The translations under genes were made by a program, and so were the position numbers. A DNA stretch of 57,584 nt from an uncultured bacterium (GTDB lineage: Bacteria > Fidelibacterota > UBA2242): NCBI GenBank assembly GCA_964546145.1, contig CAZJIU010000003.1, positions 1 to 57,584 on the forward strand, in the 5' to 3' direction. Positions 1-57,584 of this stretch are shown here, piece by piece. Position 1 is the stretch's first letter. The number at the start of each line of letters is the position of its first letter. The notes under the pieces are model-generated. The model had not been told where the DNA came from and did not search any database. It was given only the letters and a program-made list of their open reading frames with translations.

Positions 1-195
1 TGTCAAGCTATTTGTAACAGCACCTAAAATCAGATTACCCGGATACCGTTAGTGTGTTTTTCCAACTATCTATGGGGTTTTACTCCGTCAAGCATTTTTA
101 AACAAGTCATTTCGAGGAGCCCCGACAAGTCGGAACGACGAGAAATCGCTATAGTTTATCGCTATCCTAAGCCGATTTCTCTCCCGCTGGGATTT

Positions 196-262
196 AACCT
201 TCTGAAGGTTATTAGAAGCATTTCAGCCTGTTACAATATTTATGTATAACCTTCAGAAGGTT
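196..262. repeat. Two 15-nt palindromes that are exact reverse complements of each other (AACCTTCTGAAGGTT 196-210; AACCTTCAGAAGGTT 248-262), separated by a 37-nt spacer
   Basis: Read directly. They can fold as two short hairpins or as one 15-bp stem. They lie in the non-coding tail 3' of the acyl-CoA ligase gene. Confidence 0.85.
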
Positions 263-333
263 TTCTCAATCTACAACGGGATCGTGCCCAGGGCACTCCT
301 TCGGAGAAATGACCTGTAGGGATCGAGTCACAA

Positions 334-362
334 CTTTGCGAAAGTTCTAAACTTTCGCAAAG
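334..362 (-). terminator. Perfect 13-bp stem / 3-nt loop hairpin (CTTTGCGAAAGTT-cta-AACTTTCGCAAAG), a putative terminator 15 nt after the acyl-CoA ligase stop
   Basis: The stem is read directly. There is no clean U-tract on the minus strand, and an A/T-rich tail on the plus strand, so it could act in either direction. Confidence 0.45.
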
Positions 363-376
363 ATTTATAAAGTACT

Positions 377-2182
377 TTAATCGCTATACATCTCATCAAT
401 GAGCGGAGCGTATTTCGCCAGAACCTCTTTTTTCTTTACTTTCAGCGAGGGGGTCAGCTCGCCATCGTCAATCGTGAAATCTTTGGGGATAATCCGGAAT
501 TTCTTGATCTTCTCAAAACGGGAAAAGGATTCAGTTTGGCGCACAATTTCACCCTCGATCAGTTTGTATACTTCAGAATTCCGCACAAATGCCGTATATG
601 GTTCAAAAGGAATTTGATGTTCCTCAGCCCATCTTTTTGCCGCTACCTGATCCAGGACAATCAGCGCCGCAATAAAAGGTCGCCGGTCCCCGATCAACAC
701 AGCTTCGGTAATATAAGGACTCAACTTAAGCGATTCTTCGATTGGTTGGGGAGCTACATTCTTGCCGCCGGCGGTAACCAGGATATTTTTCTTGCGATCG
801 GTAATTGACAAAAAGCCATCCTGATCGAAGCGGCCGATATCGCCGGTATGCAAAAAACCTTCATCATCAATCACCTCTTGGGTCAGCTCCTCTGCCTGGT
901 AATAACCTTTCATCACCTGCGGACCTCTGACCAATATCTCACCATCCTCAGCTATTTTAAATTCGGTTTCAGGAATTGCCACCCCAACCGATCCCAATCT
1001 CACCTTCCCGGGACCGTTAACTGTGATTACCGGGCTGGTTTCGGTCAGACCATATCCTTCATAAATCTTCAATCCGGCGCAGTAGAAAAATTCGGCGATC
1101 TCGGCGGACAAAGGTGCACCGCCCGATACAAATCGCTGCAGATTGCCACCGGTTTTTTGCTGCAATTTGCTAAAGACCAGCTTGTCAGCAATCTTGATTT
1201 TTCGCTTCTGCCAACCCGTAAGCGGTTTTCCCTCGATATCATGCGCCATGCGGGCTTTCCCAGCCTTCAGTGCCCAATAAAATATCTTCTGCTTAATTGC
1301 CGACCCGGACTTGACCCCACTCATCACGGTAGCATAAATTTTTTCAAACAGCCGCGGTACACTAATTAGAATCGTCGGATGCACTTCGCTTAGATTGTCC
1401 ACGACGGTCTCAACACTCTCGGCAAAGCCGATAGTTGCACCCAGCAGCATCGGCACGTAATAGCCGCCCATCCGCTCCAGCACATGACTCAAAGGTAGGA
1501 AAGATAAAAATGTATCCTCAGTATATATTTTGATAATGGTAATGCTATTGTCCACATCCCTGACAAAATTTTCATGGGTCAGCATGACTCCTTTGGGGAC
1601 TCCGGTCGTACCGGAAGTATAATTGATGCAGGCCAGATCGCCAGGCTGAACCTGATTTAAAAGAAATTCAAAACGATCGGGATTTTTCCGAGCTATTTCA
1701 GCTCCCATTTTAATCACTTCTGTAAGCGATGGGTAATCCCCGGACTGCGGCTTGTTAAATAAAACAATATGTTCAAATTGATGCTTGGTATCCAGTACCT
1801 TTTTGAGTAATTCATTAGTCGCGACAAATATCACTTTAGGCTCTGCATGCTTCAATAAGCCCGCCGCCTGAGCAACGGACAATGTCGGATAAATCGGTAC
1901 CGAAATCGCACCAACCGCGATAATACTCATATCGCTCATGATCCACTCTTCGCGGTTGTCAGACATGATCGCCACTCGATCACCTCGCTTAACTCCCCAG
2001 GAATCCAGAATCAGGGCAATGTTTTGAATATTTTTACCCAATTCCTGATAAGAGACCGGCCGGTAATTACCCTCTATTTTGGATAAAAGCGCCGGTTTCT
2101 CGGCAAATTTTTGGACATTTTCGAAGAATCTTTTCGGCAGCACAAAAGTTCTTTCCACCACTCCCTCCTCTTTTTGCTTCAT
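377..2182 (-). CDS. Long-chain fatty-acid--CoA ligase (AMP-dependent synthetase/ligase family)
   Basis: 601-aa ORF. AMP-binding motif YTSGTTGVPKGVMLTH, plus GYGLTETSP and the C-terminal GELTPSLKVKKK typical of FadD-like ligases. Confidence 0.85.
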   Translation of the reverse strand: MKQKEEGVVERTFVLPKRFFENVQKFAEKPALLSKIEGNYRPVSYQELGKNIQNIALILDSWGVKRGDRVAIMSDNREEWIMSDMSIIAVGAISVPIYPTLSVAQAAGLLKHAEPKVIFVATNELLKKVLDTKHQFEHIVLFNKPQSGDYPSLTEVIKMGAEIARKNPDRFEFLLNQVQPGDLACINYTSGTTGVPKGVMLTHENFVRDVDNSITIIKIYTEDTFLSFLPLSHVLERMGGYYVPMLLGATIGFAESVETVVDNLSEVHPTILISVPRLFEKIYATVMSGVKSGSAIKQKIFYWALKAGKARMAHDIEGKPLTGWQKRKIKIADKLVFSKLQQKTGGNLQRFVSGGAPLSAEIAEFFYCAGLKIYEGYGLTETSPVITVNGPGKVRLGSVGVAIPETEFKIAEDGEILVRGPQVMKGYYQAEELTQEVIDDEGFLHTGDIGRFDQDGFLSITDRKKNILVTAGGKNVAPQPIEESLKLSPYITEAVLIGDRRPFIAALIVLDQVAAKRWAEEHQIPFEPYTAFVRNSEVYKLIEGEIVRQTESFSRFEKIKKFRIIPKDFTIDDGELTPSLKVKKKEVLAKYAPLIDEMYSD

Positions 2183-2233
2183 TGGTTTTGAATTTAAAGA
2201 TATTTTGCTTAAAATTCACACGTTTTTGAACCC

Positions 2234-2323
2234 GGAGAGGTGGCCGAGTAGGTCTAAGGCGCTCGCCTGCTAAGTGAGTATCCTGGGAAACCGGGATCCA
2301 GGGTTCGAATCCCTGCCTCTCCG
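2234..2323 (+). tRNA. tRNA-Ser (anticodon GCU), class II with a long variable arm; no encoded CCA
   Basis: Acceptor GGAGAGG/CCTCTCC. 3-bp D stem. Anticodon stem CTCGC/GTGAG with loop CTGCTAA. 7-bp variable arm with a GAAA loop. T arm CAGGG-TTCGAAT-CCCTG. Discriminator G. Confidence 0.9.
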
Positions 2324-2566
2324 CAAATCTATATCCCGGATTTCATGACTTCACTTGGCAGGCTCAATACTCCCACCAACAAAGGTGCTTATTAAAAAAA
2401 TGATATCTGACATAGTATAGTAACACTAAGCAAGATGCCGAGATGGTCAACTACTTTTAATATCAGAAAATAATCATTGAAAAAAAATTAACCGGAGTAT
2501 CAAAACATAATTGGACAATTCTCTTAGCCTATTTCCACCTACCTCATTGAAACGATTACTTACGGC

Positions 2567-2761
2567 CTGATAAAAATCACCGCCCGGAAATTGAAATCCC
2601 ATAGCGTTAAGAAAAATTTTCCTGTTCGAGCTGTAATATGAAAGTTCCTCTTCTGCCAAGAAATCTTCCTATTGAAAATTACTCTTTAACAATCTGAGAT
2701 GATTTGCGAGTTGTAAAATTTTTCAGCTGCGGGGTTTCAATTTCAGGTAATTTTTATCAAG
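2567..2761. repeat. Imperfect ~31-34-bp inverted repeat (arms 2567-2600 and 2731-2761) flanking a 130-bp AT-rich core, just 3' of tRNA-Ser
   Basis: Arm A is CTGATAAAAATCACCGCCCGGAAATTGAAATCCC. The reverse complement of arm B is CTTGATAAAAATTACCTGAAATTGAAACCCC. Aligned by eye. Confidence 0.6.
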
Positions 2762-2883
2762 CCAGAGATTTTTTGTTACTTTTTTATCGCTTGAAAAAAG
2801 TAAAAAAGACTTCAACTGTTCTAATTGGTTGCTTTACTTTTAAGGATTTTGGCAGTTTCTCAGACCTGGTAGGCCACGATGAG

Positions 2884-3594
2884 CTAAAGTAAAATCACCA
2901 GCAAATCATAAAAGGTATGGGTATAAGCGGTAATCCCGTAACCGCGTAGTACATAAACCAAAGACAGAAAAATTCCGGCGCCCAGGCGAATTAAAAAAGA
3001 CGATAATTCGAAGATCTCCCCATAATGACCCAAATAATGAAAAAGGGAAAAGATCACCGAGGCTGCCAAAATCGCCAATATGGTGGATACTACTGAGCCC
3101 AGTTTTAAAATATCTTTCAAAAAAAACAGAAAACCACTTATTAATACAACCCTGAAAATAAACTCCTCATATACACCGGCACCGAGGGCTAACACAAAGC
3201 TCTCTTTTTTACCCAGCACCATACCAGTAGCCAGCAGATATTTGCCGATTTTATTGACAAAGAGGAACATTAGCAGGCTGTACCCCAGACTCTCCAAAAA
3301 CATGATAATAAAAAAGCGGAAGTTAAAGGGTTCTTTGATATTCTGGCGGGTATGAAAATAATAGGCAACAATCAAGGAGATGAGTACCAGAAAACCAACG
3401 AAATAAAATCCATAAATATGAAAAACGGCGAAAAACTGACGAAAGATAATATCCGCCCCGTTACGCATTCCCAGAACATCGGAATGGTTCAAGGTAAAAA
3501 TCATGATTTCGTAACCAATCAATAGCGGCAGGGTAAACAGCAGACTGTAGAAAGGTGATTTCGAATATTTCCAGTAGGCTTTTAGTAAATCCAT
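2884..3594 (-). CDS. CPBP-family intramembrane glutamic endopeptidase (CAAX protease / Abi-like)
   Basis: 236-aa polytopic ORF with the EEFIFR (EExxxR) and FSLFHYLGH (FxxxH...H) motifs. Confidence 0.7.
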   Translation of the reverse strand: MDLLKAYWKYSKSPFYSLLFTLPLLIGYEIMIFTLNHSDVLGMRNGADIIFRQFFAVFHIYGFYFVGFLVLISLIVAYYFHTRQNIKEPFNFRFFIIMFLESLGYSLLMFLFVNKIGKYLLATGMVLGKKESFVLALGAGVYEEFIFRVVLISGFLFFLKDILKLGSVVSTILAILAASVIFSLFHYLGHYGEIFELSSFLIRLGAGIFLSLVYVLRGYGITAYTHTFYDLLVILL

Positions 3595-3686
3595 ATCCTA
3601 CGTATTAATTTTATTGCGAATAACCAACAATAACTCATTTTCATTCGTGTTTGTTTTAATTTGCGTACATTAGCGTCCATTAGCGG

Positions 3687-5483
3687 TCAATGTTCCATCT
3701 TAAGCACCGCCAGAAATGCCTCCTGCGGGATTTCGACTCGTCCGACCTGTTTCATGCGTTTCTTACCTTCCCGCTGGCGTTCCAGCAGCTTCCGTTTACG
3801 GGTAATGTCACCGCCGTAACATTTAGCGGTAACATTCTTGCGCAGTGGCTTGACACTGGTACGGGCGATTACTTTACTGCCAATTGCCGCCTGGATGATC
3901 ACCTCAAACAACTGCTTGGGAATCAACTCGCGCAGCTTGTCACACAGCTCCCGCCCCTGATGAAAGGCCTTATCCCGATGGACAATCCAGGAAAGGGTAT
4001 CCACCGGTTCGCCATTAATCAGAATATCCAGTTTTATCAGATCACCGGGTCGAAAGCCCTTTGGTTCATAATCAAAAGAGGCATAGCCCCGCGATAACGA
4101 TTTTAATTTATCATAAAAATCAAACACAATCTCACCTAGCGGCAATTCATAAATCAACTGAACCTTGCCCACATCTAAATAATGAGTGGTTTTATAAATG
4201 CCGCGCTTCTCCTGGCAGAGTTTGAGCACATTGCCCAGATATTCAGTCAGGACAATAATCTCGGCTTTAACGTAGGGTTCCTGAACTGATTCAATCTCCC
4301 CGGCAGGCGGCATGTCAGAAGGATTATGAATTTCAACTACATTGCCGTTTCTCAAAATAGCCCGGTACCGGACATTTGGCATAGTCGTAATCAAATCCAG
4401 ATCAAATTCGCGCTCGAGTCTTTCCTGAACAATTTCCATGTGCAGAAGTCCCAGATAACCGCAGCGAAATCCAAACCCCAAGGCGTTGGAAGTCTCGGCT
4501 TCATAGACCAGGGCCGAGTCATTCAGTTTCATCTTTTCCAATGAACCACGCAGATTTTCAAAGTCTTCACTGTCCACCGGATACATGCCGCTGAAAACCA
4601 TTGGCTTAATTTCCCGATAACCCGATAAGGGTCTAGCAGCCGGTTTCGATTTGTGAGTAATTGTATCACCTACCCTGACTTTGGAAATATCCTTGACCCC
4701 GGCAACAAGATAGCCTACCTCCCCTGAAGCCAGCCGTTCAGTCTTTATCCGGCTCATTTTAAATATCCCAACTTCGGCTACTTCATAACCGGTATTGCCG
4801 GTAAAAAATCTAATCTGCTCCCCAACTCTGACCTGACCATCCATGATTCTGACATAAGGTATTGCTCCGCGGAAGGAATCGAAAGTCGAATCAAAGATCA
4901 GGGCTCGTAGAGGAGCGTCCGGATTATAAGGTGGAGGTGGAATCCGTTCGATAATGGCATCAAATACCTCAAGCACTCCCTGGCCGCTTTTGGCGCTGGT
5001 TAAAATCAATTCCGATTCCTGGCAGCCGATCAGATCCATCAATTGGCGCTTGGCACTCTTCAGATCCGCACCGACAAGATCAATTTTGTTGATGACCGGA
5101 ACAATCACCAGATTATTCTCCAGGGCAAGATAGGCGTTACTGACAGTCTGGGCTTCGACTCCCTGGGAAGTATCGACTAGCAGCAAAGCGCCCTCGCAAG
5201 CCGCCAGACTGCGGGAAACCTCGTAGCAAAAATCCACATGTCCGGGTGTATCAATCAGATTCAGAATGTAAGTTTTATTATCCCGGTGCTGATATTCCAT
5301 CCGAATCGGATGCGACTTGATTGTAATTCCCCGTTCCCGCTCCAGGTCCATGCTGTCCAGCACCTGCGATTTCATTTCGCGCTGGCTGATTGTATGGGTA
5401 ACCTCCAGCAGGCGATCGGCAAGAGTGGATTTTCCATGATCAATGTGGGCAATTATACAAAAATTACGAATATCCGGATTCAT
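3687..5483 (-). CDS. lepA: Translation elongation factor 4 (LepA)
   Basis: 598 aa. [33 protein letters not shown] and the LepA-specific C-terminal domain. Confidence 0.97.
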
Positions 5484-5807
5484 GGCTTAAAATTTACGGA
5501 TTTATAGACAAGATTAACAAGTTGGAGGATACGAAAAGACTTGAATACAGGATAAGCAGAACGTGCGAATCACTAATTTTTTCTTATGAAGATGATAGGG
5601 AGCATCGCTTACTAATGAGAATACCTACGGTAGGAGGTTGATAATAATGAAAGGACCTTTAAGATAATGTTAGCAATCCGCTATTGTTTAATGGTGGAAA
5701 TTGTTTAGTTAGCAACAATAACGTATCTCGATGGATATCAGATAGTTACAAACTTGGATATCTATATCTTTTTGTTAACAACGCTATTTTATTGTTTAAA
5801 GATATCT

Positions 5808-7481
5808 TCAGGTCTTGATCCATTTTGGAGATTTTCTGGAACCTGTATTTTTAATCAAATCCTTTTTACGTAGTGAGGTCAATAGATTATGGATCAAAAT
5901 AGATTTCTTATCATCATTAAGAACTTCTGGCAATTTATTCATTAATAGTTGATTAATCTCTTCACGACTTACCGGTCCATGATGTTGAATAAGCTCGAGA
6001 ACTATGTCACGATAATATTTTCTTTCAAGTCCACGTTTACGAATATATTCTGCTTTTAATCCTGTTACTTTTGCTACCTTAGTTGAGATATAGATATTTG
6101 GATATCTTCCCTCTACTAATCCCGTCTTTTTCAGCTTTTTGTAAATATCATTTCTTATTTTTAAACCCTTTTGAACCTTATCTAAACTCATTACTGCCCA
6201 TAAATCTAAATCTGTTCTGGCCATCAGTAATCTGGAGTAATTCTCATTGACAATCGTCCCATGAATTGTAACTAATACTCTCGACGAATCCGATAAATCA
6301 TAGTCAGGCATTGGAAAACAACGCTCTTTTTGCGTCAGGAACATTTTCTTAATTCCGCCTCCCTGAGTATCGATCATATTAAAATTTACCATTGCCTTTA
6401 CAAGTAGTGTATTTCGATAGATTTCTTGAGGTGCATCTTGTTGAATTACCCGTTCAACATTTCCTGGAAGGAAGCTTCCAACGTTAGAAAACAACAATCG
6501 GGCAGGCATTTCTACAAGAATAATACGACCTTTTAATGAATAATCCTGATGAGCAATACAGTTATGAAGCGCTTCGCGTAAAACCCATTCATTATATTGC
6601 TGTATTTCTATAGGAAATAAGGTTCCCCCAGGTAATTCACGAATGGTCAAATTGCGAATTTTTAATAATACTCTATCGACATTAACAAGAAATGGCGGAT
6701 CAAAATGTTCATAATCCTTTTCATTATTCTTATCGTCCTTCAAAATCCAGGTGATTCTGGCAACTGCTGGAGAAATCAAGGTTGCTGATTCGGGCTTACC
6801 CAATAGCAATATCGCGGTGTTGGTAATTGCTCCTTGAATTGCCAAACTGGTCTTGTTTAAAAAAGTTGTGTCGCCCCAATTATCAACATCATTTGCCCTG
6901 TTCGGAAATTTTACTTTATGTTCGCTCCGGGCTTTATGAATTGCTTCTGGATCAAGGTCATTTAAAGTAGCATTCTCACATATTTGAGCTGACCAATCAA
7001 TCTGACGCGACCAAATTACACGCTCCTTATCAGGATGATTTCTTAGCTCTGTTTTCGATGAACCTATGCGGATATATGCTGTACCTTTGAATCTCACTGG
7101 CTGATTATAAGCTGAATGTATTTCAAAAAGAACGACTCTTTTATTCTCTGTAGTAAAAGTAAAAGGAGTAAATCCTATATTCGGTTGCAGATTTGTAGAT
7201 AACCACAGTAATAATGACTGATTACCTTTACCCTTCTCTTTATCAGAGTAAGGATCGAAACTAGTACCTACAATTTGATGTGCTTGGTCGTCTATACCAA
7301 AAACGAGGTAACCGTATGGCTTTCCTAGCAAGCATGCCGAGTTGGATAATGCTGATAAATATTTTCCGATCTCATGAGATTCATAGCGATTTGATTTGAA
7401 TTCAATCCACTCACTTTCATTAGGTTCCTGGCGCAAGCGATTTAACAATGCAACTAAATCTGTAGTTTCCATATTGTCCAC
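5808..7481 (-). CDS. AlbA_2 (Schlafen-like) DNA-binding domain protein with an HATPase_c_4-like domain and a C-terminal wHTH (COG2865-type 'RecG-like transcriptional regulator')
   Basis: 557 aa. N-terminal ESEWIEFKSN...YLVFGIDD (AlbA_2 pattern). LREALHNCIAHQDYS (HATPase_c_4 pattern). The gene and its flanks are visibly more AT-rich than the neighbours. Confidence 0.6.
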   Translation of the reverse strand: MDNMETTDLVALLNRLRQEPNESEWIEFKSNRYESHEIGKYLSALSNSACLLGKPYGYLVFGIDDQAHQIVGTSFDPYSDKEKGKGNQSLLLWLSTNLQPNIGFTPFTFTTENKRVVLFEIHSAYNQPVRFKGTAYIRIGSSKTELRNHPDKERVIWSRQIDWSAQICENATLNDLDPEAIHKARSEHKVKFPNRANDVDNWGDTTFLNKTSLAIQGAITNTAILLLGKPESATLISPAVARITWILKDDKNNEKDYEHFDPPFLVNVDRVLLKIRNLTIRELPGGTLFPIEIQQYNEWVLREALHNCIAHQDYSLKGRIILVEMPARLLFSNVGSFLPGNVERVIQQDAPQEIYRNTLLVKAMVNFNMIDTQGGGIKKMFLTQKERCFPMPDYDLSDSSRVLVTIHGTIVNENYSRLLMARTDLDLWAVMSLDKVQKGLKIRNDIYKKLKKTGLVEGRYPNIYISTKVAKVTGLKAEYIRKRGLERKYYRDIVLELIQHHGPVSREEINQLLMNKLPEVLNDDKKSILIHNLLTSLRKKDLIKNTGSRKSPKWIKT

Positions 7482-7534
7482 TTGATGATAATATGTTGCC
7501 TACTTAGATTATTTACAAATAGATTTTCTTCAAA

Positions 7535-8119
7535 CTACTGATAAAGTCTTTGTGTTATGATATATTCTTCCACCGCAGGTGGAACAAGCTCGCTAATATT
7601 GTCACCTCTAAAAACATTTGCTCGAATTATCGAAGATGAAATATCTATTAATGGACTATTTATAAAGAATACTTTCTCCAGAAATTCCTGCTTGACTGCT
7701 GACAGATTAAATCCCGGTCGCCGGGCGACTATCACATGAGCTTCAGCTAATATCTTTTCCGGTTGGTTCCAAGTGTGTAATTCCAGCAAACTGTCGGCTC
7801 CAATTAAAAAATAAAGCTCCTCACGCTTCAGGTTTCGTGCCTGCTTGATTGCCCGAATTGTATCAATTGAATAAGAGACGCCTTTGCGCTGAGTTTCCAT
7901 CTCCGAAATTTCAAAACCAGCTTTCCCCACTATTGCCAGTTTCAGCATTGCCAGGCGATCGGCAGTTGAACTGAGGGAGCGGCGCTGTTTATGAGGTGGA
8001 ATAAAAGCCGGAATAAATAGCACCGTGTCAATTCGCAGCTGCTCCCGGACACTTTCGGCAATCCTGATATGTCCGTTGTGCGGCGGATCGAAAGTCCCGC
8101 CGAAAAGACAGATACTCAT
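7535..8119 (-). CDS. nadD: Nicotinate-nucleotide adenylyltransferase
   Basis: 194 aa. GGTFDPPHNGH motif. Its start overlaps the bamD stop (ATGA at 8116-8119). Confidence 0.9.
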   Translation of the reverse strand: MSICLFGGTFDPPHNGHIRIAESVREQLRIDTVLFIPAFIPPHKQRRSLSSTADRLAMLKLAIVGKAGFEISEMETQRKGVSYSIDTIRAIKQARNLKREELYFLIGADSLLELHTWNQPEKILAEAHVIVARRPGFNLSAVKQEFLEKVFFINSPLIDISSSIIRANVFRGDNISELVPPAVEEYIITQRLYQ

Positions 8120-8913
8120 TGTTGAGCTTTCTTCTTTTCTCGCTCAATCTTGCGCAGCTCACGTTCATACAAACGCTGCAAATGATCCAAACGCTTTTGA
8201 ATCTCGGGACTATTCTTTTGTTTCTTGATCTCAGCTACTAGGGCAAAATATTGATCAAACTGACGCAGCTTAATATAACAATGCGCTTTCTCTAATTTGG
8301 CCGGTATTACCCACTCGGTATCGTAAAATTCTTCCAGCATTTTATCCAAATAGAGAATCGCCGGTTCCCACTCCTCCAGCTTGCGGTATAAGCGCCCACT
8401 TTCATAAACCTTACGCGCCAGTTTGTTGCGAATCTCTGTGATTTTACTCTCAGCCTCCGGACACCATTTACTATTCGGATAAGATTCGATGAACTCCTGA
8501 AAACTCTGGAGTGCTCTCAACGAACTGTTCTGATCCAGCGGATATTTCGGAGATTGTTTAAAATACGAAAGCGCAATCTTAAAATAAGCTTCCTCAACAA
8601 ACGGGCTATAATTATAGCGTTCGGTTAATTGTTGATACTCGGAAACGGCCAGGAGATATTCCTTCCGGTTGAAATAACACTCGGCGATATAATACTGCGC
8701 ATCATCAGCCAAATCCCCGCCGGGACTGTTAAGAATCACGAGATTGAAGTTATCCAGTGCAACTTCCCACTTCTTCTTCTGGAACGCCGCTTCACCCCGT
8801 TGAAAATAGAGATAAGGATCCAGACCGAGCTTTGGTTTTTTACCCGCACACCCAAGCCATAATAAACTGGTTATTAATCCCAAAGCCCAAATTAGTCTCC
8901 TCCGTCTCATCAA
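8116..8913 (-). CDS. bamD: Outer membrane protein assembly factor BamD-like TPR lipoprotein
   Basis: 265 aa. Lipobox LLWLGC. TPR-like repeats with the ADDAQYYIAECYF / YPNSKW pattern typical of BamD/YfiO. Confidence 0.7.
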   Translation of the reverse strand: MMRRRRLIWALGLITSLLWLGCAGKKPKLGLDPYLYFQRGEAAFQKKKWEVALDNFNLVILNSPGGDLADDAQYYIAECYFNRKEYLLAVSEYQQLTERYNYSPFVEEAYFKIALSYFKQSPKYPLDQNSSLRALQSFQEFIESYPNSKWCPEAESKITEIRNKLARKVYESGRLYRKLEEWEPAILYLDKMLEEFYDTEWVIPAKLEKAHCYIKLRQFDQYFALVAEIKKQKNSPEIQKRLDHLQRLYERELRKIEREKKKAQQ

Positions 8914-8960
8914 TCTCCTGTAACTATTACCCCAATTGATTATTATTCAAAAAAGATTGG

Positions 8961-9851
8961 TCAAAATGCCAGCGTTAAGGATATGCCTCGAATTGGATTT
9001 TTATAGCGAATATCCGTCAGTAAGCCCACGTGCCAGGAGACTTCCTGTTTTGGTTCGGAGGTATATTGTTTGGCAGCAATCTGGGCATGAAATGCACTGA
9101 AAAGGTGATTGAACATAATCACCGTGGCAAAATTGGTTGCCATCTTCAGCGCGTCATTGGAATCTTTGCGCTGATGCAAATAATGATTGCGGTCAGGAGT
9201 GATATAGACGGTATCACTTACCGTGCCCCCGCCATGAGTCACAAGATAGTCGTCCCAGCCACAGGCAAACTGATTATACTTGCCGATATTTTCATAAAAA
9301 TCGCGGGTTTTAACTGGTTCAATGAGACCGCCATCATTTAGTAAGGAATCATAAACTCCGTAAAAATCTTTATCAGTCATAAACTCCTGTTCGTTATCAT
9401 CCTTCTGATAAGTGATGTAAAGTGGATGAGTATGTTCTGGTCCACATAATTCGTTAGTGTCACTATACTTCATCCACTCATCAAAATCCCAGTGCTTATC
9501 GGCATATCTAATATATTTCTTTTCCAGATCATCGCCGGAATTCTTGTTGCTAAAATACATCAACCAGGAAAATATCTCGACACTACTAAATGCCAGAGCA
9601 CGCCATTTTGCGTGAGCATAGAATTCACCAGCACCGGGAAATATCGCCGAGAGTAAAAAGGCTTTGCCCGGTGATTTCTCATAACTGAATTCAAACGAAT
9701 CTTCGGGAACCGCATTAAATTTAAGACTACTTTCCAACATGCTGCGATCCGAATTAAGCAGCGCCTCGTTGGCAAGATATAGCTGACCATAGACCGCTGC
9801 CGGAAAAAGCATTCCGATCAGGATTGACATTAGAAAAAGTTTCCTTTTCAT
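8961..9851 (-). CDS. Hypothetical exported/membrane protein. The start is chosen at MKRKLF, preceded by GGAGG.
   Basis: Signal peptide. Hydrophobic segment with SAIFPGAGEFYA. The C-terminus ends ...ISLTLAF. No family recognised. The track ORF extends to 9872. Confidence 0.5.
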   Translation of the reverse strand: MKRKLFLMSILIGMLFPAAVYGQLYLANEALLNSDRSMLESSLKFNAVPEDSFEFSYEKSPGKAFLLSAIFPGAGEFYAHAKWRALAFSSVEIFSWLMYFSNKNSGDDLEKKYIRYADKHWDFDEWMKYSDTNELCGPEHTHPLYITYQKDDNEQEFMTDKDFYGVYDSLLNDGGLIEPVKTRDFYENIGKYNQFACGWDDYLVTHGGGTVSDTVYITPDRNHYLHQRKDSNDALKMATNFATVIMFNHLFSAFHAQIAAKQYTSEPKQEVSWHVGLLTDIRYKNPIRGISLTLAF

Positions 9852-9861
9852 GGTGCCTCCT

Positions 9862-12800
9862 CTATAATCCAAAAAGAATTGTTAAATAACTGCGCCACTC
9901 TTTACCATATTGATGGGCTATTTCCTGACTGTCCACCACCGTAAATTCGTCTAATCCGTACACAAAATCCAGACTAATTGCAGTGGGGTAGGCATAAAAT
10001 GAGAAACCGCTGAGTCGCAGCTGAATTCCCACATCCCGCTTGAAATCTGCGGTTATGGCTTTTACTATCCCGCCCGCATTCAGGGTAAATTCAGACCAGT
10101 TCATCCCCGGATAACCCTTGACTTTATTCCAGGCATTGCCGGCTTCAACATAAGTCGCCAGGAAAGCATTCTGCAGATCGAAGGACAACAATCGAATCTC
10201 CTTTTCCCGAAATAACGGAAATCTCCAGGTATAGTGCAGGCTAAACAGGTTGCGACCTTCGATACTGTAAAAAGGATAGCCGCGTAGTCCCGGCAATCCC
10301 CCGGCAAAAAAATTGAAAAAAGAATCAAGATCATACTTGGATATCCAACCAACCTGCCATCTAAAAGCTCCTACCAGTCGTTTGACCAGCGGATATTTGT
10401 GGTAGTACTCGCCTTCATGCTCGATTCTCCAGTAGTAATTGTTACGGAAATTAGTCTCCAGTGTGCCAAAATCCTCATTTATCCCAAAATCCTTAATAAA
10501 TTTATCATAATTCCGAAAAATATTAGTAGTCAAAATAAGCCCGTTATCGGGATTTGTTTCCTGGTTCACGATAGTCATCATTTTCTTAAATTGCCAGCTC
10601 AGTTTGAAGTCGAGTCCGCGGTAGTAATCGTAGGTAAAACCATTAGAATAAATTCCGGCTTCCCGAATTCTCTCATCAGTAGAAGTGCGATATTTTGAAT
10701 AAATAGCGTCCAGCCTAAATTGGTTGACACCCGTCATCGGAAGCGAAATACCACCAACCGCTTCGGTCAGGTAAAATGTATAATCCATCTCAAGTGGCCA
10801 GCCGTTATAGGTCGTCTCAAGATTTAATACACTGCGGGTGATATTATAAAACTCCAGATAGATTGTCGGATACCACTGATGATATTCCAATAGCGCCACC
10901 AAATCCCGGTCTTTCAGCCGATTAATTGATGCCCCACCAAGAATATTAAACCGTTCCAGAATCTCCGACGAATAAAAATAGAAACCTGGTTTCAGTGTCC
11001 CGTAATCCAGCATAATCCGCGGTAAAAAAAACATCCTCGAAAACTGGTCGCGGTATTTCACCGGTTCGACCGTATCAATCTGCGCCACGGTCATCATCCC
11101 GGGAATATTTTCTTGATAATTTGAATAGTGCGCCAATTCAGGCCCAATTGGCTTCGGTTCGGCGATCCTGGCAATCGCAAAGGCGCTGTTTTCAAATAAA
11201 GCATAGAGTAGCTCGCCTTTGTCATTCACCGCGGGCATGAAAGCCCCGCCGGTGACATTGGTTACGAGCTCTGTCTCACCGGTTATCAGAGACTTGCGAT
11301 AGATATTAAAAATCCCGGTCTTATCACAGGCAAAATACAGCCACTTTCCATCCGGACTGAAATAGGGGTGGCGGGAATCGTACACTGCATTGTCCAAATT
11401 TTCGATCTGATCGTTATTTAAATGATAGAGAGCAATATCTCTGCCGTGATCTATCAGATAATCGAATGCAATCGCTTTACCATCAGGTGACCAATTAGCG
11501 GTGAAAATTTCCAGGCCATCGGTATAATGGGTCAACTGCCGCGAATTTAGCGAATCCAGCTCCATCACGAAAAGGTTCGAGGTCCCATCCCGTCCGGAAA
11601 TGTAGGCAAGCTGTTTGCCATCGGGTGAGATTGCCGGATTATAAGCCCGTTCCCATTTCGTAATCTGCTTCTCGCGCCTTTTCTGAAGATCATAACAGTA
11701 AATATCATAATAAACATGCCCCTGTCGGTCAGGTTTGGAAACCTTTGAATAATAAATAAATCTGCCGTCCGACGAGACCGAGGTCCGTGAAGAGACCCGC
11801 GGTTGGATCATTTTACTCTTTTTCGTTCTCAAATCATAAACATATAAGCCAGTCTGGGAAAAATAGTCGCGACCTTTGTTGGAAAGCAGATAGACCAATG
11901 AGTCACCGCCCCATTCAGGGTAATACTGGGTTGTTGCATCGCTTATCAGGACCTCGCCGGTAACTTCATTTTGCCGAATAGTTGCGGTTAATTTCCCATA
12001 GTTATTTTCCAGCTGTTGCACCCATTCATGATGCAACTGCTTGCCGGAAATTCCGGTGGCCTTCTTTAAGGCTGAGTTGATCGAAAATTCAAAAGGTTGA
12101 GCGAGGACGGCGGCGAGATTGGAAATTACCTCTGGCCCAAAACATTCGGCGAGATACCTGACAAAAGCATAGCCCTGATTATAAACCGACTCGTTGCCAA
12201 TTCCCCGCTTCCCGAAAGAAGCCATCTGAGCTAAAGTCAGAATTTTACCATTCAGAGTCCGGTCACGCAGCAGCATATCGCGGTGTGAATCCCACAAATC
12301 GTTGGTTGTCCCGGGATACATATATTGCGCCATACCCTCCGCCAGCCACATGGGAATAACCACCCCGGGAATGGGATAGGAGCTGATTACCCGTGGATAG
12401 CCGTAGACTACGTCTTCGCGCTTCTCATCTTCATAATCAAGCACCTGAAAATAACCACCCGGTACCGACAGACCGAATTTCATCGCTTTCTGGAGTGACA
12501 CAATGTGGGTAAATTCATGGGTAATGACATCCAGCAACCAGTGATGATTGCCGCGCAAGGGGTAATCCAGCGGGGTCGCCCAGATTTCAATCTTGTTATC
12601 GTAATAATAGGCTGCGCCGTTGGAAATATCGCCGATATCCTTGATAACCAAATCGGTCTTTTGTTTGGGTTTATAATTATAAAACGAAGTAACCGGACCG
12701 TAGATAGCCTCAGCAATCTCGGCGCTCTTCCAGGCCGTCCATTCGGCTCCTTGATGATAATGGATTTCAAAGTGAGCCGTTTCAAAACTCAGCCATTGCA

Positions 12801-12915
12801 ATTCAGGATGATTGTAAGTCGCAAACTGAGCGGATAGATTAAGCGGAAGCCAAATCCAGAGAAAAGCGAGAGTGAAAACATAAGTATTTTTAAAACCTGA
12901 AAATCTATAAGTCAC
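9862..12915 (-). CDS. Exported multidomain protein: HExxH zincin (peptidase-MA-like) + PD40/TolB-type beta-propeller blades + C-terminal Omp85/BamA-type beta-barrel
   Basis: 1017 aa. GTG start overlaps the upstream stop (TAGTG). Signal peptide ...LNLSAQ. FETAHFEIHYH and VITHEFTHIV. Three SPDGK blades. FFAGGLPGLRGYPFYSIEG resembles the Omp85 loop-6 RGF/Y motif. Confidence 0.6.
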   Translation of the reverse strand: MTYRFSGFKNTYVFTLAFLWIWLPLNLSAQFATYNHPELQWLSFETAHFEIHYHQGAEWTAWKSAEIAEAIYGPVTSFYNYKPKQKTDLVIKDIGDISNGAAYYYDNKIEIWATPLDYPLRGNHHWLLDVITHEFTHIVSLQKAMKFGLSVPGGYFQVLDYEDEKREDVVYGYPRVISSYPIPGVVIPMWLAEGMAQYMYPGTTNDLWDSHRDMLLRDRTLNGKILTLAQMASFGKRGIGNESVYNQGYAFVRYLAECFGPEVISNLAAVLAQPFEFSINSALKKATGISGKQLHHEWVQQLENNYGKLTATIRQNEVTGEVLISDATTQYYPEWGGDSLVYLLSNKGRDYFSQTGLYVYDLRTKKSKMIQPRVSSRTSVSSDGRFIYYSKVSKPDRQGHVYYDIYCYDLQKRREKQITKWERAYNPAISPDGKQLAYISGRDGTSNLFVMELDSLNSRQLTHYTDGLEIFTANWSPDGKAIAFDYLIDHGRDIALYHLNNDQIENLDNAVYDSRHPYFSPDGKWLYFACDKTGIFNIYRKSLITGETELVTNVTGGAFMPAVNDKGELLYALFENSAFAIARIAEPKPIGPELAHYSNYQENIPGMMTVAQIDTVEPVKYRDQFSRMFFLPRIMLDYGTLKPGFYFYSSEILERFNILGGASINRLKDRDLVALLEYHQWYPTIYLEFYNITRSVLNLETTYNGWPLEMDYTFYLTEAVGGISLPMTGVNQFRLDAIYSKYRTSTDERIREAGIYSNGFTYDYYRGLDFKLSWQFKKMMTIVNQETNPDNGLILTTNIFRNYDKFIKDFGINEDFGTLETNFRNNYYWRIEHEGEYYHKYPLVKRLVGAFRWQVGWISKYDLDSFFNFFAGGLPGLRGYPFYSIEGRNLFSLHYTWRFPLFREKEIRLLSFDLQNAFLATYVEAGNAWNKVKGYPGMNWSEFTLNAGGIVKAITADFKRDVGIQLRLSGFSFYAYPTAISLDFVYGLDEFTVVDSQEIAHQYGKEWRSYLTILFGL

Positions 12916-15900
12916 TAATGAATAACCATAATTTTGATAATTTTGCTTTCGGTTTTGCTGCCGGAGGTGGCTTTAACCACCGCAAAATAAACGCCATTGG
13001 CGACGCCGCCGACGCTCCACTCGATCTCATTATAATCACTTACGAGGGGGTGAGAATCCTTAAATGAAGTAATAAAATCTCCGGCGAGATCGTAGATATT
13101 GATCTCAATATTGCAGTCGGCATTCGGATAATAGCGAATTGCCGTGCGGTCGTTTTTCGTCGGATTGGGCCAGTTGAAGGTTTTCTTCTTATTAAGCAAA
13201 CCGTTGCCCGTTACCATACTGCTCTGCGATTTTTTAGAATAGAAGAAACTTTGGCAAGGATTACCGCTGCTGCAATACCAGGCATCCGGCGACAATGGTT
13301 GATCGGTGAGATACAAACCGATCAGCCGGTTACCGTCCCGATTCGCTGTCAGCAAAAACGTTCCCTTCGCATTCTCCATCAGGACTGATTGATCACTCTG
13401 GCTATTCGGCAAGGCGCGTGGATAGCCAGCAATCAAACGACCGCGATAGTTATAAGCCAAAATCCCGATATCTTCCAAAGTAACGACAATGTCTAAAATC
13501 TGATCGCCGTCAATATCACTGGTGAGCAGGTGTGGAGCAAAGGACTTGTCAGAATGCTGATTGGGAACCGAGATCGGGAAATTGCTCTCCAGAACCAGGG
13601 TTTCATTAAAGGCAAAAATTTCACGCTCGTTTTTCGCCAGGATCTCTACTCGCCCGTCACCGTCAATATCGCCAAATGCCAGTGTCGAATCGAAATTACT
13701 ATTGTAATAGTAACTTACCGGCGTCGCACTCCGAAAATCCCGGATAAGATGGAGCTGATCAGGATAATTAATAACTAAATCTATCTGATCGTTTTCATCA
13801 AGGTAAGCCAATCCAATTACCGCTGAGCCCATTTTTAGATCGGGAACCAAAACTTCAGTTTCGAGTGTGGTAGGTTTAATCTGTACTATCGAACCGGCGT
13901 GGGTGTCGCCTAATAAAACCGTTCCGTCGCTAACAAACTGGTAAATCGGAAATTGGAGATTTTGACTCTCAACTGCATTTGAATTCGGCAGATATTTTAC
14001 CAGGAAATAATTATTTGACGCCTCGTCGAGCATGCAAAAGAATAGCTCATTTTGAAAAGTGCAGATATTCGAAATCAAGTGCGTTCCGGGAACAATCTGG
14101 CCCACATCCGAATTGATTGTCCCATCTCCATTAATCGAATATTTATATATGAACAAAGCATCTTTCTCGAATGACGACTTTGTGATACAAAATAGATAAT
14201 CGCTGCCATTCTGGCAAGAAAGTGTAAAATGTTCACCATAACCAAGAGTGCGGGACATAATCAAATCACCAGATTCGTTGAAAGTATAGTATTCATATAT
14301 TCCATATTTTTCGGTAGTATCCTCAGCTATTATTTGTGTTGCCCATTTATCAGTAACTACTAGTTCATTGTAGCTGTCGGTCGAATCGAAATTCACCGGA
14401 AATAATTGTAAGTTCGAAATCATGCTGGAGTGTGTTCGGAATCCTTCAAGATAGTAGCTGTCTTTAATTCGAAAACTCATCACCGAATCGGCCGGTCCGA
14501 TACTATCTACGGCGATGCCGGTAAATGCTCCGTCATAACTGCGGGCAGAAGGATTAGTGTAATCCGTGAAGCCGACCCGTTTGAGGTCATCCTGCGAGTA
14601 ATCGGGATTCATATCCCAAAAGCCCTCGTTCCCTGCAAACCAGGGATCAAAATACCAGCCGTTATCCACATTGGCGCCAATCAGCTGCGATTCATAACCC
14701 AGGTCCTGCGCACCATCGCCTTCCTCTAGATCCACGCCCCGATGATTACGGTCTGCATTCACCCGATTTTGGGCAATATTGGCGTCAATGATCGATTGAT
14801 CAATGTGCCAGATCAACAAACCCGAACCAGGCAAACCCACATCGTAGCGCGGTACCCCAAGGAATATGCCTGCAGTTGAAAATTCAGCTCCGATCGAATC
14901 GAAAATCAGTGGTAATAATGCCGGCCAATCCTTCTCGCCATTATCAACATAAATCTTATATTGAATACTATCAAGATAAACTCCAGGACGAACGTGATTA
15001 TAACGATTTTCTACCAGGAAGTACTCATTGTCATTAATCGGGATGCGCCAGAGGGTTGTATCGGAACCGGACTCGGCATGCGGCAGCTTGACATTCTGAT
15101 AACCATTAGCAAAAACGGGCATATCCCAGCCCATAAATTCGCGCTCCCAGGCAGACGGGAAAGACGGTACCAATCCATTCAGATTCGCCGATCCCTGATC
15201 CATTAGCCCAAATCTCCCGATGCCTGTTCTGCCGGTTTCGGTATCGTAGAGTCCGGGCAGCCCCAGAAAGTAGCCCATCATTAACGCAAAGGTGCCATTG
15301 AGTCCGATCTGATAATCACAGGGAATTTCGGCTCCACCGAAAACATCTTCCCAATTGGGATAGAAAAGGTGATTCTGTGACTCTGGCAAGATAATTCCGC
15401 GATCCACCGGAAGATAATCTGCAGGCAAACCAACCGCGGCATAATAATTTACCAAATCGCCGGGATTCAGATAGGCGGAGGGAATATCATAAGGCGTCGG
15501 ATCAAGAAACAACTCGAAATCCTGACCGACCCCGGCATGAAAAACGACAACAAGATGATACTTACTGAAATCAATATCAGAATCCTCAGTCGCCAGATGA
15601 ACTGCCTCAACGAATAGTTCTGTCAGGCGAATGTCAATCGAATCCTTTTCCAGGAAAGGATGATAGTATGCCATTTGATGCGGCAATTGATAGACAGCTG
15701 AGTTATCGACAGGAAAAACCTCTGATTGCAGGGTATCAATCACGACCTTGCCCCGAGAAGCATGTCGGTAAAAATTAGCTAATGCCTTCAAATGATCTTT
15801 GAAGTAGGCATTATTATGCGGAGCCGGATCTACAATTGGAAAATTATCACACGGCAAACTGGCTGAGGTGAGAAATTGACCATCGCCGGTAGTCACCGGA

Positions 15901-16076
15901 TCATCATCCGGTTGGAAAGCAACCCGCAAGGCGCAGATCCGGATTGGATTGGGGATTGTAAAAGTATTTCTGATTTCTGATTGAATTGGTCGTAATATTG
16001 GCGCGACAACCCGCTGGGTTTTACTGAATGCAAGAGCGCAAACTGGGAGCAAAAATAGGATTAATTGTCGTTTCAT
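12915..16076 (-). CDS. T9SS cargo: M6 (immune inhibitor A)-like domain with a degenerate zinc site + FG-GAP/VCBS repeats + T9SS C-terminal sorting domain
   Basis: 1053 aa with a signal peptide. GTFALMMGYFLGLPGLYD sits where M6 enzymes carry HExxHxxGxxD. YFLVENRYNH, GLLIWHID and VDLEEGDGAQDL are M6-like. DIDGDGRVEIL and DIDGDQILDIV are FG-GAP. The tail NWPNP...IYDLAGDFI...GVYFAVVKA...IKIMVIH is CTD-like. Confidence 0.65.
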   Translation of the reverse strand: MKRQLILFLLPVCALAFSKTQRVVAPILRPIQSEIRNTFTIPNPIRICALRVAFQPDDDPVTTGDGQFLTSASLPCDNFPIVDPAPHNNAYFKDHLKALANFYRHASRGKVVIDTLQSEVFPVDNSAVYQLPHQMAYYHPFLEKDSIDIRLTELFVEAVHLATEDSDIDFSKYHLVVVFHAGVGQDFELFLDPTPYDIPSAYLNPGDLVNYYAAVGLPADYLPVDRGIILPESQNHLFYPNWEDVFGGAEIPCDYQIGLNGTFALMMGYFLGLPGLYDTETGRTGIGRFGLMDQGSANLNGLVPSFPSAWEREFMGWDMPVFANGYQNVKLPHAESGSDTTLWRIPINDNEYFLVENRYNHVRPGVYLDSIQYKIYVDNGEKDWPALLPLIFDSIGAEFSTAGIFLGVPRYDVGLPGSGLLIWHIDQSIIDANIAQNRVNADRNHRGVDLEEGDGAQDLGYESQLIGANVDNGWYFDPWFAGNEGFWDMNPDYSQDDLKRVGFTDYTNPSARSYDGAFTGIAVDSIGPADSVMSFRIKDSYYLEGFRTHSSMISNLQLFPVNFDSTDSYNELVVTDKWATQIIAEDTTEKYGIYEYYTFNESGDLIMSRTLGYGEHFTLSCQNGSDYLFCITKSSFEKDALFIYKYSINGDGTINSDVGQIVPGTHLISNICTFQNELFFCMLDEASNNYFLVKYLPNSNAVESQNLQFPIYQFVSDGTVLLGDTHAGSIVQIKPTTLETEVLVPDLKMGSAVIGLAYLDENDQIDLVINYPDQLHLIRDFRSATPVSYYYNSNFDSTLAFGDIDGDGRVEILAKNEREIFAFNETLVLESNFPISVPNQHSDKSFAPHLLTSDIDGDQILDIVVTLEDIGILAYNYRGRLIAGYPRALPNSQSDQSVLMENAKGTFLLTANRDGNRLIGLYLTDQPLSPDAWYCSSGNPCQSFFYSKKSQSSMVTGNGLLNKKKTFNWPNPTKNDRTAIRYYPNADCNIEINIYDLAGDFITSFKDSHPLVSDYNEIEWSVGGVANGVYFAVVKATSGSKTESKIIKIMVIH

Positions 16077-16137
16077 GATTCTGCGGGTGGAACAAGGTGC
16101 TAATGATCCCGATTTTAGCGAAAGTTCAAAAAATCTC

Positions 16138-17400
16138 CTAAAATTTGATATCCAATGAAAAAATCATAGTATTCGCTCGGGGGTGTCCCGTATTGCCAGC
16201 AGTATAGCCAAAATCAAAGCCTAATCCGGCATAGCGTAAGCCAGCACCAAAGGTCGGCACTGGCCATTTATTGTCTACCAGAATCTTACCGGTTTTATCA
16301 TATAAAAACCCCATTCGAATGGCAAACAGATCGGAATACCAGTATTCGACCCCCAGGTTATGCACTAATTTATCAAATTCCTTTTGAAGCGATCCATCGT
16401 TTGTATCACCATCCGTATCGGCTTTATTGCCCCACTTGTTCTTGCCACCACCGACATCCTTGCCGATTCCATCCGCATCGGAATCGTGTAACAGCAGCCA
16501 GTCATCTACCCAGGAGGTAAAAATGCCAAAATACCAATCGTCAGTATAAGCCGTTTCCCGTTGACCATCCTTATTGTATTCACCAGCAGCACCAACATAA
16601 TGACCATTTTCATCATAATGTCCAATCCGCTCATCGCCATCAATATCCCGGTTCGGATAAGCAGCCACCAGTAATTTATTAACATCATAGGCAATCGTAA
16701 CGCGGTTGTATTCACCACCAAAAGTATAATTAAAACCCAATTTCAGGTTGGTCGGCATCGGATCCGCCTGAGCCACATCAATAAAAGCAATCTTGGGTCC
16801 GATGTTAGCTATTGTAGCCCCAAGGGTTAAATTTTTCAAGAGGAACTGGCGTTTGATATAACCCACATCAAAGGCAAAATTGGTCGAGGTACCTTTTCCA
16901 AGTTCGGCACCAGCTCCCTGATCAGTTAGATGCTGGTGAACCATTTTCACGCTTATACCGATGCTCGAAGTGCGGGTCAAAGCCGTCCCGTAAGATCCGG
17001 TAATTGCCATCATATAAGAAGCAAAAGTTCCTAAGTAGTTGGCATATTCATCCATCCGGTCCTGTTCACCAAGATTCAGCAGGATAATGTGACCACCAAC
17101 AGTGCCAACATTTTTAATAAAGTGCCGGTAGCCAAGAAAATCATAATAGAGGTCGCTGGCTAAATTGGGCAGCCAATTTACATGATTCAAAGCCAATTCA
17201 CGACCTCTCATAAAACCTAATCCAGCCGGATTCCAGTAGCTGGCGAAGGCATCGTCAGCCAGCGCAGCTCCTGCCTCACCCATGCCGCAGGCACGCGCTC
17301 CGGGATTAATCAGCAGCCAGATAGCTCCAGCTTCACTCTGGGCTAACAGAGATCCAACAGATATTGTTAACATCAAAAATATCGCAGAGATTTTTTTCAT
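16138..17400 (-). CDS. PorV/PorQ-family-like outer-membrane beta-barrel with Asp-rich (thrombospondin type-3-like) Ca-binding inserts
   Basis: 420 aa. Signal peptide ending LLAQ. GARACGMGEAGAALADDAFASYWNPAGLGF N-terminal signature. DIDGDERIG, DSDADGIG and DTDGDTNDG. C-terminal ...FSLDIKF. AGGAGG lies upstream of the ATG. Confidence 0.6.
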   Translation of the reverse strand: MKKISAIFLMLTISVGSLLAQSEAGAIWLLINPGARACGMGEAGAALADDAFASYWNPAGLGFMRGRELALNHVNWLPNLASDLYYDFLGYRHFIKNVGTVGGHIILLNLGEQDRMDEYANYLGTFASYMMAITGSYGTALTRTSSIGISVKMVHQHLTDQGAGAELGKGTSTNFAFDVGYIKRQFLLKNLTLGATIANIGPKIAFIDVAQADPMPTNLKLGFNYTFGGEYNRVTIAYDVNKLLVAAYPNRDIDGDERIGHYDENGHYVGAAGEYNKDGQRETAYTDDWYFGIFTSWVDDWLLLHDSDADGIGKDVGGGKNKWGNKADTDGDTNDGSLQKEFDKLVHNLGVEYWYSDLFAIRMGFLYDKTGKILVDNKWPVPTFGAGLRYAGLGFDFGYTAGNTGHPRANTMIFSLDIKF

Positions 17401-17414
17401 TGATTCCTCCTGAG

Positions 17415-17448
17415 AACAAAAAACCGAATTATAAATCGAATCCGGTTT
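17415..17448 (-). terminator. Rho-independent terminator between the Trm112-like ORF and the PorV-like gene
   Basis: On the minus strand: AAACCGGATT-cgatttat-AATTCGGTTT (10 bp including one G-U), followed by a T-run. Confidence 0.6.
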
Positions 17449-17601
17449 GGCGGTAACTTACACCTTAGAGATTTTCTGAAGAAATTTTTTCCAGGTTTTC
17501 TTCGTTCAGATTATACCAATTATTCGATAGGCTCTCCCAGTTCGTCGTGAAAATTAGTAGTAATTCCTTCAATAATCAAGAACAAATAATCAAGCAGGTG
17601 A

Positions 17602-17766
17602 TCAGAACGACTCGGCCTCATCAATCAACATAATGGGAATATCATCCCTAATCTCATATTTCAGGCGACAATTATGACAGATCAGTCGGGCATTCTCCCG
17701 ATCATACTCTAGCTCGTTTTTACATTTCGGACATACTAATATCTGGAGCAGCTCCTCTGAAATCAT
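17602..17766 (-). CDS. Trm112/YcaR-family small zinc-ribbon protein (UPF0434)
   Basis: 54-aa ORF below the track cutoff: MISEELLQILVCPKCKNELEYDRENARLICHNCRLKYEIRDDIPIMLIDEAESF. The two CxxC pairs and the IPIML(I)DEA tail are the family signature. Confidence 0.75.
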   Translation of the reverse strand: MISEELLQILVCPKCKNELEYDRENARLICHNCRLKYEIRDDIPIMLIDEAESF

Positions 17767-17866
17767 AACTGCCTCATCTTATCTTCTCCACAATTGCAAA
17801 ATAACATCTTTCCAACTATTCATTGCTATTTTTGTTCCTTCAAAATCAGTAAAACTTCCCTTAGCC

Positions 17867-18316
17867 CTATTCGCCCAATTGATCAATCTGGCTGCGGAAT
17901 TCATTCAAATCCTTGAATTTTTTATAGACCGAAGCAAAGCGGACATAGGCAATCTCATCCAGGTCCTTGAGATATTTCATTACCAGCTCACCGATATGGC
18001 TGGATACTACCTCCCCACCGGATTTCTCTTCTATCGCTTTCTCGATATCAATCACGATCGCTTCTAATTTTTCTCTGGAAACAGGTCGTTTATTACAGGC
18101 GATTTTAATACTATTGAATAATTTCTGGTGGTCATACTCCTCACGCCGTCCGTCATTTTTAATAATCATCAATGGATATTCCACAACATATTCATAAGTC
18201 GTAAAACGATGGCTGCAATCCAGGCATTCCCGACGCCGCCGAATGGCATTATTGCGTTGCGCAGCCCGTGAATCAATGACCTTGGTCTCAGCCGAATTAC
18301 AAAATGGACACTTCAT
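17867..18316 (-). CDS. nrdR: Transcriptional repressor NrdR (start moved to MKCPFCNS)
   Basis: Zn-ribbon CPFC...CLDC plus an ATP-cone. The 31-aa N-terminal extension in the track ORF would overlap glyA and is not NrdR-like. Confidence 0.9.
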   Translation of the reverse strand: MKCPFCNSAETKVIDSRAAQRNNAIRRRRECLDCSHRFTTYEYVVEYPLMIIKNDGRREEYDHQKLFNSIKIACNKRPVSREKLEAIVIDIEKAIEEKSGGEVVSSHIGELVMKYLKDLDEIAYVRFASVYKKFKDLNEFRSQIDQLGE

Positions 18317-18323
18317 AGATTTC

Positions 18324-19643
18324 CTATACGTTAATTTCTTGGTATAACGGAAACTGACGGCACAGTTCCCTGACCTCTTGTTTGACTGACGCTTTGACTC
18401 CCTCCTCATCCGAATGGGAGATGACCTTATTAATCAGTCGGGCAATGGTCCGCATCTCATTCTCCTGCATTCCGCGGGTGGTAATAGCCGATGTCCCCAG
18501 CCGGATGCCGCTGGTAATGAAGGGGCTTTTGGTATCGAAAGGTACCATATTTTTATTAGTAGTAATTCCTGATTCTTCGAGCGCAGTCTCCGCCGCCTTT
18601 CCAGTGATATTCTTATTGGTCAGATCGATTAGCATCAAATGAGTATCGGTTCCCCCAGAGATCAATTGATAATCCATTTGCATTAATTCCTCTGCGAGGA
18701 TTTGCGCATTCCGCATCACCTGTTGGGCATAGGATTTAAAAGAGGGTTGCAATGCCTCGCCAAAGGCAACTGCTTTAGCGGCAATAACGTGCATCAGCGG
18801 CCCGCCCTGGATTCCGGGCATGACATTTGAGTCAATAATTTCAGACATCATTTTCAGCCGCCCGCTTTTCGGCGCCACTATCCCCAAGGGATTTTCATAA
18901 TTTTTACCCATGAGGATTAAACCACCCCGCGGACCACGCAGCGTTTTATGGGTAGTCGAGGTAACCACATGACAATACGGAATGGGACTGGGGTGCAACC
19001 CGGCAGCAATTAAACCCGCCGGATGAGCAATATCCGCCATAAGGAACGCACCAACATCATCGGCAATTTCCCGAAATCTAGCGAAATCAATAAACCGGGG
19101 ATAAGCACTTCCGCCAGCGATTATCATCTTAGGGTGGTGCTCTTGAGCCAGTTCTGTCAGACGGTCATAGTCAATCCGACCGGTTTCTTGCTTGACCCCA
19201 TACGAAACAATATGAAACAATTTGCCGGAAAAATTCACCGGACTGCCGTGGGTTAGGTGCCCGCCATGCGCCAGATTCATTCCCAGCACCGTATCACCAG
19301 TCTGCAAAAAAGAGAAATAGATTGCCATATTTGCCTGAGACCCGGAATGCGGTTGAACATTAGCATATTCCGCAGCAAAAAGTTGCTTCACCCGGTCTCG
19401 GGCCAGATTTTCAGCAATATCCACCGCTCCACAACCGCCATAGTAACGTTTGCCCGGATAACCCTCGGCATACTTGTTAGTCAGTGCCGAACCGGCTGCT
19501 TCCAGGACCGCCGGACTGACGAAATTTTCCGAAGCAATCAGTTCCAAAGTGTCGCGCTCTCGCTCAAATTCAGCCGTAACCGCTGCCATTAATTCTGGAT
19601 CAACTTTACGTAAATAATCAAAGTCCACAGTATTTTTCCTCAA
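18324..19643 (-). CDS. glyA: Serine hydroxymethyltransferase
   Basis: 439 aa. [12 protein letters not shown] (PLP lysine) and [13 protein letters not shown]. Confidence 0.97.
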
Positions 19644-20073
19644 GTTGGTGAATTTTATTGACTCGTTGCTGATGGCGACCGCCCTCCCAACCGGTTTCCA
19701 GCCAGGCAGTCAAAAATCGCTTGGCCTGATCGGCATTAAGATGATCGGCACCAAAACAGACTATGTTGGCATGGTTATGCTGGCGGCTTATCCGGGCTAC
19801 TTCCTCAGAATAGGCCAAAGCAGCCCGAATACCAGGTATTTTGTTGGCCGCAATTGACATCCCTATCCCACTGCGACAGATTAAAACTCCAACATCGGCT
19901 CTCTGCTGATTAACCTCATCGGCAACCAGCACGGCATAGTCAGGATAATCATCGGCTTGCTCGGTAAAGGCACCGCAATCAATTACCTGATGTCTCTGGG
20001 ATTTGGCATATTCTACCAACGCTGCTTTGAGGGTAATCCCGCCGTGATCGGCACCAAATGCAATCTTCATCAA
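19618..20073 (-). CDS. rpiB: Ribose-5-phosphate isomerase B
   Basis: 151 aa. [10 protein letters not shown] and [15 protein letters not shown] motifs. Confidence 0.9.
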
Positions 20074-21362
20074 TCAGTACTCACATTCACATCAATCCAA
20101 CTATAACAATCCAATCGGGGTCGAAAAACGGTACGCTCCTTCCCGCTGGCGTCGTACCTATTCATAAACCAATCTTCACGGGATGGAATCAGATACTCTT
20201 TGAGCAGGTCAAGCCGAGACTGGACCCCATATTCACCCAAACCCTTAGCCTTGCGGTAATCGTCATATGCTAATTTATATACCAGCTTGTCTTCAAAACT
20301 CTTCGGCTGACGTGAACTACTGTAATATTCAGCAGCCATATAAAAAACATCGGCGCGGATTTTATATGCCAAGCTGGAGTTTCCCAACGATACCGCTTTA
20401 TTCGCCCAGGAGTAGGCAGTCGGAAAATCAACCAGGTTAATATACATCTTAGTAATATCATCCAGAATACTCAAATCCTTCGAATCAATATTTTTGGCGA
20501 TATGCTCATAAGCCCCTGCCGCCTCCTTGTAGCGTCCCATTGTCTTGTATAAGTCGGCTAATTTTTCCCAGGCATCCTTATTGCGTAAATCCAGTGCGGT
20601 AACTTTTTTATATACCTCAATTGCCTTATCATACTGGAGCTTATCGGTTAAGGCTTTGGCATATTCGAAACCATACCGGATATTGGTTGGATTTTTTTCC
20701 CATTGTTCCTGGATGATTTTCGTGGGATCAATCCCCAGCTTATTGAAGACAACCCGCTGGTCATTGAGCGCCTGCTCATCATTGGGATTAATTTCCAGGA
20801 TTTTTTCGATGCCCCAGCGCATATCCTCAAAACGATTCTGTTCGAAGCAGAGCTTAACATACTTCCGGTAGAGATCAATATTATCAGGCTTGAGCTCGAT
20901 TATCTTTTCATATTCCCTGATTTCCAGATCATATTTTTTCTGGATGTGATAAATATAGGCGATGTTCTCGAGCAGGAACATATTGTCCGGCAAATACTTT
21001 TGACCTTCGATAAAAACATACAGGGCACTATCATAATAGACATCAGCAGTTTTGGCTAATTGAAGATATGCTCTTCCGAAAAAGGGATAAATATCCTGGG
21101 CATATTCTTCCTGACAGCCATATTCCAACATCTTTCGATAATTTGAAATTGTGCTGCGCCAATTCTGATTCTGGTAGTAACTATAGGCAAAATTCAAATA
21201 GAGATCACATTTATCCCGATCAACATGTTGCTTTTCGGGTGTCGGGGTAGCGACTTGTTCGATTTCAGTCAGGTCCTCCGGTGGAACACAATTTATTTGG
21301 ACAAGTATCATGGTAAGTCCTATAATAATAAGCCAGCAATACCTCAAGATTGGATTTTTCAT
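20070..21362 (-). CDS. TPR-repeat protein, probably an exported lipoprotein
   Basis: 430 aa. N-terminal hydrophobic segment ending ...VQINC. Multiple TPR-like units. Confidence 0.55.
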   Translation of the reverse strand: MKNPILRYCWLIIIGLTMILVQINCVPPEDLTEIEQVATPTPEKQHVDRDKCDLYLNFAYSYYQNQNWRSTISNYRKMLEYGCQEEYAQDIYPFFGRAYLQLAKTADVYYDSALYVFIEGQKYLPDNMFLLENIAYIYHIQKKYDLEIREYEKIIELKPDNIDLYRKYVKLCFEQNRFEDMRWGIEKILEINPNDEQALNDQRVVFNKLGIDPTKIIQEQWEKNPTNIRYGFEYAKALTDKLQYDKAIEVYKKVTALDLRNKDAWEKLADLYKTMGRYKEAAGAYEHIAKNIDSKDLSILDDITKMYINLVDFPTAYSWANKAVSLGNSSLAYKIRADVFYMAAEYYSSSRQPKSFEDKLVYKLAYDDYRKAKGLGEYGVQSRLDLLKEYLIPSREDWFMNRYDASGKERTVFRPRLDCYSWIDVNVSTD

Positions 21363-21384
21363 CGTAAATCCTTCCTACTTAACG

Positions 21385-22593
21385 TTAATCCCGTCTATAT
21401 TTACGAAACCACAATTCCCCTGTAGTCACGCTGACATAGAAAGACAGGACCTTCTCTTTGCCAGCAATATTATTCAGAAAACCATCCCGAACTGAACTAA
21501 CAACAGCCAGGTCAATCCGACTTAAGTTATAATGAAAGGGTATTCCCATTCCCAGACTTATTCCAGTTTCCGTTAATCCTCCGGCTTGATAGATTGAGCC
21601 CGATTTATAATACACTCCCCCTCTTAAGATTAACTTCCGCCAGATTGGTTCGCCAAATTTCGGTGGTCGGTTACTTTCAATTCCAATTCCTACGAAGGAC
21701 GAGTTTTGGGCTTTAATTGGTTCGAAAACAATAAAATCTGCAAACATTGTTTTCGGAACCATAGAATAGGCAATATCCAAAGAAAAAGCAAGTACATCGT
21801 GCCACTTTTTCCGCAGTCCTAACTGTAAATGAGAAGGAAAGGAAATCCTGCTTTTCGCCGTCGTACTGTCAGGTCCGTAATAAAAATCATAGATGCGATA
21901 GGTATTAAAATTCAGCGGCCAATCCAGATAAAGAGCCAACTCTAAATCCTGGCGCTTGTTAGCCCAATAACTTCCCAGACCAAGCTGAGTTCCCTCAATA
22001 TCGGTGTACTTACTAGTATAACTATTAATACTCCCGTCATAATCAATGTCAGTGGCTATTTTAGAGAGGTAGCTGCCAAAGTTAACCATGATTTTAAGTC
22101 CCAGGCACCATTGAGGATTGATCCGGTAACCACCGCCCATGAAAAATTGGGAAATGCCGCCCTTAATATTCACATCTGCTGAATAATAAACCGGTGTTGC
22201 TCCAAAATCAGTTGAATCCACAAAAGTTTTTTGAGCAACCATACGGGTCAACGGGGCAATCCCTATCGCAATGCCGATTGACTTCTTCACCGGCACCTTA
22301 AAAGAAAAACCGAGGAACTGAGTCAAAAATTGGTTTGCAGTACCTTGTTCATCGGTTAGTCCGGATGAACCCAGCTGTCCCTGGATCGAGGTTGTGACAA
22401 AACCATTCCAGAGGGCTGGATTCAGCAGATTCAGACTGATTGAATCCGGCATAGCTAAACCGGTATTGCCTAGAGCAATACTGCGAACCGAGAAACTTGG
22501 TGATGGCATCCCAAAGCCATATTGAGCATAATTGGAATTCTGTCCCCACAATATCCCGGTTAATCCAATCCACAATAGAAATCGCTTACCCAT
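21385..22593 (-). CDS. Putative outer-membrane beta-barrel protein (PorV/PorQ/FadL-like N-terminal motif)
   Basis: 402 aa with a signal peptide. RSIALGNTGLAMPDSISLNLLNPALW. Alternating beta-strand pattern throughout. Confidence 0.45.
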   Translation of the reverse strand: MGKRFLLWIGLTGILWGQNSNYAQYGFGMPSPSFSVRSIALGNTGLAMPDSISLNLLNPALWNGFVTTSIQGQLGSSGLTDEQGTANQFLTQFLGFSFKVPVKKSIGIAIGIAPLTRMVAQKTFVDSTDFGATPVYYSADVNIKGGISQFFMGGGYRINPQWCLGLKIMVNFGSYLSKIATDIDYDGSINSYTSKYTDIEGTQLGLGSYWANKRQDLELALYLDWPLNFNTYRIYDFYYGPDSTTAKSRISFPSHLQLGLRKKWHDVLAFSLDIAYSMVPKTMFADFIVFEPIKAQNSSFVGIGIESNRPPKFGEPIWRKLILRGGVYYKSGSIYQAGGLTETGISLGMGIPFHYNLSRIDLAVVSSVRDGFLNNIAGKEKVLSFYVSVTTGELWFRKYRRD

Positions 22594-22597
22594 AGAG

Positions 22598-23857
22598 CTA
22601 TTGTTCTTTCATGGTTAGGATTTCAATATAGGGACGACTTTCAGCTGGATTCAGTGCACTGGCATTATAGAAACTCAAGGTAGCAATATTCAAGTCACCA
22701 GTCGTTGCCCAAAGAACCAGCCCATAGTTCTCAACATAATCACTGGTAATCCCTTGAATGATACTTTTTATATCAATATCAACATAGGCACTAGTATCTG
22801 AGATTGAGTGATAAAGATCGTAGGAATATTGTTTCGGATCGTAATCCGGGTCTCCGAACTTAGCAGAATCAAGAGCAGTAATGTAGAGATAATAAAGCTG
22901 TCCATATAGCTGGTTTGCTTGAGAATTGATCGTCAGATGGAGATTTGCCTTGGCAATCAAGGCATTCTTATCAGGAATTATGTTCTGCAGATTGAATTTT
23001 AGAAAAGCATGAGCTGACCTGCCGGAGCTGACGAACAACGCCGTTTCCGATTTAAAACTTTTCTTATATTGAATAATCGAGAGATCACTGCTAGGTAAAA
23101 TCTTTATGGTAGCAGTATCACCGTCCTCAAAATAACTCACCTGCAGCCAGGGATCATACGAAGTCTCCTTGGAATATAAAGCCTGGATGCAGGCGATGTC
23201 ACTGGATGCCGGTTGAAGTACCAACGTATAATCGGTATTCGTTTCGTCGTACCAATTACAGACTAATTGGGTATCCAGCGCTACTGAAAAGGTGTCTTCC
23301 TTCTCACAAACCAGGGTTGCTAAAAATGTCAGATTATAACTATCGAGATTAAAATCAAGCACGGTACTGCTGTCTTCCGTCCAGGGATCCACTCCTCCAT
23401 TTAATAATTGAGAAATGGAAATTTCTACCGTGGGGGTGTCATTCCCTAACAGGTAGAACTTGTGAAAAGATTGCAGATTTAGAGTCACCCCGATCAAGCT
23501 ATCCAGCGTATCAGGTAATGCCGCGAGATTATCGAATTTCAGCAAGGTATAAGTTTGGACATTCTCGTCATTGCCAACAAAAAGAATATTGGAGCCGCCC
23601 GGATAGGGTGTTAATGTCTGTTGGCTATACTCGATTGAATCGGTGGAATCGGGAATTATATAGGTGTTAAATTCCAGCGGGGCAACATTTGATTGCAGAA
23701 CGGGTATCTTTTCTTCACAATGAATCATCCATAATAATAGGCTAAGAATCCCCAGCTTCGTGAGATAATGTAAAAATGGGATACTTTGTTGACACGTTAA
23801 ACGCCCCAAATGACGTTTCGGTTGACTAGATCCGTTCCACAATCCTGACAATTTCAT
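22598..23857 (-). CDS. Hypothetical exported protein with two DNRLRE-like (LKFxL) modules
   Basis: 419 aa. TLLKFDNLAALPDTL...VTLNL and AFLKFNLQNIIPDKNALIAKANLHL resemble the DNRLRE-domain pattern. Hydrophobic leader ending ...MIHC. Confidence 0.35.
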   Translation of the reverse strand: MKLSGLWNGSSQPKRHLGRLTCQQSIPFLHYLTKLGILSLLLWMIHCEEKIPVLQSNVAPLEFNTYIIPDSTDSIEYSQQTLTPYPGGSNILFVGNDENVQTYTLLKFDNLAALPDTLDSLIGVTLNLQSFHKFYLLGNDTPTVEISISQLLNGGVDPWTEDSSTVLDFNLDSYNLTFLATLVCEKEDTFSVALDTQLVCNWYDETNTDYTLVLQPASSDIACIQALYSKETSYDPWLQVSYFEDGDTATIKILPSSDLSIIQYKKSFKSETALFVSSGRSAHAFLKFNLQNIIPDKNALIAKANLHLTINSQANQLYGQLYYLYITALDSAKFGDPDYDPKQYSYDLYHSISDTSAYVDIDIKSIIQGITSDYVENYGLVLWATTGDLNIATLSFYNASALNPAESRPYIEILTMKEQ

Positions 23858-24665
23858 TTGCTAATCGTTGCCACTCTTCCGGAGTGTCGTTCTTGATTTT
23901 AAAGGTCGAAACTCGTTTTTTATTCTCTTCCAACAACTTCTTGAAAACCGGGTCAATCTGGTATTTTTTCAGCAAATCCTCCTGATTACTAATAAACAGG
24001 GTATGATGGCTGTATTGCCAGGCAGCTGCGACACAGTCCGCCCGCTTCCCCTTCTCAACCAAATCGCGATTCAAGTCGGGTATCCCAACGCTGCGATAAT
24101 CGTCTAAGAGATATTTGGAGAGCGGATTTTTGGAATGCAATACCAGCAGAATTTTAACACCCTCAAAATAGGTTCTATCCAAAATATTGGAATGAATCAT
24201 TAGCGGAATCATACTCATCTGCCAGTCATTGCAAATAATCACATCCGGCCGCCATCTTAAATAATTCAGGGTAGTCAGGGCCGCAGAGGCAAAATAACCA
24301 AATCGGATGGCGTTCCGGCCAGTATCAGCATCGGGCTCCTCCTGATACAAATCAGGAATAGTATTGGAATAATACCCATCATGCTCAAGAAAATATACTT
24401 GAACCTTGGTATTCGGAATAAATGCCGATTTGACACTGGCTTTCAAACTCTCATTACGGTACTGTAAGTCCATTTCCCGCAGGCGAATAACCTCCCGCAG
24501 GATATAGCGGCGTTCACTGATAAAAGAGTATTTGGGCATCATCAGGCGAAAATCGAATTTCCGTTCGTTAAAAATAATCGGGATCTCCTTGGAAAAATCA
24601 GCTAACGGATAGCATTCGGCAAAAGGAACGATCTCGGATGTTAAAAAATAGATACGCTTAATCAT
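23826..24665 (-). CDS. Glycogen/starch-synthase N-terminal-domain-only protein (Glyco_transf_5-like), lacking the KTGGL motif
   Basis: 279 aa. The N-terminus RIYFLTSEIVPFAECYPLADF aligns to (V)ASEVAPFAKTGGLADV of GlgA. No C-terminal GT1 half. Confidence 0.5.
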   Translation of the reverse strand: MIKRIYFLTSEIVPFAECYPLADFSKEIPIIFNERKFDFRLMMPKYSFISERRYILREVIRLREMDLQYRNESLKASVKSAFIPNTKVQVYFLEHDGYYSNTIPDLYQEEPDADTGRNAIRFGYFASAALTTLNYLRWRPDVIICNDWQMSMIPLMIHSNILDRTYFEGVKILLVLHSKNPLSKYLLDDYRSVGIPDLNRDLVEKGKRADCVAAAWQYSHHTLFISNQEDLLKKYQIDPVFKKLLEENKKRVSTFKIKNDTPEEWQRLANEIVRIVERI

Positions 24666-24669
24666 AATT

Positions 24670-25539
24670 TCATTTCACAAACTGTTTGGCGTTTTTGACA
24701 TATTCACTCTGCGGATAATAATCAATTAGCCGCTGAAACTCCGCCATGGCATTTTCGCGTTCTCCCAAAGCGGCATAGCATAATCCCAGTTTGAACTGGG
24801 CATCATCATCCTTATTGGTACCTTTAAAATCAAAAACCTTCTCGAATTCGATAATGGCTCGCCGATATTGTTTCATTGAATAATAACACTCCCCAATCCA
24901 GTATTGCGCATTATCGGCAAGTTCATGGCTCTTATCCTCTTGCAGTAACTGCGTAAACAGAGCGAGAGCCTGTTCATTCTGACCATTCTGATGATAAGTA
25001 AGTGCCTGGAGATAGCGATCGCGGTAATTTCCACCTGCGGCACTAACCGACGTGCTCATCTCCGTTCCGCTTAAGGACTTCGCCTCACTTAGACTGGCAG
25101 ACAGAGAAACAATGCGATTTTCCAGAATCACGAGCTGCGAAAGGATTTCAAAATTCAGACTATCGGTATAAGCAGTACGCCTTTTATAAAGCTCTATCTG
25201 ACGACCCAGCTTCAGCATATCCTGACTCAGGCTCGCGGTTGACTTCTCCAGAACTTTAATTGAACTGTCCAGCTGAGCAAGCTCACGATCATATCGAATC
25301 ACCTGTGGTTTCTCCTGAGATTCCAGGGCCTTCACCCTCGCCGAGAGTGCATTGACAGATTTAATTGTCTTATCCAATTGATTCTCAAGAGTTGCAATCT
25401 TAGCGGACGTTTCGGTATCAGTCGTCGGTTGAACTTTATCTTTTGCTTGCAGTTCCAGATTCCCTAATGAGATTCCCCAAATCGCAATAAAAACAACGCT
25501 TAACACTCTTGCATTTAAAAACGGATTAATTCTTCTCAT
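24670..25539 (-). CDS. CpoB/YbgF-like coiled-coil + TPR periplasmic protein (start moved to the ATG, MRRINPF)
   Basis: Signal peptide, a long coiled coil, then ADNAQYWIGECYY...DDAQFKLGLCYAALG...YYPQSEYV. Confidence 0.65.
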   Translation of the reverse strand: MRRINPFLNARVLSVVFIAIWGISLGNLELQAKDKVQPTTDTETSAKIATLENQLDKTIKSVNALSARVKALESQEKPQVIRYDRELAQLDSSIKVLEKSTASLSQDMLKLGRQIELYKRRTAYTDSLNFEILSQLVILENRIVSLSASLSEAKSLSGTEMSTSVSAAGGNYRDRYLQALTYHQNGQNEQALALFTQLLQEDKSHELADNAQYWIGECYYSMKQYRRAIIEFEKVFDFKGTNKDDDAQFKLGLCYAALGERENAMAEFQRLIDYYPQSEYVKNAKQFVK

Positions 25540-25634
25540 TACCTTAACAATGTTAAAATTGGACCTGCTATTCAACCGAAAAGCTACGAAACTCCCTTTA
25601 AAAAACCAATTTAAATTTTAATTGTTCAGTAAGT

Positions 25635-26870
25635 TTATCGAGGACGCTCACTGCCGAAATTTAAAACCAGTCCAATCAGAAGGAAACAGGTGATGACGAA
25701 TGAGCCCCCATAGCTCAGGAAGGGTAATGGTAAACCGGTAACCGGCAACAAGCCGATAGTCATGCCAATATTAACGGCAGCATGAAAAAACAGGATGCTT
25801 GTCACTCCAATAATAATCAGCGAGCTAAAGCGGTCACGTTGATGATAAGCTTGATTGATCAAAATAAGAAACAGGATCAAGAAAAGGCAGATGATGAAAA
25901 TAACTCCGGCAAAGCCATACTCCTCACCAACGACCGAGAAAATAAAATCGTTGTGCTGTTCGGGTAAGAATTTTAAATGGGTTTGGGTACCATGTCCAAT
26001 GCCTTTACCAAATAGTCCTCCAGAACCAATTGCGGTCTGCGATTGGATTACCTGATAACCAGAACCTTGCGGGTCAGCATAAATATTAAACATTGTCATA
26101 ATCCGGTTCTGTTGATAGGGTTTCAGATTATTCCAGATTACCGGCGTCACAAAACCCAGTGAGAGGTTGAAAACGAATAACACAATCGCCAGCCAGAGTT
26201 TCTCTTTACTGAAATATAGAACCACCAGCAGCAAGACGATCCAAATAAAAAAACTATAAAAACTAAAGGCTGTAATGATGCTAATAACCGGTGCACATAT
26301 GATGAATAGATGGTACAATCGGGCTCCCGCCCAAAACAGTATTGGGAAGACCAACATCAGGTAAATTATCGAGGTTCCTAAATCCGGTTGACGTAGCACA
26401 ATTGCCAGCGGTAAAATTACCAATAATAGTGGCACAATCAAGGATTTAAAATCTGAGATTACCAGTTCTGTTTTTGACAAATAACGAGCAATTGCAAATA
26501 TGATCCAAATCTTCATCAACTCCGATGGCTGAAATTGGAACGGTCCCAGGTGCACCCAGCGTTTTGCCACAGCATCCGAAACACCAATAAAATAAGGTGC
26601 AATTATTAAGACAATTCCAATCCAGTATCCAATATAAGCAGCATCGAACAGAGTCTTCCGCTGAATGAATATGATCGAGATCATGCAGATTGCACCGAAA
26701 ATCATCCAGATAAGCTGTTTGCCCACAACCTTTTTAAAAAAGGGGGCCGTGATGTTAAGCGAGGCACTGTATAGGGCCAGCAATCCAGCTAGGCAGAGTA
26801 ATCCCACCGTAACTACCACTGCAACATTGAGATTAGATACTGATGTATTAAGTAGCTTTATTCTCCTCAC
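25635..26870 (-). CDS. rodA: Rod-shape-determining SEDS glycosyltransferase RodA
   Basis: 411-aa polytopic FtsW/RodA/SpoVE family protein. Sits downstream of mrdA. Confidence 0.9.
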   Translation of the reverse strand: MRRIKLLNTSVSNLNVAVVVTVGLLCLAGLLALYSASLNITAPFFKKVVGKQLIWMIFGAICMISIIFIQRKTLFDAAYIGYWIGIVLIIAPYFIGVSDAVAKRWVHLGPFQFQPSELMKIWIIFAIARYLSKTELVISDFKSLIVPLLLVILPLAIVLRQPDLGTSIIYLMLVFPILFWAGARLYHLFIICAPVISIITAFSFYSFFIWIVLLLVVLYFSKEKLWLAIVLFVFNLSLGFVTPVIWNNLKPYQQNRIMTMFNIYADPQGSGYQVIQSQTAIGSGGLFGKGIGHGTQTHLKFLPEQHNDFIFSVVGEEYGFAGVIFIICLFLILFLILINQAYHQRDRFSSLIIIGVTSILFFHAAVNIGMTIGLLPVTGLPLPFLSYGGSFVITCFLLIGLVLNFGSERPR

Positions 26871-26875
26871 CTTCG

Positions 26876-28681
26876 CTACTGCTCCTCCATGACAACCTGG
26901 ACTGAATTGATCCGATTTTGGATAAATCTGAATAAATTACCCGATATTTTAGCCGCCTCGCCGCCGCCCGCACCACCGTGCTCGACTAACACGGTCAGAG
27001 CTATTGTCCGGCCCCCACTCTTTAAAAATCCCACGAACCAGGAATGATCTTCACCGTGTGGATTCTGCGCGGTCCCAGTCTTGCCATAAATATCCAATCC
27101 CCGGCTTTTTGCTGCCCGCCCGGTACCTTTAGCAGAATTTACTACATCGTATAAAGCACTCTGAATCATATCCCAGGTAGATTCATGAATATCACTGATC
27201 GAATCAGGTTTAGTCTGATTGAGGGGAAAAAATTGAACTTTACTCCGATCAAAATACCTCAGACCAAGGTGCGGGGTGCTCAATTTCCCCTGTGTCCCAA
27301 TGGCCGCAATCAGGCGCAGCATCTGGATTGGAGTAACTATTAAATCCCCCTGTCCAATTACCAAATTTAATTTATTACCTTCAGTCCAGCCGTGTTGCCC
27401 ATATTTACGATCTAAAAAAGCCTTATCCGGGATAACCCCCTGTGATTCACCATACAAATCAATGCCGGTACACTCACCGAATTTAAATTTCTTGGCATAC
27501 TCGGCCCAAATATCAATATCCATTCTTTGGATCAGATTATAAAAATAGACATTACAGGAATTAATAATAGCATTGTTTAGGTTCATGCGCCCATGACCGC
27601 TCTCTTTCCAGCATTTGAATTCCCGCCTTCCTAACCTTAAACCGCCGCGGCAATAAAAAGTCGCCTTAGGATCAATGATTTTGCGCTCTAATGCAGCAAT
27701 AGCTGCTACAATTTTAAAAGTCGAACCGGCGGGATAAGTACCCTGAATAGCTCGATTATATAGCGGCTTCTCAGAATCATTCCGCAATTTATCCCAAACA
27801 TCCGATGCTACAATGCCCGAAAATAGGTTCGGCAAATAATCCGGTTTGCTGACTAAGGCATAGATTTCACCGTTATCGGCATCCATGACGATTATTGCGC
27901 CTTTCGGGCCATCTAAGAGGCTTTCGGCATATCGCTGCAGCTCAAGATCAATCGTCAGGTAGAGGTCATTACCAATCCGGGACCGGATACTGCGTTTATC
28001 CTGAATACTGCCTACCTCCTGTCCATAAACATTAACCTGAATATAACTGACACCCCGGGTGCCCCGCAGGATATTTTCATACTCTCGCTCTACCCCATTC
28101 CAGCCAATTAAGTCCCCTGCCCGATATCCATAATCCTTCACCACCTGCAGGTCATTCTTGTCAACTTCTCGTAAATATCCAAGTACCTGACTTAGATTAG
28201 CATTCGAGGGGAAGGATCGGATGGGCTGCAAGGAATAAATTACACCGGGTAGCTCCAGACGTCTTTCTTCCAATTCAGTCAGTGTTACAAAATCAATATC
28301 TTCGACAATTCGAGCCGGTAAAAGTTGACCACGCCAATTCTTCTTGACTCGGTTGCGAAGTTCCTCCTCAGGAATTCGTAAAATCTTGCTCAACTCAGCG
28401 TAAATCTCACGGTTTCTATGTAGTTCATAGGGAATAACACTGATATTGTACTGAGATTTATTATCAACAATGATATCGCCATTGCGATCATAGATAATAC
28501 CTCGGGGTGCTTCCTGAGATACTACTCTAATCCGATTCGCTTCCGCCATCCCCACAAAAAGATTATATTGAACAATCTGAAGTTGATAAAGGCGTGCGGC
28601 TAAGATCAGAAACACCGCAGCGATCAGGATATAAAATACGTTTCGCTGTCCACTCGTTACATTATTTTGAGAATAGAACAT
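26876..28681 (-). CDS. mrdA: Penicillin-binding protein 2 (elongasome transpeptidase)
   Basis: 601 aa. STFK active-site motif (AGSTFK), SCN, KTGTA. Confidence 0.92.
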   Translation of the reverse strand: MFYSQNNVTSGQRNVFYILIAAVFLILAARLYQLQIVQYNLFVGMAEANRIRVVSQEAPRGIIYDRNGDIIVDNKSQYNISVIPYELHRNREIYAELSKILRIPEEELRNRVKKNWRGQLLPARIVEDIDFVTLTELEERRLELPGVIYSLQPIRSFPSNANLSQVLGYLREVDKNDLQVVKDYGYRAGDLIGWNGVEREYENILRGTRGVSYIQVNVYGQEVGSIQDKRSIRSRIGNDLYLTIDLELQRYAESLLDGPKGAIIVMDADNGEIYALVSKPDYLPNLFSGIVASDVWDKLRNDSEKPLYNRAIQGTYPAGSTFKIVAAIAALERKIIDPKATFYCRGGLRLGRREFKCWKESGHGRMNLNNAIINSCNVYFYNLIQRMDIDIWAEYAKKFKFGECTGIDLYGESQGVIPDKAFLDRKYGQHGWTEGNKLNLVIGQGDLIVTPIQMLRLIAAIGTQGKLSTPHLGLRYFDRSKVQFFPLNQTKPDSISDIHESTWDMIQSALYDVVNSAKGTGRAAKSRGLDIYGKTGTAQNPHGEDHSWFVGFLKSGGRTIALTVLVEHGGAGGGEAAKISGNLFRFIQNRINSVQVVMEEQ

Positions 28682-28683
28682 TT

Positions 28684-29160
28684 TTAAAAAGACTCAAAAG
28701 CAAAAATGTAATCAAGTAAAATAAAGATTAGCCCCGTATAGATGGTCTCCGGAATAATATAACGCAAGAACAGATATTGGGTGCCAATTTCGACTGATTT
28801 GAAGTTGATCAAGTAGACAATAGTAAACTGAATCAACATGATTAAAATACTCAACGCATAAAACATCAAACGATTAAACCGATTTCGGCGATTTTTGAAA
28901 AATCCTGCCAAGAATCCCGCCACGGTCTTGGACAATGCCGAAAGTCCCATAAAAGAACCCATCCCAATGATGTCAACCAATAATCCTATCCCAAAACCAA
29001 ATAACTGACCGACCACCCGACCATTCAGGATAGCTACAAATAAAACCAGGATCAAAACAAAGTCGGGCTTGATCCCACAGACCATCAGCCAGGGTCCAAA
29101 CACAACCTGGAGCACTATACTTAGCAGACTAAATCCCGCAATTACCAAGATTTTTTTCAT
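28684..29160 (-). CDS. mreD: Rod-shape-determining protein MreD
   Basis: 158-aa polytopic protein in the mreBCD position. Confidence 0.8.
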   Translation of the reverse strand: MKKILVIAGFSLLSIVLQVVFGPWLMVCGIKPDFVLILVLFVAILNGRVVGQLFGFGIGLLVDIIGMGSFMGLSALSKTVAGFLAGFFKNRRNRFNRLMFYALSILIMLIQFTIVYLINFKSVEIGTQYLFLRYIIPETIYTGLIFILLDYIFAFESF

Positions 29161-29162
29161 AA

Positions 29163-29951
29163 TTAATAATCTAAAATAACAAAAACCTCTTCAATTGTAT
29201 CGGTATCAACGCGAGAGTGAACAATCACGGATTGGAACAGTTCGTTCTCCGGACGATTCACCTCAATTACCTCTCCAACAACAATGTCGGGAGGATAAAT
29301 TTTACTATAACCCGAGGTAATGACCAGTTCGCCGGGATCAATGGTAACCGTGATGGGAATCTCTTTCACCTCGGCTCGACCATCGGGATACCACTTCATG
29401 ATACCCGCCACACGCGAATTCTGAAATTTCACACTCAGTCTGAAATTAGCATCTAGAAATAATTGGACCTGGGTCGTACGATCCCCAACGGCAATGGTTT
29501 TCCCCACTATTCCCCTGGTAGAAATTACCGCCATGTTGGGTTTCACTCCCTGGCGTGACCCGACATTAAGCAGGATCGAGTTGACAATTGGTGTAGTACC
29601 CTTATTGATAACCTTGGCTGGCAACAAATCAAACTTGGTACTATCCAGCATATTCAACATGGATTTCAAGCGTTGATTTTCAATAAAGGCTTCTTTGAAT
29701 TCCACGTTTTGAAGCCTTAGTTGCAGATTTTCCCGACGTAAATTTTCATTTTCCTCAATCAGACCAGACAGCTGATTAATCCACATCCGCGGATAGTGAA
29801 TAAAGGTGAAAACATCGGCAATCTCGCCCTGCAGCGCCCGCGTCTGCGGTACCTCATTTATAAATAAGATTAATAATGAGATTATAATCAAGAATAAAAA
29901 GAGTAAATACTCGTAAAAATCAAGTAGAATAAAGATTATCTTTTTCCACAT
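29163..29951 (-). CDS. mreC: Rod-shape-determining protein MreC
   Basis: 262 aa. N-terminal TM segment, coiled coil (ENENLRRENLQLRLQN), C-terminal beta domains. Confidence 0.88.
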   Translation of the reverse strand: MWKKIIFILLDFYEYLLFLFLIIISLLILFINEVPQTRALQGEIADVFTFIHYPRMWINQLSGLIEENENLRRENLQLRLQNVEFKEAFIENQRLKSMLNMLDSTKFDLLPAKVINKGTTPIVNSILLNVGSRQGVKPNMAVISTRGIVGKTIAVGDRTTQVQLFLDANFRLSVKFQNSRVAGIMKWYPDGRAEVKEIPITVTIDPGELVITSGYSKIYPPDIVVGEVIEVNRPENELFQSVIVHSRVDTDTIEEVFVILDY

Positions 29952-29956
29952 TATTG

Positions 29957-30970
29957 CTACACGAGGACTTCTTTGTACTTTTCCAGATTTTCGATAATAA
30001 TTCCCGTCCCCTTGACCACCGATAAAAGAGGCTCTTCGGCAACATTAACGGGCAGGTCAGTTTCAACCCGAAAGCGTTGATCAAGACCTTTTAGTAATGC
30101 ACCACCACCGGTAAGGATTATACCTCTGTCCAAAATATCCGAGGACAATTCCGGTGGGGTCATCTCTAAGGCTTGTTTGATCGCCTGAGTAATCAGATCA
30201 ATCGTATTTTTCAGACACTCCCTGATCTCAACCGAGGAGACCTCGATGGTTTTCGGAATACCAGCAGCCAGACTGCGGCCTTTTACCGAGATCGTAGTAT
30301 CATCAATTGGCATGGCCGAACCGACGGTACACTTGATCCACTCCGCGGTTCTTTCACCGACAAGCAGATTATGCTCAGATTTAAAATACTGGATAATAGC
30401 CTCATCCATTTCATCGCCAGCGACCCGAATAGCCTGCTTTGTAACAATTCCATTGAGTGCAATAACCGCGATTTCAGTTGTCCCGCCTCCAATATCAACA
30501 ATGATATTGCCAATTGGTTTAGAAATATCTATCCCAATGCCAATTGCCGCTGCAACCGGTTCTTCAACCAGATATACTTCTCGCGCATTGGCCCGATCGG
30601 CGGAATCGCGCACGGCTCGCTTCTCCACTTCGGTAATTCCCGAAGGAATACAGATCACAAATCGGGGACGGGCGATCCGGCTCAGGTTAACTTTGCGGAT
30701 AAAACCCCGGATCATGGCATCGGTCATCTCAAAGTCCGCTATCACGCCATCTTTCAGCGGACGAATCGTAATAATATCGTGATGGGTCTTGCCCAGCATT
30801 TCCTTGGCATCACTTCCGACAGCAATCACCTCAGCATCATGAGCGGAGCGCGCAACAATGCTGGGTTCATTCAAGATAATTCCTTTGCCTTTCATATATA
30901 TCAAAGTATTCGAGGTACCCAGATCAATTGCAATGTCCCCGGCAAAAATATTGAATAGCGAAAATCCCAT
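29957..30970 (-). CDS. mreB: Rod-shape-determining actin homologue MreB
   Basis: 337 aa. IAIDLGTSNTLIY, DIGGGTTEIAVI, ILTGGGALLKGLD. Confidence 0.97.
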   Translation of the reverse strand: MGFSLFNIFAGDIAIDLGTSNTLIYMKGKGIILNEPSIVARSAHDAEVIAVGSDAKEMLGKTHHDIITIRPLKDGVIADFEMTDAMIRGFIRKVNLSRIARPRFVICIPSGITEVEKRAVRDSADRANAREVYLVEEPVAAAIGIGIDISKPIGNIIVDIGGGTTEIAVIALNGIVTKQAIRVAGDEMDEAIIQYFKSEHNLLVGERTAEWIKCTVGSAMPIDDTTISVKGRSLAAGIPKTIEVSSVEIRECLKNTIDLITQAIKQALEMTPPELSSDILDRGIILTGGGALLKGLDQRFRVETDLPVNVAEEPLLSVVKGTGIIIENLEKYKEVLV

Positions 30971-30984
30971 AGATACTCCAAATA

Positions 30985-32553
30985 TTAGTGTTTAAAAACT
31001 CGTTTATGCGTCAGCAGCATGAATATGCCCTGCTCATCACACGCCTCAATAACTTCATTATCGCGCACACTGCCGCCCGGTTGAATCACTCCCCTGATTC
31101 CGGCCTGAGCCGCGAGATCAATAGAATCCCGAAAAGGGAAAAAAGCGTCCGAAGCCATAATGCAACCTTTGGTTTCCAAACCAGCCTCGCGAGCCTTGCG
31201 CAGCGCAATCTTGAGTGCATCAACCCGGGCCATCTGCCCAGCACCAACTCCAACCGATCCGGTTTCATCCGTCAACACAATCGCATTAGACTTAACCTTT
31301 TTCACCAAATGCCAACCCAGACGCAAGGCTTCGTGACATTTATCGTTCGGCTTTTCCTGGGTCACTACCTGCCAGCCTGACTCGGATTCCTCGCAAGACT
31401 GGATTGTTTGCACAAGCAGCCCTTTTCCGTAACTTTTCAGATCATATCTGTCGTTAAGATAATCATCATTGGGTATTAGTAGACGCAGGTTCTTTCTCTT
31501 AGCCAGGATTTCCAACGCCTCCGGGCTAAAACCAGGTGCTACAATACACTCCAGAAAACTCTTGGCGAACTCTTCTGCCAGAGTTTGATCCACAATCCGG
31601 TTGATCCCAACAATGCCACCATAGTAGCTCACCGAATCGGCTTTTACCGCCCGGAGATATGCGGCCAAAGGCGAAGCAGCTATCCCACATCCGCAGGGAT
31701 TAGTGTGTTTAACATTAACGCAGATCACCGCATCGGTTCGATACTCGAATGCCAGTCGGTAGGCTGCCAGACAATCAACATAATTATTATAGGAAATTTC
31801 CTTACCCTGGAGCTGCTCGAATGGCAGAGCATCAAAATTCATGACGGAACTATAAAGAGCAGCTGCCTGATCGGGATTCTCACCGTAGCGCAGATTCACT
31901 GTTCTCTGATAGGGAGTCAGGATAAATTCCGGTGGGTTCACTTGAGTTTCGGACCGGGAATCAGCACTGCCCGAGAAGTAGGCTGCAATTTCACTATCAT
32001 AGATTGCCGTCCTGATAAAAACTGCTTTGGCCAGCTGGCGCAGATAAGCCTCATCCAGGTTTTGATTTTCAAAGCGCTGAATAAACTCATCATACTGAGA
32101 GGGATCGGAAAGCACTGCAACGTTATTGTAATTCTTCGATGCTGCCCTGAGCATCGACGGCCCGCCCACATCAATCATCTCGATTATCTCATCATCGCTT
32201 TTATCACCAGCTCGATAGGTTTGCGAAAAAGGGTACAGATTTACGACGATCAATTGAAACGGGATCCCGTTAACTCTTGCTAAATCCTGCCGATGATCAG
32301 CCTTGCGATTATCCGCCAGAAGACCAGCAAAAATAAGCGGATGAAGAGTTTTTACCCGACCATGCAGAATTTCCGGAAAACCAGTGAAGTCTTCAATCTT
32401 CTCAACCGTAATTCCCTCCCCTAACAACTTCCGGTAAGTACCGCCGGTGGCAAGCAAGCGTACGCCGCCTTTCTGTAAGGTTCGGGCTAATGGAATAAGA
32501 TTACTCTTATCCCAGACGCTGATAATCGCTTGTTTAATTTCAATACCCTTCAT
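30985..32553 (-). CDS. purH: Bifunctional AICAR transformylase / IMP cyclohydrolase
   Basis: 522 aa. MGS-like N-terminal domain (ISVWDKS...LATGGT) and AICARFT domain. Confidence 0.95.
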
Positions 32554-33170
32554 CTCTGCCAGACTATTTTACCATTTTTGATAAAAATTTCCTCGTTACA
32601 AATTGCCCGGACCACCTCTGGATACAATCTATGCTCCACTTCGAGAACCCGCCGGGCGAGTGTCTCAGGCGTATCATCAGCTAAAACTGCTACCTTCTCC
32701 TGCACGATCACCTGACCATTATCATAATGTTCATCCACAAAGTGAACGGTTACCCCGGTTATCTTCACGCCCGAGCGAATCACTGCTTCGTGAACTTTCA
32801 AACCATAATAACCTTTGCCACCAAAATTCGGTAAGAGGGCCGGATGGATATTCACAATTGCATTGCGAAATCGGGCCACCAAGGGCGCGGGAATAAGTTT
32901 CAAATAACCCGCCAGGATAATCAGCTCCACGCTATAAGACTCCAGCAAATCAATCAAAAATCGGGCGTAATCGGCGGCGTCCGAAAATTGCTTCCGGTTT
33001 ACCCAATGAGTCGGAATCTGATGCTCCTGAGCAATATTAAAAACCGGCGGATGAACATGATCACTAAGAACACACATCACCTGACCCTGAATACTTCCCA
33101 GTTTTATCTGTTCCAGTATCGCTGCAAAATTCGAGCCCCGTCCGGACGCAAAAACCGCAATTTTTTTCAA
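32550..33170 (-). CDS. purN: Phosphoribosylglycinamide formyltransferase
   Basis: 206 aa. KIAVFASGRGSNF and NIHPALLP motifs. 4-nt overlap with purH. Confidence 0.93.
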   Translation of the reverse strand: MKKIAVFASGRGSNFAAILEQIKLGSIQGQVMCVLSDHVHPPVFNIAQEHQIPTHWVNRKQFSDAADYARFLIDLLESYSVELIILAGYLKLIPAPLVARFRNAIVNIHPALLPNFGGKGYYGLKVHEAVIRSGVKITGVTVHFVDEHYDNGQVIVQEKVAVLADDTPETLARRVLEVEHRLYPEVVRAICNEEIFIKNGKIVWQR

Positions 33171-33266
33171 CCTGAAGGTGTCCCTGCTATTAATAAAAAA
33201 CGCTTAAATTTATTCAAAACCTTCACTAAAAACAATTAAGTCCGGTGCGAAATTATATAAATATGC

Positions 33267-33899
33267 CTACTCATTCTCTGGACATGTCTTACGGATGTCG
33301 CCCAGCAGCTTTTCCAGCTGATCCGAATCTTCAAATACATTAAAGTGGTCAGTCTCTACAATTTTAACCGGATACCAGTCGGCAGCCTTCTTAATCCAGT
33401 GCTCATAGGCAATATTCAACATGTAAATATATTCCGGCGAGATGGTATTTTCAAAAGAACGTGAACGTTTTTTTATCCGGGTTAGCAAGGTGTCCACACT
33501 AGCTCGCAGGTAAATAATCAGATCGGGTTTTTTCAGATAAGCGGTCATTTCTTCGAAAAGCGCCCGATAGCTCTCCCAGTCGCGCTGACTCATATTTCCC
33601 ATCTCATACAGATTCCGGGCAAAAATCCCAACATCTTCGTAGATTGTCCGGTCCTGAACGGCGGAAAAGCCTGACTCCGTCATCTGTTTATGGGCCCTGA
33701 AGCGGTGGGATAGAAAATAAATTTGCAGGTTAAAGCTCCAGCGCTTCATATCCTCGTAAAAATCTTCCAGATAGGGATTGTTGATCACTGACTCATAATA
33801 AGCCCGCCAGCCAAACCGATTGGCGATGACATCGGTCATAGTGGTTTTCCCGACTCCAATATTGCCCGCTATCCCGATAAAGTAGGTTCTCTTATTCAT
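33267..33899 (-). CDS. Deoxynucleoside kinase (start at MNKRTYF)
   Basis: P-loop IAGNIGVGKTT and DRTIYED; dNK-family layout. Confidence 0.8.
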   Translation of the reverse strand: MNKRTYFIGIAGNIGVGKTTMTDVIANRFGWRAYYESVINNPYLEDFYEDMKRWSFNLQIYFLSHRFRAHKQMTESGFSAVQDRTIYEDVGIFARNLYEMGNMSQRDWESYRALFEEMTAYLKKPDLIIYLRASVDTLLTRIKKRSRSFENTISPEYIYMLNIAYEHWIKKAADWYPVKIVETDHFNVFEDSDQLEKLLGDIRKTCPENE

Positions 33900-35190
33900 C
33901 AACAATCTCTCCCAGAGCAATCACTCCACTTACACCATTGATCCGAATCCGTCTCATCTGATTAATCAATAACTGGCTGGAGCTAACTCTAACCGTAATA
34001 TAATTATCCGAGAGCCCTTCGAAAAGCCCCAATTCATTTTTCTTTTCAAATAAAACTATCAATTCCCGGCCAACAAAATTTTTTAGAAAACGTTTTTTTA
34101 ATGATTTGCCAAGATTACGGAGCTGTTCGGCACGCCCTTTCTTAATATATTCAGGAACAGAATTACTCAGGGTAACCGCAGAAGTCCCGGGTCGAGCTGA
34201 AAAGCGAAACACCTGCAAATAAGCCAGAGGCGAGCACTCAATCAAATGGAGCATTGTTTGGAAATGCGGCTCAGTCTCACCCGGAAAACCCACCATAACA
34301 TCCGTACCAATACAGACATCCGGAATGCTATCGGCAATTCTAGTAACTAACTCATGATACATTTTGGTAGTATAGTGTCGCTGCATCCGTTTCAAAATTG
34401 GCTCGGCACCATGCTGCAAAGGAATATGGAAATGGCGGCAGAACCGCGACTCTTTAGCCATCAAGTCAATCAGCCGGTCAGTTATTAGGTCAGGCTCGAT
34501 CGAACTAATGCGAATCCGTTTGATTCTGGTCTTTGCCAACAGTGATTCGACCAGAGTTGCTAAATCCACACAATTTTCGGCCGAATAGGTGCCAAGATTG
34601 ACGCCGGTCAGAACGATCTCTTGAAAACCCAGATCATCGAGCATTCGGGCTTCATTCAGAATTTGTATAAAATTCCGACTGCGGGCGCGACCCCGTAATA
34701 ATGGGATAATGCAATACGCACAGCGATAATCGCAGCCGTCCTGGATTTTTAAATGCGCCCGAAGCCGATCTCCCCGGGCAACAATTCCATCCGGCGGAAA
34801 AGTATAGCCTTGATCCTCATTTGTAACATAAATCCCGCTTTGGCCGTGTTCCATTTCTCTTAAAAATTCAGGGATGTGGTATTTCTCTTTATTGCCCAAC
34901 ACCAGAGTAACACCGGTCTGGTTCGAGAGCTCCTGCGCAGCCAGCTGCGCATAACAACCAACGACCATTATTTTCCCCTGCGGCGAGATGCGTCGGGCAG
35001 CAGCGATTGCGCCACGAGTTTTGGCTTCAGCCTGATGGGTTACCGCACAGGAATTGATAATTGTTACATCGGCGGGAATATTCGGACTAACTATTTGCCA
35101 GCCAAATTTTTGCAGCTCGTCTTGAACCGCATCGGACTCTGAATGATTCAAGCGACAACCGAGGGTCCGCAAACTTACGGTTTTGATCAA
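33892..35190 (-). CDS. mtaB: tRNA t6A37 methylthiotransferase MtaB (radical SAM MTTase)
   Basis: 432 aa. UPF0004 N-terminal domain (TLGCRLNHSESD), CDYRCAYC radical-SAM cluster, C-terminal TRAM-like domain. Confidence 0.8.
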   Translation of the reverse strand: MIKTVSLRTLGCRLNHSESDAVQDELQKFGWQIVSPNIPADVTIINSCAVTHQAEAKTRGAIAAARRISPQGKIMVVGCYAQLAAQELSNQTGVTLVLGNKEKYHIPEFLREMEHGQSGIYVTNEDQGYTFPPDGIVARGDRLRAHLKIQDGCDYRCAYCIIPLLRGRARSRNFIQILNEARMLDDLGFQEIVLTGVNLGTYSAENCVDLATLVESLLAKTRIKRIRISSIEPDLITDRLIDLMAKESRFCRHFHIPLQHGAEPILKRMQRHYTTKMYHELVTRIADSIPDVCIGTDVMVGFPGETEPHFQTMLHLIECSPLAYLQVFRFSARPGTSAVTLSNSVPEYIKKGRAEQLRNLGKSLKKRFLKNFVGRELIVLFEKKNELGLFEGLSDNYITVRVSSSQLLINQMRRIRINGVSGVIALGEIVDE

Positions 35191-35192
35191 TG

Positions 35193-36257
35193 CTAACGAA
35201 TTTCTATAATGCTTTGATCGCCGATGATGAATCGGTTAGTGAACGGTTTGGATTTAGCCTCACTAATAATGACATTTTTGCCCAGCAGACTGGATTCAAT
35301 GCGGATCTTCTGGTTGATAATTTTACAATCCTCGGAGATGATACTAAACTCTACTTCAGAATTCTGGATTAAACAATTGCGCTCGATGGAGGTATAAGGT
35401 CCAATGTACGCATGGACAATCCGCGTCTTTGCCCCAATGATTGCCGGACCACGAATATTGCTATTCTGGATTTCAGCTCCTTCACCAATCACAACCCGCC
35501 CGGAAATTACACTATGACTATCCACTTTCCCCTTGATATCGGCAGCAATATTATCCAGTACCAGGCGATTGGCTTCCAGTAAGTCATATGGCTTACCGGT
35601 ATCCTTCCACCAGCCGGTTATCTCCGAATAGGTGACTTTCAAGCCTTTATTTATCAGATACTGATGGGCATCGGAAATTTCCAACTCGCCGCGCTGGCTG
35701 GGCTGGATACTATTCACAGCCTCAAAAATTGTTTTATCATAAAGATAAATACCGGTAACCGCATAATCACTTTTAGGTTGCCTGGGTTTCTCTTCGACTT
35801 TGACAATTTTTCCATTACGAATATCCGGAACTCCAAAACGCTCGGGATCAGGTACCTTCGCCAGGATCAGATGACAGTTGGATTGGCAGCTTTGAAACTC
35901 GGCGATAAATCTTTTAATTCCCCCAACAATGATGTTATCCCCCAGATAAAAAACAAACGGCTCGTCGCCAATAAACGACTGGGCGATTTTCACACAATCG
36001 GCTAACCCGGCTGGTTTCTCTTGAGGAATATAAGTGATTGACAATCCCATTTTTCGACCATTTCCATAAGCCTCTTTGACTTCCCAGCCCTCTTTATTGG
36101 TAATGATGCCAACCTCCTTTATCCCAGCTTCGCGGACATATTCCAGTGCATAGCTCAAAATCGGCTTATTAGCGATGGGAATCAAATGTTTATTCTGGGT
36201 ATGGGTAATTGGCCGCAGGCGAGTTCCATGTCCGCCAGCCGTAATCAGTGCCTTCAT
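35193..36257 (-). CDS. Sugar-1-phosphate nucleotidyltransferase, long form with a C-terminal left-handed beta-helix (glucose-1-phosphate thymidylyltransferase-like)
   Basis: 354 aa. MKALITAGGHGTRLRPIT...NKHLIP signature. Hexapeptide repeats at the C-terminus. Confidence 0.75.
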   Translation of the reverse strand: MKALITAGGHGTRLRPITHTQNKHLIPIANKPILSYALEYVREAGIKEVGIITNKEGWEVKEAYGNGRKMGLSITYIPQEKPAGLADCVKIAQSFIGDEPFVFYLGDNIIVGGIKRFIAEFQSCQSNCHLILAKVPDPERFGVPDIRNGKIVKVEEKPRQPKSDYAVTGIYLYDKTIFEAVNSIQPSQRGELEISDAHQYLINKGLKVTYSEITGWWKDTGKPYDLLEANRLVLDNIAADIKGKVDSHSVISGRVVIGEGAEIQNSNIRGPAIIGAKTRIVHAYIGPYTSIERNCLIQNSEVEFSIISEDCKIINQKIRIESSLLGKNVIISEAKSKPFTNRFIIGDQSIIEIR

Positions 36258-36357
36258 AATCTACCTTCCATTTTTTTTCTTGATATCCAGAACTAATTTA
36301 CCTATCCGAATGACGGTTGAAATTATCGAAGGGTTGGACTAAAGTCAAGAGTACTCC

Positions 36358-37653
36358 TCAATCCTCTACTTCTCCAACCAGATCAAAGTCATCTGCCTTC
36401 AATATTTTAACTGAATCAATTGTTCCAATTTCAAGCTGCTTTCGCGCATGAACTAATACACTATTATCAATTTCAGGAGCATCCCAGACCGTTCGCCCCC
36501 GGTAACTGGTCCCTAGTGATTCCTCTATAATCACCCCAACAACCTGGCCTATCTTCGACTCGGCAAACTCACAGGCAATCGGCCATTGAATCTGCATTAC
36601 CAGCTCCTTACGTCGCTCTTTCTCAACCGGTGACACATTATCGGTCAATCCGGCTGCCCAGGTATCCTCTTCCGCTGAATAAGTAAATACTCCCAATCGT
36701 TCGAATCGGAGATCCTCAACCAAATCCAGCAGAAGCTCAAAATCCTCTTCAGTCTCACCCGGAAATCCAACCATTAATGAGGTTCGCAGAGCGATCCCGG
36801 GAATATCCCGGCGCAGCTGAAGCAGTTTCTGCCGCATCCTGGTAACCGCATATGATCTTTTCATCTTTCGTAAAATCCTGGGAGAAGCGTGCTGAATTGG
36901 AATATCCAGATAAGGACACAGCTCCTGATATTTCACAAAGAGTCCGTTCAGGCTTTTCGACCAGAAATCCGGATTGCAATACAGCAGTCGCACCCATGGA
37001 AACAGGCGCATTGCTAATAATTGATCCAATAAATCATACAGATTTACTCGCGGCACCAAATCCGAACCGTAGCGGGTCAAATCCTGAGCTATCAGAATCA
37101 GTTCCCTGACTCCCTTCTGGTGGAGGTATTCCGCTTCCTTTAACAAACTCTTTATCGAGCGGCTCTTCTGGTGACCACGCATTAGTGGAATGGAACAGAA
37201 ACTGCAGCGATTGTCGCACCCTTCGGCGATCTTCAGATACGCTAAATAAGGCGGTGTCAATAGTGACCGCACTCGCTCAATATTTCCACAAGCAACTGAG
37301 TGACCGACAAGATCTTTTACAATCCAGTCAACCTCATCCACGCCATAAATCCCGTCAACTTCTGGCAATTCATACCGTAGCTGCTCGGGATAGCGCTGGG
37401 AAAGGCAACCGCTAATGATAATCTTTTTGGTCGGATCTCTTTTCTTGAGTTCGATATTTTCCAGAATAATCTCGATAGATTCATCCCGGGCAAAATCAAT
37501 AAAGCCGCAAGTATTAATAATAATGACGGAAGCTACTGCCGGATCTGGTGTATAACGATAACCAACCTTTTCCAAGTTGCCTCTTAAAATCTCGGAATCC
37601 ACCGTATTTTTGGGACATCCCAGGGTAACAATCGAAAAAGACTTGGATATCAT
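36358..37653 (-). CDS. rimO: Ribosomal protein S12 methylthiotransferase RimO
   Basis: 431 aa. LGCPKNTVDSE, CDNRCSFC, C-terminal TRAM. Confidence 0.85.
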   Translation of the reverse strand: MISKSFSIVTLGCPKNTVDSEILRGNLEKVGYRYTPDPAVASVIIINTCGFIDFARDESIEIILENIELKKRDPTKKIIISGCLSQRYPEQLRYELPEVDGIYGVDEVDWIVKDLVGHSVACGNIERVRSLLTPPYLAYLKIAEGCDNRCSFCSIPLMRGHQKSRSIKSLLKEAEYLHQKGVRELILIAQDLTRYGSDLVPRVNLYDLLDQLLAMRLFPWVRLLYCNPDFWSKSLNGLFVKYQELCPYLDIPIQHASPRILRKMKRSYAVTRMRQKLLQLRRDIPGIALRTSLMVGFPGETEEDFELLLDLVEDLRFERLGVFTYSAEEDTWAAGLTDNVSPVEKERRKELVMQIQWPIACEFAESKIGQVVGVIIEESLGTSYRGRTVWDAPEIDNSVLVHARKQLEIGTIDSVKILKADDFDLVGEVED

Positions 37654-37670
37654 TTTCCCCGGTTTATTCT

Positions 37671-39170
37671 CTAACTTGGAACTGAGAGTAGAGCATCAAT
37701 AAATTCAGCCAGTTCAAACTCAACCAGATCGCCGAGCTGCTCACCGACTCCAAGATAGCGAATGGGAATATTCATTTTTTGGTGAATAGCCAAAACTGCC
37801 CCGCCTTTGGCGGTACCATCCAGCTTGGTCAAGATGATTCCGGTTACACCAATCGAATTCATGAACTCCTGCGCTTGAGCGATGCCGTTCTGACCGGTAT
37901 TGCCATCCAGCACCAGCCAGATTTCGTGCGGTGCCGCGGGAATCAGCTTGCCGATTACCCGTTTGATTTTACCTAACTCTGCCATCAGATTCGATTTAGT
38001 GTGTAGTCGGCCAGCGGTATCAATTAAAACAATATCATGACCCTTTGCTTGCGCCGATTTGATGGCATCGAACACCACAGATGATGGATCCTTGCCTTGA
38101 GGATTGCCCACGAAATCGGCACCGGTTCGTTCCGCCCAGATTTTCAACTGGTCATAGGCAGCTGCTCGAAAAGTATCCGCAGCAACCATCAAAACCTGTT
38201 TACCTTCAGCTATATAACGATGAGCCAATTTGGCGATACTGGTCGTCTTGCCGGTACCATTGACACCAATAATTAAGATAATCCATGGCTTGGAGTGACT
38301 CGAAAAAACCGGGGTGCCTTGATGAATTAGAGCTTTCATCTCAGCTTTTAAAATATCATTTAGATTGTCGGCCTCTTTACGATCTAATAGTCGGAGTCGG
38401 TCAATTAAACTCTCCGTCAGTTCCACACCCATATCCGCAGCGAGGAGAGTCTCCTCGATCGCTGTCAACATATCCTGCTCAATCCGAAAATATTTACCCA
38501 CTAACGGCAACCGTGCGGCAATGCCAGTCCCGGTTTTCTGCAAACCCTGAGAAAGCCGATTTTCCTGGCCCGGAACCGCCATTTTCTTTTTTGCTGCAAT
38601 AATCTGCTTGATAAAAGTAATGATATATTGCACCCAGGATATAAATAGGAGAGCGATGGAAGTCCACATGATCGGATTAATCCATCGCCCCAGAGTATTA
38701 GAATAGATAAACGCCAGCACCGTTGCCGTGGTAAAATAGATTGAGACCTTACTGGTCAAATTCGCATAGGGAGTAATCTTGCAGTTATTCATCAGATAAA
38801 CACTAAACAGAGCAATTGTCAGGTCTCTGACAGCCAGGATAATAAAATAAAAGATCGGCATCCGATCGGTAAAAATGAGAAACAACATTACACTAAAAAT
38901 TACGACCTTATCCGCAAAAGGATCCAGAACCTTGCCTAGCTCAGTAATCTCATGGCTGACCCGCGCCAGCCAACCATCCAACATATCAGAAGCAATGGCA
39001 ATAATGATAAAAATTAATGCGATTTTGCCTCGGCCGGCACGCAGGAAGTACAAAATCGGCAGGGTCAAGAAAACCCGCAAAATTGATATCATATTCGAAA
39101 GAGTCACAACCCGATCAGGGTTCATTTCCTCATACTTGCGTCGGACAATATTCTGCTTCACTATTCCCAT
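37671..39170 (-). CDS. ftsY: Fusion protein: N-terminal CDP-alcohol phosphatidyltransferase (PgsA-like, aa 1-190) + SRP receptor FtsY N/G domains (aa ~197-499)
   Basis: One uninterrupted 499-aa frame. DMLDGWLARVSHEITELGKVLDPFADKV is a complete DGxxARx8Gx3Dx3D motif. IGVNGTGKTTSIAKLA, DTAGRL and TKLDGTAKGG are the FtsY GTPase motifs. An in-frame ATG sits at 38582. Confidence 0.8.
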   Translation of the reverse strand: MGIVKQNIVRRKYEEMNPDRVVTLSNMISILRVFLTLPILYFLRAGRGKIALIFIIIAIASDMLDGWLARVSHEITELGKVLDPFADKVVIFSVMLFLIFTDRMPIFYFIILAVRDLTIALFSVYLMNNCKITPYANLTSKVSIYFTTATVLAFIYSNTLGRWINPIMWTSIALLFISWVQYIITFIKQIIAAKKKMAVPGQENRLSQGLQKTGTGIAARLPLVGKYFRIEQDMLTAIEETLLAADMGVELTESLIDRLRLLDRKEADNLNDILKAEMKALIHQGTPVFSSHSKPWIILIIGVNGTGKTTSIAKLAHRYIAEGKQVLMVAADTFRAAAYDQLKIWAERTGADFVGNPQGKDPSSVVFDAIKSAQAKGHDIVLIDTAGRLHTKSNLMAELGKIKRVIGKLIPAAPHEIWLVLDGNTGQNGIAQAQEFMNSIGVTGIILTKLDGTAKGGAVLAIHQKMNIPIRYLGVGEQLGDLVEFELAEFIDALLSVPS

Positions 39171-39176
39171 ACTTCT

Positions 39177-39914
39177 TTAGCCCTCTATCCAATAGTCATC
39201 AAATAAATGAATACCGACCATTTTCTTAACTTCTGTACGAGTTTTCAACTCGCTCAAGTTACCCCTAAAAATAAGGCTTCCATGGTGCAAAATCCAGCAT
39301 TTCTGGCAGATTTTTCTAATCAAATTAAAATCATGCGAGACAACAATCACCTGAATGTCTAATAGACAGTCGTTCAAAATCGCGACCAACTGCGCTTTCC
39401 CCGTTGGCCCCATCGCAATCGTTGGTTCATCCAGAATCAATAAATCCGGCATGAGCGACATGCTCAAACAAAGGGCCAGCCGACGGACTTCGCCGCCACT
39501 CAATTCGAATCCGCATCTTGATTCAATCTCATGATAACCAACACCAAATTTTTTGAGGAAATTTACCAGGCGGTCTTTAACCTTAATGCCATCTGTCCGG
39601 TGGGCAACAATCCGGTCAACCGTATCTTGCACTCGGACACCAAGGAAGATTCTCTCCGGAAACTGGGGGGAATAGATAATCCGAGGTGCGGCAGCTGGCG
39701 ATCCTTTGAAACAAAATCTAAAATCACCGATCTGAGGATGAATAATCCCCGCCAGGATTTTACTTAAGGTTGTTTTTCCTGAGCCTGATAATCCATATAG
39801 CCCTAATATGCCCTGAAATTTGTGCGTCAGCTCCTCCATCACCAGCCGAAAAGCCATCTCAGGCTGAAAGCAGTGGCGAATACAATTTATATCCAATAGC
39901 AGTTCAGGCTTCAT
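39177..39914 (-). CDS. ABC transporter ATP-binding protein, ECF EcfA2-like (start at MKPELL)
   Basis: GLSGSGKTT, LSGGEVRRLALC, LLILDEPT, VVSHD. Confidence 0.75.
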   Translation of the reverse strand: MKPELLLDINCIRHCFQPEMAFRLVMEELTHKFQGILGLYGLSGSGKTTLSKILAGIIHPQIGDFRFCFKGSPAAAPRIIYSPQFPERIFLGVRVQDTVDRIVAHRTDGIKVKDRLVNFLKKFGVGYHEIESRCGFELSGGEVRRLALCLSMSLMPDLLILDEPTIAMGPTGKAQLVAILNDCLLDIQVIVVSHDFNLIRKICQKCWILHHGSLIFRGNLSELKTRTEVKKMVGIHLFDDYWIEG

Positions 39915-40590
39915 CGGTCCGTTTCCCGAATCGTCTAAAATAATCCTGAACCTCTCCCGCAAAAATCACCTGCCCTTGATTTAAACAGATGACATAATCC
40001 GCCAGGCGGATTTCGTGATCTTCCTGGCTGATCCAGAGAATGCTCAACTGCTCTTGACCCAGTTTTTTTACCTTCGATTGTAAATCAATTTGAGCAAAAA
40101 TGTCAAGGAACGAACAGGGCTCATCTAGGATTAAAATCTGCGGCTGACTGATCATCATTCCCGCCAGGGCCAGCTGCTGTTTCTCCCCGCCAGAAAGATT
40201 ATTAGGCGATTCAGCCCGCCGTTCAAACAGCTCGATTTCCTTCAAAGCATTTTCTACTTTTACCCTCATCATACGCGGCTCGATACCGCGGTTTTCAAGA
40301 TTAAACGCGAGCTCTCGCTCAATATTGAAATGAATCAGCTGATCATCGGGATTCTGAAACAGATAACCAAAATGAAAACCCGAGCGATTAATTACGTCCC
40401 CGGGAAATATGATTCTGCCTTGATCCGGTTTCAATAATCCGGCAATGAGCTTTACCAATGTAGTTTTACCTGAACCGCGGCTGCCAGTGATGACTACCCA
40501 GCGCTGGAGGGGAATAGATAAACTTAGATGCTCGAAAATCGGTTGGTTATTTTTATAGTGAAAAGTCAGCTCAAATAATTCAATATTCAA
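39904..40590 (-). CDS. ABC transporter ATP-binding protein, ECF EcfA1/CbiO-like, with the H-loop His replaced
   Basis: GSRGSGKTT, FQNPDDQL, LSGGEKQQLALA, ILILDEP. The H-loop position reads WISQE. Confidence 0.75.
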   Translation of the reverse strand: MNIELFELTFHYKNNQPIFEHLSLSIPLQRWVVITGSRGSGKTTLVKLIAGLLKPDQGRIIFPGDVINRSGFHFGYLFQNPDDQLIHFNIERELAFNLENRGIEPRMMRVKVENALKEIELFERRAESPNNLSGGEKQQLALAGMMISQPQILILDEPCSFLDIFAQIDLQSKVKKLGQEQLSILWISQEDHEIRLADYVICLNQGQVIFAGEVQDYFRRFGKRTDEA

Positions 40591-41870
40591 TCACTCTCCA
40601 GGATTTCTTTCACGATTCGGGCTGAAGCTCCCATATTGTCCAGAATCACCTGACGCGAAGCATGCGACGCCCGTTTGTATACTGCTGAATCAGAGAGAAA
40701 AACGCGCAGGTTACGGTAAAGACTAGCTTCGTCTTCGCAGACAAATCCGCCTCCGGTTTGCACCAATAATTCAGCCTCCCGCGAATTGTGATATTCCGGG
40801 CCAAAAAGTACTGGCAGCCCTGCAACTGCCGGCTCCATCACATTATGGACCGAACCACGAAAACCACCGCCAATGAAAGCCAACTGGGCCTGGTGATAGA
40901 GCTCAGCCAGAATCCCAATTCGATCTACCAAAACAACTCGCTCGATCACCGGATAGGCTTTTATTTTACCCAGGCGGACGCTGGCAATCCGTTCACGATT
41001 AAAATGATCTTCGAGCATTTCAAGGGCATAATCGTTTGGCTCATGGGGTGCCAGAATACAGCAAAATTGCGAAAATTCCTTAAAAATTCGAATCACTGCT
41101 GGCAACAGATTCCGTGCATCCTGTGGCCAAATACTACCCCCAATCAGCACAAAGCCAGCGCTGAAAAGACGGTTCAGATTAGCCTTCATACTGTTCCGGG
41201 CACGATCGAGAACCTGATCATAACGGGTATCACCCAGAGTCAGTAATTTGATCTGCAGGCTGCCGGTCAGATTTTTAACCGATTCACAATCCCGTTCCGA
41301 AACCGCATAGACATAATCCAGCAACCGGTACAATTCACGAAAGAAATGTTTCAGCACCGGATAAAATTTAGAGCTCTTTTCCCGAATGCGCGCCGATATC
41401 AGATAGGTAGTAACATGATGCCGCCGAGCATTAGTAATCAAGTTTGGCCAGAGCTCATAAGCGACAAAAATAATTTTCTGTGGTTTGAGTAGCTTGATAA
41501 AACGTCTGGTCCGAAAAAAACTGTCAAAGGGTAAATAGATCATTAAACTCACTTCCGCGAGTCGTCGGGCATGAATGAAACCGCTGGGAGAGGTAAAACT
41601 GGCAACAATTAAAACATCCGGCCGGATTACTTTCAGGCTCCGGATTACCGGCTTTGCTTGCTCAAATTCTCCAAGCGATGCCGAATGAACTAGATATACG
41701 GTTTTGTGGGGATACTGCTCCCGAAACCGTTTAAGATTATGCCAGGTAAGCTTTCTTCCCGAAATCCCTTTCCGGATCTTGGGATCAAAAAGAGCAAATA
41801 TCTGGAGGTAGAGAAATCCAGCCGGAACTGCCAATAAATTATATAGAATAATCCAAAAAAACGTCATCAC
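40587..41870 (-). CDS. waaA: 3-deoxy-D-manno-octulosonic acid (Kdo) transferase
   Basis: 427 aa. N-terminal anchor, HSASLGEFEQAKPVI, GT30 layout. Confidence 0.85.
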   Translation of the reverse strand: MMTFFWIILYNLLAVPAGFLYLQIFALFDPKIRKGISGRKLTWHNLKRFREQYPHKTVYLVHSASLGEFEQAKPVIRSLKVIRPDVLIVASFTSPSGFIHARRLAEVSLMIYLPFDSFFRTRRFIKLLKPQKIIFVAYELWPNLITNARRHHVTTYLISARIREKSSKFYPVLKHFFRELYRLLDYVYAVSERDCESVKNLTGSLQIKLLTLGDTRYDQVLDRARNSMKANLNRLFSAGFVLIGGSIWPQDARNLLPAVIRIFKEFSQFCCILAPHEPNDYALEMLEDHFNRERIASVRLGKIKAYPVIERVVLVDRIGILAELYHQAQLAFIGGGFRGSVHNVMEPAVAGLPVLFGPEYHNSREAELLVQTGGGFVCEDEASLYRNLRVFLSDSAVYKRASHASRQVILDNMGASARIVKEILESD

Positions 41871-42904
41871 TTGATCCTGTTTAATACGGAGCTGACTACT
41901 TGAAATATCTCACCTACACTAATGCCTTCCAAACAATACTGATGCCGGCGATAGCAGCGCCGATCACCCTTTTGCGAACAGGGTCGGCACCAGAGCTGTT
42001 TCTCAATAGTATAGCTTCCCGGGCAATGATGACCGGCGCCAGTCTCACGCGAAGTAGGCCCTAAAATTAAAATCAAAGGAATCCCCAGAGCTTCGGCCGC
42101 ATAGCTCAAACCGGTATCATTGCCAATAACAAGCGCGCTCCGCGACAAAATTGCCAACGATTCTGCCAAGGATGTTTCACCAATCAACAAAATATTACTT
42201 GCATTATTTGGAATACCAGCCTCTCGAAGAAAGTGATCCCTTTTTCCGCCCAACCAGACAGCCGGCAGATGATAGGTTTCCCAAATTCGACCGGCCAACT
42301 CTTTATATCGCTCAACGGGATACCGTTTATTGATCCAGGTGGCGATTGGTAATAATACCGCAAATGGTCCGCTTATTTGATGGTCTTTCAGGATTACGTC
42401 AGCGCTTTTAATTACCGTCTCGCTTAAAAAAATCTCTGGCAAGAGCCCTTCCGTAACTAAATCCAAAGGTGCCAATACTTTGAGATATTCACTCAGCAGA
42501 CGAAAATTTTTGGGAAACAGATTAAGATACAGATAAAATAAAAAAAAACGTTTTAATCTGGGCTTATGCAATCGAAGTAACCGCGTCTGGTGTAAATAAT
42601 AACCAAGAATGTGACTGCGAAGATTGGCATGCATGTCAAGGTAAAGATCATAACTCTCGGTTTGCAGCAGCCGACAAAGGTTAATCCAACCCGATAATCC
42701 TATTGAAGTATCGAAAGTCAATACCCGGGATATATATGGATTATATTGTAAGAGAGGCTGGAATTCTATTTTGGTTAAACAATCAATCTGAGCGGTAGAG
42801 AAGCGACCTCGGAGAGCCCTGAAAATCGGCGTCAACACCACAATATCTCCCAAAGAACTTAAGCGAATTACCAGAATCTTCAGCGTTTCTTTAACCGGAT
42901 TCAA
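41867..42904 (-). CDS. Glycosyltransferase family 9 (LPS heptosyltransferase-like)
   Basis: 345 aa. ILVIRLSSLGDIVVLTP N-terminus and IGNDTGLSYAAEALG. Confidence 0.75.
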   Translation of the reverse strand: MNPVKETLKILVIRLSSLGDIVVLTPIFRALRGRFSTAQIDCLTKIEFQPLLQYNPYISRVLTFDTSIGLSGWINLCRLLQTESYDLYLDMHANLRSHILGYYLHQTRLLRLHKPRLKRFFLFYLYLNLFPKNFRLLSEYLKVLAPLDLVTEGLLPEIFLSETVIKSADVILKDHQISGPFAVLLPIATWINKRYPVERYKELAGRIWETYHLPAVWLGGKRDHFLREAGIPNNASNILLIGETSLAESLAILSRSALVIGNDTGLSYAAEALGIPLILILGPTSRETGAGHHCPGSYTIEKQLWCRPCSQKGDRRCYRRHQYCLEGISVGEIFQVVSSVLNRIK

Positions 42905-43896
42905 CTTGTCCTGTCCTGGTTGAAATCAATAAAACCAAGCAGCGCTTGTTTCACTTCGGAATCCGGGAAAACATCCAGTGCTCTGTGGGCTTTTTCCGAA
43001 TATTCGTTTAATTTGGACCGGGCATAGTCAACTCCACCAACCTCCAAAATCAAATTATTTATTTCCTTGACATCACCCGGCTCCAGACCACGGCTGATCA
43101 GCTCCCTGATTTTCCGGCTGCGGGCTTGCGGTAACTTATTCAGCAGGAATAACAATGGCAGTGTTACCAGATTTGATTTCAGGTCACGCCCGATTGGCTT
43201 GCCCAGATTAATCTCCTTGCCAGTATAATCGAAAAGATCATCCTTTATCTGAAAAGCAATCCCTAAATATTTACCAAATTCATACAAAGCTTCGGCTTTG
43301 GTCGAATCAGTACCAACAGTCAGTGCACCCACTTTACAACTGGTCGCAAACAGCGAGGCCGTTTTCAGCCAGATCATCCGAAAATAACTCTCCTCTTCCA
43401 TACCATTATTAGAGCTCTTTTCCAGTTGGAGAATCTCGCCCGCACTAAGCGCTTCTGAGGTTCGGGATAAGAGATTCAAGAGCTCAAAATTCTGGATTCG
43501 CAGCATATTCGTCAGCGCCCGACTGAATAGAAAATCACCCATTAGCACTGCTACCTTATTCTTCCATACCGCATTCACCGAGGGCATCCCGCGACGAACG
43601 GCAGCCTCATCAATAATATCATCATGAATCAGTGTCGCCGTATGTAAAATTTCAACTAAGCAGGAAGCAACGATACTGTTCGGATTAGACTCGCCGCAGA
43701 GCTTGGCTGACAACAGTACCAGAATCGGGCGAATGCGTTTACTCTTTTGTTTCAGGATATAACGAGAAATCTCACTAATCAGGACAACTTCAGATGATAA
43801 AGCAATTTCAAACTCCCGACGAAATAGCTGCAACTCCGGATAAACCGGCTTTGAGAGTAATTCGACTGGATTGGCTATACTAACTTTCTGAGGCAT
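42901..43896 (-). CDS. Polyprenyl diphosphate synthase (IspB-like, long-chain trans-prenyltransferase)
   Basis: 331 aa. LIHDDIIDE and KDDLFD aspartate-rich motifs. Confidence 0.85.
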   Translation of the reverse strand: MPQKVSIANPVELLSKPVYPELQLFRREFEIALSSEVVLISEISRYILKQKSKRIRPILVLLSAKLCGESNPNSIVASCLVEILHTATLIHDDIIDEAAVRRGMPSVNAVWKNKVAVLMGDFLFSRALTNMLRIQNFELLNLLSRTSEALSAGEILQLEKSSNNGMEEESYFRMIWLKTASLFATSCKVGALTVGTDSTKAEALYEFGKYLGIAFQIKDDLFDYTGKEINLGKPIGRDLKSNLVTLPLLFLLNKLPQARSRKIRELISRGLEPGDVKEINNLILEVGGVDYARSKLNEYSEKAHRALDVFPDSEVKQALLGFIDFNQDRTS

Positions 43897-44662
43897 TACT
43901 ATTTGAATCAGGTTCAGCTTTTTTCATCGCTATTTTAGATACCAAAATACTGAATTCATAAAGTAAAAACAACGGAATACCCATCATGATCATACTGACC
44001 GGATCCGGTGGTGTGATAAACGCAGCAAAGATTAGAATGATGATCACTGCGTAGCGCCAGCTCTTGCGCAGAAATTTAGGAGTGACTAATCCCATCTTAG
44101 TCAGGATAAATGAAACCACCGGCATCTGGAAGATAACTCCGGCGGCAATTAAAAGCTGCAACACAAACTTGGCATAGTAGTCAATCGAAATATTTTTCTC
44201 GATTTCGGTAGTGCCAATCCCAACCAGAAACTTGATCGCAAAAGGAATTAACACAAAATAGGCAAAAGTTACCCCAGCTAGAAAAAAGATGGTCACACTG
44301 ATTACCAACCAGGGGCCCCAGCGCTTTTCGCTGGGATATAAACCAGGAGCGACAAAAGCCCAAAACTGATAAGCAATAACCGGGATGGAAAATACTATTC
44401 CCATGACTAACGCAATGCTAAATTTCAACATTAGCATTCCCTGCACTTTGAGAACCTGAATCTTCATATCTGGTTGAAGCAGACGCGCAGGTCTAAGCAG
44501 GAACTGGATGAATATGTCGGAAACCATAAAGGCAATAAAAGTAAAAATAATGATACTAAACAGGGCTTTTAGCAAGCGCCAGCGCAGCTCCTCGAGATGA
44601 TCGAGAAAGCCCATTTCGGCCATATCGTTTGCGCTGCCCCCCTTCCCTAGTCTCATTCTCAT
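43880..44662 (-). CDS. tatC: Twin-arginine translocase subunit TatC (the true start may be the internal MAEMGF)
   Basis: FLDHLEELRWRLL N-terminal signature and six TM segments. Confidence 0.9.
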   Translation of the reverse strand: MRMRLGKGGSANDMAEMGFLDHLEELRWRLLKALFSIIIFTFIAFMVSDIFIQFLLRPARLLQPDMKIQVLKVQGMLMLKFSIALVMGIVFSIPVIAYQFWAFVAPGLYPSEKRWGPWLVISVTIFFLAGVTFAYFVLIPFAIKFLVGIGTTEIEKNISIDYYAKFVLQLLIAAGVIFQMPVVSFILTKMGLVTPKFLRKSWRYAVIIILIFAAFITPPDPVSMIMMGIPLFLLYEFSILVSKIAMKKAEPDSNSNASES

Positions 44663-44684
44663 TGATACATCACTAATAACATCT

Positions 44685-44692
44685 CAAAAATA
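44685..44692 (-). promoter_or_regulatory. Candidate -7 box TATTTTTG (TAnnTTTG type) about 22 nt upstream of the tatC ORF start
   Basis: Motif match on the minus strand only. No clear -33 TTTG partner. Confidence 0.25.
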
Positions 44693-44799
44693 TATCATAA
44701 ATATAAAAATCCCATTCCAGAAAAACAGCCATTATTGAGAGTATTCAGCATTGAAGCCAACCTTTTTCACTGCGTGGATCCGGATCTGACCCCAATCAA

Positions 44800-44828
44800 A
44801 AAGGGATTGCTGACAGTGCAATCCCTTT
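44800..44828 (-). terminator. Rho-independent terminator after the Crp/Fnr-family gene (11-bp perfect stem AAAGGGATTGC / GCAATCCCTTT, 7-nt loop)
   Basis: Read directly. T-rich tail on the minus strand (CCCTTTTTG). Could also terminate plus-strand read-through. Confidence 0.7.
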
Positions 44829-44855
44829 AATTCTTTTGATTTAATCTTAAACTGA

Positions 44856-45533
44856 TTAACCGAATTCTTTCACAAATTCATCATAATTCATAACAATCAA
44901 CTTCCGCCCTTTGCGCTGAATCCAATTTTTCCGTTCTAATAATTTTAGCATGCGGGAGACGGTTTCGCGAGAGGTTCCTGCCATGTTGGCAATATCCTGC
45001 TGAAAAGGAAGACCTTCGACAATTACCTGTCCCAGCTTAATTACTCCGAGGTCTTCCGCCAAGCGAATGATGGTCATGGCAATTCGACTTTCGGCATCGC
45101 TTAGTGAAAGCCCCTCGATTTGCTGATCGGATTTTCGCAACCGAACTGCCATTTCTTGCAGCAGGGCTATGGCGATTTTCGGGTGTTTCTCGAGCAAATC
45201 TAAAAAGTCACCGCGCTTCAAGATGAATACTTCCGTATCATCCAGCGCAATGACATTAGCCGAACGGCTCTCCCCATCGAAAATTGACATCTCTCCAAAA
45301 AAATCACCCTCTCCCAGGATTGACAGAATAACTTCACGCCCCTCATCACTCATCCGGGTAATTTTAACACTACCCTTGTTCAAAATAAACAGCGTGTCGC
45401 CGGTATCCTCTTCCATGAGAATCATGTTATTCTTCTTGTAGATCCGCTTCTGTAATAATTCATAAATCTTGTCCAGGATTTCGTCCCGCAAATCGGCAAA
45501 TAACGGAATATTTTTTAATACTGTTTCATCCAT
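44856..45533 (-). CDS. Crp/Fnr-family transcriptional regulator
   Basis: 225 aa. cNMP-binding fold (GDFFGEMS) and C-terminal HTH (RETVSRMLKLLE). Confidence 0.88.
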   Translation of the reverse strand: MDETVLKNIPLFADLRDEILDKIYELLQKRIYKKNNMILMEEDTGDTLFILNKGSVKITRMSDEGREVILSILGEGDFFGEMSIFDGESRSANVIALDDTEVFILKRGDFLDLLEKHPKIAIALLQEMAVRLRKSDQQIEGLSLSDAESRIAMTIIRLAEDLGVIKLGQVIVEGLPFQQDIANMAGTSRETVSRMLKLLERKNWIQRKGRKLIVMNYDEFVKEFG

Positions 45534-45608
45534 TTTTTATTACCCTCGTCAAAAAATAGTTGGTAGGATAAAAAAATCCAAGAAAAAGTTTTTAACCAAT
45601 TAGTAAAA

Positions 45609-45959
45609 TTACTCGGATTTACCTTTCTTTTTGCCTTTGGACTGGGTCAGCTTTTTCAGGATTCCGGGAACCATTTCAAAAACTTTTGCCAGACTTCCAT
45701 CCTTCAAACTATGGACCTTGACTTCGCCTTTTTCCACGGTTATGATTGCTACTGGCTCAATAAAAGCACCGCCGCCACCGCCCGAGCTCTTATCCTTCTC
45801 ATCCTTACCCAAATTACCTCCGGCTGCAAATCCGAAGGAAATTTTGGTAACCGGGATAATCGTAGTCTCACCCACTTCTATTGCTTTACCGACGACCGTT
45901 TCGGAATCTACCAAAGATTTTAATTTCCCCAGCAGAGTATCAATCAGGTTTTCAACCAT
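45609..45959 (-). CDS. GerW/YtfJ-family protein
   Basis: 116 aa. ETTIIPVTKISFGFAAGG...GGGGGAFIEPVAIITV pattern. Confidence 0.65.
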   Translation of the reverse strand: MVENLIDTLLGKLKSLVDSETVVGKAIEVGETTIIPVTKISFGFAAGGNLGKDEKDKSSGGGGGAFIEPVAIITVEKGEVKVHSLKDGSLAKVFEMVPGILKKLTQSKGKKKGKSE

Positions 45960-45961
45960 TT

Positions 45962-46600
45962 TTATTTCTCCTTCACTTTACGAACACGTTTACGATAATT
46001 TATATATGCAAAGATAAGGATTGGAAAGTATCGAATCAAATGAATTGAAGCGTGCAGCTTAAAATTCCCCACTAATCCTGAGTGTTTAAAATCCGGTTTA
46101 ATGTTTACATTCTTGAGAAAATCAAGGGTAAACCGGAACAGGTAATAGCCCGAAAAAAATAAGCCGGCAACTGCCGGATTTGCGAACCCAACTGTCAAAT
46201 CTCCATTAACTCCCCTGAAGCGAATCGGCCGAAATGCCCGCGGCAGCATTTCTTTGGCAAAGCCAAACCAACCGGTGAGTGACATTTTTGATTTTCGCCT
46301 TTTCTCCTTCTTGGTTTTCGGTGGCTGCTCCTTCGCCGCTTTCTTACCAGCCTCTTTGGCAGGAGTATGCCGATAAACCGACAACCAAAAACCTGGTAAT
46401 CCAATGAGTATTCGCAGCAAATCCGGTTCATATATCAACCGGATACGCACAATTTTTAAAATGAAATATGCACTGAGAGCGGCTGCCTTACGTTGCCTTT
46501 CAAATTTACCGCGAGCTTCAATATAAATCGGCAAAGCCAATATCAGAATTAAAAATCCTACCAGGATGCCGATGACAATCAAGACCAGTTTAAGTACCAA
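45962..46600 (-). CDS. DUF2953 (YtfI-like) membrane protein; TTG start
   Basis: 212 aa. N-terminal TM segment, a lysine-rich linker, and a position directly upstream of the GerW/YtfJ-like gene as in Bacillus ytfI-ytfJ. Confidence 0.45.
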   Translation of the reverse strand: MVLKLVLIVIGILVGFLILILALPIYIEARGKFERQRKAAALSAYFILKIVRIRLIYEPDLLRILIGLPGFWLSVYRHTPAKEAGKKAAKEQPPKTKKEKRRKSKMSLTGWFGFAKEMLPRAFRPIRFRGVNGDLTVGFANPAVAGLFFSGYYLFRFTLDFLKNVNIKPDFKHSGLVGNFKLHASIHLIRYFPILIFAYINYRKRVRKVKEK

Positions 46601-46626
46601 TAATAGGATATAAATTGTTTTTTTCC

Positions 46627-46658
46627 TTTGTTATTCAAAGTCGAGATAAATAAATTTG
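46627..46658 (+). promoter_or_regulatory. Bacteroidota-type promoter candidate for rpsT: TTTG (46627-46630), 20-nt spacer, TAAATTTG (46651-46658)
   Basis: Matches the -33 TTTG / -7 TAnnTTTG consensus. It lies 33 nt upstream of the rpsT ATG, which also has AAGGAG at 46681-46686. Confidence 0.4.
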
Positions 46659-46690
46659 CATCCTGTTTGGAAGCTTACGAAAGGAGTTTA

Positions 46691-46945
46691 ATGAGCAAAA
46701 AGGGTTCAGTTGCAAAACGGATACGTCAAGCAGAAAAGGCCAGAGTTCGCAACAAGCATTATAAATCCCTGATGAAAACCATGATAAAAAAGGTAAAGGC
46801 AGCACCAAGTAAGGCTGAAGCCGAACCACTTTTCCAAAAAACAGTTTCAACAATTGACTCGATTGCGGGCAAAGGCATAATTCATAAAAATAGTGCTGCG
46901 AATAAGAAATCCAGACTCGCCGCCCACATCGCAAAATTATCCTGA
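46691..46945 (+). CDS. rpsT: 30S ribosomal protein S20 (start moved to MSKKGS)
   Basis: 84 aa. SVAKRIRQAEKARVRNKHYKS is the S20 N-terminal signature. AAGGAG sits 4 nt upstream. Confidence 0.92.
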   Translation: MSKKGSVAKRIRQAEKARVRNKHYKSLMKTMIKKVKAAPSKAEAEPLFQKTVSTIDSIAGKGIIHKNSAANKKSRLAAHIAKLS

Positions 46946-46958
46946 ATAATCCTCTAAT

Positions 46959-48449
<1,491 letters not shown>

Positions 48450-49952
48450 TTACTGGTTAGCAATTTCCCTTATTTGGGTGATAAAATTTAAGTCATTAAA
48501 AAATTCAGTGGCTTTTCGCAAATCTAAGAAGAGTTGACGATCTTTGCTAAGATGTTCTACTAATGAACGGATTTTTTGATAAGCTATCCTGGTTCCCTCA
48601 CCACTCAGCAAATTCTGCCGGTAATCAATTCCCTGGGCAGCAGCTAAAAATTCAATCCAGACAATCTGGCTAAAATTCTCGATGATCTGTAATAATTTCA
48701 AGCCGGCATTAGGAGCCATGCTGACGTGGTCCTCCTGATTCGCCGAGGTTGGAATATTCTGCGTGGAAGCCGGATGAGAGAGAGTTCGGTTTTCGGCACA
48801 AAGGGCTGCCGCCGTCACATGCGCCATCATAAATCCAGAGTTCACCCCGCTATTGTCAACCAAGAAGGCTGGTAAACTGCTGAGGGTGGGATCGGCTAAT
48901 GTCGCAATCCTTCGTTCGCCAATATTGCTTAATTCCGTCAAGGCAATAGCGAGATAATCAGCCGTCAAAGCAATTGGCTCAGCATGAAAATTTCCACCTG
49001 AAATTATTTGATTGTCCGCACTAAAGACAAGGGGATTATCTGTAACTGCATTAATCTCATTCTCGGCGATTTCCTCAACGAACTGGATAGTATCAAAAAC
49101 AGCCCCCATTACCTGTGGCACACAGCGAAAGGAGTAGGGATCCTGGATTTTGCTGCAATTGATGTGGGATTTAATAATTTGACTGCTTCTCAAAAAATTA
49201 CGGAGGTGTCTGGCAACGATTTGCTGACCCTTCTGGCAGCGAACTTTTTGAATTGCATCGTTGAACGGTTTGTCGGTTGCCAGAACCGCCTCAGTACTCA
49301 TTGCTGCAGCCAGCTCAGCTAATAAAAATAAATCTTTCGACTGCGCCAGAGCATAAATTAAGAGAGCCGTGGAATATTGAGTGCCATTGATCAGCGATAA
49401 ACCATCCTTCGGTCCTAAAACTACTGGCTGGTAAATCCCATCCTTAACCAGTTTGCTGGCGGCAACGGTTTGCCCCTGATATTCGACTTCACCTTCCCCG
49501 ATCAAGGGTAAACTGAGATGGGCCAGAGGAGCCAGATCACCCGAAGCTCCCACCGAACCACGCGAAGGGATGACCGGATAGATCTGCTTATTCAATAATT
49601 CAACCAGTTTTTCAATAACTTCGAGCGAACAACCACTGTAGCCCGCCGCAAGGTTATGGATTTTCAGAAACATCATTGGGGCTACAATACTAGATGGAAT
49701 CGGTTGACCAACGCCGCAGGCATGACTGCGCAGCAGGTTAACCTGCAAAGCCGCCAGTTCTTCCTCAGGTATTTTGACCGTACTCAATCGGCCAAAGCCG
49801 GTGTTGATACCATAAACTGTTTTGCCCTGCGCAATGAAATCCATCACGAGTGCCCGCGATGCTAAAATTCGCATCACTGCGGATCTGGATAGTTTGACCA
49901 CTGACGGTCTCTGTAAAAACTCGAAAACCTGCTTCAATTTCATCCGGTTCAT
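48450..49952 (-). CDS. hutH: Histidine ammonia-lyase
   Basis: 500 aa. MIO-forming GASGDLAPL. NLLRSHACGVG (the Ser-His pattern of HAL rather than PAL/TAL). Confidence 0.85.
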   Translation of the reverse strand: MNRMKLKQVFEFLQRPSVVKLSRSAVMRILASRALVMDFIAQGKTVYGINTGFGRLSTVKIPEEELAALQVNLLRSHACGVGQPIPSSIVAPMMFLKIHNLAAGYSGCSLEVIEKLVELLNKQIYPVIPSRGSVGASGDLAPLAHLSLPLIGEGEVEYQGQTVAASKLVKDGIYQPVVLGPKDGLSLINGTQYSTALLIYALAQSKDLFLLAELAAAMSTEAVLATDKPFNDAIQKVRCQKGQQIVARHLRNFLRSSQIIKSHINCSKIQDPYSFRCVPQVMGAVFDTIQFVEEIAENEINAVTDNPLVFSADNQIISGGNFHAEPIALTADYLAIALTELSNIGERRIATLADPTLSSLPAFLVDNSGVNSGFMMAHVTAAALCAENRTLSHPASTQNIPTSANQEDHVSMAPNAGLKLLQIIENFSQIVWIEFLAAAQGIDYRQNLLSGEGTRIAYQKIRSLVEHLSKDRQLFLDLRKATEFFNDLNFITQIREIANQ

Positions 49953-50078
49953 TTAATCTCTCAGCAATCTAACTCACGGTTAAAAGTTATGCATCCGCAA
50001 TCATCCAATCAAGGAAAAGCCGTGGCTTGCATCTAATCCACACATATGATATATTTTAACGAACTAATTGAGGCTATT

Positions 50079-50489
50079 ATGAAACAATTATCCTTTGGGG
50101 CATTGATATTTTCATTAATAACATTTCTTTCGGCTCAAGGCACGGTCCAGGTATCAAGTGTTGTAGTCCGGCAATTGGATAACAATATAATCCGCATTAC
50201 AGTCGAGGTTGCCAACCAAACCAAACGTGAAGTCAGCGAAATCGCCGGCTATATTGATATTTACGATAATTCCGAGCGAGTCACAGAAAAGAAATTTTTA
50301 CAGATTCTCCATGATTATGAGGTTCCCCTGCGTCCCTCCGAATCAAAATCACGGAGCGTGGTCCTAACCCAGCGACCAAATATGTCCGGTACGGCGCGTT
50401 ATCGGATTACTCTCCTGCGTTTTTTTGGTGAAAAGGATCTCTATATGGTCTGCCCCGAATGCGGGGAAATTATTCCGAAAGACGAATAG
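50079..50489 (+). CDS. Hypothetical exported protein (start at MKQLSF)
   Basis: Signal peptide ...FLSAQG. A single C-terminal CPECG. No family recognised. Confidence 0.45.
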   Translation: MKQLSFGALIFSLITFLSAQGTVQVSSVVVRQLDNNIIRITVEVANQTKREVSEIAGYIDIYDNSERVTEKKFLQILHDYEVPLRPSESKSRSVVLTQRPNMSGTARYRITLLRFFGEKDLYMVCPECGEIIPKDE

Positions 50490-50939
50490 CTAATCCTTCA
50501 TAAAGGTCTTAACTAACTCGTTAATCCACTTCTGACTATCCCGAATATATTTGTTTATTTCATCCGGCGAGCGATTCATCTGAATCATAATCGTAGCAAT
50601 TAACGCACTGGGAAGTGGCAGATATTTTATCGTATTATCCTGATAAAAACTATCAAGTCCGGTGATCAACGAACGCATTTCAGCCGGCTCGATCAAATCG
50701 GTAAATACCGAATCCGGACAGGATTTGGCAAAATTCATTGCTTTTACTCGATAAAACAATTTAGCATCGAATAAACCGCTGAGATAGGCGCTCTTGATCC
50801 AGTACCGGTACTCCGGATATTCCCGGGTTACATAATCAATCTTTTGCCAATCGTAGCCATCCCAGAATAACTTCCGTTCTTGCGCCTTTAGCTGAACCAA
50901 CACCAGCATTATTATTAATCCAATAACTGCCTTCTTCAT
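50490..50939 (-). CDS. Hypothetical exported protein
   Basis: 149 aa. Signal peptide ...LKAQE. No family recognised. Confidence 0.45.
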   Translation of the reverse strand: MKKAVIGLIIMLVLVQLKAQERKLFWDGYDWQKIDYVTREYPEYRYWIKSAYLSGLFDAKLFYRVKAMNFAKSCPDSVFTDLIEPAEMRSLITGLDSFYQDNTIKYLPLPSALIATIMIQMNRSPDEINKYIRDSQKWINELVKTFMKD

Positions 50940-50973
50940 AATCTTTCCTCATATATTCGGTTTTGGTATAATT

Positions 50974-51792
50974 TCATTCCGCCAACAACTTTTTTGTAAG
51001 AGTCAGAAACTGATTGTACAATTTGCCCAGTTCCGGCGATTGCTGCAATAATTGACGATGTTTCTGAATCGTCTTACGATCACCTCTGACCGCCGGTCCG
51101 CTCAGAGAATCGGCAATTGGCTGATTCCAGGCTTTTTCGAGAGCTTGCTGCGGCAGCCTTTCTAATAAAACATGGAATGTTTCCGAATCAATACTCCACT
51201 GATTAGCAAACCGTTTCAACGCCTGCACCAATACAGTCAGGTAGTTATTGAGAAATACTGCTGCTACATGAACCAGCTCCTTTTGATCGGAACGAAGAGC
51301 AACACCTCGCCCACCAATTTCCACAGCAAGACGAATCAGGTCTTCCTGAATTTGTCCTTCGCAACTAAAAACCGTTCCCGGAATTATCTTAATACCAGTA
51401 GCTATGTCAGGTATACCAATTAAGGGATGAAAAGAACCCGCTTCAAATCCTGCCTCGTGAAGTGGTTTCAAAATTGCCGAATCCCATGCTCCGGAAGTGT
51501 GGAATACTTTTATCCCTTCTGCAGATTTCATAAAACCGGCTAATCTGCTGGCAATATTACCAATGATGTCATCCCGAACAGCAATGACAATCCACTGACA
51601 ATCCCTGGGAATCGCTGATAAACGGATAGAACTTTTGTCAAACTTAATATAGCTCAGGGCTTTATGAACCGAATCACTATTCCGACTCCAGACAAATGCA
51701 GGTTTGTAGCCAGCTTTCACCAGATGCCAGGCGAGCGAGATACCAGTTCGACTGGCACCAATTAAACTAAAGGAAGATTCTGGTTTTTGCAC
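50974..51792 (-). CDS. Rossmann-fold protein with a DUF2520-like C-terminal domain (ProC/ApbA-like oxidoreductase)
   Basis: 272 aa. FSLIGASRTGISLAWHL dinucleotide-binding N-terminus. Confidence 0.45.
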   Translation of the reverse strand: MQKPESSFSLIGASRTGISLAWHLVKAGYKPAFVWSRNSDSVHKALSYIKFDKSSIRLSAIPRDCQWIVIAVRDDIIGNIASRLAGFMKSAEGIKVFHTSGAWDSAILKPLHEAGFEAGSFHPLIGIPDIATGIKIIPGTVFSCEGQIQEDLIRLAVEIGGRGVALRSDQKELVHVAAVFLNNYLTVLVQALKRFANQWSIDSETFHVLLERLPQQALEKAWNQPIADSLSGPAVRGDRKTIQKHRQLLQQSPELGKLYNQFLTLTKKLLAE

Positions 51793-53039
51793 ACCAGCTC
51801 CTGTTTCAAAACCTGCTTCAGCCAGTTCCAGACCCGTCGGTAGCAGAGAAAATCCAGCTGCACCGAACCATCATAATAACTCTCATTTAATACCCAGCTA
51901 TTATCGCGAATCAGGGCAATTGGCTTGACCTGATCCAATGGTAATTTCAAGTTAATCCGCTGCTCCTCTTCATGAAGTTTAGCCAATATTCGAGTGCGCA
52001 GATCGTCAACCTTCAACTGTTTAAGAGCCGATAAGTAAATAGCTTCCGGATATTCCCGGATTACCTGCTGGTAAATGTCACTATCCATCTGGTCAATTTT
52101 ATTAAAAACCGTCAAGTTTGGCTTGGGATATAAATTTAACTGGATCAGGACCTCGTCAACCGTTTTCAGATGTTCCAAACAAAACGGATTGCTGATATCA
52201 ATAACCTTAATGATCAGGTCAGCCTGCTGAGCCTCTTTCAGGGTACTGCGAAATGAAGCTACCAGATGGGGTGGCAGTTTACGGATAAATCCCACGGTAT
52301 CACTCAGCAGGATTTTATGATGTTGATCAATCTTCCAGATTCTGACGGTAGTATCCAGAGTCGCAAAAAGTTTATCTTCTACCAATATCGAAGAATTGGT
52401 AAAAAGGTTCATCAGAGTTGACTTGCCGGCATTTGTATAACCGACTAAAGCAACCTGGTAAAATCCCTCTCGCCCCTTTCGCTGAACATCCCGTTCCCGG
52501 TCAATCCGCAGCAGCTCTTTCTTGAGATGACCTATCCGCTGGCGAATCAGGCGTCGATCAATCTCGATCTGTTTTTCACCCGCACCACTGCGCATTCGAG
52601 TACCACCTGCTTGACGTTCGAGATGCCGCCAGCGTCGGGCTAAACGCGGTAGCTGATATTCCAAAGTCGCCAGTTCAACCTGGGTTTTGGCTTCTCTGGT
52701 ACGCGCGTGCCGGGCAAAAATATCGAGGATGACTTCACTCCGATTACCTACCTCTATATGCAGCAGCTTTTCCAAATTTCGTGACTGAGTCGGTGACAAA
52801 TCATCGTCAAAAATAACCTTATCTGGATTAAATTGCCCAATTTGACTTTTTAACTCCTCCAGTTTCCCTTTACCCAGATAAGTAGCCGATTCGATTCGGG
52901 ACAGATTTACAACAAATTCACTCCCTGCTTCATATCCCAATGTCCTGACTAAATCATTCAATTCCAAAAGATGATCCATCACGATTTGATGAGATTGGCC
53001 GGGATGAATTAAGCCTACCAATAAAACCCGCTCAGCCAT
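51762..53039 (-). CDS. hflX: GTPase HflX
   Basis: 425 aa. HflX N-terminal domain. GYTNAGKSTLMN, DTVGFI, NKID. Confidence 0.92.
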   Translation of the reverse strand: MAERVLLVGLIHPGQSHQIVMDHLLELNDLVRTLGYEAGSEFVVNLSRIESATYLGKGKLEELKSQIGQFNPDKVIFDDDLSPTQSRNLEKLLHIEVGNRSEVILDIFARHARTREAKTQVELATLEYQLPRLARRWRHLERQAGGTRMRSGAGEKQIEIDRRLIRQRIGHLKKELLRIDRERDVQRKGREGFYQVALVGYTNAGKSTLMNLFTNSSILVEDKLFATLDTTVRIWKIDQHHKILLSDTVGFIRKLPPHLVASFRSTLKEAQQADLIIKVIDISNPFCLEHLKTVDEVLIQLNLYPKPNLTVFNKIDQMDSDIYQQVIREYPEAIYLSALKQLKVDDLRTRILAKLHEEEQRINLKLPLDQVKPIALIRDNSWVLNESYYDGSVQLDFLCYRRVWNWLKQVLKQELVCKNQNLPLV

Positions 53040-55122
53040 TCAGAATTTTACCTCTCAATTTGCGATTTGCCCGACCGAGATAACTTTCGAACAGCGCCAG
53101 CACGAATACTATTAGAATCAACCAGTCACTGTACTCACGAGCTTGATGCAACGGCGACCCGGATTCTGAATCACCGACTGAATAGAAATCCATCCGACCC
53201 GGATTCTGGGAGATCAGCTTCTTAAAATCAGTCTCCTCCAAAAAGAGCGGACTGCTCTCCTCTGCTGGATTATTAACCACAACCCCTTTAACTACCTGAC
53301 CCTTTGAAGTGATAAAATAAATTCCCGGCTTCTCGGTTTCATAAAAAGAGAGCCGCCCGGTCTGTTTATCGGTAATTACCTTTATGGAACGTCCATCAGG
53401 AGTTAGAATATTCAGGGCTTCCGTCTCACTACGTAGCAGTGCAACCCGGACAGTGTCCCCGACATTATATTCCGGCTCTTGCAAACCCTGCCGGGATAGA
53501 TACAAAACCAACCGGTTCATCAAGGTCGGAAACAGACCTGTCAAGGGCAGGTTGGTCCACTCTTGAATCGGCGCGGTAGCCATCAGCAGACCGATTCCTT
53601 TTTCTGTCTGCAATTCAATTAGAAAAGGTGTATTGTCCTCAAAACTGGCAATTGCCGTCTGTCCCTTACCAAGACTAAAGCCGGGAACCAGATAAAAGTC
53701 GGGGGAATAGAGAAGTGACCGGTTTTCCCTCCAGACATTCCTGAAAATCGGATGCTCCGGTTTTATTTTCCCAATTCTTAAAGATTGTCCCGGTTCCGCC
53801 TCCCGGGTCGTGCGCCAGCGCGGGAAACCAAATTGACCACCCCACAGCGAATTAAAATTGGAAGGAGTGCAATCCTTACCGGGAAAAATCAGGAGCCCTT
53901 TGCCCGTATTCAAGAAGTCACGAATCCTCTGGCAAATATTCCCCGGCAGCTGGTCAACATTGGTAAAAATTAGTAAATCCCGGACAGAAAGATCCTCAAC
54001 TCCAAATAGTTCTATGGGCACAATTTTCGTGTCAATATTAGACATCCCTTTAAGACTGAGACTGCGCTGAATATATTCAGCATCCTCGGTAAAGCGGGTT
54101 ACGACCAATACACGAATCCGGGGAGGAATATTCAGTAGAAAAAATCGCAGATTATCAGCCATGAGATTATCGTCGTTAATCTTCACATAACCGGTTAGAA
54201 ATCCGGTTTTACCGGGGATAAATTCGAATTGAACTTCCGCCTGACCTTTGCCGGAAATACTCAGCAAGGATTGACCCCGTTTCTGATCATTTAAGAAAAG
54301 AGCAATAGGTGTTTCCAGGATTGATTCCCCCCAGTTTACAACCCTAGCCTGTACGGTAGCAATGCGTTCACTCTCCAGAATCTGACTGGGAATTTCGGCT
54401 TGTGCCAAAGCAGCATTGTTTTTGTCTCCAAACACGGGGAAAAAGATGACTCTGGCACTGGTTTGTTTAAAAAGAGACTGAATTGCAGGAACTGGCAAGT
54501 CGGCACTTTGCCATGAGGATTTCTGGAAATCAGTAACGACCCAGACTGCCGGATTCAATTCATGATGAAGGCGAATATCCTGTTGGATGTTTCGAAGTGC
54601 ATAATCTAATCTTCCCCACTGATTAGTCGGTTTGATGGATTGCATTAACTTCGTTAAAGATGACAAGTCTGTTACCAGGCCGCAATCCTGAACGTTGCCT
54701 CCGGCAACCGATTCGATCAGCTTAACATAAACTGGAAAATCAATATTTTCTCCGGCTGACAGGACGGCTTCGACTCCCTTGCTGAGCAGATTTGCGCCCC
54801 GTGTTTCACCTTGCATCGAGAGCGAGTTATCTATCAGTAAATATAGCGTCTCGCCCCGGCCAACATAGATACCCGCCGATTCGATTGTACGATAAGGTCT
54901 GGCAAATACCAGAATAACTAACAACACTAAGAGCATTCGTAAAATCAACAGGATTAGCTGGCGAATCTTGAGCTTCCGAATCAGGTTTTGCTCGAGCTGA
55001 TGCAGAAAGCGTAGCGTGCTAAATTCCTGCCGATAAAACCTTTGCCGACCAATAAGATGGATTACCACGGGAATCAAAACCAGCGGCAATAGATAAAGAA
55101 AGAATGAATTGATGAAAGACAT
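53032..55122 (-). CDS. BatA-type N-terminal double-TM anchor + vWA-like domain protein with a C-terminal TM segment
   Basis: 696 aa. FFLYLLPLVLIPVVIHLIGRQR (aerotolerance-regulator N-terminal pattern). LLIDNSLSM (DxSxS MIDAS). Confidence 0.55.
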   Translation of the reverse strand: MSFINSFFLYLLPLVLIPVVIHLIGRQRFYRQEFSTLRFLHQLEQNLIRKLKIRQLILLILRMLLVLLVILVFARPYRTIESAGIYVGRGETLYLLIDNSLSMQGETRGANLLSKGVEAVLSAGENIDFPVYVKLIESVAGGNVQDCGLVTDLSSLTKLMQSIKPTNQWGRLDYALRNIQQDIRLHHELNPAVWVVTDFQKSSWQSADLPVPAIQSLFKQTSARVIFFPVFGDKNNAALAQAEIPSQILESERIATVQARVVNWGESILETPIALFLNDQKRGQSLLSISGKGQAEVQFEFIPGKTGFLTGYVKINDDNLMADNLRFFLLNIPPRIRVLVVTRFTEDAEYIQRSLSLKGMSNIDTKIVPIELFGVEDLSVRDLLIFTNVDQLPGNICQRIRDFLNTGKGLLIFPGKDCTPSNFNSLWGGQFGFPRWRTTREAEPGQSLRIGKIKPEHPIFRNVWRENRSLLYSPDFYLVPGFSLGKGQTAIASFEDNTPFLIELQTEKGIGLLMATAPIQEWTNLPLTGLFPTLMNRLVLYLSRQGLQEPEYNVGDTVRVALLRSETEALNILTPDGRSIKVITDKQTGRLSFYETEKPGIYFITSKGQVVKGVVVNNPAEESSPLFLEETDFKKLISQNPGRMDFYSVGDSESGSPLHQAREYSDWLILIVFVLALFESYLGRANRKLRGKILNG

Positions 55123-55136
55123 ATTTAAGCGAGTGC

Positions 55137-55718
55137 TTAGATCAGAAAATACATTACTAACGCCGACAAGGAAGGAATTGTCAGATTATCGTCGAAGCGC
55201 CAGGGAATCAGTTCCAAGATACTGGCAGCACAGGCACCGATCAATTTTACCCAAAAAGGAATATGCGGAACCCACCAGGTTACCAACAAGCTGGACAGAA
55301 TAAAAGCCAGAGTGCCTTCCATGGTTTTCTGCCTCCAAATTCTAATCTGTCCAAATGACATTCCAATCAGGCAGGCAGTAGAATCGCCTACCGTTAGAAA
55401 TAACAGGGCTACGACAGCAATCGGTTTGGGAAATAACCAGACGACCATAAACGAACCCAAAAAAACATAAGAAGCCCCGGTCAGGTTATTCTGATGCTCA
55501 TGAGGGCGAGTCAAATCACCAAAAATCCGTAAATATAATTCTCGCAAATTGGGAATAATCATTCTTGACAATTCCGCTATCATAATACTACCAGTCAAGA
55601 TACCAAGAATGATAATCGCAATCCGCTTGTCAACCAGGAAATGGTAAATTAGAGGAATCAAAGTCGCGGTATAGTGGATTGCTTTACGACCTCGTTCTCC
55701 TCTGGGGATTTCACGCAT
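55137..55718 (-). CDS. CTP_transf_1-family membrane protein (polyprenol/diacylglycerol kinase or CDS-like)
   Basis: 193-aa polytopic protein with the TVGDSTACLIGMSFGQ motif. Confidence 0.5.
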   Translation of the reverse strand: MREIPRGERGRKAIHYTATLIPLIYHFLVDKRIAIIILGILTGSIMIAELSRMIIPNLRELYLRIFGDLTRPHEHQNNLTGASYVFLGSFMVVWLFPKPIAVVALLFLTVGDSTACLIGMSFGQIRIWRQKTMEGTLAFILSSLLVTWWVPHIPFWVKLIGACAASILELIPWRFDDNLTIPSLSALVMYFLI

Positions 55719-56361
55719 TAATCAACTTCTCCGATAATAACCTGTAGGAAACACCAGGATCCTTTGCTGAAAAGATTGCCGAACCCGCTACAAATAAATC
55801 GGTTCCGGCAGCCTTGACAACAGCCAGAGTGCGAAGGTGGATCCCGCCATCCACTTCAATCAGAAAGTTATATTTTTGTTGATAAGGCTTGGCGAGAGTA
55901 ACCTTAGTCAGAGCTTTTTTAATCATCGCCTGCCCACCAAATCCGGGATTAACCGTCATAACCAGCAGATGATCAATATATTCCAAATAATTTTCAATGG
56001 CAGCAAAAGGTGTTGGGGGATTTAAGACCAATCCGGCTTTAGCCCTCAGATCGCGAATATGCTGTAAATTTTCGATAATATTCTCATTATTCTCTACATG
56101 GATAATCACTGTATTGGTACCGGCTTTGATAAACTTATCAATATAATTTTCTGGATTGGCAATCATCAAATGCGATTCCAAGTGGAGTTTAGTAATTTTC
56201 CGGATTGCTGCAACGATGAACGGACCGATGGTAATATTCGGCACAAAATGACCATCCATAATATCCAGATGCAAGCGTCGGGCACCGGCTCGCTCGACCG
56301 CCTGAATCTCCTCTTTGAGGCGGGTAAAATCAGCCGATAACAATGAGGGTACAATTTCCAT
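55711..56361 (-). CDS. rpe: Ribulose-phosphate 3-epimerase
   Basis: 216 aa. PSLLSADF, HLDIMDGHFVPN, VDGG. Confidence 0.95.
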   Translation of the reverse strand: MEIVPSLLSADFTRLKEEIQAVERAGARRLHLDIMDGHFVPNITIGPFIVAAIRKITKLHLESHLMIANPENYIDKFIKAGTNTVIIHVENNENIIENLQHIRDLRAKAGLVLNPPTPFAAIENYLEYIDHLLVMTVNPGFGGQAMIKKALTKVTLAKPYQQKYNFLIEVDGGIHLRTLAVVKAAGTDLFVAGSAIFSAKDPGVSYRLLSEKLINA

Positions 56362-56367
56362 AAAATT

Positions 56368-57111
56368 TTACTCCGGATGAGATGCGATGGTTACTTCAAG
56401 ATTGATGGGAACTGGATTATCAAGAAGCGTGCCCCATTCTGGATTCTGGCGGATAACCGTATAAGCTACCAGTTCGTCGTTTGGAATATAACGAATCGTC
56501 CCAATTTTGAATCCGGCTTTACGGATAGCGGCTTTGGCTTCATCAAGATTCATTCCAAACAGGTCGGGAACTTCCAGCTGACTCGGCGGTAGTCCCTTAC
56601 TAATCACTAACTCAAGAGTATCTTTGGAGGAAACCATCAGCCCCGGACGAATGGATTGACGTGTTACGACACCAGGCGGTTTGTCGGAGGAAAATTCTTC
56701 GGTGGTTGAACTGACATTCAGATGCTGGCGATCCAGCTCTAATTGAGCTGCTTTGAGTACCTTACCAACCAGGTTCGGCATCGGGAAAAAACGCTCTCCG
56801 CTGGTAATCACTAAACGAACTATCCGCCCTTGCTTTACCGCTGCTCCCGGTAAGGGTTGTTGATCTATAACAGTCTCAGGCGGCAGCTCGGTGTTTTCAA
56901 GGGTATCAACGGCGATTGCTTGAAATCCCAATTCCAACAAAATATTCTTAGCTTCGGTATAGGAGCTATCACGTACATCAACCATTGTTAGCTCCTTGCC
57001 GTGAGATACGTACCGCGGCAATACAAACTGATCCATCGTTACAACAAAAATTAGGGTAACAATAAAGAAGATAATTAGAAACCTGAACCAGTTATGCAAT
57101 TTGACTGTCAT
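56368..57111 (-). CDS. Membrane-anchored protein with three PASTA domains and no kinase or PBP domain
   Basis: 247 aa. N-terminal TM segment, then three PASTA units (VDVRDSSYTEAKNILLELGF, MPNLVGKVLKAAQLELD, VPDLFGMNLDEAKAAIRKAGF). Confidence 0.75.
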   Translation of the reverse strand: MTVKLHNWFRFLIIFFIVTLIFVVTMDQFVLPRYVSHGKELTMVDVRDSSYTEAKNILLELGFQAIAVDTLENTELPPETVIDQQPLPGAAVKQGRIVRLVITSGERFFPMPNLVGKVLKAAQLELDRQHLNVSSTTEEFSSDKPPGVVTRQSIRPGLMVSSKDTLELVISKGLPPSQLEVPDLFGMNLDEAKAAIRKAGFKIGTIRYIPNDELVAYTVIRQNPEWGTLLDNPVPINLEVTIASHPE

Positions 57112-57120
57112 TTATAATCC

Positions 57121-57584
57121 TTAATCTCTCCTACTTAGATTCTCATGAACCAACCGAACCGCTAAACTGCCGGTTTGTTGATGAATAAACGGCAAGACCT
57201 GCACCGCCTCCCGTTGTGAGCACCAATCATGCTCGACAAACTGACCTGCCGGCTCAATTCTAAACCTTGGATGACTGCTTAAAAACCAATCCACATTCTC
57301 CCAATTCTCCTCTTTTTCCAAGGAACAGGTGCTGTAAACTAAAATCCCACCGGGTTTCACATAGGTCGCCATGTTTTCTAAAATCTGACGTTGCTTAATT
57401 GCCAAACTCTTAATTTCTCCCAACTTCCGATTCCAGCGCAAATCCGCCCGGCGTGCCAACACCCCCGTTCCTGAACAGGGTACATCTATCAATATCTTAT
57501 CGGCTTGAGGAAAACGACCTTTCCGGGCATCGGCTATGCCGTAATTTACGAAATCAATCCCTAAACGGAAGGCTTCATTTTGCA
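57121..57584 (-). CDS. rsmB: 16S rRNA (cytosine-C5)-methyltransferase RsmB/Sun-family, C-terminal part (5' end beyond the window)
   Basis: The frame stays open to the window edge (…NEAFRLGIDFVNYGIADARKGRFPQADKILIDVPCSGTG…). DVPCSGTG and YSTCS motifs. Confidence 0.8.
   Translation of the reverse strand, partial: QNEAFRLGIDFVNYGIADARKGRFPQADKILIDVPCSGTGVLARRADLRWNRKLGEIKSLAIKQRQILENMATYVKPGGILVYSTCSLEKEENWENVDWFLSSHPRFRIEPAGQFVEHDWCSQREAVQVLPFIHQQTGSLAVRLVHENLSRRD

Follow-up and report, generated by a model that had tools for sequence, protein, structure and literature searches.

A conserved four-gene cassette joining porV to an inactivated M6-like protein, a peptidase-propeller-Omp85 fusion and a 296-residue secreted protein in FCB bacteria

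On the minus strand of a 57,584-nt stretch of DNA from an uncultured bacterium (GCA_964546145.1 CAZJIU010000003.1:1-57584; the window hereafter means this whole 57.6-kb sequence), genes for a PorV barrel, an inactivated M6-like protein (M6i), an Omp85 fusion protein, a 296-residue protein (p296), BamD and NadD follow one another (Table 1). [quoted passage not shown] The locus therefore raises the question of which of these genes belong together, and in the service of which route.

Table 1. Features of the locus, in the order in which they are read on the minus strand
Feature	Position	Strand	Description
Terminator-like hairpin and T-run	17421..17448	-	Upstream of porV; 10-bp stem, 3 G-C pairs, TTTTTTGTTCTC tail
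porV	16138..17400	-	420 aa, AGGAGG-led; T9SS outer-membrane shuttle/anchor barrel; first cassette gene
M6i	12915..16076	-	1053 aa; inactivated M6-like domain, FG-GAP/VCBS propeller-like region, type-A sorting domain
Degenerate M6 zinc site	15240..15284	-	LMMGYFLGLPGLYDT, residues 265-279; replaces HExxHxxGxxD
T9SS type-A C-terminal sorting domain (CTD) of M6i	12918..13172	-	Residues 969-1053; PF18962 31 bits, TIGR04183 33.2 bits (cutoff 23)
Omp85 fusion	9862..12915	-	1017 aa, GTG start; signal peptide, gluzincin-like peptidase, TolB-like propeller, 16-strand barrel
Peptidase domain	11971..12798	-	Residues ~40-315; most conserved part (0.67-0.76 per 50-aa bin)
HEFTH motif	12505..12519	-	Residues 133-137; predicted zinc-binding/catalytic motif
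TolB/PD40-type beta-propeller	11161..11958	-	Residues ~320-585; Pfam PD40 68 bits
16-strand Omp85-type barrel	9871..11031	-	Residues ~629-1015, terminus ...TILFGL; strand count from model
L6-loop LRGY motif	10276..10287	-	Residues 877-880; equivalent of Omp85 (V/I)RG(F/Y); between strands 11/12 in the model
p296	8961..9851	-	296 aa, secreted, weak DUF5683 similarity; fourth and last cassette gene
bamD	8116..8913	-	TIGR03302 138.9 bits (cutoff 81.4); adjoins the cassette, not a member
nadD	7535..8119	-	TIGR00482 188.5 bits; housekeeping neighbour, not a cassette member

ORF calling returns all six ORFs at the same coordinates and on the same strand as the preliminary description, and direct reading of the sequence confirms all the junctions it had claimed. 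The porV gene is preceded by AGGAGGaatcaATG and is separated from M6i by 61 nt; the stop codon of M6i shares 1 nt with the start codon of the fusion gene (TAGTG), a 10-nt gap with GGAGG inside it lies between fusion and p296 (TAG-aggaggcacc-ATG), p296 and bamD are 47 nt apart, and the last junction, bamD to nadD, is an ATGA overlap of 4 nt. The terminator announced before porV is found as a hairpin, the probable end of an upstream unit made up of a small Trm112-like ORF, nrdR and glyA, and the intergenic gaps of the cluster hold no terminator-like match, as had also been claimed; in total, 18 such matches are found against 11 +/- 3.6 expected from shuffles. Because every ORF of 150 aa or more in the plausible gene set of the window lies on the minus strand, co-orientation is uninformative as to an operon.

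A comparison of gene neighbourhoods, proposed in the preliminary description, was made over 80 genome loci (38 from Marinimicrobia and 42 others), covering Marinimicrobia/Fidelibacterota, KSB1, Calditrichia and Ignavibacteria-type Bacteroidota. The conserved unit consists of four genes rather than five, namely porV, M6i, the HExxH/TolB-propeller/Omp85 fusion and p296, in that order; these remain linked in several phyla and bamD falls outside. PorV and M6i are found upstream of the fusion, in the same order and on the same strand, in 54 of the 58 loci whose flanks are long enough, and p296 follows it downstream in like manner in 60 of 64 informative loci. Unbiased ORF clustering yields just four families common to the Marinimicrobia and the other loci (fusion in 80 of the 80, M6i in 74, p296 in 63 and PorV in 58). 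Spacing is close in all lineages, with a median M6i-to-fusion gap of -1 nt in Marinimicrobia and a fusion-to-p296 gap of at most 20 nt. The flanks differ by lineage: glyA/nrdR and bamD/nadD in Marinimicrobia, accBC/gcvH in KSB1 and Calditrichia, and porU in the Ignavibacteria-type loci. On Latescibacteria and Zixibacteria contigs, the fusion-p296 pair is the only part observed. A chance or purely historical neighbourhood, without common function, might be suspected in a window that is co-oriented throughout and dense with unrelated housekeeping genes, but it is contradicted by the comparative data and is highly improbable: the four-gene order is kept at 37-40% protein identity while all other neighbours change, and the arrangement is recovered independently from three starting genes. 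On this point, that chance does not explain the neighbourhood, the preliminary description is borne out.

The first gene ties the cassette to the T9SS. The window protein matches Pfam PorV (90 bits) and the PorV/PorQ family model NF033709 (241.6 bits, cutoff 90), aligns over its full length with PorV from F. johnsoniae (6H3I_F, E = 3.5e-26), and scores 183.8 bits against the PorV equivalog, under the cutoff of 250; its Ignavibacterium orthologue (locus L070) exceeds that cutoff with 293.4 bits. On sequence grounds the barrel is a real, canonical PorV, so that of the original label "PorV/PorQ-like" the family assignment stands and the reserve can be dropped, since the orthologue passes the equivalog and follows porU. 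In L070 the PorU gene lies directly before porV (956 bits, cutoff 420), and the porU-first order is also obtained when M6i homologues serve as queries (L084, L085). The order of the Ignavibacteria-type loci, porU-porV-M6i-(small ORF)-fusion-p296, matches the classic porU-porV order of the attachment-complex genes known, with PorQ and PorZ, from P. gingivalis and F. johnsoniae, with the PorU sortase gene directly upstream; in Marinimicrobia, KSB1 and Calditrichia, the cassette likewise begins with PorV but porU does not adjoin it. Unlike the attachment complex, the cassette adds M6i, the fusion and p296 after porV, an addition of which no mention was found in the T9SS papers searched.

The second gene encodes a probable PorV-dependent export substrate. 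M6i matches the M6 domain model TIGR03296 and Pfam Por_Secre_tail and FG-GAP, and HExxH is absent, anywhere in the sequence, from all 61 orthologues; the zinc-site column retains xxxGxxLGLP and has lost the H/E/H residues. The earlier reading as a dead M6 T9SS cargo is thus supported by both the sorting domain and the missing motif. The NCBIfam model NF052323, "T9SS-dependent M6-like inactivated metalloprotease," shares with M6i its full length (residues 9-1053 against model positions 8-1043), the loss of HExxH and the type-A sorting domain. The model's cutoff of 600 bits is passed by the Ignavibacterium orthologue (794.7) and missed by the window protein (537.6), which NCBI would therefore not name automatically; what the model describes, moreover, is a family of cargo proteins and no system. 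As a large CTD-bearing protein encoded beside a probable anchor barrel, M6i resembles PorU and PorZ, from which it differs in combining a dead M6 domain with FG-GAP repeats and in lacking the C25 sortase fold of PorU. Its CTD is 27-29% identical to those of PorU proteins (29% with an Ignavibacterium PorU), which is the typical level for any two type-A CTDs, and the PorZ model gives no match to M6i at E < 0.01.

The third protein combines matches to Peptidase_MA_2, PD40 and Omp85. Its peptidase domain scores 27.9 bits against Peptidase_MA_2, under the cutoff of 32.4, and sequence search found no solved structural relative. H133, E134 and H137 do not vary among 68 fusion sequences, in which E193, the probable third zinc ligand within WLAEG (12337-12339), is at least 90% conserved; HExxH and W[LF]AEG are retained in all 73 orthologues from the loci. 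The propeller scores 134 bits against TIGR02800 (TolB), under its cutoff, and is related to TolB in the PDB by sequence search (E = 4e-9) and by Foldseek, where TolB is the top match (E = 1e-11). The barrel passes Pfam Omp85 (25.8 bits, cutoff 24), and G876, G879 and Y880 of its L6 motif are invariant, all variants being G-[LIM]-[RK]-G-Y; an RGF/Y-type L6 motif is described for BamA (PMC12611786). An AlphaFold2 model (pLDDT 88.5, pTM 0.86) has 16 strands, with long loops at the odd-to-even strand junctions, and contains no POTRA domain. Given the loop pattern and the RGY loop between strands 11 and 12, usual Omp85 topology would place the N-terminal peptidase and propeller in the periplasm.

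With its 16-strand barrel and RGY motif, and with bamD adjoining in the window, the fusion could be taken for a divergent BamA of its lineage, a caveat of the preliminary description. This is scarcely credible given the lack of POTRA in a confident model, an N-terminal part of 590 residues made of a conserved zinc peptidase (HExxH in 73/73) and a TolB-like propeller, and a barrel profile nearer TamA (E = 8e-4) than BamA (E = 0.44); a Bacteroidota-like BamADGH machine is moreover reported for FCB phyla (PMC12611786). The architecture was catalogued in 2014 from sequence alone as the "WD40-Omp85" subfamily, an Omp85 barrel with a TolB-like propeller instead of POTRA, for which that study speculates on a BamA-BamB-like fusion (Heinz & Lithgow, PMC4104836); it was later summarised as having "WD40 and peptidase domains" (PMC11358297). 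Neither the gene neighbourhood, nor a T9SS link, nor the invariant HExxH...E was found in the searched text of the 2014 work (PMC4104836).

BamD is established as a partner of BamA, itself an Omp85 protein, and binds its POTRA 5. The operon of five or six genes initially proposed, in which BamD couples a BAM-like insertase fusion to the T9SS, could draw on this partnership, on the absence of a terminator-like site from the 47-nt gap, on a BamG-like FadL-family barrel gene 4 kb upstream (149 bits, cutoff 250), and on the position of bamD after p296 in 33 loci (median gap 28 nt). These 33, out of 61, belong exclusively to Marinimicrobia/Fidelibacterota, however, and bamD and nadD, which have the same distribution, are missing from 42/42 loci of other lineages that keep the cassette. 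Since glyA, nrdR, nadD and lepA are as syntenic as bamD within Marinimicrobia, the link to BAM is unsupported and amounts to synteny at phylum level; the fusion, moreover, offers no POTRA for BamD to bind. Coupling through BamD is largely refuted by this distribution and very unlikely, and the notion of two linked biogenesis routes is not supported. In Marinimicrobia, the module simply happens to be followed by bamD and nadD, which do not belong to it and may be co-transcribed with it here. As in the Bacteroidota BamADGH complex (PMC12611786, PMC12578637), whose BamG and BamH subunits have been reported throughout the FCB phyla, BamD and a BamG-like barrel are encoded within a few kb of the cassette, but the cassette proteins give no match to BAM subunit models, and a BAM preparation from F. 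johnsoniae held no T9SS components (PMC12611786).

The fourth protein scores 23.8 bits against Pfam DUF5683, under the cutoff of 26.7, and has homologues with PF18935. Its model (pLDDT 84.9), mainly helical with a C-terminal beta-hairpin ending in an aromatic residue, has no fold match in the PDB. The C-termini of its homologues are conserved and beta-signal-like, consisting of an alternating-hydrophobic strand followed by F/W.

Taken together, an accessory role in the T9SS or in outer-membrane processing is likely for the cassette, and we give about an even chance to its being an extension of the porU-porV attachment complex in non-Bacteroidia FCB lineages, acting as an accessory outer-membrane processing module. 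The type-A CTD would take M6i out via the T9SS, and PorV would hold it at the surface as a non-catalytic binding subunit, for which the retention of PorU and PorZ on PorV and PorQ in P. gingivalis would be a precedent. The fusion would be an outer-membrane protein whose zinc peptidase and propeller point into the periplasm, the propeller gating substrate entry to the active site, and p296 may dock onto the barrel, possibly through its beta-signal-like hairpin. Jointly, they would process or quality-control proteins of the envelope at the outer membrane, whether T9SS cargo or others. The data show which genes are present, that their linkage is conserved, that the first is PorV, that M6i has lost its active site, and that the fusion keeps HExxH...E and has a 16-strand Omp85 barrel without POTRA; how the proteins are oriented, which of them touch, and whether they act in secretion or proteolysis we infer. 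The "live/dead metalloprotease pair" of the preliminary description stands insofar as HExxH is kept in the fusion and lost in M6i, but not as a duplicated pair, homology between the two peptidase-like domains being undetectable (hhalign probability 0.2%). Omp85 topology probably puts the outer membrane between the two, and a direct partnership is not obvious between a surface M6i and a periplasmic peptidase in different compartments.

The fusion and p296 might instead form a general envelope quality-control protease in the manner of BepA or DegP, whose genes only share a location or regulation with porV and M6i and which acts on outer-membrane or periplasmic proteins at large. BepA acts at the BAM complex as a soluble or peripheral zinc protease of family M48 that carries a TPR domain; the fusion would similarly set a periplasm-facing HExxH protease and a protein-interaction domain at an Omp85 barrel, although there is no sequence relationship and its protease is covalently joined to its own barrel. 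The sole M48_BAM_BepA match (19 bits) is a TPR protein at 20070-21362, not the fusion. The fusion belongs to a large family (881 representatives at E <= 1e-30), and full-length relatives of 28-33% identity stand alone in unrelated contexts, without PorV, M6i or p296 nearby, as does a four-locus subclade beside TatC, ArsA-like and carbamoyltransferase genes; the basic function of the fusion is therefore independent of the cassette. The pairs in Latescibacteria and Zixibacteria fit such a role, and periplasmic quality control is proposed for enzyme-bearing Omp85 proteins by Heinz & Lithgow (PMC4104836). Mere co-location remains unlikely, as porV and M6i accompany the fusion across lineages that have no other common neighbour, the linkage reaches porU, and the overlap of the M6i stop with the fusion start suggests coupled expression.

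Surface proteolysis, a role suggested in the preliminary description, would have the barrel export its own peptidase and propeller in the type Vd manner, with M6i as a substrate-binding pseudo-enzyme in extracellular protein digestion. M6i is indeed a T9SS surface cargo, both proteins are peptidase-like, and PlpD offers the precedent of an Omp85-type 16-strand barrel displaying an N-terminal enzyme, there a patatin (PMC4104836). PlpD has POTRA and an exported passenger, though, whereas the fusion lacks both POTRA and an extended linker of that kind and its enzyme is predicted to be periplasmic, with loop lengths and L6 position in the model fitting a periplasmic N-terminus. A folded peptidase and propeller of 550 residues would also make a poor passenger, and the cassette is single-copy and stands among housekeeping and not nutrient-uptake genes, so that export by the barrel appears distinctly improbable.

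With regard to the preferred reading as an extension of the attachment complex, the preliminary description had not recognised a described system. This does not hold for two of the components, since the M6i family model and the WD40-Omp85 architecture were already known, but it does for the four-gene linkage, of which, including the conserved tie to porU/porV, no description was found in the literature. What is new is this conserved linkage to porU/porV. The four genes recur together in several phyla, which suggests a so far undescribed addition to the type IX secretion system.

Six open reading frames lie on the minus strand at the positions listed in the preliminary description, and direct reading of the sequence also bears out their junctions: AGGAGG precedes porV, the genes for the inactivated M6-like cargo (M6i) and the Omp85 fusion protein share a 1-nt TAG/GTG overlap, GGAGG stands within the 10-nt gap ahead of the gene for the 296-aa protein (p296), a 47-nt gap precedes bamD, and bamD and nadD overlap as ATGA. 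A terminator-like hairpin is found upstream of porV and, as had been claimed, no terminator-like site occurs within the intergenic gaps of the cluster. With these short gaps and overlaps, and with gaps free of terminator-like sites, porV to nadD may form a single transcript. Nevertheless, all sizeable ORFs across the 57.6-kb window are on the minus strand and the remaining genes are housekeeping ones (lepA, glyA, nrdR, rpiB, mreBCD, pbp2, rodA, purH/N, kdtA, tatC, guaB, and others), so that packing and strand alone do not demonstrate a functional unit. Further T9SS or BAM genes were sought in the window and just beyond one of its ends, where housekeeping genes only were found, plus a sub-threshold BamG-like gene. 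Between nrdR and the hairpin upstream of porV, a small ORF (…LLQILVCPKCKNELEYDRENARLICHNCRLKYEIRDDIPIMLIDEAESF) resembles, by sequence reading only, a Trm112/UPF0434 zinc-ribbon protein.

Regarding conservation, homologues of every window gene were located in 80 fetched genome loci encoding relatives of the fusion protein (handles such as L070 denote these and other compared loci). Where contigs reach far enough, PorV and M6i are found upstream of the fusion gene in 54 of 58 loci and p296 downstream of it in 60 of 64; among the informative loci, the order and strand of the cassette are identical whenever it is present. An unbiased all-against-all clustering of all their ORFs agrees, with only four families common to the two groups, 38 Marinimicrobia-type loci on one side and 42 loci on the other whose labels are KSB1, Calditrichia, Ignavibacteria, and Bacteroidota MAG; over the 80 loci, the fusion family is counted in 80, M6i in 74, p296 in 63, and PorV in 58. 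Spacing is operon-like throughout the loci, the M6i-to-fusion gap having a median of -1 nt in Marinimicrobia. The flanks are lineage-specific, namely accB/accC/gcvH in KSB1/Calditrichia and an ORF of ~1330 aa in Ignavibacteria-type loci. NF033707 (cutoff 420) identifies this ORF as the PorU sortase with 955.9 bits. Long contigs reached from M6i homologues display, in order, Peptidase_C25 (PorU), PorV, M6i, an ORF of ~225 aa, the fusion and a DUF5683-like gene, while p296 homologues lead to the fusion-p296 pair in Latescibacteria and Zixibacteria contigs, the upstream side being cut by the contig end. The conserved unit is four genes starting with what is most probably the canonical PorV, and in one lineage it directly continues porU-porV. 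The gene cluster of the preliminary description, which had been read as co-encoding components of the T9SS and BAM/Omp85 routes, is confirmed as an observation; its interpretation is supported in part, and the BamD element is dropped.

Positions of the cassette and of other features in the window and in compared loci
Sequence	Feature	Position	Strand	Description
Window	Schlafen/AlbA_2-domain protein, 557 aa	5808-7481	minus	PF04326, 76 bits; between nadD and lepA
Window	p296	8961-9851	minus	296-aa DUF5683-like protein
Window	Omp85 fusion	9862-12915	minus	1017 aa; HExxH peptidase, TolB propeller, Omp85 barrel
Window	M6i	12915-16076	minus	1053-aa T9SS cargo with dead M6 domain
Window	PorV barrel	16138-17400	minus	PorV/PorQ family NF033709 and Pfam PorV
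Window	Terminator-like hairpin	17448-17421	minus	Upstream of porV
Window	Trm112/UPF0434-like ORF	~17604-17765	minus	
Window	TPR protein, 430 aa	20070-21362	minus	Directly downstream of BamG-like gene
Window	BamG-like FadL-family barrel	21385-22593	minus	Full-length BamG model match, 149.1 bits, cutoff 250
Window	DNRLRE-domain protein, 419 aa	22598-23857	minus	Directly upstream of BamG-like gene
Window	499-aa ORF	37671-39170	minus	CDP-alcohol phosphatidyltransferase domain (23-175) and SRP54/FtsY-type GTPase domain (297-495)
L070	Extra M6i-fusion ORF	9261-9947		
L080	Extra M6i-fusion ORF	9159-9920		
L084	Extra M6i-fusion ORF	13275-13943		
L085	Extra M6i-fusion ORF	12189-12872		
L086 (Latescibacteria)	p296, then second DUF5683 protein and FlgD_ig protein	3820-6029		
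L087 (Zixibacteria)	POTRA-bearing Omp85 protein, 553 aa	7636-9297		5 kb downstream of fusion-p296

PorV is well studied, and the window barrel scores 241.6 bits with NF033709 (cutoff 90) and 90 bits with Pfam PorV (cutoff 27). The PorV equivalog model gives 183.8 bits (cutoff 250) with a match in two stretches, and the PorQ and PorV2 models give far lower scores (76 and 53 bits). Among the cassette orthologues, PorV of the Ignavibacterium-type locus L070 reaches 293.4 bits, above 250, and that of L042 217.6. The window protein aligns over residues 1-420 with residues 1-395 of F. johnsoniae PorV, whose structure is known (6H3I_F), at E = 3.5e-26. PorV from Marinimicrobia has at residues ~299-331 an extra Asp/Gly-rich loop (DDWLLLHDSDADGIGKDVGGGKNKWGNKADTDG), which neither the F. 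johnsoniae protein nor that of Ignavibacterium (371 aa) has; this loop splits the HMM match, so that the score drops below the equivalog cutoff. The porU gene adjoins porV in eight loci (L059, L070, L075, L077, L078, L080, L084, and L085), a pairing not seen in the window or in the other Marinimicrobia, KSB1, and Calditrichia loci. The apparent mention of PorV2 in PMC10994853 is "PorV" followed by a reference superscript, and was discarded.

The second protein, M6i, matches NF052323 ("T9SS-dependent M6-like inactivated metalloprotease") from end to end with 537.6 bits, below the cutoff of 600, which its L070 orthologue passes (794.7) and its L042 orthologue does not (581.7); although sub-threshold by score, it is an orthologue of NF052323 members by synteny. 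In accession order, NF052323 neighbors the PorU2 (NF052324) and PorV2 (NF052325) models. No HExxH is found anywhere in M6i in any of 61 orthologues, the window site reading LMMGYFLGLPG. The protein ends with a type-A sorting domain (TIGR04183, 33.2 bits, cutoff 23; PF18962, 31 bits, cutoff 27); its identity of 27-29% to the retained CTD of PorU is ordinary among type-A CTDs and does not single out a specific likeness. In the alignment from the loci, one M6i orthologue harbors HQFGH (HQxxH) at the degenerate site, with both His kept and the catalytic Glu lost, and may be a zinc-binding but inactive intermediate. Ignavibacteria-type loci have an extra ORF of ~225-250 aa between M6i and the fusion, absent in the window, where the two genes overlap; it is lipoprotein-like (…FSGC in L070), with a faint FlgD_ig match in L084.

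The fusion protein carries Peptidase_MA_2, PD40/TolB and Omp85 signals, of which the last passes marginally (25.8 bits, cutoff 24). An AlphaFold2 model built from 68 homologues is confident (pLDDT 88.5, pTM 0.86) and exhibits a signal peptide, an alpha/beta peptidase domain (~40-315), a beta-propeller (~320-585), a 40-residue linker and a barrel (~629-1015) with 16 long strands predicted between residues 629 and 1015. With the whole model, Foldseek mainly matches the propeller (to TolB and S9 peptidases) and resolves neither barrel nor peptidase, for which domain-only sequence profiles were used instead. The barrel-only profile finds TamA (E between 8e-4 and 2.5e-3) and, only marginally, BamA (E = 0.44), and PF01103 is present in the precomputed Pfam lists of several homologues. 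The loop between strands 11 and 12 bears LRGY (residues 877-880), with G876, G879, and Y880 invariant, and its invariant G-x-R/K-G-Y corresponds to the (V/I)RG(F/Y) signature described for loop L6 of Omp85 proteins (PMC12611786). The fusion is thus a true member of the Omp85 superfamily. Unlike BamA, TamA, and TpsB, which carry one to five N-terminal POTRA domains, it has none: no Pfam or NCBIfam model matches one, and none appears in the AlphaFold2 model. Its identification as BamA is rejected for this reason. It fits instead the WD40-Omp85 subfamily, in which a TolB-like beta-propeller is N-terminal to an Omp85 barrel without POTRA; this architecture is the "WD40-Omp85" cluster of Heinz and Lithgow (2014; PMC4104836), later summarized as combining WD40 and peptidase domains (PMC11358297).

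The propeller of the fusion matches TolB by sequence and fold, and the peptidase domain is the best-conserved region of the protein. Within the latter, HEFTH (residues 133-137) is invariant as HEFxH, E193, within WLAEG, is conserved to 90% or more, and the motif W[LF]AEG is present in 73 of 73 orthologues. The match to Peptidase_MA_2 is below cutoff (27.9 bits against 32.4), and the domain-only sequence profile finds no credible relative in the PDB; judged from its conserved residues, the domain has the gluzincin-type (clan MA) motif, i.e., HExxH with a putative downstream Glu ligand. In the model, the long loops lead from odd to even strands and L6 joins strands 11 and 12, as is normal in Omp85 proteins, which places the zinc peptidase and the propeller, by prediction, in the periplasm. 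The preliminary description had seen in this protein and M6i a "live/dead" metalloprotease pair. An intact HExxH site does stand beside the HExxH-less M6i, but the two domains are unrelated, a paralogous origin being rejected by an hhalign probability of 0.2%, and different compartments are predicted for them; the phrase is a description rather than a mechanism. The fusion family extends beyond the cassette: it numbers 881 cluster representatives at E <= 1e-30, and full-length relatives with 28-33% identity occur by themselves in unrelated contexts. One subclade (L046, L055, L063, and L073) has no PorV, M6i or p296 nearby; its fusions, at ~9.9-13.2 kb, are 1066-1109 aa long, end in …FGFTLFD and are preceded by genes for a carbamoyltransferase, TatC, a small lipoprotein-like protein, and an ArsA-like ATPase.

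The last member of the cassette, p296, scores 23.8 bits with DUF5683 (PF18935), below the gathering cutoff of 26.7, and many of its homologues carry PF18935 in precomputed Pfam lists. DUF5683 is a Pfam family of unknown function. The conserved motif S-x3-PG-x-G-x2-Y is present, and the predicted fold is mostly helical with a C-terminal beta-hairpin (pLDDT 84.9), for which Foldseek returns no solved structural relative at E <= 0.001. At their C-termini, the orthologues have a strand of alternating hydrophobic residues ending in F or W, which resembles the beta-signal of outer membrane proteins. In the Zixibacteria locus, the gene for the POTRA-bearing Omp85 protein follows an unannotated ORF of 1088 aa.

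With regard to bamD, the window gene encodes a genuine BamD, as judged from TIGR03302 (138.9 bits, cutoff 81.4) and an N-terminal ...LLWLGC lipobox read from the sequence, and it may be co-transcribed with the cassette in the window organism. BamD as a cassette member is nonetheless rejected by its distribution: bamD is found in only 33 of 61 informative loci and, like nadD, glyA, and nrdR, in none of the 42 non-Marinimicrobia loci. Its adjacency is limited to one phylum, Candidatus Marinimicrobia (Neomarinimicrobiota/Fidelibacterota), to which the window organism belongs and where unrelated housekeeping neighbors are equally conserved. BamD binds POTRA 5 of BamA, a domain type that the fusion lacks, and, together with this one-phylum adjacency, the bridge between BAM and T9SS through BamD is left unsupported. 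Housekeeping genes stand between the cassette and the BamG-like gene, whose presence agrees with BamG and BamH being reported across the FCB phyla (PMC12611786). This gene and the TPR gene are syntenic in 21-25 Marinimicrobia loci, and the DNRLRE protein might serve as a BamH-like canopy partner.

Two other genes of the window can be mentioned. In related loci such as L003-L005, lepA lies within about 80 nt after nadD, and the Schlafen/AlbA_2 gene between them in the window thus looks like a strain-specific insertion, possibly defense-related; its stretch has a lower G+C (0.379). The combination of CDP-alcohol phosphatidyltransferase and SRP54/FtsY-type GTPase domains in the 499-aa ORF is an unusual fusion.

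In functional terms, the cassette is most economically read as an outer-membrane module linked to T9SS. As a pseudo-protease with a CTD, M6i would be exported via T9SS and held at the surface by PorV, much as PorV holds PorU and PorQ holds PorZ, while the fusion would keep its zinc peptidase and TolB-like propeller in the periplasm, as modeled, with p296 acting as its partner. In the tricorn, DPP-IV, and prolyl-oligopeptidase families, a propeller joined to the peptidase commonly limits entry to unfolded substrates; with this precedent, the fusion is plausibly an outer-membrane-tethered protease for processing or quality control. This mechanism is an inference as a whole; the analysis itself shows which genes are present, that their linkage is conserved, in what state the active sites are and which architecture is predicted. 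A bolder and rather unlikely possibility is that M6i, the fusion and p296 are unrecognized genuine components of T9SS in non-Bacteroidia FCB phyla, constituting an ancestral or alternative sub-complex for cargo processing or attachment around PorV (and PorU).

Every part of the cassette has a precedent (PorV, NF052323, WD40-Omp85, and DUF5683). In the literature searched on T9SS, WD40-Omp85, DUF5683, and inactivated metalloprotease families, no description of the cassette was found, nor any paper joining these families to each other or the Omp85 fusion to T9SS. The cassette can be regarded as an extended porU/porV locus with uncharacterized conserved members. T9SS has been dissected almost wholly in P. 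gingivalis and Flavobacterium, and hardly in the many other FCB phyla, which are abundant in oceans and sediments. The data remove the tempting but unsupported idea of a BamD-mediated bridge between BAM and T9SS, and the three-gene extension of porU-porV, present in at least four major lineages, provides concrete candidates for missing or alternative T9SS parts. We know of no functional context for the WD40-Omp85 subfamily since 2014, and the linkage to porV supplies a testable one for this orphan class. If M6i, the fusion and p296 were indeed T9SS components, this would be the first case of an Omp85-family barrel in type IX secretion, and a function could be assigned to the orphan WD40-Omp85 subfamily.

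Follow-up and report, generated by a model that had tools for sequence, protein, structure and literature searches.

A POTRA-less zincin-propeller-Omp85 protein encoded in a conserved, type IX secretion-linked gene cassette of Marinimicrobia and other phyla

Results

Genes and features at the locus

We analysed a stretch of 57,584 bp from an uncultured bacterium (GCA_964546145.1, CAZJIU010000003.1:1-57584), here referred to as the window. It carries an ORF for a zincin-propeller-Omp85 protein, which we denote by ZPO (Table 1). An earlier note, made from the sequence alone, had described this ORF and its features, and all of them were found at the positions it gave. The order of domains, a zincin followed by a PD40 propeller and an Omp85 barrel, was borne out by HMM scans, the AF2 model (full length, pLDDT 87.6, pTM 0.85) and Foldseek. 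ZPO is thereby confirmed as a zinc protease, a TolB-like propeller and a POTRA-less Omp85 outer-membrane barrel in one gene.

The start codon, GTG, and the TAG that ends the preceding gene overlap as TAGTG. Within the putative signal peptide, aa 6-27 form a low-confidence helix at the N-terminus of the model, and the consensus of the homologues begins at 'AQxxYNHPEL'. A protein identical to ZPO (P0001) is present in public data, and the homologue search gave more than 3700 homologues.

Table 1. Features of ZPO and of the neighbouring genes, with positions counted from the first letter of the window
Feature	Position (nt)	Strand	Basis or remark
ZPO, whole CDS	9862..12915	-	1017 aa plus stop; ORF list
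Putative signal peptide, aa 1-29 (ending …LPLNLSA, followed by QF)	12829..12915	-	by eye from the sequence
Gluzincin (Peptidase MA-like) domain, aa ~34-315	11971..12816	-	HMM matches, precomputed PF13485
HExxH zinc-binding/catalytic motif, H133 E134 F T H137 (HEFTH, aa 133-137)	12505..12519	-	conservation
E193 in W-[LF]-A-E-G, presumed third zinc ligand	12337..12339	-	invariant 85/85
Six-bladed TolB-like PD40 beta-propeller, aa ~320-585	11161..11958	-	HMM, Foldseek, DSSP
Linker, aa 586-628, 43 aa, no POTRA	11032..11160	-	model and Pfam scan
16-stranded Omp85-type beta-barrel, aa 629-1017, ends …ILFGL	9865..11031	-	Pfam, models, Foldseek
Loop 6, aa 859-888, F-F-x-F-F-A-G-G-x-P-G-L-R-G-Y-P	10252..10341	-	between strands 11 and 12
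Strand-13 motif Y-V-E-A-G-N-A-W, aa 922-929, putative Omp85 FxDxG counterpart	10129..10152	-	conservation
PorV/PorQ-family outer-membrane barrel, cassette gene 1	16138..17400	-	Pfam PorV 2.3e-25
M6i, 1053 aa, T9SS-CTD M6-like inactivated metalloprotease, upstream of ZPO	12915..16076	-	NF052323, Por_Secre_tail
DUF5683-like exported protein, downstream of ZPO	8961..9851	-	Pfam DUF5683 5e-5, below cut-off
BamD (YfiO)	8116..8913	-	Pfam YfiO 1.6e-24, TIGR03302 1.9e-40
Terminator-like hairpin, nrdR/PorV-like intergenic	17421..17448	-	10-bp stem then T-run; consensus match only

Zincin domain

DSSP on the full-length AF2 model showed the zincin domain to be mixed helix/sheet. The Pfam Peptidase_MA_2 match in ZPO (E=2.4e-6, 27.9 bits) was below the gathering cut-off of 32.4, which the same family cleared in the paralogue L078 (37.4 bits); precomputed PF13485 matches were present in most ZPO homologues, and the NCBIfam flagellinolysin HExxH model also matched the ZPO zincin (E=3.3e-8). 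A profile search against PDB sequences gave no significant match of this domain to a solved zincin.

The HExxH motif is intact, as the earlier note had claimed: H133, E134 and H137 were unchanged in all 85 sequences of a cross-phylum set (37-100% identity, at least 6 lineages) and in 42/42 sequences of another alignment. Y245 was also invariant in the 85 homologues. We take E193 to be a zinc ligand from what is known of gluzincins (M1-type WLxEG), and we propose that ZPO, having both HExxH and E193, is catalytically competent. In the 85 aligned sequences, conservation of the catalytic residues, and of the loop-6 residues given below, is far beyond chance.

Propeller and linker

The propeller, with three SPDGK repeats at about aa 427-523, was matched by Pfam PD40 (E=4.8e-19) and DPPIV_N (E=8.5e-10), and precomputed propeller-family matches for ZPO-type proteins included Tricorn_N, Tricorn_2nd and DPPIV_N. 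DSSP counted 23-24 propeller strands, equal to six blades. TolB headed the Foldseek list for the full-length model; PDB TolB matched the propeller at 9e-12 by sequence and 1e-11 by Foldseek, and the NCBIfam TolB model covered the propeller only (E=6e-39). ZPO as a full-length TolB was rejected, with TIGR02800 reaching 134 bits against a cut-off of 343 over profile positions 168-351 (propeller) only.

A POTRA domain is a beta-alpha-alpha-beta-beta unit of about 75 aa. The linker that joins the propeller to the barrel has one 4-residue helix only (DSSP on the AF2 model) and no POTRA-like fold, and the Pfam scan detected no POTRA family in ZPO at E<=1, in agreement with the earlier reading that POTRA domains are absent. 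The pLDDT of the linker was 78-90 with the N-terminal domains modelled and <50 without them, which suggests that it packs on those domains and is not threaded through the pore.

Omp85 barrel

Pfam Omp85 (PF01103) matched aa 732-968 marginally (E=9.4e-6, 25.8 bits against a cut-off of 24), and precomputed PF01103 matches were found in only a minority of the homologues. Structure prediction and Foldseek, which had been proposed as a check, were run, and the C-terminal region does model as a 16-stranded Omp85 barrel. DSSP counted 16 transmembrane strands in the full-length model (aa 629 to 1015) and likewise 16 in the C-terminal model, and the 50 PDB matches listed for the barrel model were all TamA, BamA, Sam50 or Toc75 (E=2e-8 to 4e-6, TM 0.4-0.6; TamA 8us2 among them at E=2e-8). 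The last residue was F, L or Y in 83 of the 85 homologues.

The lid-lock motif of Omp85 proteins is defined by loop 6 and the strand-13 FxDxG (PMC11358297). The loop-6 motif of ZPO lies in FFAGGLPGLRGYPFYSIEG (aa 869-887, nt 10255-10311), with G-L-R-G-Y at aa 876-880, and aligns with 'FFAGGdrsIRGY' of TamA loop 6. G872, G876, G879 and Y880 were invariant (85/85), and position 878 was R in 37 sequences, K in 43 and Q in 5. In the strand-13 motif, G926 was invariant (85/85), with Q (47), D (19) or E (16) at position 924. A canonical BamA was not found in the window or in the retrieved loci by tblastn with EcBamA (E>=0.059).

The four-gene cassette

ZPO is the third gene of a cassette whose order is PorV-family barrel, T9SS-CTD M6-like pseudoprotease (M6i), ZPO and DUF5683-like protein. 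The first product scored 241.6 bits with NCBIfam PorV_fam (cut-off 90) and 183.8 with the PorV equivalog model, below its cut-off of 250. M6i matched NCBIfam NF052323 (E=6e-161) and Por_Secre_tail, and no PorU model matched it in the HMM scan. Its pseudo-active site reads MMGYF (nt 15267-15281), and the HExxH position was replaced in 63/63 loci, whereas the ZPO zincin was always intact. The DUF5683-like protein has a signal peptide and no other hydrophobic helix, and ends in W or F in 69 of 72 cases; an unmarked precomputed DUF5683 match was seen in locus L003. Its gene probably starts at an ATG (9851) with AGGAGG in front of it, which leaves 10 nt and an RBS at the junction with ZPO. The transcription unit is probably delimited on its 5′ side by the hairpin upstream of the PorV-like gene.

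Among the loci with enough flank, the PorV-like gene was present in 54/56, and additionally in L015, where an insertion displaces it; M6i was directly upstream of ZPO in 55/56, and the DUF5683-like gene was present in 72/73. These loci belong to Marinimicrobia/Fidelibacterota, KSB1, Calditrichota, LCP-89, Ignavibacteria (Ignavibacteriales) and Bacteroidota MAGs. The genes that flank the cassette vary by lineage and the four-gene order is retained in about 98% of the loci. Such a conserved order amid changing flanks, together with genes that overlap or abut, is hard to explain without functional coupling. The paralogue L078 has no cassette and stands alone in an unrelated neighbourhood.

A known but uncharacterised subfamily

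The architecture described in the earlier note has been catalogued since 2014, although it has not been functionally characterised. Heinz & Lithgow 2014 (Front Microbiol 5:370; PMC4104836) defined a 'WD40-like' Omp85 subfamily with the Pfam profiles PF07676 and PF01103. Table S3 of that paper gives for each member a BamA/TamA barrel, a TolB propeller and a 'best aminopeptidase hit' (M1/M9 zincins), and records no POTRA match for the subfamily; the Phyre2 matches were BamA 4K3B or TamA 4C00, TolB 2W8B/2IVZ and the zincins 1Z5H, 4KXD and 4AR1. The main text deals with the WD40 part alone, 'reminiscent of a BamA-BamB fusion', and the peptidase appears only in the supplementary table. Members are listed in the FCB lineages also seen here, namely Caldithrix, Ignavibacterium, Melioribacter, Rhodothermus, Cytophagales and Cloacimonas, and in the Proteobacteria Vibrio, Anaeromyxobacter and Geobacter as well. 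Two papers from 2024 (PMC11358297 and PMC11116518) repeat the subfamily and call it uncharacterised.

By its domain layout and Table S3, ZPO is a member of this POTRA-less subfamily; a second search for homologues, with a Caldithrix MAG as the seed, gave MAG proteins only. What is new here is the four-gene, T9SS-linked cassette context across several phyla. Our literature search found no description of an Omp85-anchored zincin as a T9SS component.

Discussion

Orientation of ZPO in the outer membrane

The loop with the RGY motif joins strands 11 and 12 of the model and is the sixth of those that face outward, which would place the linker and the beginning of strand 1 on the other, periplasmic side. 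Strand parity in the model and the precedent of PlpD, whose enzyme domain is exclusively periplasmic (PMC11116518), both suggest that the zincin and the propeller are periplasmic.

An alternative is type V-like self-export, at which the barrel would move its own zincin-propeller to the surface, and ZPO would be an extracellular protease, perhaps paired with M6i. M6i, with its T9SS C-terminal sorting domain, is presumably located on the surface, and an enzyme/pseudoenzyme pair would be more natural within one compartment. Marinimicrobia are also thought to degrade extracellular protein, as this alternative would expect. On the other hand, the linker is periplasmic by strand parity, there is no POTRA, the 43 aa of linker offer neither a pore-spanning helix nor an extended segment, and the passenger would be a folded zincin plus propeller of ~590 aa. 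Moreover, PlpD, the paradigm of self-export by enzyme-Omp85 fusions, has been overturned (PMC11116518), so the analogy drawn in the earlier note is weak and we consider self-export unlikely.

With M6i on the surface and the zincin in the periplasm, the two would be on opposite sides of the membrane, which makes functional coupling between them hard to account for.

Linkage to T9SS rather than BAM

BamA is the essential OMP insertase, and BamD docks on its POTRA5. The position of ZPO two genes upstream of bamD, pointed out previously, is correct, and had raised a second alternative, BAM-associated quality control, where a protease of the BepA kind, joined to an Omp85 insertase, would act with BamD on nascent outer-membrane proteins. 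In the window, bamD and the ZPO gene seem to belong to one operon, and bamD adjoins the cassette in 47/68 loci. However, it does so in 0/21 loci outside the Marinimicrobia type (KSB1, Calditrichota, LCP-89, Ignavibacteria, Bacteroidota), where the other three partners are kept. The adjacency of bamD is a lineage-specific accident, restricted to Marinimicrobia, and since the cassette partners are conserved and bamD is not, the comparison points to a module linked to T9SS rather than to BAM. ZPO keeps the Omp85 loop-6 motif and, putatively, its strand-13 lid-lock partner, but has no POTRA on which BamD could dock. There is a precedent in BAM-BepA (PMC13478230), but the BAM complex purified from F. 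johnsoniae was made up of only BamA, D, G, H, M and P, and a zincin-Omp85 subunit was not among them (PMC12611786). The BAM-linked reading is therefore not sustained in its original form, and there is little chance that it is correct.

The Vibrio, Anaeromyxobacter and Geobacter groups are not known to bear T9SS. Least probable of all is that ZPO is a housekeeping or nutrient peptidase, anchored in the outer membrane and acting alone, with the propeller as an oligopeptide filter (tricorn/S9-like) and functionally unrelated neighbours. This would fit the Tricorn and DPPIV_N propeller matches, the solitary L078 and the WD40-like members in these proteobacterial groups (PMC4104836), but not the persistence of the four-gene order in about 98% of loci, over several phyla and with changing flanks, nor cassette genes that overlap or abut. 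The proteobacterial members, and L078 without a cassette, do indicate that dependence on T9SS does not hold for the whole WD40-like family.

Proposed function

We favour, with a probability slightly above one half (about 0.55), the view that ZPO faces the periplasm and is the protease subunit of an outer-membrane module linked to T9SS, and that it is neither a self-exporting type V protease nor the BAM insertase. ZPO would be made from a translationally coupled cassette together with the PorV-family barrel, the T9SS-exported M6i and the DUF5683-like protein, and would be exported by Sec. Its barrel would hold the gluzincin and the six-bladed propeller at the periplasmic face, where the propeller may bind a partner, or gate or present unfolded polypeptide to the zincin. 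Perhaps the module processes or quality-controls envelope or T9SS cargo proteins. We infer any physical complex of ZPO with its cassette partners, which synteny cannot prove, as well as its substrate.

A more specific version, which we offer tentatively and at odds well short of even, is an undescribed T9SS-associated complex of FCB-group phyla. In this complex, a PorV paralogue would tether the dead M6i on the surface, the active zincin, Omp85-held and gated by the TolB-like propeller, would lie directly beneath, and the DUF5683-like protein would be a fourth subunit; jointly, they could be a device that acts across the membrane in the proteolysis, sorting or quality control of type IX cargo or other envelope proteins.

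Omp85 proteins are universal machines for building the outer membrane. Subfamilies with enzymes in place of POTRA domains remain uncharacterised, and Hanson et al. 2024 regard the WD40-like subfamily as an intriguing uncharacterised target. The window adds a member from Marinimicrobia whose active site is invariantly intact, and the cassette provides a testable hypothesis, with named partners, for one branch of the subfamily. If the periplasm-facing subunit holds true, the Omp85 scaffold would have been put to new use in anchoring periplasmic enzymes to the membrane, extending the PlpD picture, and type IX secretion would gain a new accessory module in environmentally abundant phyla. The T9SS-associated four-gene complex, if true, would be the first functional assignment for this orphan subfamily.

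Comparison with known systems

The WD40-like members share with ZPO the tripartite zincin/propeller/barrel layout without POTRA; PMC4104836 does not report their function, topology or gene context, nor describe Marinimicrobia members or the PorV/M6i/DUF5683 cassette. BamA and TamA have in common with ZPO the 16-stranded barrel, the loop-6 (V/I/L)RG(F/Y) motif and, putatively, the strand-13 FxDxG-type motif. They differ in having POTRA domains and in their marginal sequence similarity to ZPO (Pfam 25.8 bits; EcBamA tblastn E>=0.059), and in the ZPO family Lys or Gln often takes the place of the loop-6 Arg, as Gln or Glu often does that of the strand-13 Asp.

PlpD (type Vd) likewise has an N-terminal enzyme domain on a 16-stranded Omp85 barrel, in the periplasmic orientation that we favour for ZPO, but combines a patatin lipase with one POTRA, whereas ZPO has a zincin and a propeller and no POTRA. 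ZPO was rejected as a type Vd protein (patatin passenger, one POTRA and barrel), with no patatin or POTRA match. In BepA-BAM, a periplasmic zinc protease is sited at an Omp85 barrel (PMC13478230), as we suggest for ZPO. However, BepA (M48/TPR) is a protein in its own right and attaches to BAM non-covalently, the MA-type zincin of ZPO is covalently fused, and the conserved partners of ZPO are T9SS-related and not BAM subunits.

TolB, the best structural and sequence match, shares the six-bladed PD40 propeller, but its N-terminal TolA-binding domain is absent from ZPO. The propeller of PorE (T9SS) is matched weakly, and unlike those of TolB and PorE, the ZPO propeller shares one polypeptide with a protease and a membrane barrel. 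T9SS surface proteins are tethered by PorV or PorQ. The cassette has the same pairing of a PorV/PorQ-family barrel with a T9SS C-terminal-domain protein as PorU-PorV and PorZ-PorQ, although its C-terminal-domain protein is an M6-like pseudoprotease and not PorU or PorZ.

Domain architecture and structural model

The zincin-propeller-Omp85 protein (ZPO) carries an intact, invariant gluzincin site and an Omp85-type barrel with a loop-6 motif, and has no POTRA domain. On re-reading of the sequence, its ORF (1017 aa) and all the motifs quoted in the earlier note were found at their places. The gene starts with GTG, a codon that shares one base with the TAG stop (TAGTG) of the gene upstream, which encodes an M6-like inactivated metalloprotease (M6i).

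In the Pfam scan, ZPO matched PD40 (4.8e-19), DPPIV_N (8.5e-10), Peptidase_MA_2 (2.4e-6; 27.9 bits, below the 32.4 cut-off) and Omp85 PF01103 at aa 732-968 (9.4e-6; 25.8 bits, just over the cut-off of 24), and no POTRA family at E<=1. The flagellinolysin HExxH model of NCBIfam also matched (3.3e-8), and a zincin profile gave no meaningful match when searched against PDB sequences. The NCBIfam TolB model covered the propeller part at 6e-39; as this match is confined to the propeller and far below the equivalog cut-off, ZPO was ruled out as a TolB orthologue.

AF2 modelling of the full-length protein from 42 homologues gave a confident model (mean pLDDT 87.6, pTM 0.85). According to DSSP, it starts with a signal-peptide helix, followed by an alpha/beta zincin domain with HExxH on a long helix (126-144), a propeller of six blades with 23-24 strands (aa ~320-585), a linker of 43 residues and a barrel of 16 transmembrane strands (aa 629 to 1015). 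Since the linker has just a single 4-residue helix, it holds no POTRA domain. The loop with the RGY motif (30 residues) lies between strands 11 and 12, the exact place of loop 6 in BamA and TamA. Thus, each domain in the order that had been proposed, zincin-propeller-Omp85 without POTRA, is supported by the HMM scans and the model.

As Foldseek with the full-length model listed mainly TolB and S9-peptidase propellers, and was uninformative on the barrel and the zincin, aa 596-1017 were modelled separately (pLDDT 72.8). All 50 listed PDB matches of this barrel-only model were Omp85-superfamily barrels, with TamA (8US2, E=2e-8) at the top, then BamA, Sam50 and Toc75. By sequence alone the barrel is only barely tied to Omp85, the sole match of its profile to PDB sequences being a weak one to the loop-6 region of TamA (4N74, E=0.56).

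Features of ZPO and its gene neighbourhood
Feature	Position (nt)	Strand	Position in ZPO or evidence
PorV/PorQ-family barrel (PorV-like)	16138-17400	-	PorV_fam, 241.6 bits
M6-like protein with T9SS C-terminal sorting domain (M6i)	12915-16076	-	NCBIfam 'T9SS-dependent M6-like inactivated metalloprotease', 6e-161
ZPO	9862-12915	-	own HMM, model and conservation evidence
HEFTH	12505-12519	-	aa 133-137
Three SPDGK blades			aa ~427-523
FFAGGLPGLRGYPFYSIEG	10255-10311	-	aa 869-887
DUF5683-like protein	8961-9851	-	Pfam DUF5683, 5e-5
BamD	8116-8913	-	Pfam YfiO, 1.6e-24
Cytidylyltransferase-like (NadD-type) gene	7535-8119	-	Pfam CTP_transf_like, 4.1e-27

Homologues and conserved residues

More than 3700 significant homologues were detected in the protein database, the closest named ones being from Marinimicrobia/Neomarinimicrobiota; in public data they are annotated in general terms only ('biopolymer transporter Tol', 'PD40 domain-containing', 'peptidase MA family metallohydrolase'). 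The scanned species-representative genomes contained at least 567 ZPO loci, and the best 80 of these hold full-length relatives (37-93% identity) from Marinimicrobia/Fidelibacterota, KSB1, Calditrichota, LCP-89, Ignavibacteriales and Cytophagia/Bacteroidetes MAGs. A cultured organism was sought by a search seeded from a Caldithrix MAG, and the named ones among the 120 listed proteins were all MAG-derived or uncultured.

Across an alignment of 85 sequences, H133, E134, H137, E193 (in W-L/F-A-E-G) and Y245 are invariant, so that the zincin must be under selection as an active enzyme. G872, G876, G879 and Y880 of loop 6 are invariant as well. The putative counterpart of the strand-13 part of the Omp85 'lid-lock' is Y-V-E-A-G-N-A-W (nt 10129-10152), with an invariant Gly; the position of its Asp (aa 924) is occupied by Q in 47, D in 19 and E in 16 of the aligned homologues, and that of the loop-6 Arg (aa 878, nt 10282-10284) by R in 37, K in 43 and Q in 5. 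The 'lid-lock' pair appears relaxed among ZPO homologues. The two positions may co-vary, as K tends to go with Q (in 31 sequences) and R with D (in 17).

Orientation of ZPO

Loop 6 of Omp85 proteins is extracellular and folded into the barrel lumen. The RGY loop of ZPO is homologous to it and comes sixth among the outward connections of the model, which places the N-terminus of strand 1 on the periplasmic side. The linker had a pLDDT of 78-90 when modelled with the N-terminal domains and below 50 in the barrel-only model; the models weakly suggest that it packs on the N-terminal domains rather than threading the pore. Type-V-like self-export had been raised by analogy with PlpD, a precedent since overturned, as the patatin domain of PlpD is exclusively periplasmic (PMC11116518), and self-export of ZPO to the surface is unlikely. 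Given the strand placement, the linker order and the overturned precedent, we favour ZPO as a periplasm-facing enzyme with the barrel as its anchor.

Gene neighbourhood and the conserved cassette

ZPO lies in a same-strand run with the transcription order PorV-like, M6i, ZPO, DUF5683-like, BamD and NadD-type genes. We searched the neighbours in the window by tblastn against the 80 genome loci, counting those with enough flank. BamD adjoins in 47/68 loci, and in none of the 21 loci of KSB1, Calditrichota, LCP-89, Ignavibacteria or Bacteroidota type. The bamD linkage stressed in the earlier note is thus a Marinimicrobia-specific feature, and was rejected on synteny as the key to ZPO function; that ZPO is a quality-control module of BAM/BamD, as the adjacency in the window could suggest, is improbable. 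The search for a canonical BamA covered the window and the fetched loci: the 10 larger window ORFs that were scanned included none, the unscanned ones being all <=557 aa, and tblastn with EcBamA against the window and 84 loci gave at best matches with E>=0.059, mostly to loop-6 regions of ZPO.

M6i was found directly upstream of ZPO in 55/56 loci, the PorV-like gene in 54/56 and also in L015, where an insertion displaces it, and the DUF5683-like gene directly downstream of ZPO in 72/73. As the flanks outside these four genes vary by lineage, they form the conserved unit, a translationally coupled cassette with T9SS-type partners that is conserved across phyla. The subfamily is also present outside this context, as one paralogue has no cassette partner; with the cassette counts so high, an unrelated stand-alone peptidase is the least probable reading of ZPO.

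This paralogue (L078:8899-12228, 1109 aa, 38% identity), whose Peptidase_MA_2 match exceeds the Pfam cut-off, has unrelated genes as neighbours (tatC, a thioredoxin, an ArsA-type ATPase and an OMP decarboxylase/rhomboid fusion). The insertion in the Marinimicrobia-type L015 (6955-9001, ~2 kb), between M6i and ZPO, is the sole cassette interruption among the 80 loci.

M6i (1053 aa) is an M6 (InhA-like) metalloprotease homologue that scored 537.6 bits on its NCBIfam model, NF052323, just under the cut-off of 600. Its HExxH is replaced by MMGYF (nt 15267-15281, minus strand), and the motif position has non-catalytic residues in 63/63 alignable loci (MMGYF, MIGFA, LMGSQ and others); M6i is a constant pseudoprotease beside a zincin that is always intact. 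The DUF5683-like ORF was automatically called at 8961-9872 (minus strand), with a TTG start overlapping the ZPO gene. Its true start is probably the ATG at 9851, which follows the ZPO stop in a tight AGGAGG-N4-ATG junction (AGGAGG at 9856-9861). The protein has a signal peptide and no other hydrophobic helix, and is probably exported or in the outer membrane. Its orthologues share S..PG.GQ.Y, YYENIGKYDQF..GWDD and MFNH..SA, and 69/72 end with W or F.

Between nrdR and the PorV-like gene, a terminator-like hairpin (17421-17448, minus strand; 10-bp stem and T-run) fits a separate transcription unit that begins with the cassette. A scan for sigma-70 promoters was uninformative, with many consensus matches; FCB promoters differ from this consensus. 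Elsewhere in the window, a 557-aa Schlafen AlbA_2 and HATPase_c_4 gene (5808-7481, minus strand) separates the NadD-like gene from lepA; as these two adjoin directly in L001 and L002, two related contigs, it looks like a strain-specific insertion. A 499-aa ORF (37671-39170, minus strand) matches CDP-alcohol phosphatidyltransferase in its N-terminal part (aa 23-175, E=1e-25) and also carries an FtsY/SRP54-type GTPase (SRP54_N and SRP54, E=6.5e-76). In it, an enzyme of membrane lipid synthesis seems to be fused, unusually, to the SRP receptor.

Proposed function

ZPO would be exported by Sec, and its barrel inserted in a BAM-dependent manner; the zincin and the propeller would face the periplasm. 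The propeller may gate substrates or dock partners, as in TolB, tricorn and S9 peptidases. ZPO would physically associate with the PorV-like barrel, the DUF5683-like protein and M6i, the latter presumably tethered at the surface in the manner of the PorU-PorV and PorZ-PorQ pairs, and perhaps process or quality-control T9SS-related envelope proteins. The main weakness of this mechanism is that it would put the active zincin and the pseudoprotease on opposite sides of the membrane.

Relation to known Omp85 proteins

We found no functional study of ZPO-type proteins (searched as Omp85 with propeller and zincin, T9SS/PorV, and DUF5683) and no description of the T9SS-linked cassette in the searchable literature; the cryo-EM paper on the Bacteroidota BAM lists no zincin-Omp85-type subunit (PMC12611786). 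The architecture itself had been catalogued before: Heinz & Lithgow (2014, PMC4104836) divided the Omp85/TpsB superfamily into ten subfamilies, among them 'WD40-like', with PF07676 and PF01103 as profiles (Table S2). Their Table S3 gives for each of ~100 members a BamA/TamA barrel match, a TolB propeller match and a 'best aminopeptidase hit' (1Z5H, 4KXD, 4AR1, 3QNF), with no POTRA match recorded; the list spans Caldithrix, Ignavibacterium, Melioribacter, Rhodothermus, Salinibacter, Cytophagales and Cloacimonas, as well as Vibrio, Anaeromyxobacter and Geobacter. The subfamily was later restated as having 'divergent WD40 and peptidase domains' (PMC11358297), and papers after 2014 emphasise that it is still uncharacterised.

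Hence the observation in the earlier note is confirmed and its interpretation partly supported, while its claim of an unrecognised architecture falls. ZPO is a Marinimicrobia member of a known, functionally orphan Omp85 subfamily, to which the conserved T9SS-linked cassette adds a testable hypothesis.

Follow-up and report, generated by a model that had tools for sequence, protein, structure and literature searches.

A PgsA-like CDP-alcohol phosphatidyltransferase continuous with the SRP receptor FtsY in Marinimicrobia

Architecture of the locus

The window, i.e., the whole 57.6-kb stretch of DNA that was analysed, carries an ORF in which a CDP-alcohol phosphatidyltransferase domain continues directly into FtsY (Table 1). 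According to the ORF list and the translation, the frame starts with ATG and contains no internal stop. The first-pass annotation had described one 499-aa frame without a stop between the two domains, which is indeed the case, on the minus strand, and the strings it quoted for the catalytic motif, the FtsY motifs and the junction are all present in their places. Within the 57.6-kb window, neither a second PF01066 gene nor a second ftsY was found by family HMM, motif regex or tblastn, and scanning it for Rfam families and tRNAs returned nothing bearing on the fusion locus.

Table 1. Features of the fusion gene and its neighbours in the window (aa, residues of the 499-aa protein).
Feature	Position (nt)	Strand	Basis
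Two ABC ATPase genes, upstream of the fusion	39904-40590, 39177-39962	minus	Pfam
PgsA-like CDP-alcohol phosphatidyltransferase plus FtsY, one 499-aa ORF	37671..39170	minus	ORF list, Pfam and NCBIfam domains
Amphipathic basic helix aa 4-15, before TM1 (predicted)	39126..39161	minus	AF2 (aa 4-15 / 2-14), low pLDDT
Six-TM enzyme domain aa 18-195 (PF01066 aa 23-175)	38586..39119	minus	AF2, Foldseek, Pfam
Catalytic signature D62xxD65G66xxA69R70x8G79xxxD83xxxD87, then K88	38910..38987	minus	Regex and translation
Linker aa 193-204: variable, basic, disordered; holds the ATG of Met197	38559..38594	minus	pLDDT, homologue alignment
FtsY alphaN1 amphipathic / putative lipid-binding-helix region aa 205-228 (RLSQGLQKTGTGIAARLPLVGKYF)	38487..38558	minus	Family conservation
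FtsY N domain, SRP54_N helical bundle aa 230-277	38340..38483	minus	PF02881, E 1.3e-6; match to FtsY NG crystal structures
FtsY G domain, SRP54-type GTPase aa 297-495	37686..38282	minus	PF00448, E 6.5e-76; motifs GVNGTGKTT, DTAGRL, TKLDGTAKGG
RimO/MiaB-type radical-SAM methylthiotransferase, downstream of the fusion	36358..37653	minus	Pfam UPF0004, Radical_SAM and TRAM_2

The two halves of the protein

The N-terminal half matches CDP-OH_P_transf in Pfam with E 1.2e-25 (91 bits vs a threshold of 22). In the AF2 model, whose confidence is moderate (pLDDT 73-76), six TM helices are predicted at aa 18-44, 48-72, 77-100, 106-130, 138-155 and 157-198. Foldseek at E<0.1 retrieved exclusively CDP-AP structures for this domain; S. 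aureus PgsA (7DRK/7DRJ) is the best fold match (TM 0.71-0.76, rmsd 2.6 Å), followed by the weaker PIP synthases (TM 0.55-0.59) and PS synthase (0.37). Judging from solved homologs (PMC8640168), both termini of the enzyme domain and its active site should lie on the cytoplasmic face, and the short helix before TM1 is presumed to be interfacial, on the same side. With a six-TM topology the C-terminus would be cytoplasmic as well, which predicts that FtsY lies on the active-site side of the membrane.

The signature of the CDP-alcohol phosphatidyltransferases, D1xxD2G1xxAR...G2xxxD3xxxD4, is complete and spans TM2-TM3 (DMLDGWLARVSHEITELGKVLDPFADKV, aa 62-89, nt 38904-38987). Its eight residues (D62, D65, G66, A69, R70, G79, D83 and D87) do not vary among 36 fused proteins or among 14 stand-alone orthologs, so that the motif, described as intact in the first-pass annotation for the window protein, is intact throughout the set. 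R115, K141 and Y182 are likewise invariant across 51-100% identity, and K88, the equivalent of K83 in S. aureus PgsA, is invariant in the fused forms only. Given this invariance of the motif residues in both fused and stand-alone proteins, a dead enzyme was dropped as a reading, and the domain most likely retains catalytic activity.

The assignment to a particular family of these enzymes is less direct. The equivalog model TIGR00560 for PgsA (CDP-diacylglycerol–glycerol-3-phosphate 3-phosphatidyltransferase) scores the N-terminal domain at 72.4 bits, below its cutoff of 109.1, yet it is the top-scoring family in NCBIfam, ahead of ClsA (65 vs a cutoff of 240), PssA (33 vs 107) and PIPS (29 vs 170). 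Syntenic orthologs upstream of ftsY reach 83-112 bits on the same model, and one of them (L025, 112 bits) passes. When a family profile was searched against the PDB, S. aureus PgsA was the sole sequence match (E 9e-15). In that enzyme the head group of glycerol-3-phosphate (G3P) is bound by K83, R110, R118, K137 and Y181 (PMC8640168). Three of these five positions are kept here as K88, R115 and Y182, whereas the equivalent of R118 is S or G and those of K137 and T138 are S and I; the neighbouring K141 (K135 in S. aureus) is invariant, and K138, common among relatives, is replaced by L in the window protein. The earlier identification as phosphatidylglycerophosphate synthase thus stands as far as the best HMM, PDB and fold matches go, but not in the bit score (72 vs 109) nor at the two lost ligands of five (R118 and K137). 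It remains the best guess for the enzyme, with G3P as its putative acceptor.

For the C-terminal half, the ftsY equivalog TIGR00064 scores 326 bits with the whole protein and 328 with its C-terminal 303 aa, against a cutoff of 260.7, while the ffh and SRP54 models remain under their own cutoffs. The G domain contains G1 (GxxGxGKT), G3 (DTAGR) and G4 (TKxD), located in GVNGTGKTT (aa 302-310), DTAGRL (aa 384-389) and TKLDGTAKGG (aa 448-457); GVNGTGKTT, DTAGRLH and TKLDGTAKGG are invariant in 36 homologs. In Foldseek, crystal structures of FtsY NG match the AF2 model of this half at a TMt of 0.8-0.9.

FtsY is complete but has no A domain. Its N domain is preceded by a conserved segment, LxxGLxKTxxxIAxRLPLxGKFF (pLDDT 53-65), with L206, G209, L210, K212, T213, I217, A218, P222 and L223 at least 90% conserved among the fused proteins. 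In unfused relatives, the stand-alone FtsY of 294 aa begins exactly at this alphaN1 segment (MINFGLNKTGRFLASRLPLLGRFF). By position and pattern it is the putative counterpart of the lipid-binding helix of E. coli FtsY (residues 195-207), the helix at the A-N junction through which that protein binds PG and cardiolipin and is activated approximately 100-fold (PMC2928010).

The two halves meet at IIAAKKK-MAVPGQ. The linker is short, lysine-rich and predicted to be disordered (pLDDT <50 at aa 196-203), and its length of about 10-25 residues varies among relatives, the stretch from Y182 to L206 measuring 11-38 residues across 36 homologs. Its sequence goes back to the C-terminal end of the protein encoded upstream.

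Distribution and history of the fusion

A protein identical to the 499 aa of the window is present in the databases (P0001), and the fused architecture was found in about 50-55 clusters from JGI, ENA, NCBI and Logan assemblies, drawn from independent metagenomes and MAGs. These clusters share 51-100% identity, and all named ones belong to Marinimicrobia/Neomarinimicrobiota, a group of uncultured marine bacteria; five of the fused proteins come from GTDB species representatives (L006, L007, L009, L010 and L011). The search for the same fusion in related genomes, proposed in the first-pass annotation, thereby found it in some 50 clusters, down to 51% identity. A word-indexed search with the N-terminal domain alone had given 24 matches, and the limits of the family, as well as the lineage of P0151 discussed below, were revealed by an exhaustive profile search. 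With an identical protein and approximately 50 clusters obtained from independent assemblies, the open frame cannot be due to a stop lost, or a frameshift introduced, in this assembly alone. Pairwise identity among 36 fused proteins averages 55% for the N-terminal enzyme domain and 65% for FtsY, which, together with the invariant motifs, indicates that both halves are under purifying selection. The databases label the fused proteins solely as 'FtsY', and a literature search returned nothing relevant on FtsY joined to a CDP-alcohol phosphatidyltransferase or to phospholipid synthesis.

The same genes also occur side by side without being fused. In L001, the pgsA-like gene and ftsY are adjacent with an 8-nt overlap; in L008, they are parted by one in-frame TGA plus 4 codons. 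The surroundings are the same as well: the synteny of the unfused relatives is identical (Crp-TatC-polyprenyl synthase-GT9-KdtA-ABC-ABC-X-RimO-NTP transferase-MiaB), the block KdtA-ABC-ABC-[pgsA-like/ftsY]-rimO is kept in the unfused L001 and L002 and in a second fused lineage (L086), and a RimO/MiaB-type gene directly follows ftsY in L001, L003, L086 and L090. Since unfused relatives hold the same genes next to each other, the fusion is best seen as a derived merger of a pre-existing pair. The pair itself is older and more widespread. Ignavibacteria, Balneolaceae and Rhodothermales, too, have a pgsA-like gene followed by ftsY (35 of the 80 loci obtained by scanning genome contigs for the N-terminal domain), and the order persists across distant FCB lineages despite different flanking genes (e.g., P0140). 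The first-pass annotation had stated that consistently separate genes in relatives would refute its reading; many Marinimicrobia and other FCB-group phyla do have separate genes, adjacent and often overlapping, but the fused clade is conserved too.

The merger has occurred more than once. Within Marinimicrobia there is a distant second fused lineage (P0151 and P0289-P0292; 39% identity), known from an NCBI assembly and from two in SRA, which represent three unrelated samples. Its nearest FtsY relatives, at approximately 60% identity, are unfused, as is L012, its sister in the tree; the lineage fused independently, which brings the number of mergers within Marinimicrobia to at least two. The reverse has happened as well. 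P0054, nested beside the fused P0005, is unfused and has an FtsY with its own N-terminal TM helix: this lineage lost the fusion. The helix, a possible remnant of TM6 from a former fusion, resembles TM6 only weakly, in a hydrophobic stretch plus RRRK. Its presence suggests that selection keeps FtsY on an integral anchor. On the FtsY tree, an NJ tree that is indicative only, fused and unfused proteins are scattered among each other, and unfused ones are common. The fusion has been both gained and lost more than once.

A membrane enzyme as probable anchor for FtsY

In the reading that we favor, with a probability of roughly 0.7, the protein is bifunctional: a merger of a pgsA-like gene and ftsY in which the enzyme domain anchors an FtsY devoid of its A domain. 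One inner-membrane polypeptide would then comprise a PgsA-type enzyme of ~195 residues and six TM helices, a lysine-rich linker, and the alphaN1, N and G portions of FtsY, and would have arisen at least twice within Marinimicrobia from neighbouring, overlapping genes. [quoted passage not shown] If the enzyme is active, both activities would be present in a 1:1 ratio at the same membrane site. The product is probably single and uncleaved, and FtsY may benefit from its proximity to newly made anionic lipid.

A possible but less likely alternative is that the merger was neutral: overlapping and translationally coupled genes of compact genomes would have been joined through a lost stop or a small frameshift, with the halves working independently and the linkage merely tolerated. 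A single mutation would suffice, given the overlap in L001 or the TGA plus 4 codons in L008, and repeated fusion and fission, with an unfused state that is common, implies that the fusion may be nearly neutral rather than adaptive. The patchiness on the FtsY tree fits the same account, as does a linker that is unconserved and taken from the tail of the upstream protein; moreover, NG domains accept arbitrary membrane anchors, at least as the work of Zelazny et al. (1997) is cited in PMC2780400. Against it, the fusion has lasted in a large clade whose members have diverged to 51% identity, it originated once more on an independent occasion, and the lineage that lost it gained or kept a TM helix on FtsY instead of returning to the soluble 294-aa form. 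This persistence and recurrence, with the TM helix in the fission lineage, suggests that permanent anchoring has been selected.

Somewhat more doubtful is a functional module, in which both the fusion and the older gene pair would owe their existence to the need of the SRP receptor for anionic phospholipid: tethering to an enzyme that makes PG-phosphate would place FtsY in, or give rise to, an anionic microdomain activating FtsY and SecYEG, and would couple the insertion of membrane proteins to the growth of membrane lipid. The retention of the gene pair in distant FCB lineages whose flanks differ (the 35 of 80 loci), at least two independent fusions, catalytic residues that are invariant in the fused forms (K88 in those only), and the approximately 100-fold activation of E. 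coli FtsY by PG and cardiolipin (PMC2928010) through a helix whose putative equivalent is conserved here all argue for it. However, the product would be PGP and not PG, so that a phosphatase step is needed, and lipids diffuse fast; the acceptor specificity of the enzyme is putative; frequent fission argues against a strong need for a covalent link; and operon adjacency is explicable by co-expression alone. The full form of the idea, with an SRP receptor both built onto and regulated by an enzyme committing CDP-DAG to anionic phospholipid, so that co-translational insertion is coupled to lipid synthesis in space and in stoichiometry, is unlikely.

It is improbable that two products are made from the one ORF, FtsY being released by internal initiation at Met197 or by proteolysis of the linker and thus being soluble or peripheral. 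In the window protein an in-frame ATG (nt 38582-38580) does fall exactly at the domain boundary after an A-rich stretch, and the linker is predicted to be disordered. No SD-like motif was found before this ATG, which is not decisive given the weak Shine-Dalgarno use in this organism (17 of 48 genes), and internal initiation may occur in this one genome. The conservation speaks against such a start: Met197 is substituted in all but one of the 35 fused homologs, by V or T already at 85-90% identity and by other residues elsewhere, which leaves a Met in the linkers of two out of 36 proteins, the window's included. A conserved internal start in the linker is thereby ruled out, and the separate FtsY cistron raised in the first-pass annotation is not a feature of the family. 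Nor was a conserved cleavage motif found in the linkers of the 36 homologs, which are free to vary in both length and sequence.

It is hardly credible that the gene is an artefact of a lost stop or a catalytically dead relic retained purely as an anchor: the sub-threshold PgsA score and two divergent substrate-site positions are all that speaks for it, whereas the artefact is refuted by the identical protein, by the same architecture in about 50-55 clusters and five GTDB species representatives, and by a second lineage in three unrelated samples, and the relic is opposed by the invariance of the eight metal-/CDP-binding motif residues and of R115, K141 and Y182, and by an N-terminal domain that evolves only slightly faster than FtsY.

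Comparison with known receptors and significance

How FtsY finds the membrane and becomes activated is debated, with lipid binding by an amphipathic helix, binding to SecYEG and co-translational targeting as the candidates. That anionic lipids play a part has been established in vitro and in mutants of E. coli, but not beyond these. The fused protein resembles E. coli-type FtsY in NG, in the G motifs and in a putative anionic-lipid-binding amphipathic helix leading into the N domain; it has no acidic A domain, and its membrane association is predicted to be constitutive instead of dynamic. In Streptomyces-type FtsY (Maeda et al. 2008), too, NG is tethered by a membrane-embedded sequence in the same polypeptide that replaces the acidic A domain. 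Its single-helix form is matched exactly by the lineage of P0054, whereas the anchor in the fused Marinimicrobia proteins is a whole six-TM enzyme with an intact active site, recruited from the neighbouring gene, whose predicted helices are continuous with NG through the 10-25-aa linker.

An engineered precedent shows that such an architecture can work. A chimera of a LacY segment and FtsY NG, with NG placed behind an unrelated polytopic membrane polypeptide as in the fused protein, is reported to have retained full function in E. coli (Zelazny, Seluanov, Cooper & Bibi 1997, as cited in PMC2780400). That chimera was an artificial construct with an inert anchor, while the protein of Marinimicrobia occurs naturally and is conserved, with an enzyme of lipid synthesis as its predicted anchor. 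Permanent integral anchoring of an SRP54-type receptor GTPase also recalls the eukaryotic SRalpha–SRbeta pair (PMC2780400); there the anchor acts in trans, its single TM helix belonging to a second GTPase subunit, and in the fusion in cis, through an enzyme. With PgsA of S. aureus (7DRJ/7DRK) the protein has in common the six-TM fold, the full signature and the equivalents of K83, R110 and Y181; it differs in its 300-aa C-terminal FtsY, its sub-cutoff score and the altered R118 and K137/T138 sites.

The annotation of these proteins as 'FtsY' only implies that a probable phospholipid-synthesis gene is hidden in metabolic reconstructions of Marinimicrobia. A clade whose receptor is fixed to a polytopic enzyme also indicates that free-living bacteria can manage with a constitutively anchored receptor, and that a receptor lacking an A domain can gain its anchor by capturing a membrane protein encoded next to it. 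It is striking that the captured partner is a PgsA-like enzyme, presumably of the anionic-lipid branch. The order of a pgsA-like gene followed by ftsY across FCB phyla is a separate hint that lipid synthesis and protein targeting are co-regulated. If the SRP receptor and the lipid enzyme do form a functional module, the protein would amount to a naturally occurring 'Rosetta-stone' fusion for the dependence of FtsY and SecYEG on PG and cardiolipin, which has long been known but has no place yet in a mechanism.

An uninterrupted frame joining two protein families

The first-pass annotation described a 499-aa frame in which a CDP-alcohol phosphatidyltransferase runs without a stop into the SRP receptor FtsY. 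The ORF list and translation bear this out, the minus strand being the sole addition: the ORF opens with ATG and comprises 499 codons with zero internal stops. All the strings quoted there are present at the positions claimed, namely the intact phosphatidyltransferase signature, the three FtsY motifs and the junction IIAAKKK/MAVPGQ, where the codon of Met197 occupies nt 38582-38580. Against the FtsY equivalog model TIGR00064 of NCBIfam (cutoff 260.7), it scores 326 bits. The protein belongs fully to both the FtsY family and the CDP-alcohol phosphatidyltransferase superfamily. Its FtsY part is complete and without an A domain; in the αN1 segment, L206, G209, L210, K212, T213, I217, A218, P222 and L223 are conserved at 90% or more.

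Features of the window and of the loci compared
Feature	Location	Strand	Source
PgsA-like–FtsY fusion	37671-39170	-	ORF list, translation
CDP-alcohol phosphatidyltransferase signature DMLDGWLARVSHEITELGKVLDPFADKV	aa 62-89	-	translation
GVNGTGKTT (FtsY)	aa 302-310	-	translation
DTAGRL (FtsY)	aa 384-389	-	translation
TKLDGTAKGG (FtsY)	aa 448-457	-	translation
CDP-OH_P_transf	aa 23-175	-	Pfam, E 1.2e-25
SRP54_N	aa 230-277	-	Pfam
SRP54 GTPase	aa 297-495	-	Pfam, E 6.5e-76
Overlap of the two ABC ATPase ORFs	39904-39962		
Downstream ABC ORF, as listed	39177-39962		
MiaB-like to RimO-like genes	33892-37653		
RimO-like, with TRAM_2	36358-37653		
MiaB-like	33892-35190		
tRNA-Ser(GCT)	2234-2324	+	
P0151 fusion gene	L086 5243-6820, GCA_001577215.1 LSCC01000073		profile search
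Same-frame CDP-OH ORF and ftsY	L008 5480-5720		
Unfused P0054 lineage	L003 6551-8999		
Gene pair, examples	L067 4998-6498; L072 4944-6561; L025 1455-3012; L042 3451-5083		

The fusion is genuine and has been conserved. When 5.8 billion proteins were searched, one of 499 aa proved identical, and about 50 clusters (formed at 90% identity) contained proteins of 482-510 aa with PF01066 and PF00448 together, at 51-90% identity to the window protein. Their sources are assemblies of JGI, ENA, NCBI and Logan; those with a name belong to Candidatus Marinimicrobia/Neomarinimicrobiota, and database entries call them only FtsY. An alignment of 36 fused proteins shows no variation in any GTPase motif or in the eight residues of D1xxD2GxxAR...GxxxD3xxxD4. 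Mean pairwise identity amounts to 55% for the enzyme domain and 65% for FtsY; both halves are thus under purifying selection. One fused protein of 462 aa (P0049) equals another of 503 aa (P0031) minus the conserved αN1 segment (LxxGLxKT...GKFF), which could be a true deletion or an assembly or gene-calling variant.

Identity of the enzyme domain

AF2 models (pLDDT 73-76) predict six TM helices in the enzyme domain, preceded by an interfacial helix at the N terminus. Its top PDB match by Foldseek is Staphylococcus aureus PgsA (7DRK/7DRJ; TM 0.71-0.76, rmsd 2.6 Å), compared with 0.55-0.59 for PIP synthases and 0.37 for PS synthase, and PgsA is also the sole PDB sequence match (E 2e-6 when the sequence is used alone, 9e-15 when a profile of the family is used). 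Since both termini and the active site of the solved PgsA are cytoplasmic (PMC8640168), a fused FtsY would face the correct side.

The top NCBIfam model for the domain is TIGR00560 (PgsA), at 72 bits against a cutoff of 109. Stand-alone orthologs and syntenic genes of other phyla reach 75-112 bits, one Ignavibacteriaceae syntenic gene passing the cutoff. On sequence score, assignment to the PgsA equivalog is not established. In S. aureus PgsA, the 3'-phosphate of PGP is held by K83, R110, R118, K137 and Y181 (PMC8640168). The alignment shows K83, R110 and Y181 conserved in the fusion as K88, R115 and Y182, while R118 is replaced by S or G and K137/T138 by S/I; the canonical GKxKT reads GKVS[IV] across the whole FCB group, including Chlorobi genes that do not adjoin ftsY. 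Given the sub-cutoff score and the retention of three of the five phosphate ligands, the domain is named PgsA-like; its most probable acceptor would be G3P. No second pgsA was found within the 57.6-kb window.

K88 (window nt 38907-38909), which follows D4 and corresponds to the PGP-phosphate ligand K83, is invariant in the 36 fused proteins, whereas of 13 stand-alone orthologs from Marinimicrobia about 10 have A, S, G or C there (C in the unfused locus L001). The contrast may reflect a different constraint on the enzyme when fused.

A neighbouring gene pair, its fusions and probable fissions

The window fusion lies in the order Crp-TatC-polyprenyl synthase-GT9-KdtA-ABC-ABC-[fusion]-RimO-NTP transferase-MiaB. 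Exactly this order recurs in two unfused Marinimicrobia loci (L001/L002, contigs of 223-238 kb), where two genes sharing 8 nt (ATGATTAA) take the place of the fusion: one encodes a CDP-alcohol phosphatidyltransferase (CDP-OH) of 212 aa, the other an FtsY of 294 aa. The 212-aa protein is an ortholog of the fusion's enzyme domain (53% identity), and the 294-aa FtsY starts precisely at the fusion's post-linker segment (MINFGLNKTGRFLASRLPLLGRFF). At locus L008 the two ORFs share a frame, with one TGA and four codons between them, so one mutation is enough to fuse them; a point mutation or stop-codon readthrough would do. The L008 FtsY begins with MIQKFFNKIAG, a typical amphipathic lipid-binding motif absent from the 294-aa and fused forms.

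One genome from each GTDB species was scanned and tblastn was then applied, yielding 80 loci (L006-L085). A pair was defined as a CDP-OH gene immediately upstream of ftsY in the same orientation, with an overlap or a gap below 320 nt. Such a pair, its CDP-OH gene PgsA-like, occurs at 35 of the 80. The possibility that relatives keep two separate genes, raised in the first-pass annotation, holds in part: the genes are fused in five Neomarinimicrobiota species representatives and adjacent but unfused in four Marinimicrobia. The pair is also present in ten Ignavibacteria, seven Balneolaceae/Fodinibius, several other Bacteroidota MAGs, one Rhodothermales and one Kapaibacterium; in the same scan it was not found at 15 Chlorobiaceae loci or at Latescibacterota, Gemmatimonadota and Proteobacteria loci. 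In a gene neighbourhood that is unrelated, the gene for a protein annotated PgsA by JGI (P0140) also overlaps the ftsY that follows it. These occurrences make the pair an old one, widely distributed across the FCB group, with the fused state as a derived one. A literature search found no description of this conserved pair, which appears to be undescribed.

An exhaustive profile search revealed a further fusion, P0151 (525 aa, sharing 39% identity with the window protein), present in one NCBI and two independent SRA assemblies and set in the synteny KdtA-ABC-ABC-X-RimO, as around the window fusion. Beyond four fused relatives at 77-87% identity, its closest FtsY homologues (about 60%) are all unfused, 312-330 aa long, and its linker visibly derives from the C-terminal tail of a stand-alone enzyme (P0144). 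A neighbour-joining tree built on the FtsY NG region places P0151 as sister of the unfused L012 ('Marinimicrobia bacterium 46_43'); unfused P0084 and P0054 nest among fused sequences of the main clade, and fused P0031 groups near unfused ones. Crude as it is, the tree points to two or more independent fusion events and to fission in some cases.

In the P0054 lineage (L003-L005), FtsY is nearest to that of the fused P0005, yet it is unfused: 332 aa, with its own N-terminal TM helix (MYDIIIKIGAIFLIVLICFVFVYFIRRRK...) followed by RRRK, weakly resembling TM6 and RRRRK of fused relatives. The syntenic upstream CDP-OH gene is divergent (207 aa, 32% identity), and a gene for a 210-aa polytopic protein of unknown kind is inserted. 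The simplest reading is that the trait kept in this clade is integral anchoring of FtsY. Downstream of rimO, the lineage also carries an inserted BrnT/BrnA toxin-antitoxin pair and a DUF3800 gene.

In the window as a whole, nearly all protein-coding genes lie on the minus strand, and the one RNA gene detected is tRNA-Ser(GCT). The two upstream ABC ATPase ORFs, listed with TTG starts, overlap by 59 nt; the true start of the downstream one is probably further in. Their homologues in L001 and L086 are separated or overlap only slightly. The RimO-like and MiaB-like genes, paralogous radical-SAM methylthiotransferases, flank the NTP-transferase gene, an arrangement kept in Marinimicrobia relatives.

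Probable working of the fused receptor

A single ORF thus encodes six predicted TM helices and an A-domain-less FtsY, joined by a linker that is basic and flexible. E. coli FtsY requires contact with the membrane. Its A-N junction helix binds anionic lipid, and PG/cardiolipin raise GTPase activity and SRP-FtsY assembly about 100-fold (PMC2928010). We propose that the ancestral Marinimicrobia FtsY would have been NG-only, with a co-translationally inserted polytopic protein encoded by the upstream cistron of its mRNA, and that joining the two genes would have made its anchoring permanent. The enzyme domain would serve as anchor of the SRP receptor and, judging from its motifs, probably remains active, while the αN1 helix would still act as a lipid-sensitive switch. 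We assign this bifunctional, single-polypeptide anchor a probability of about 0.7. Within it, two sub-readings are about equally plausible, neither of them strongly: the linkage may be of specific benefit by keeping the receptor close to anionic lipid as this is made, or it may be a tolerated, nearly neutral merger.

The segment that connects the final TM helix to the start of FtsY conservation is K/E/S-rich, variable in length and sequence, and predicted to be disordered (pLDDT <50 at aa 196-203, AF2). From the invariant Y182 to L206 it spans 11-38 residues in the 36 fused proteins; its linker part contains a Met in two of them, the window protein and one other. Position 197 is Val in relatives at 85-90% identity and mostly Thr elsewhere. 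Because Met197 is not conserved, independent production of FtsY from a cistron that begins at the in-frame ATG, the alternative offered in the first-pass annotation, is no family property. Such a start is conceivable for this one genome, since its Shine-Dalgarno use is weak (17/48 genes) and the ATG comes after an A-rich stretch, but we regard two products from one ORF, by internal initiation or cleavage, as improbable. An artefact or a dead enzyme domain is scarcely credible in view of the fused clusters from four assembly sources and the invariant catalytic motif.

The fusion is a predicted membrane-anchored SRP receptor whose form we did not find described, the literature search having returned no report of FtsY fused to a CDP-alcohol phosphatidyltransferase. 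The nearest known systems are the Streptomyces-type FtsY, with its hydrophobic N-terminal segment, the engineered LacY-NG chimera and the eukaryotic SRα/SRβ. The functional significance of the fusion we infer. To an SRP specialist it is surprising, and it offers a natural construct with which to probe the link between lipids and targeting.
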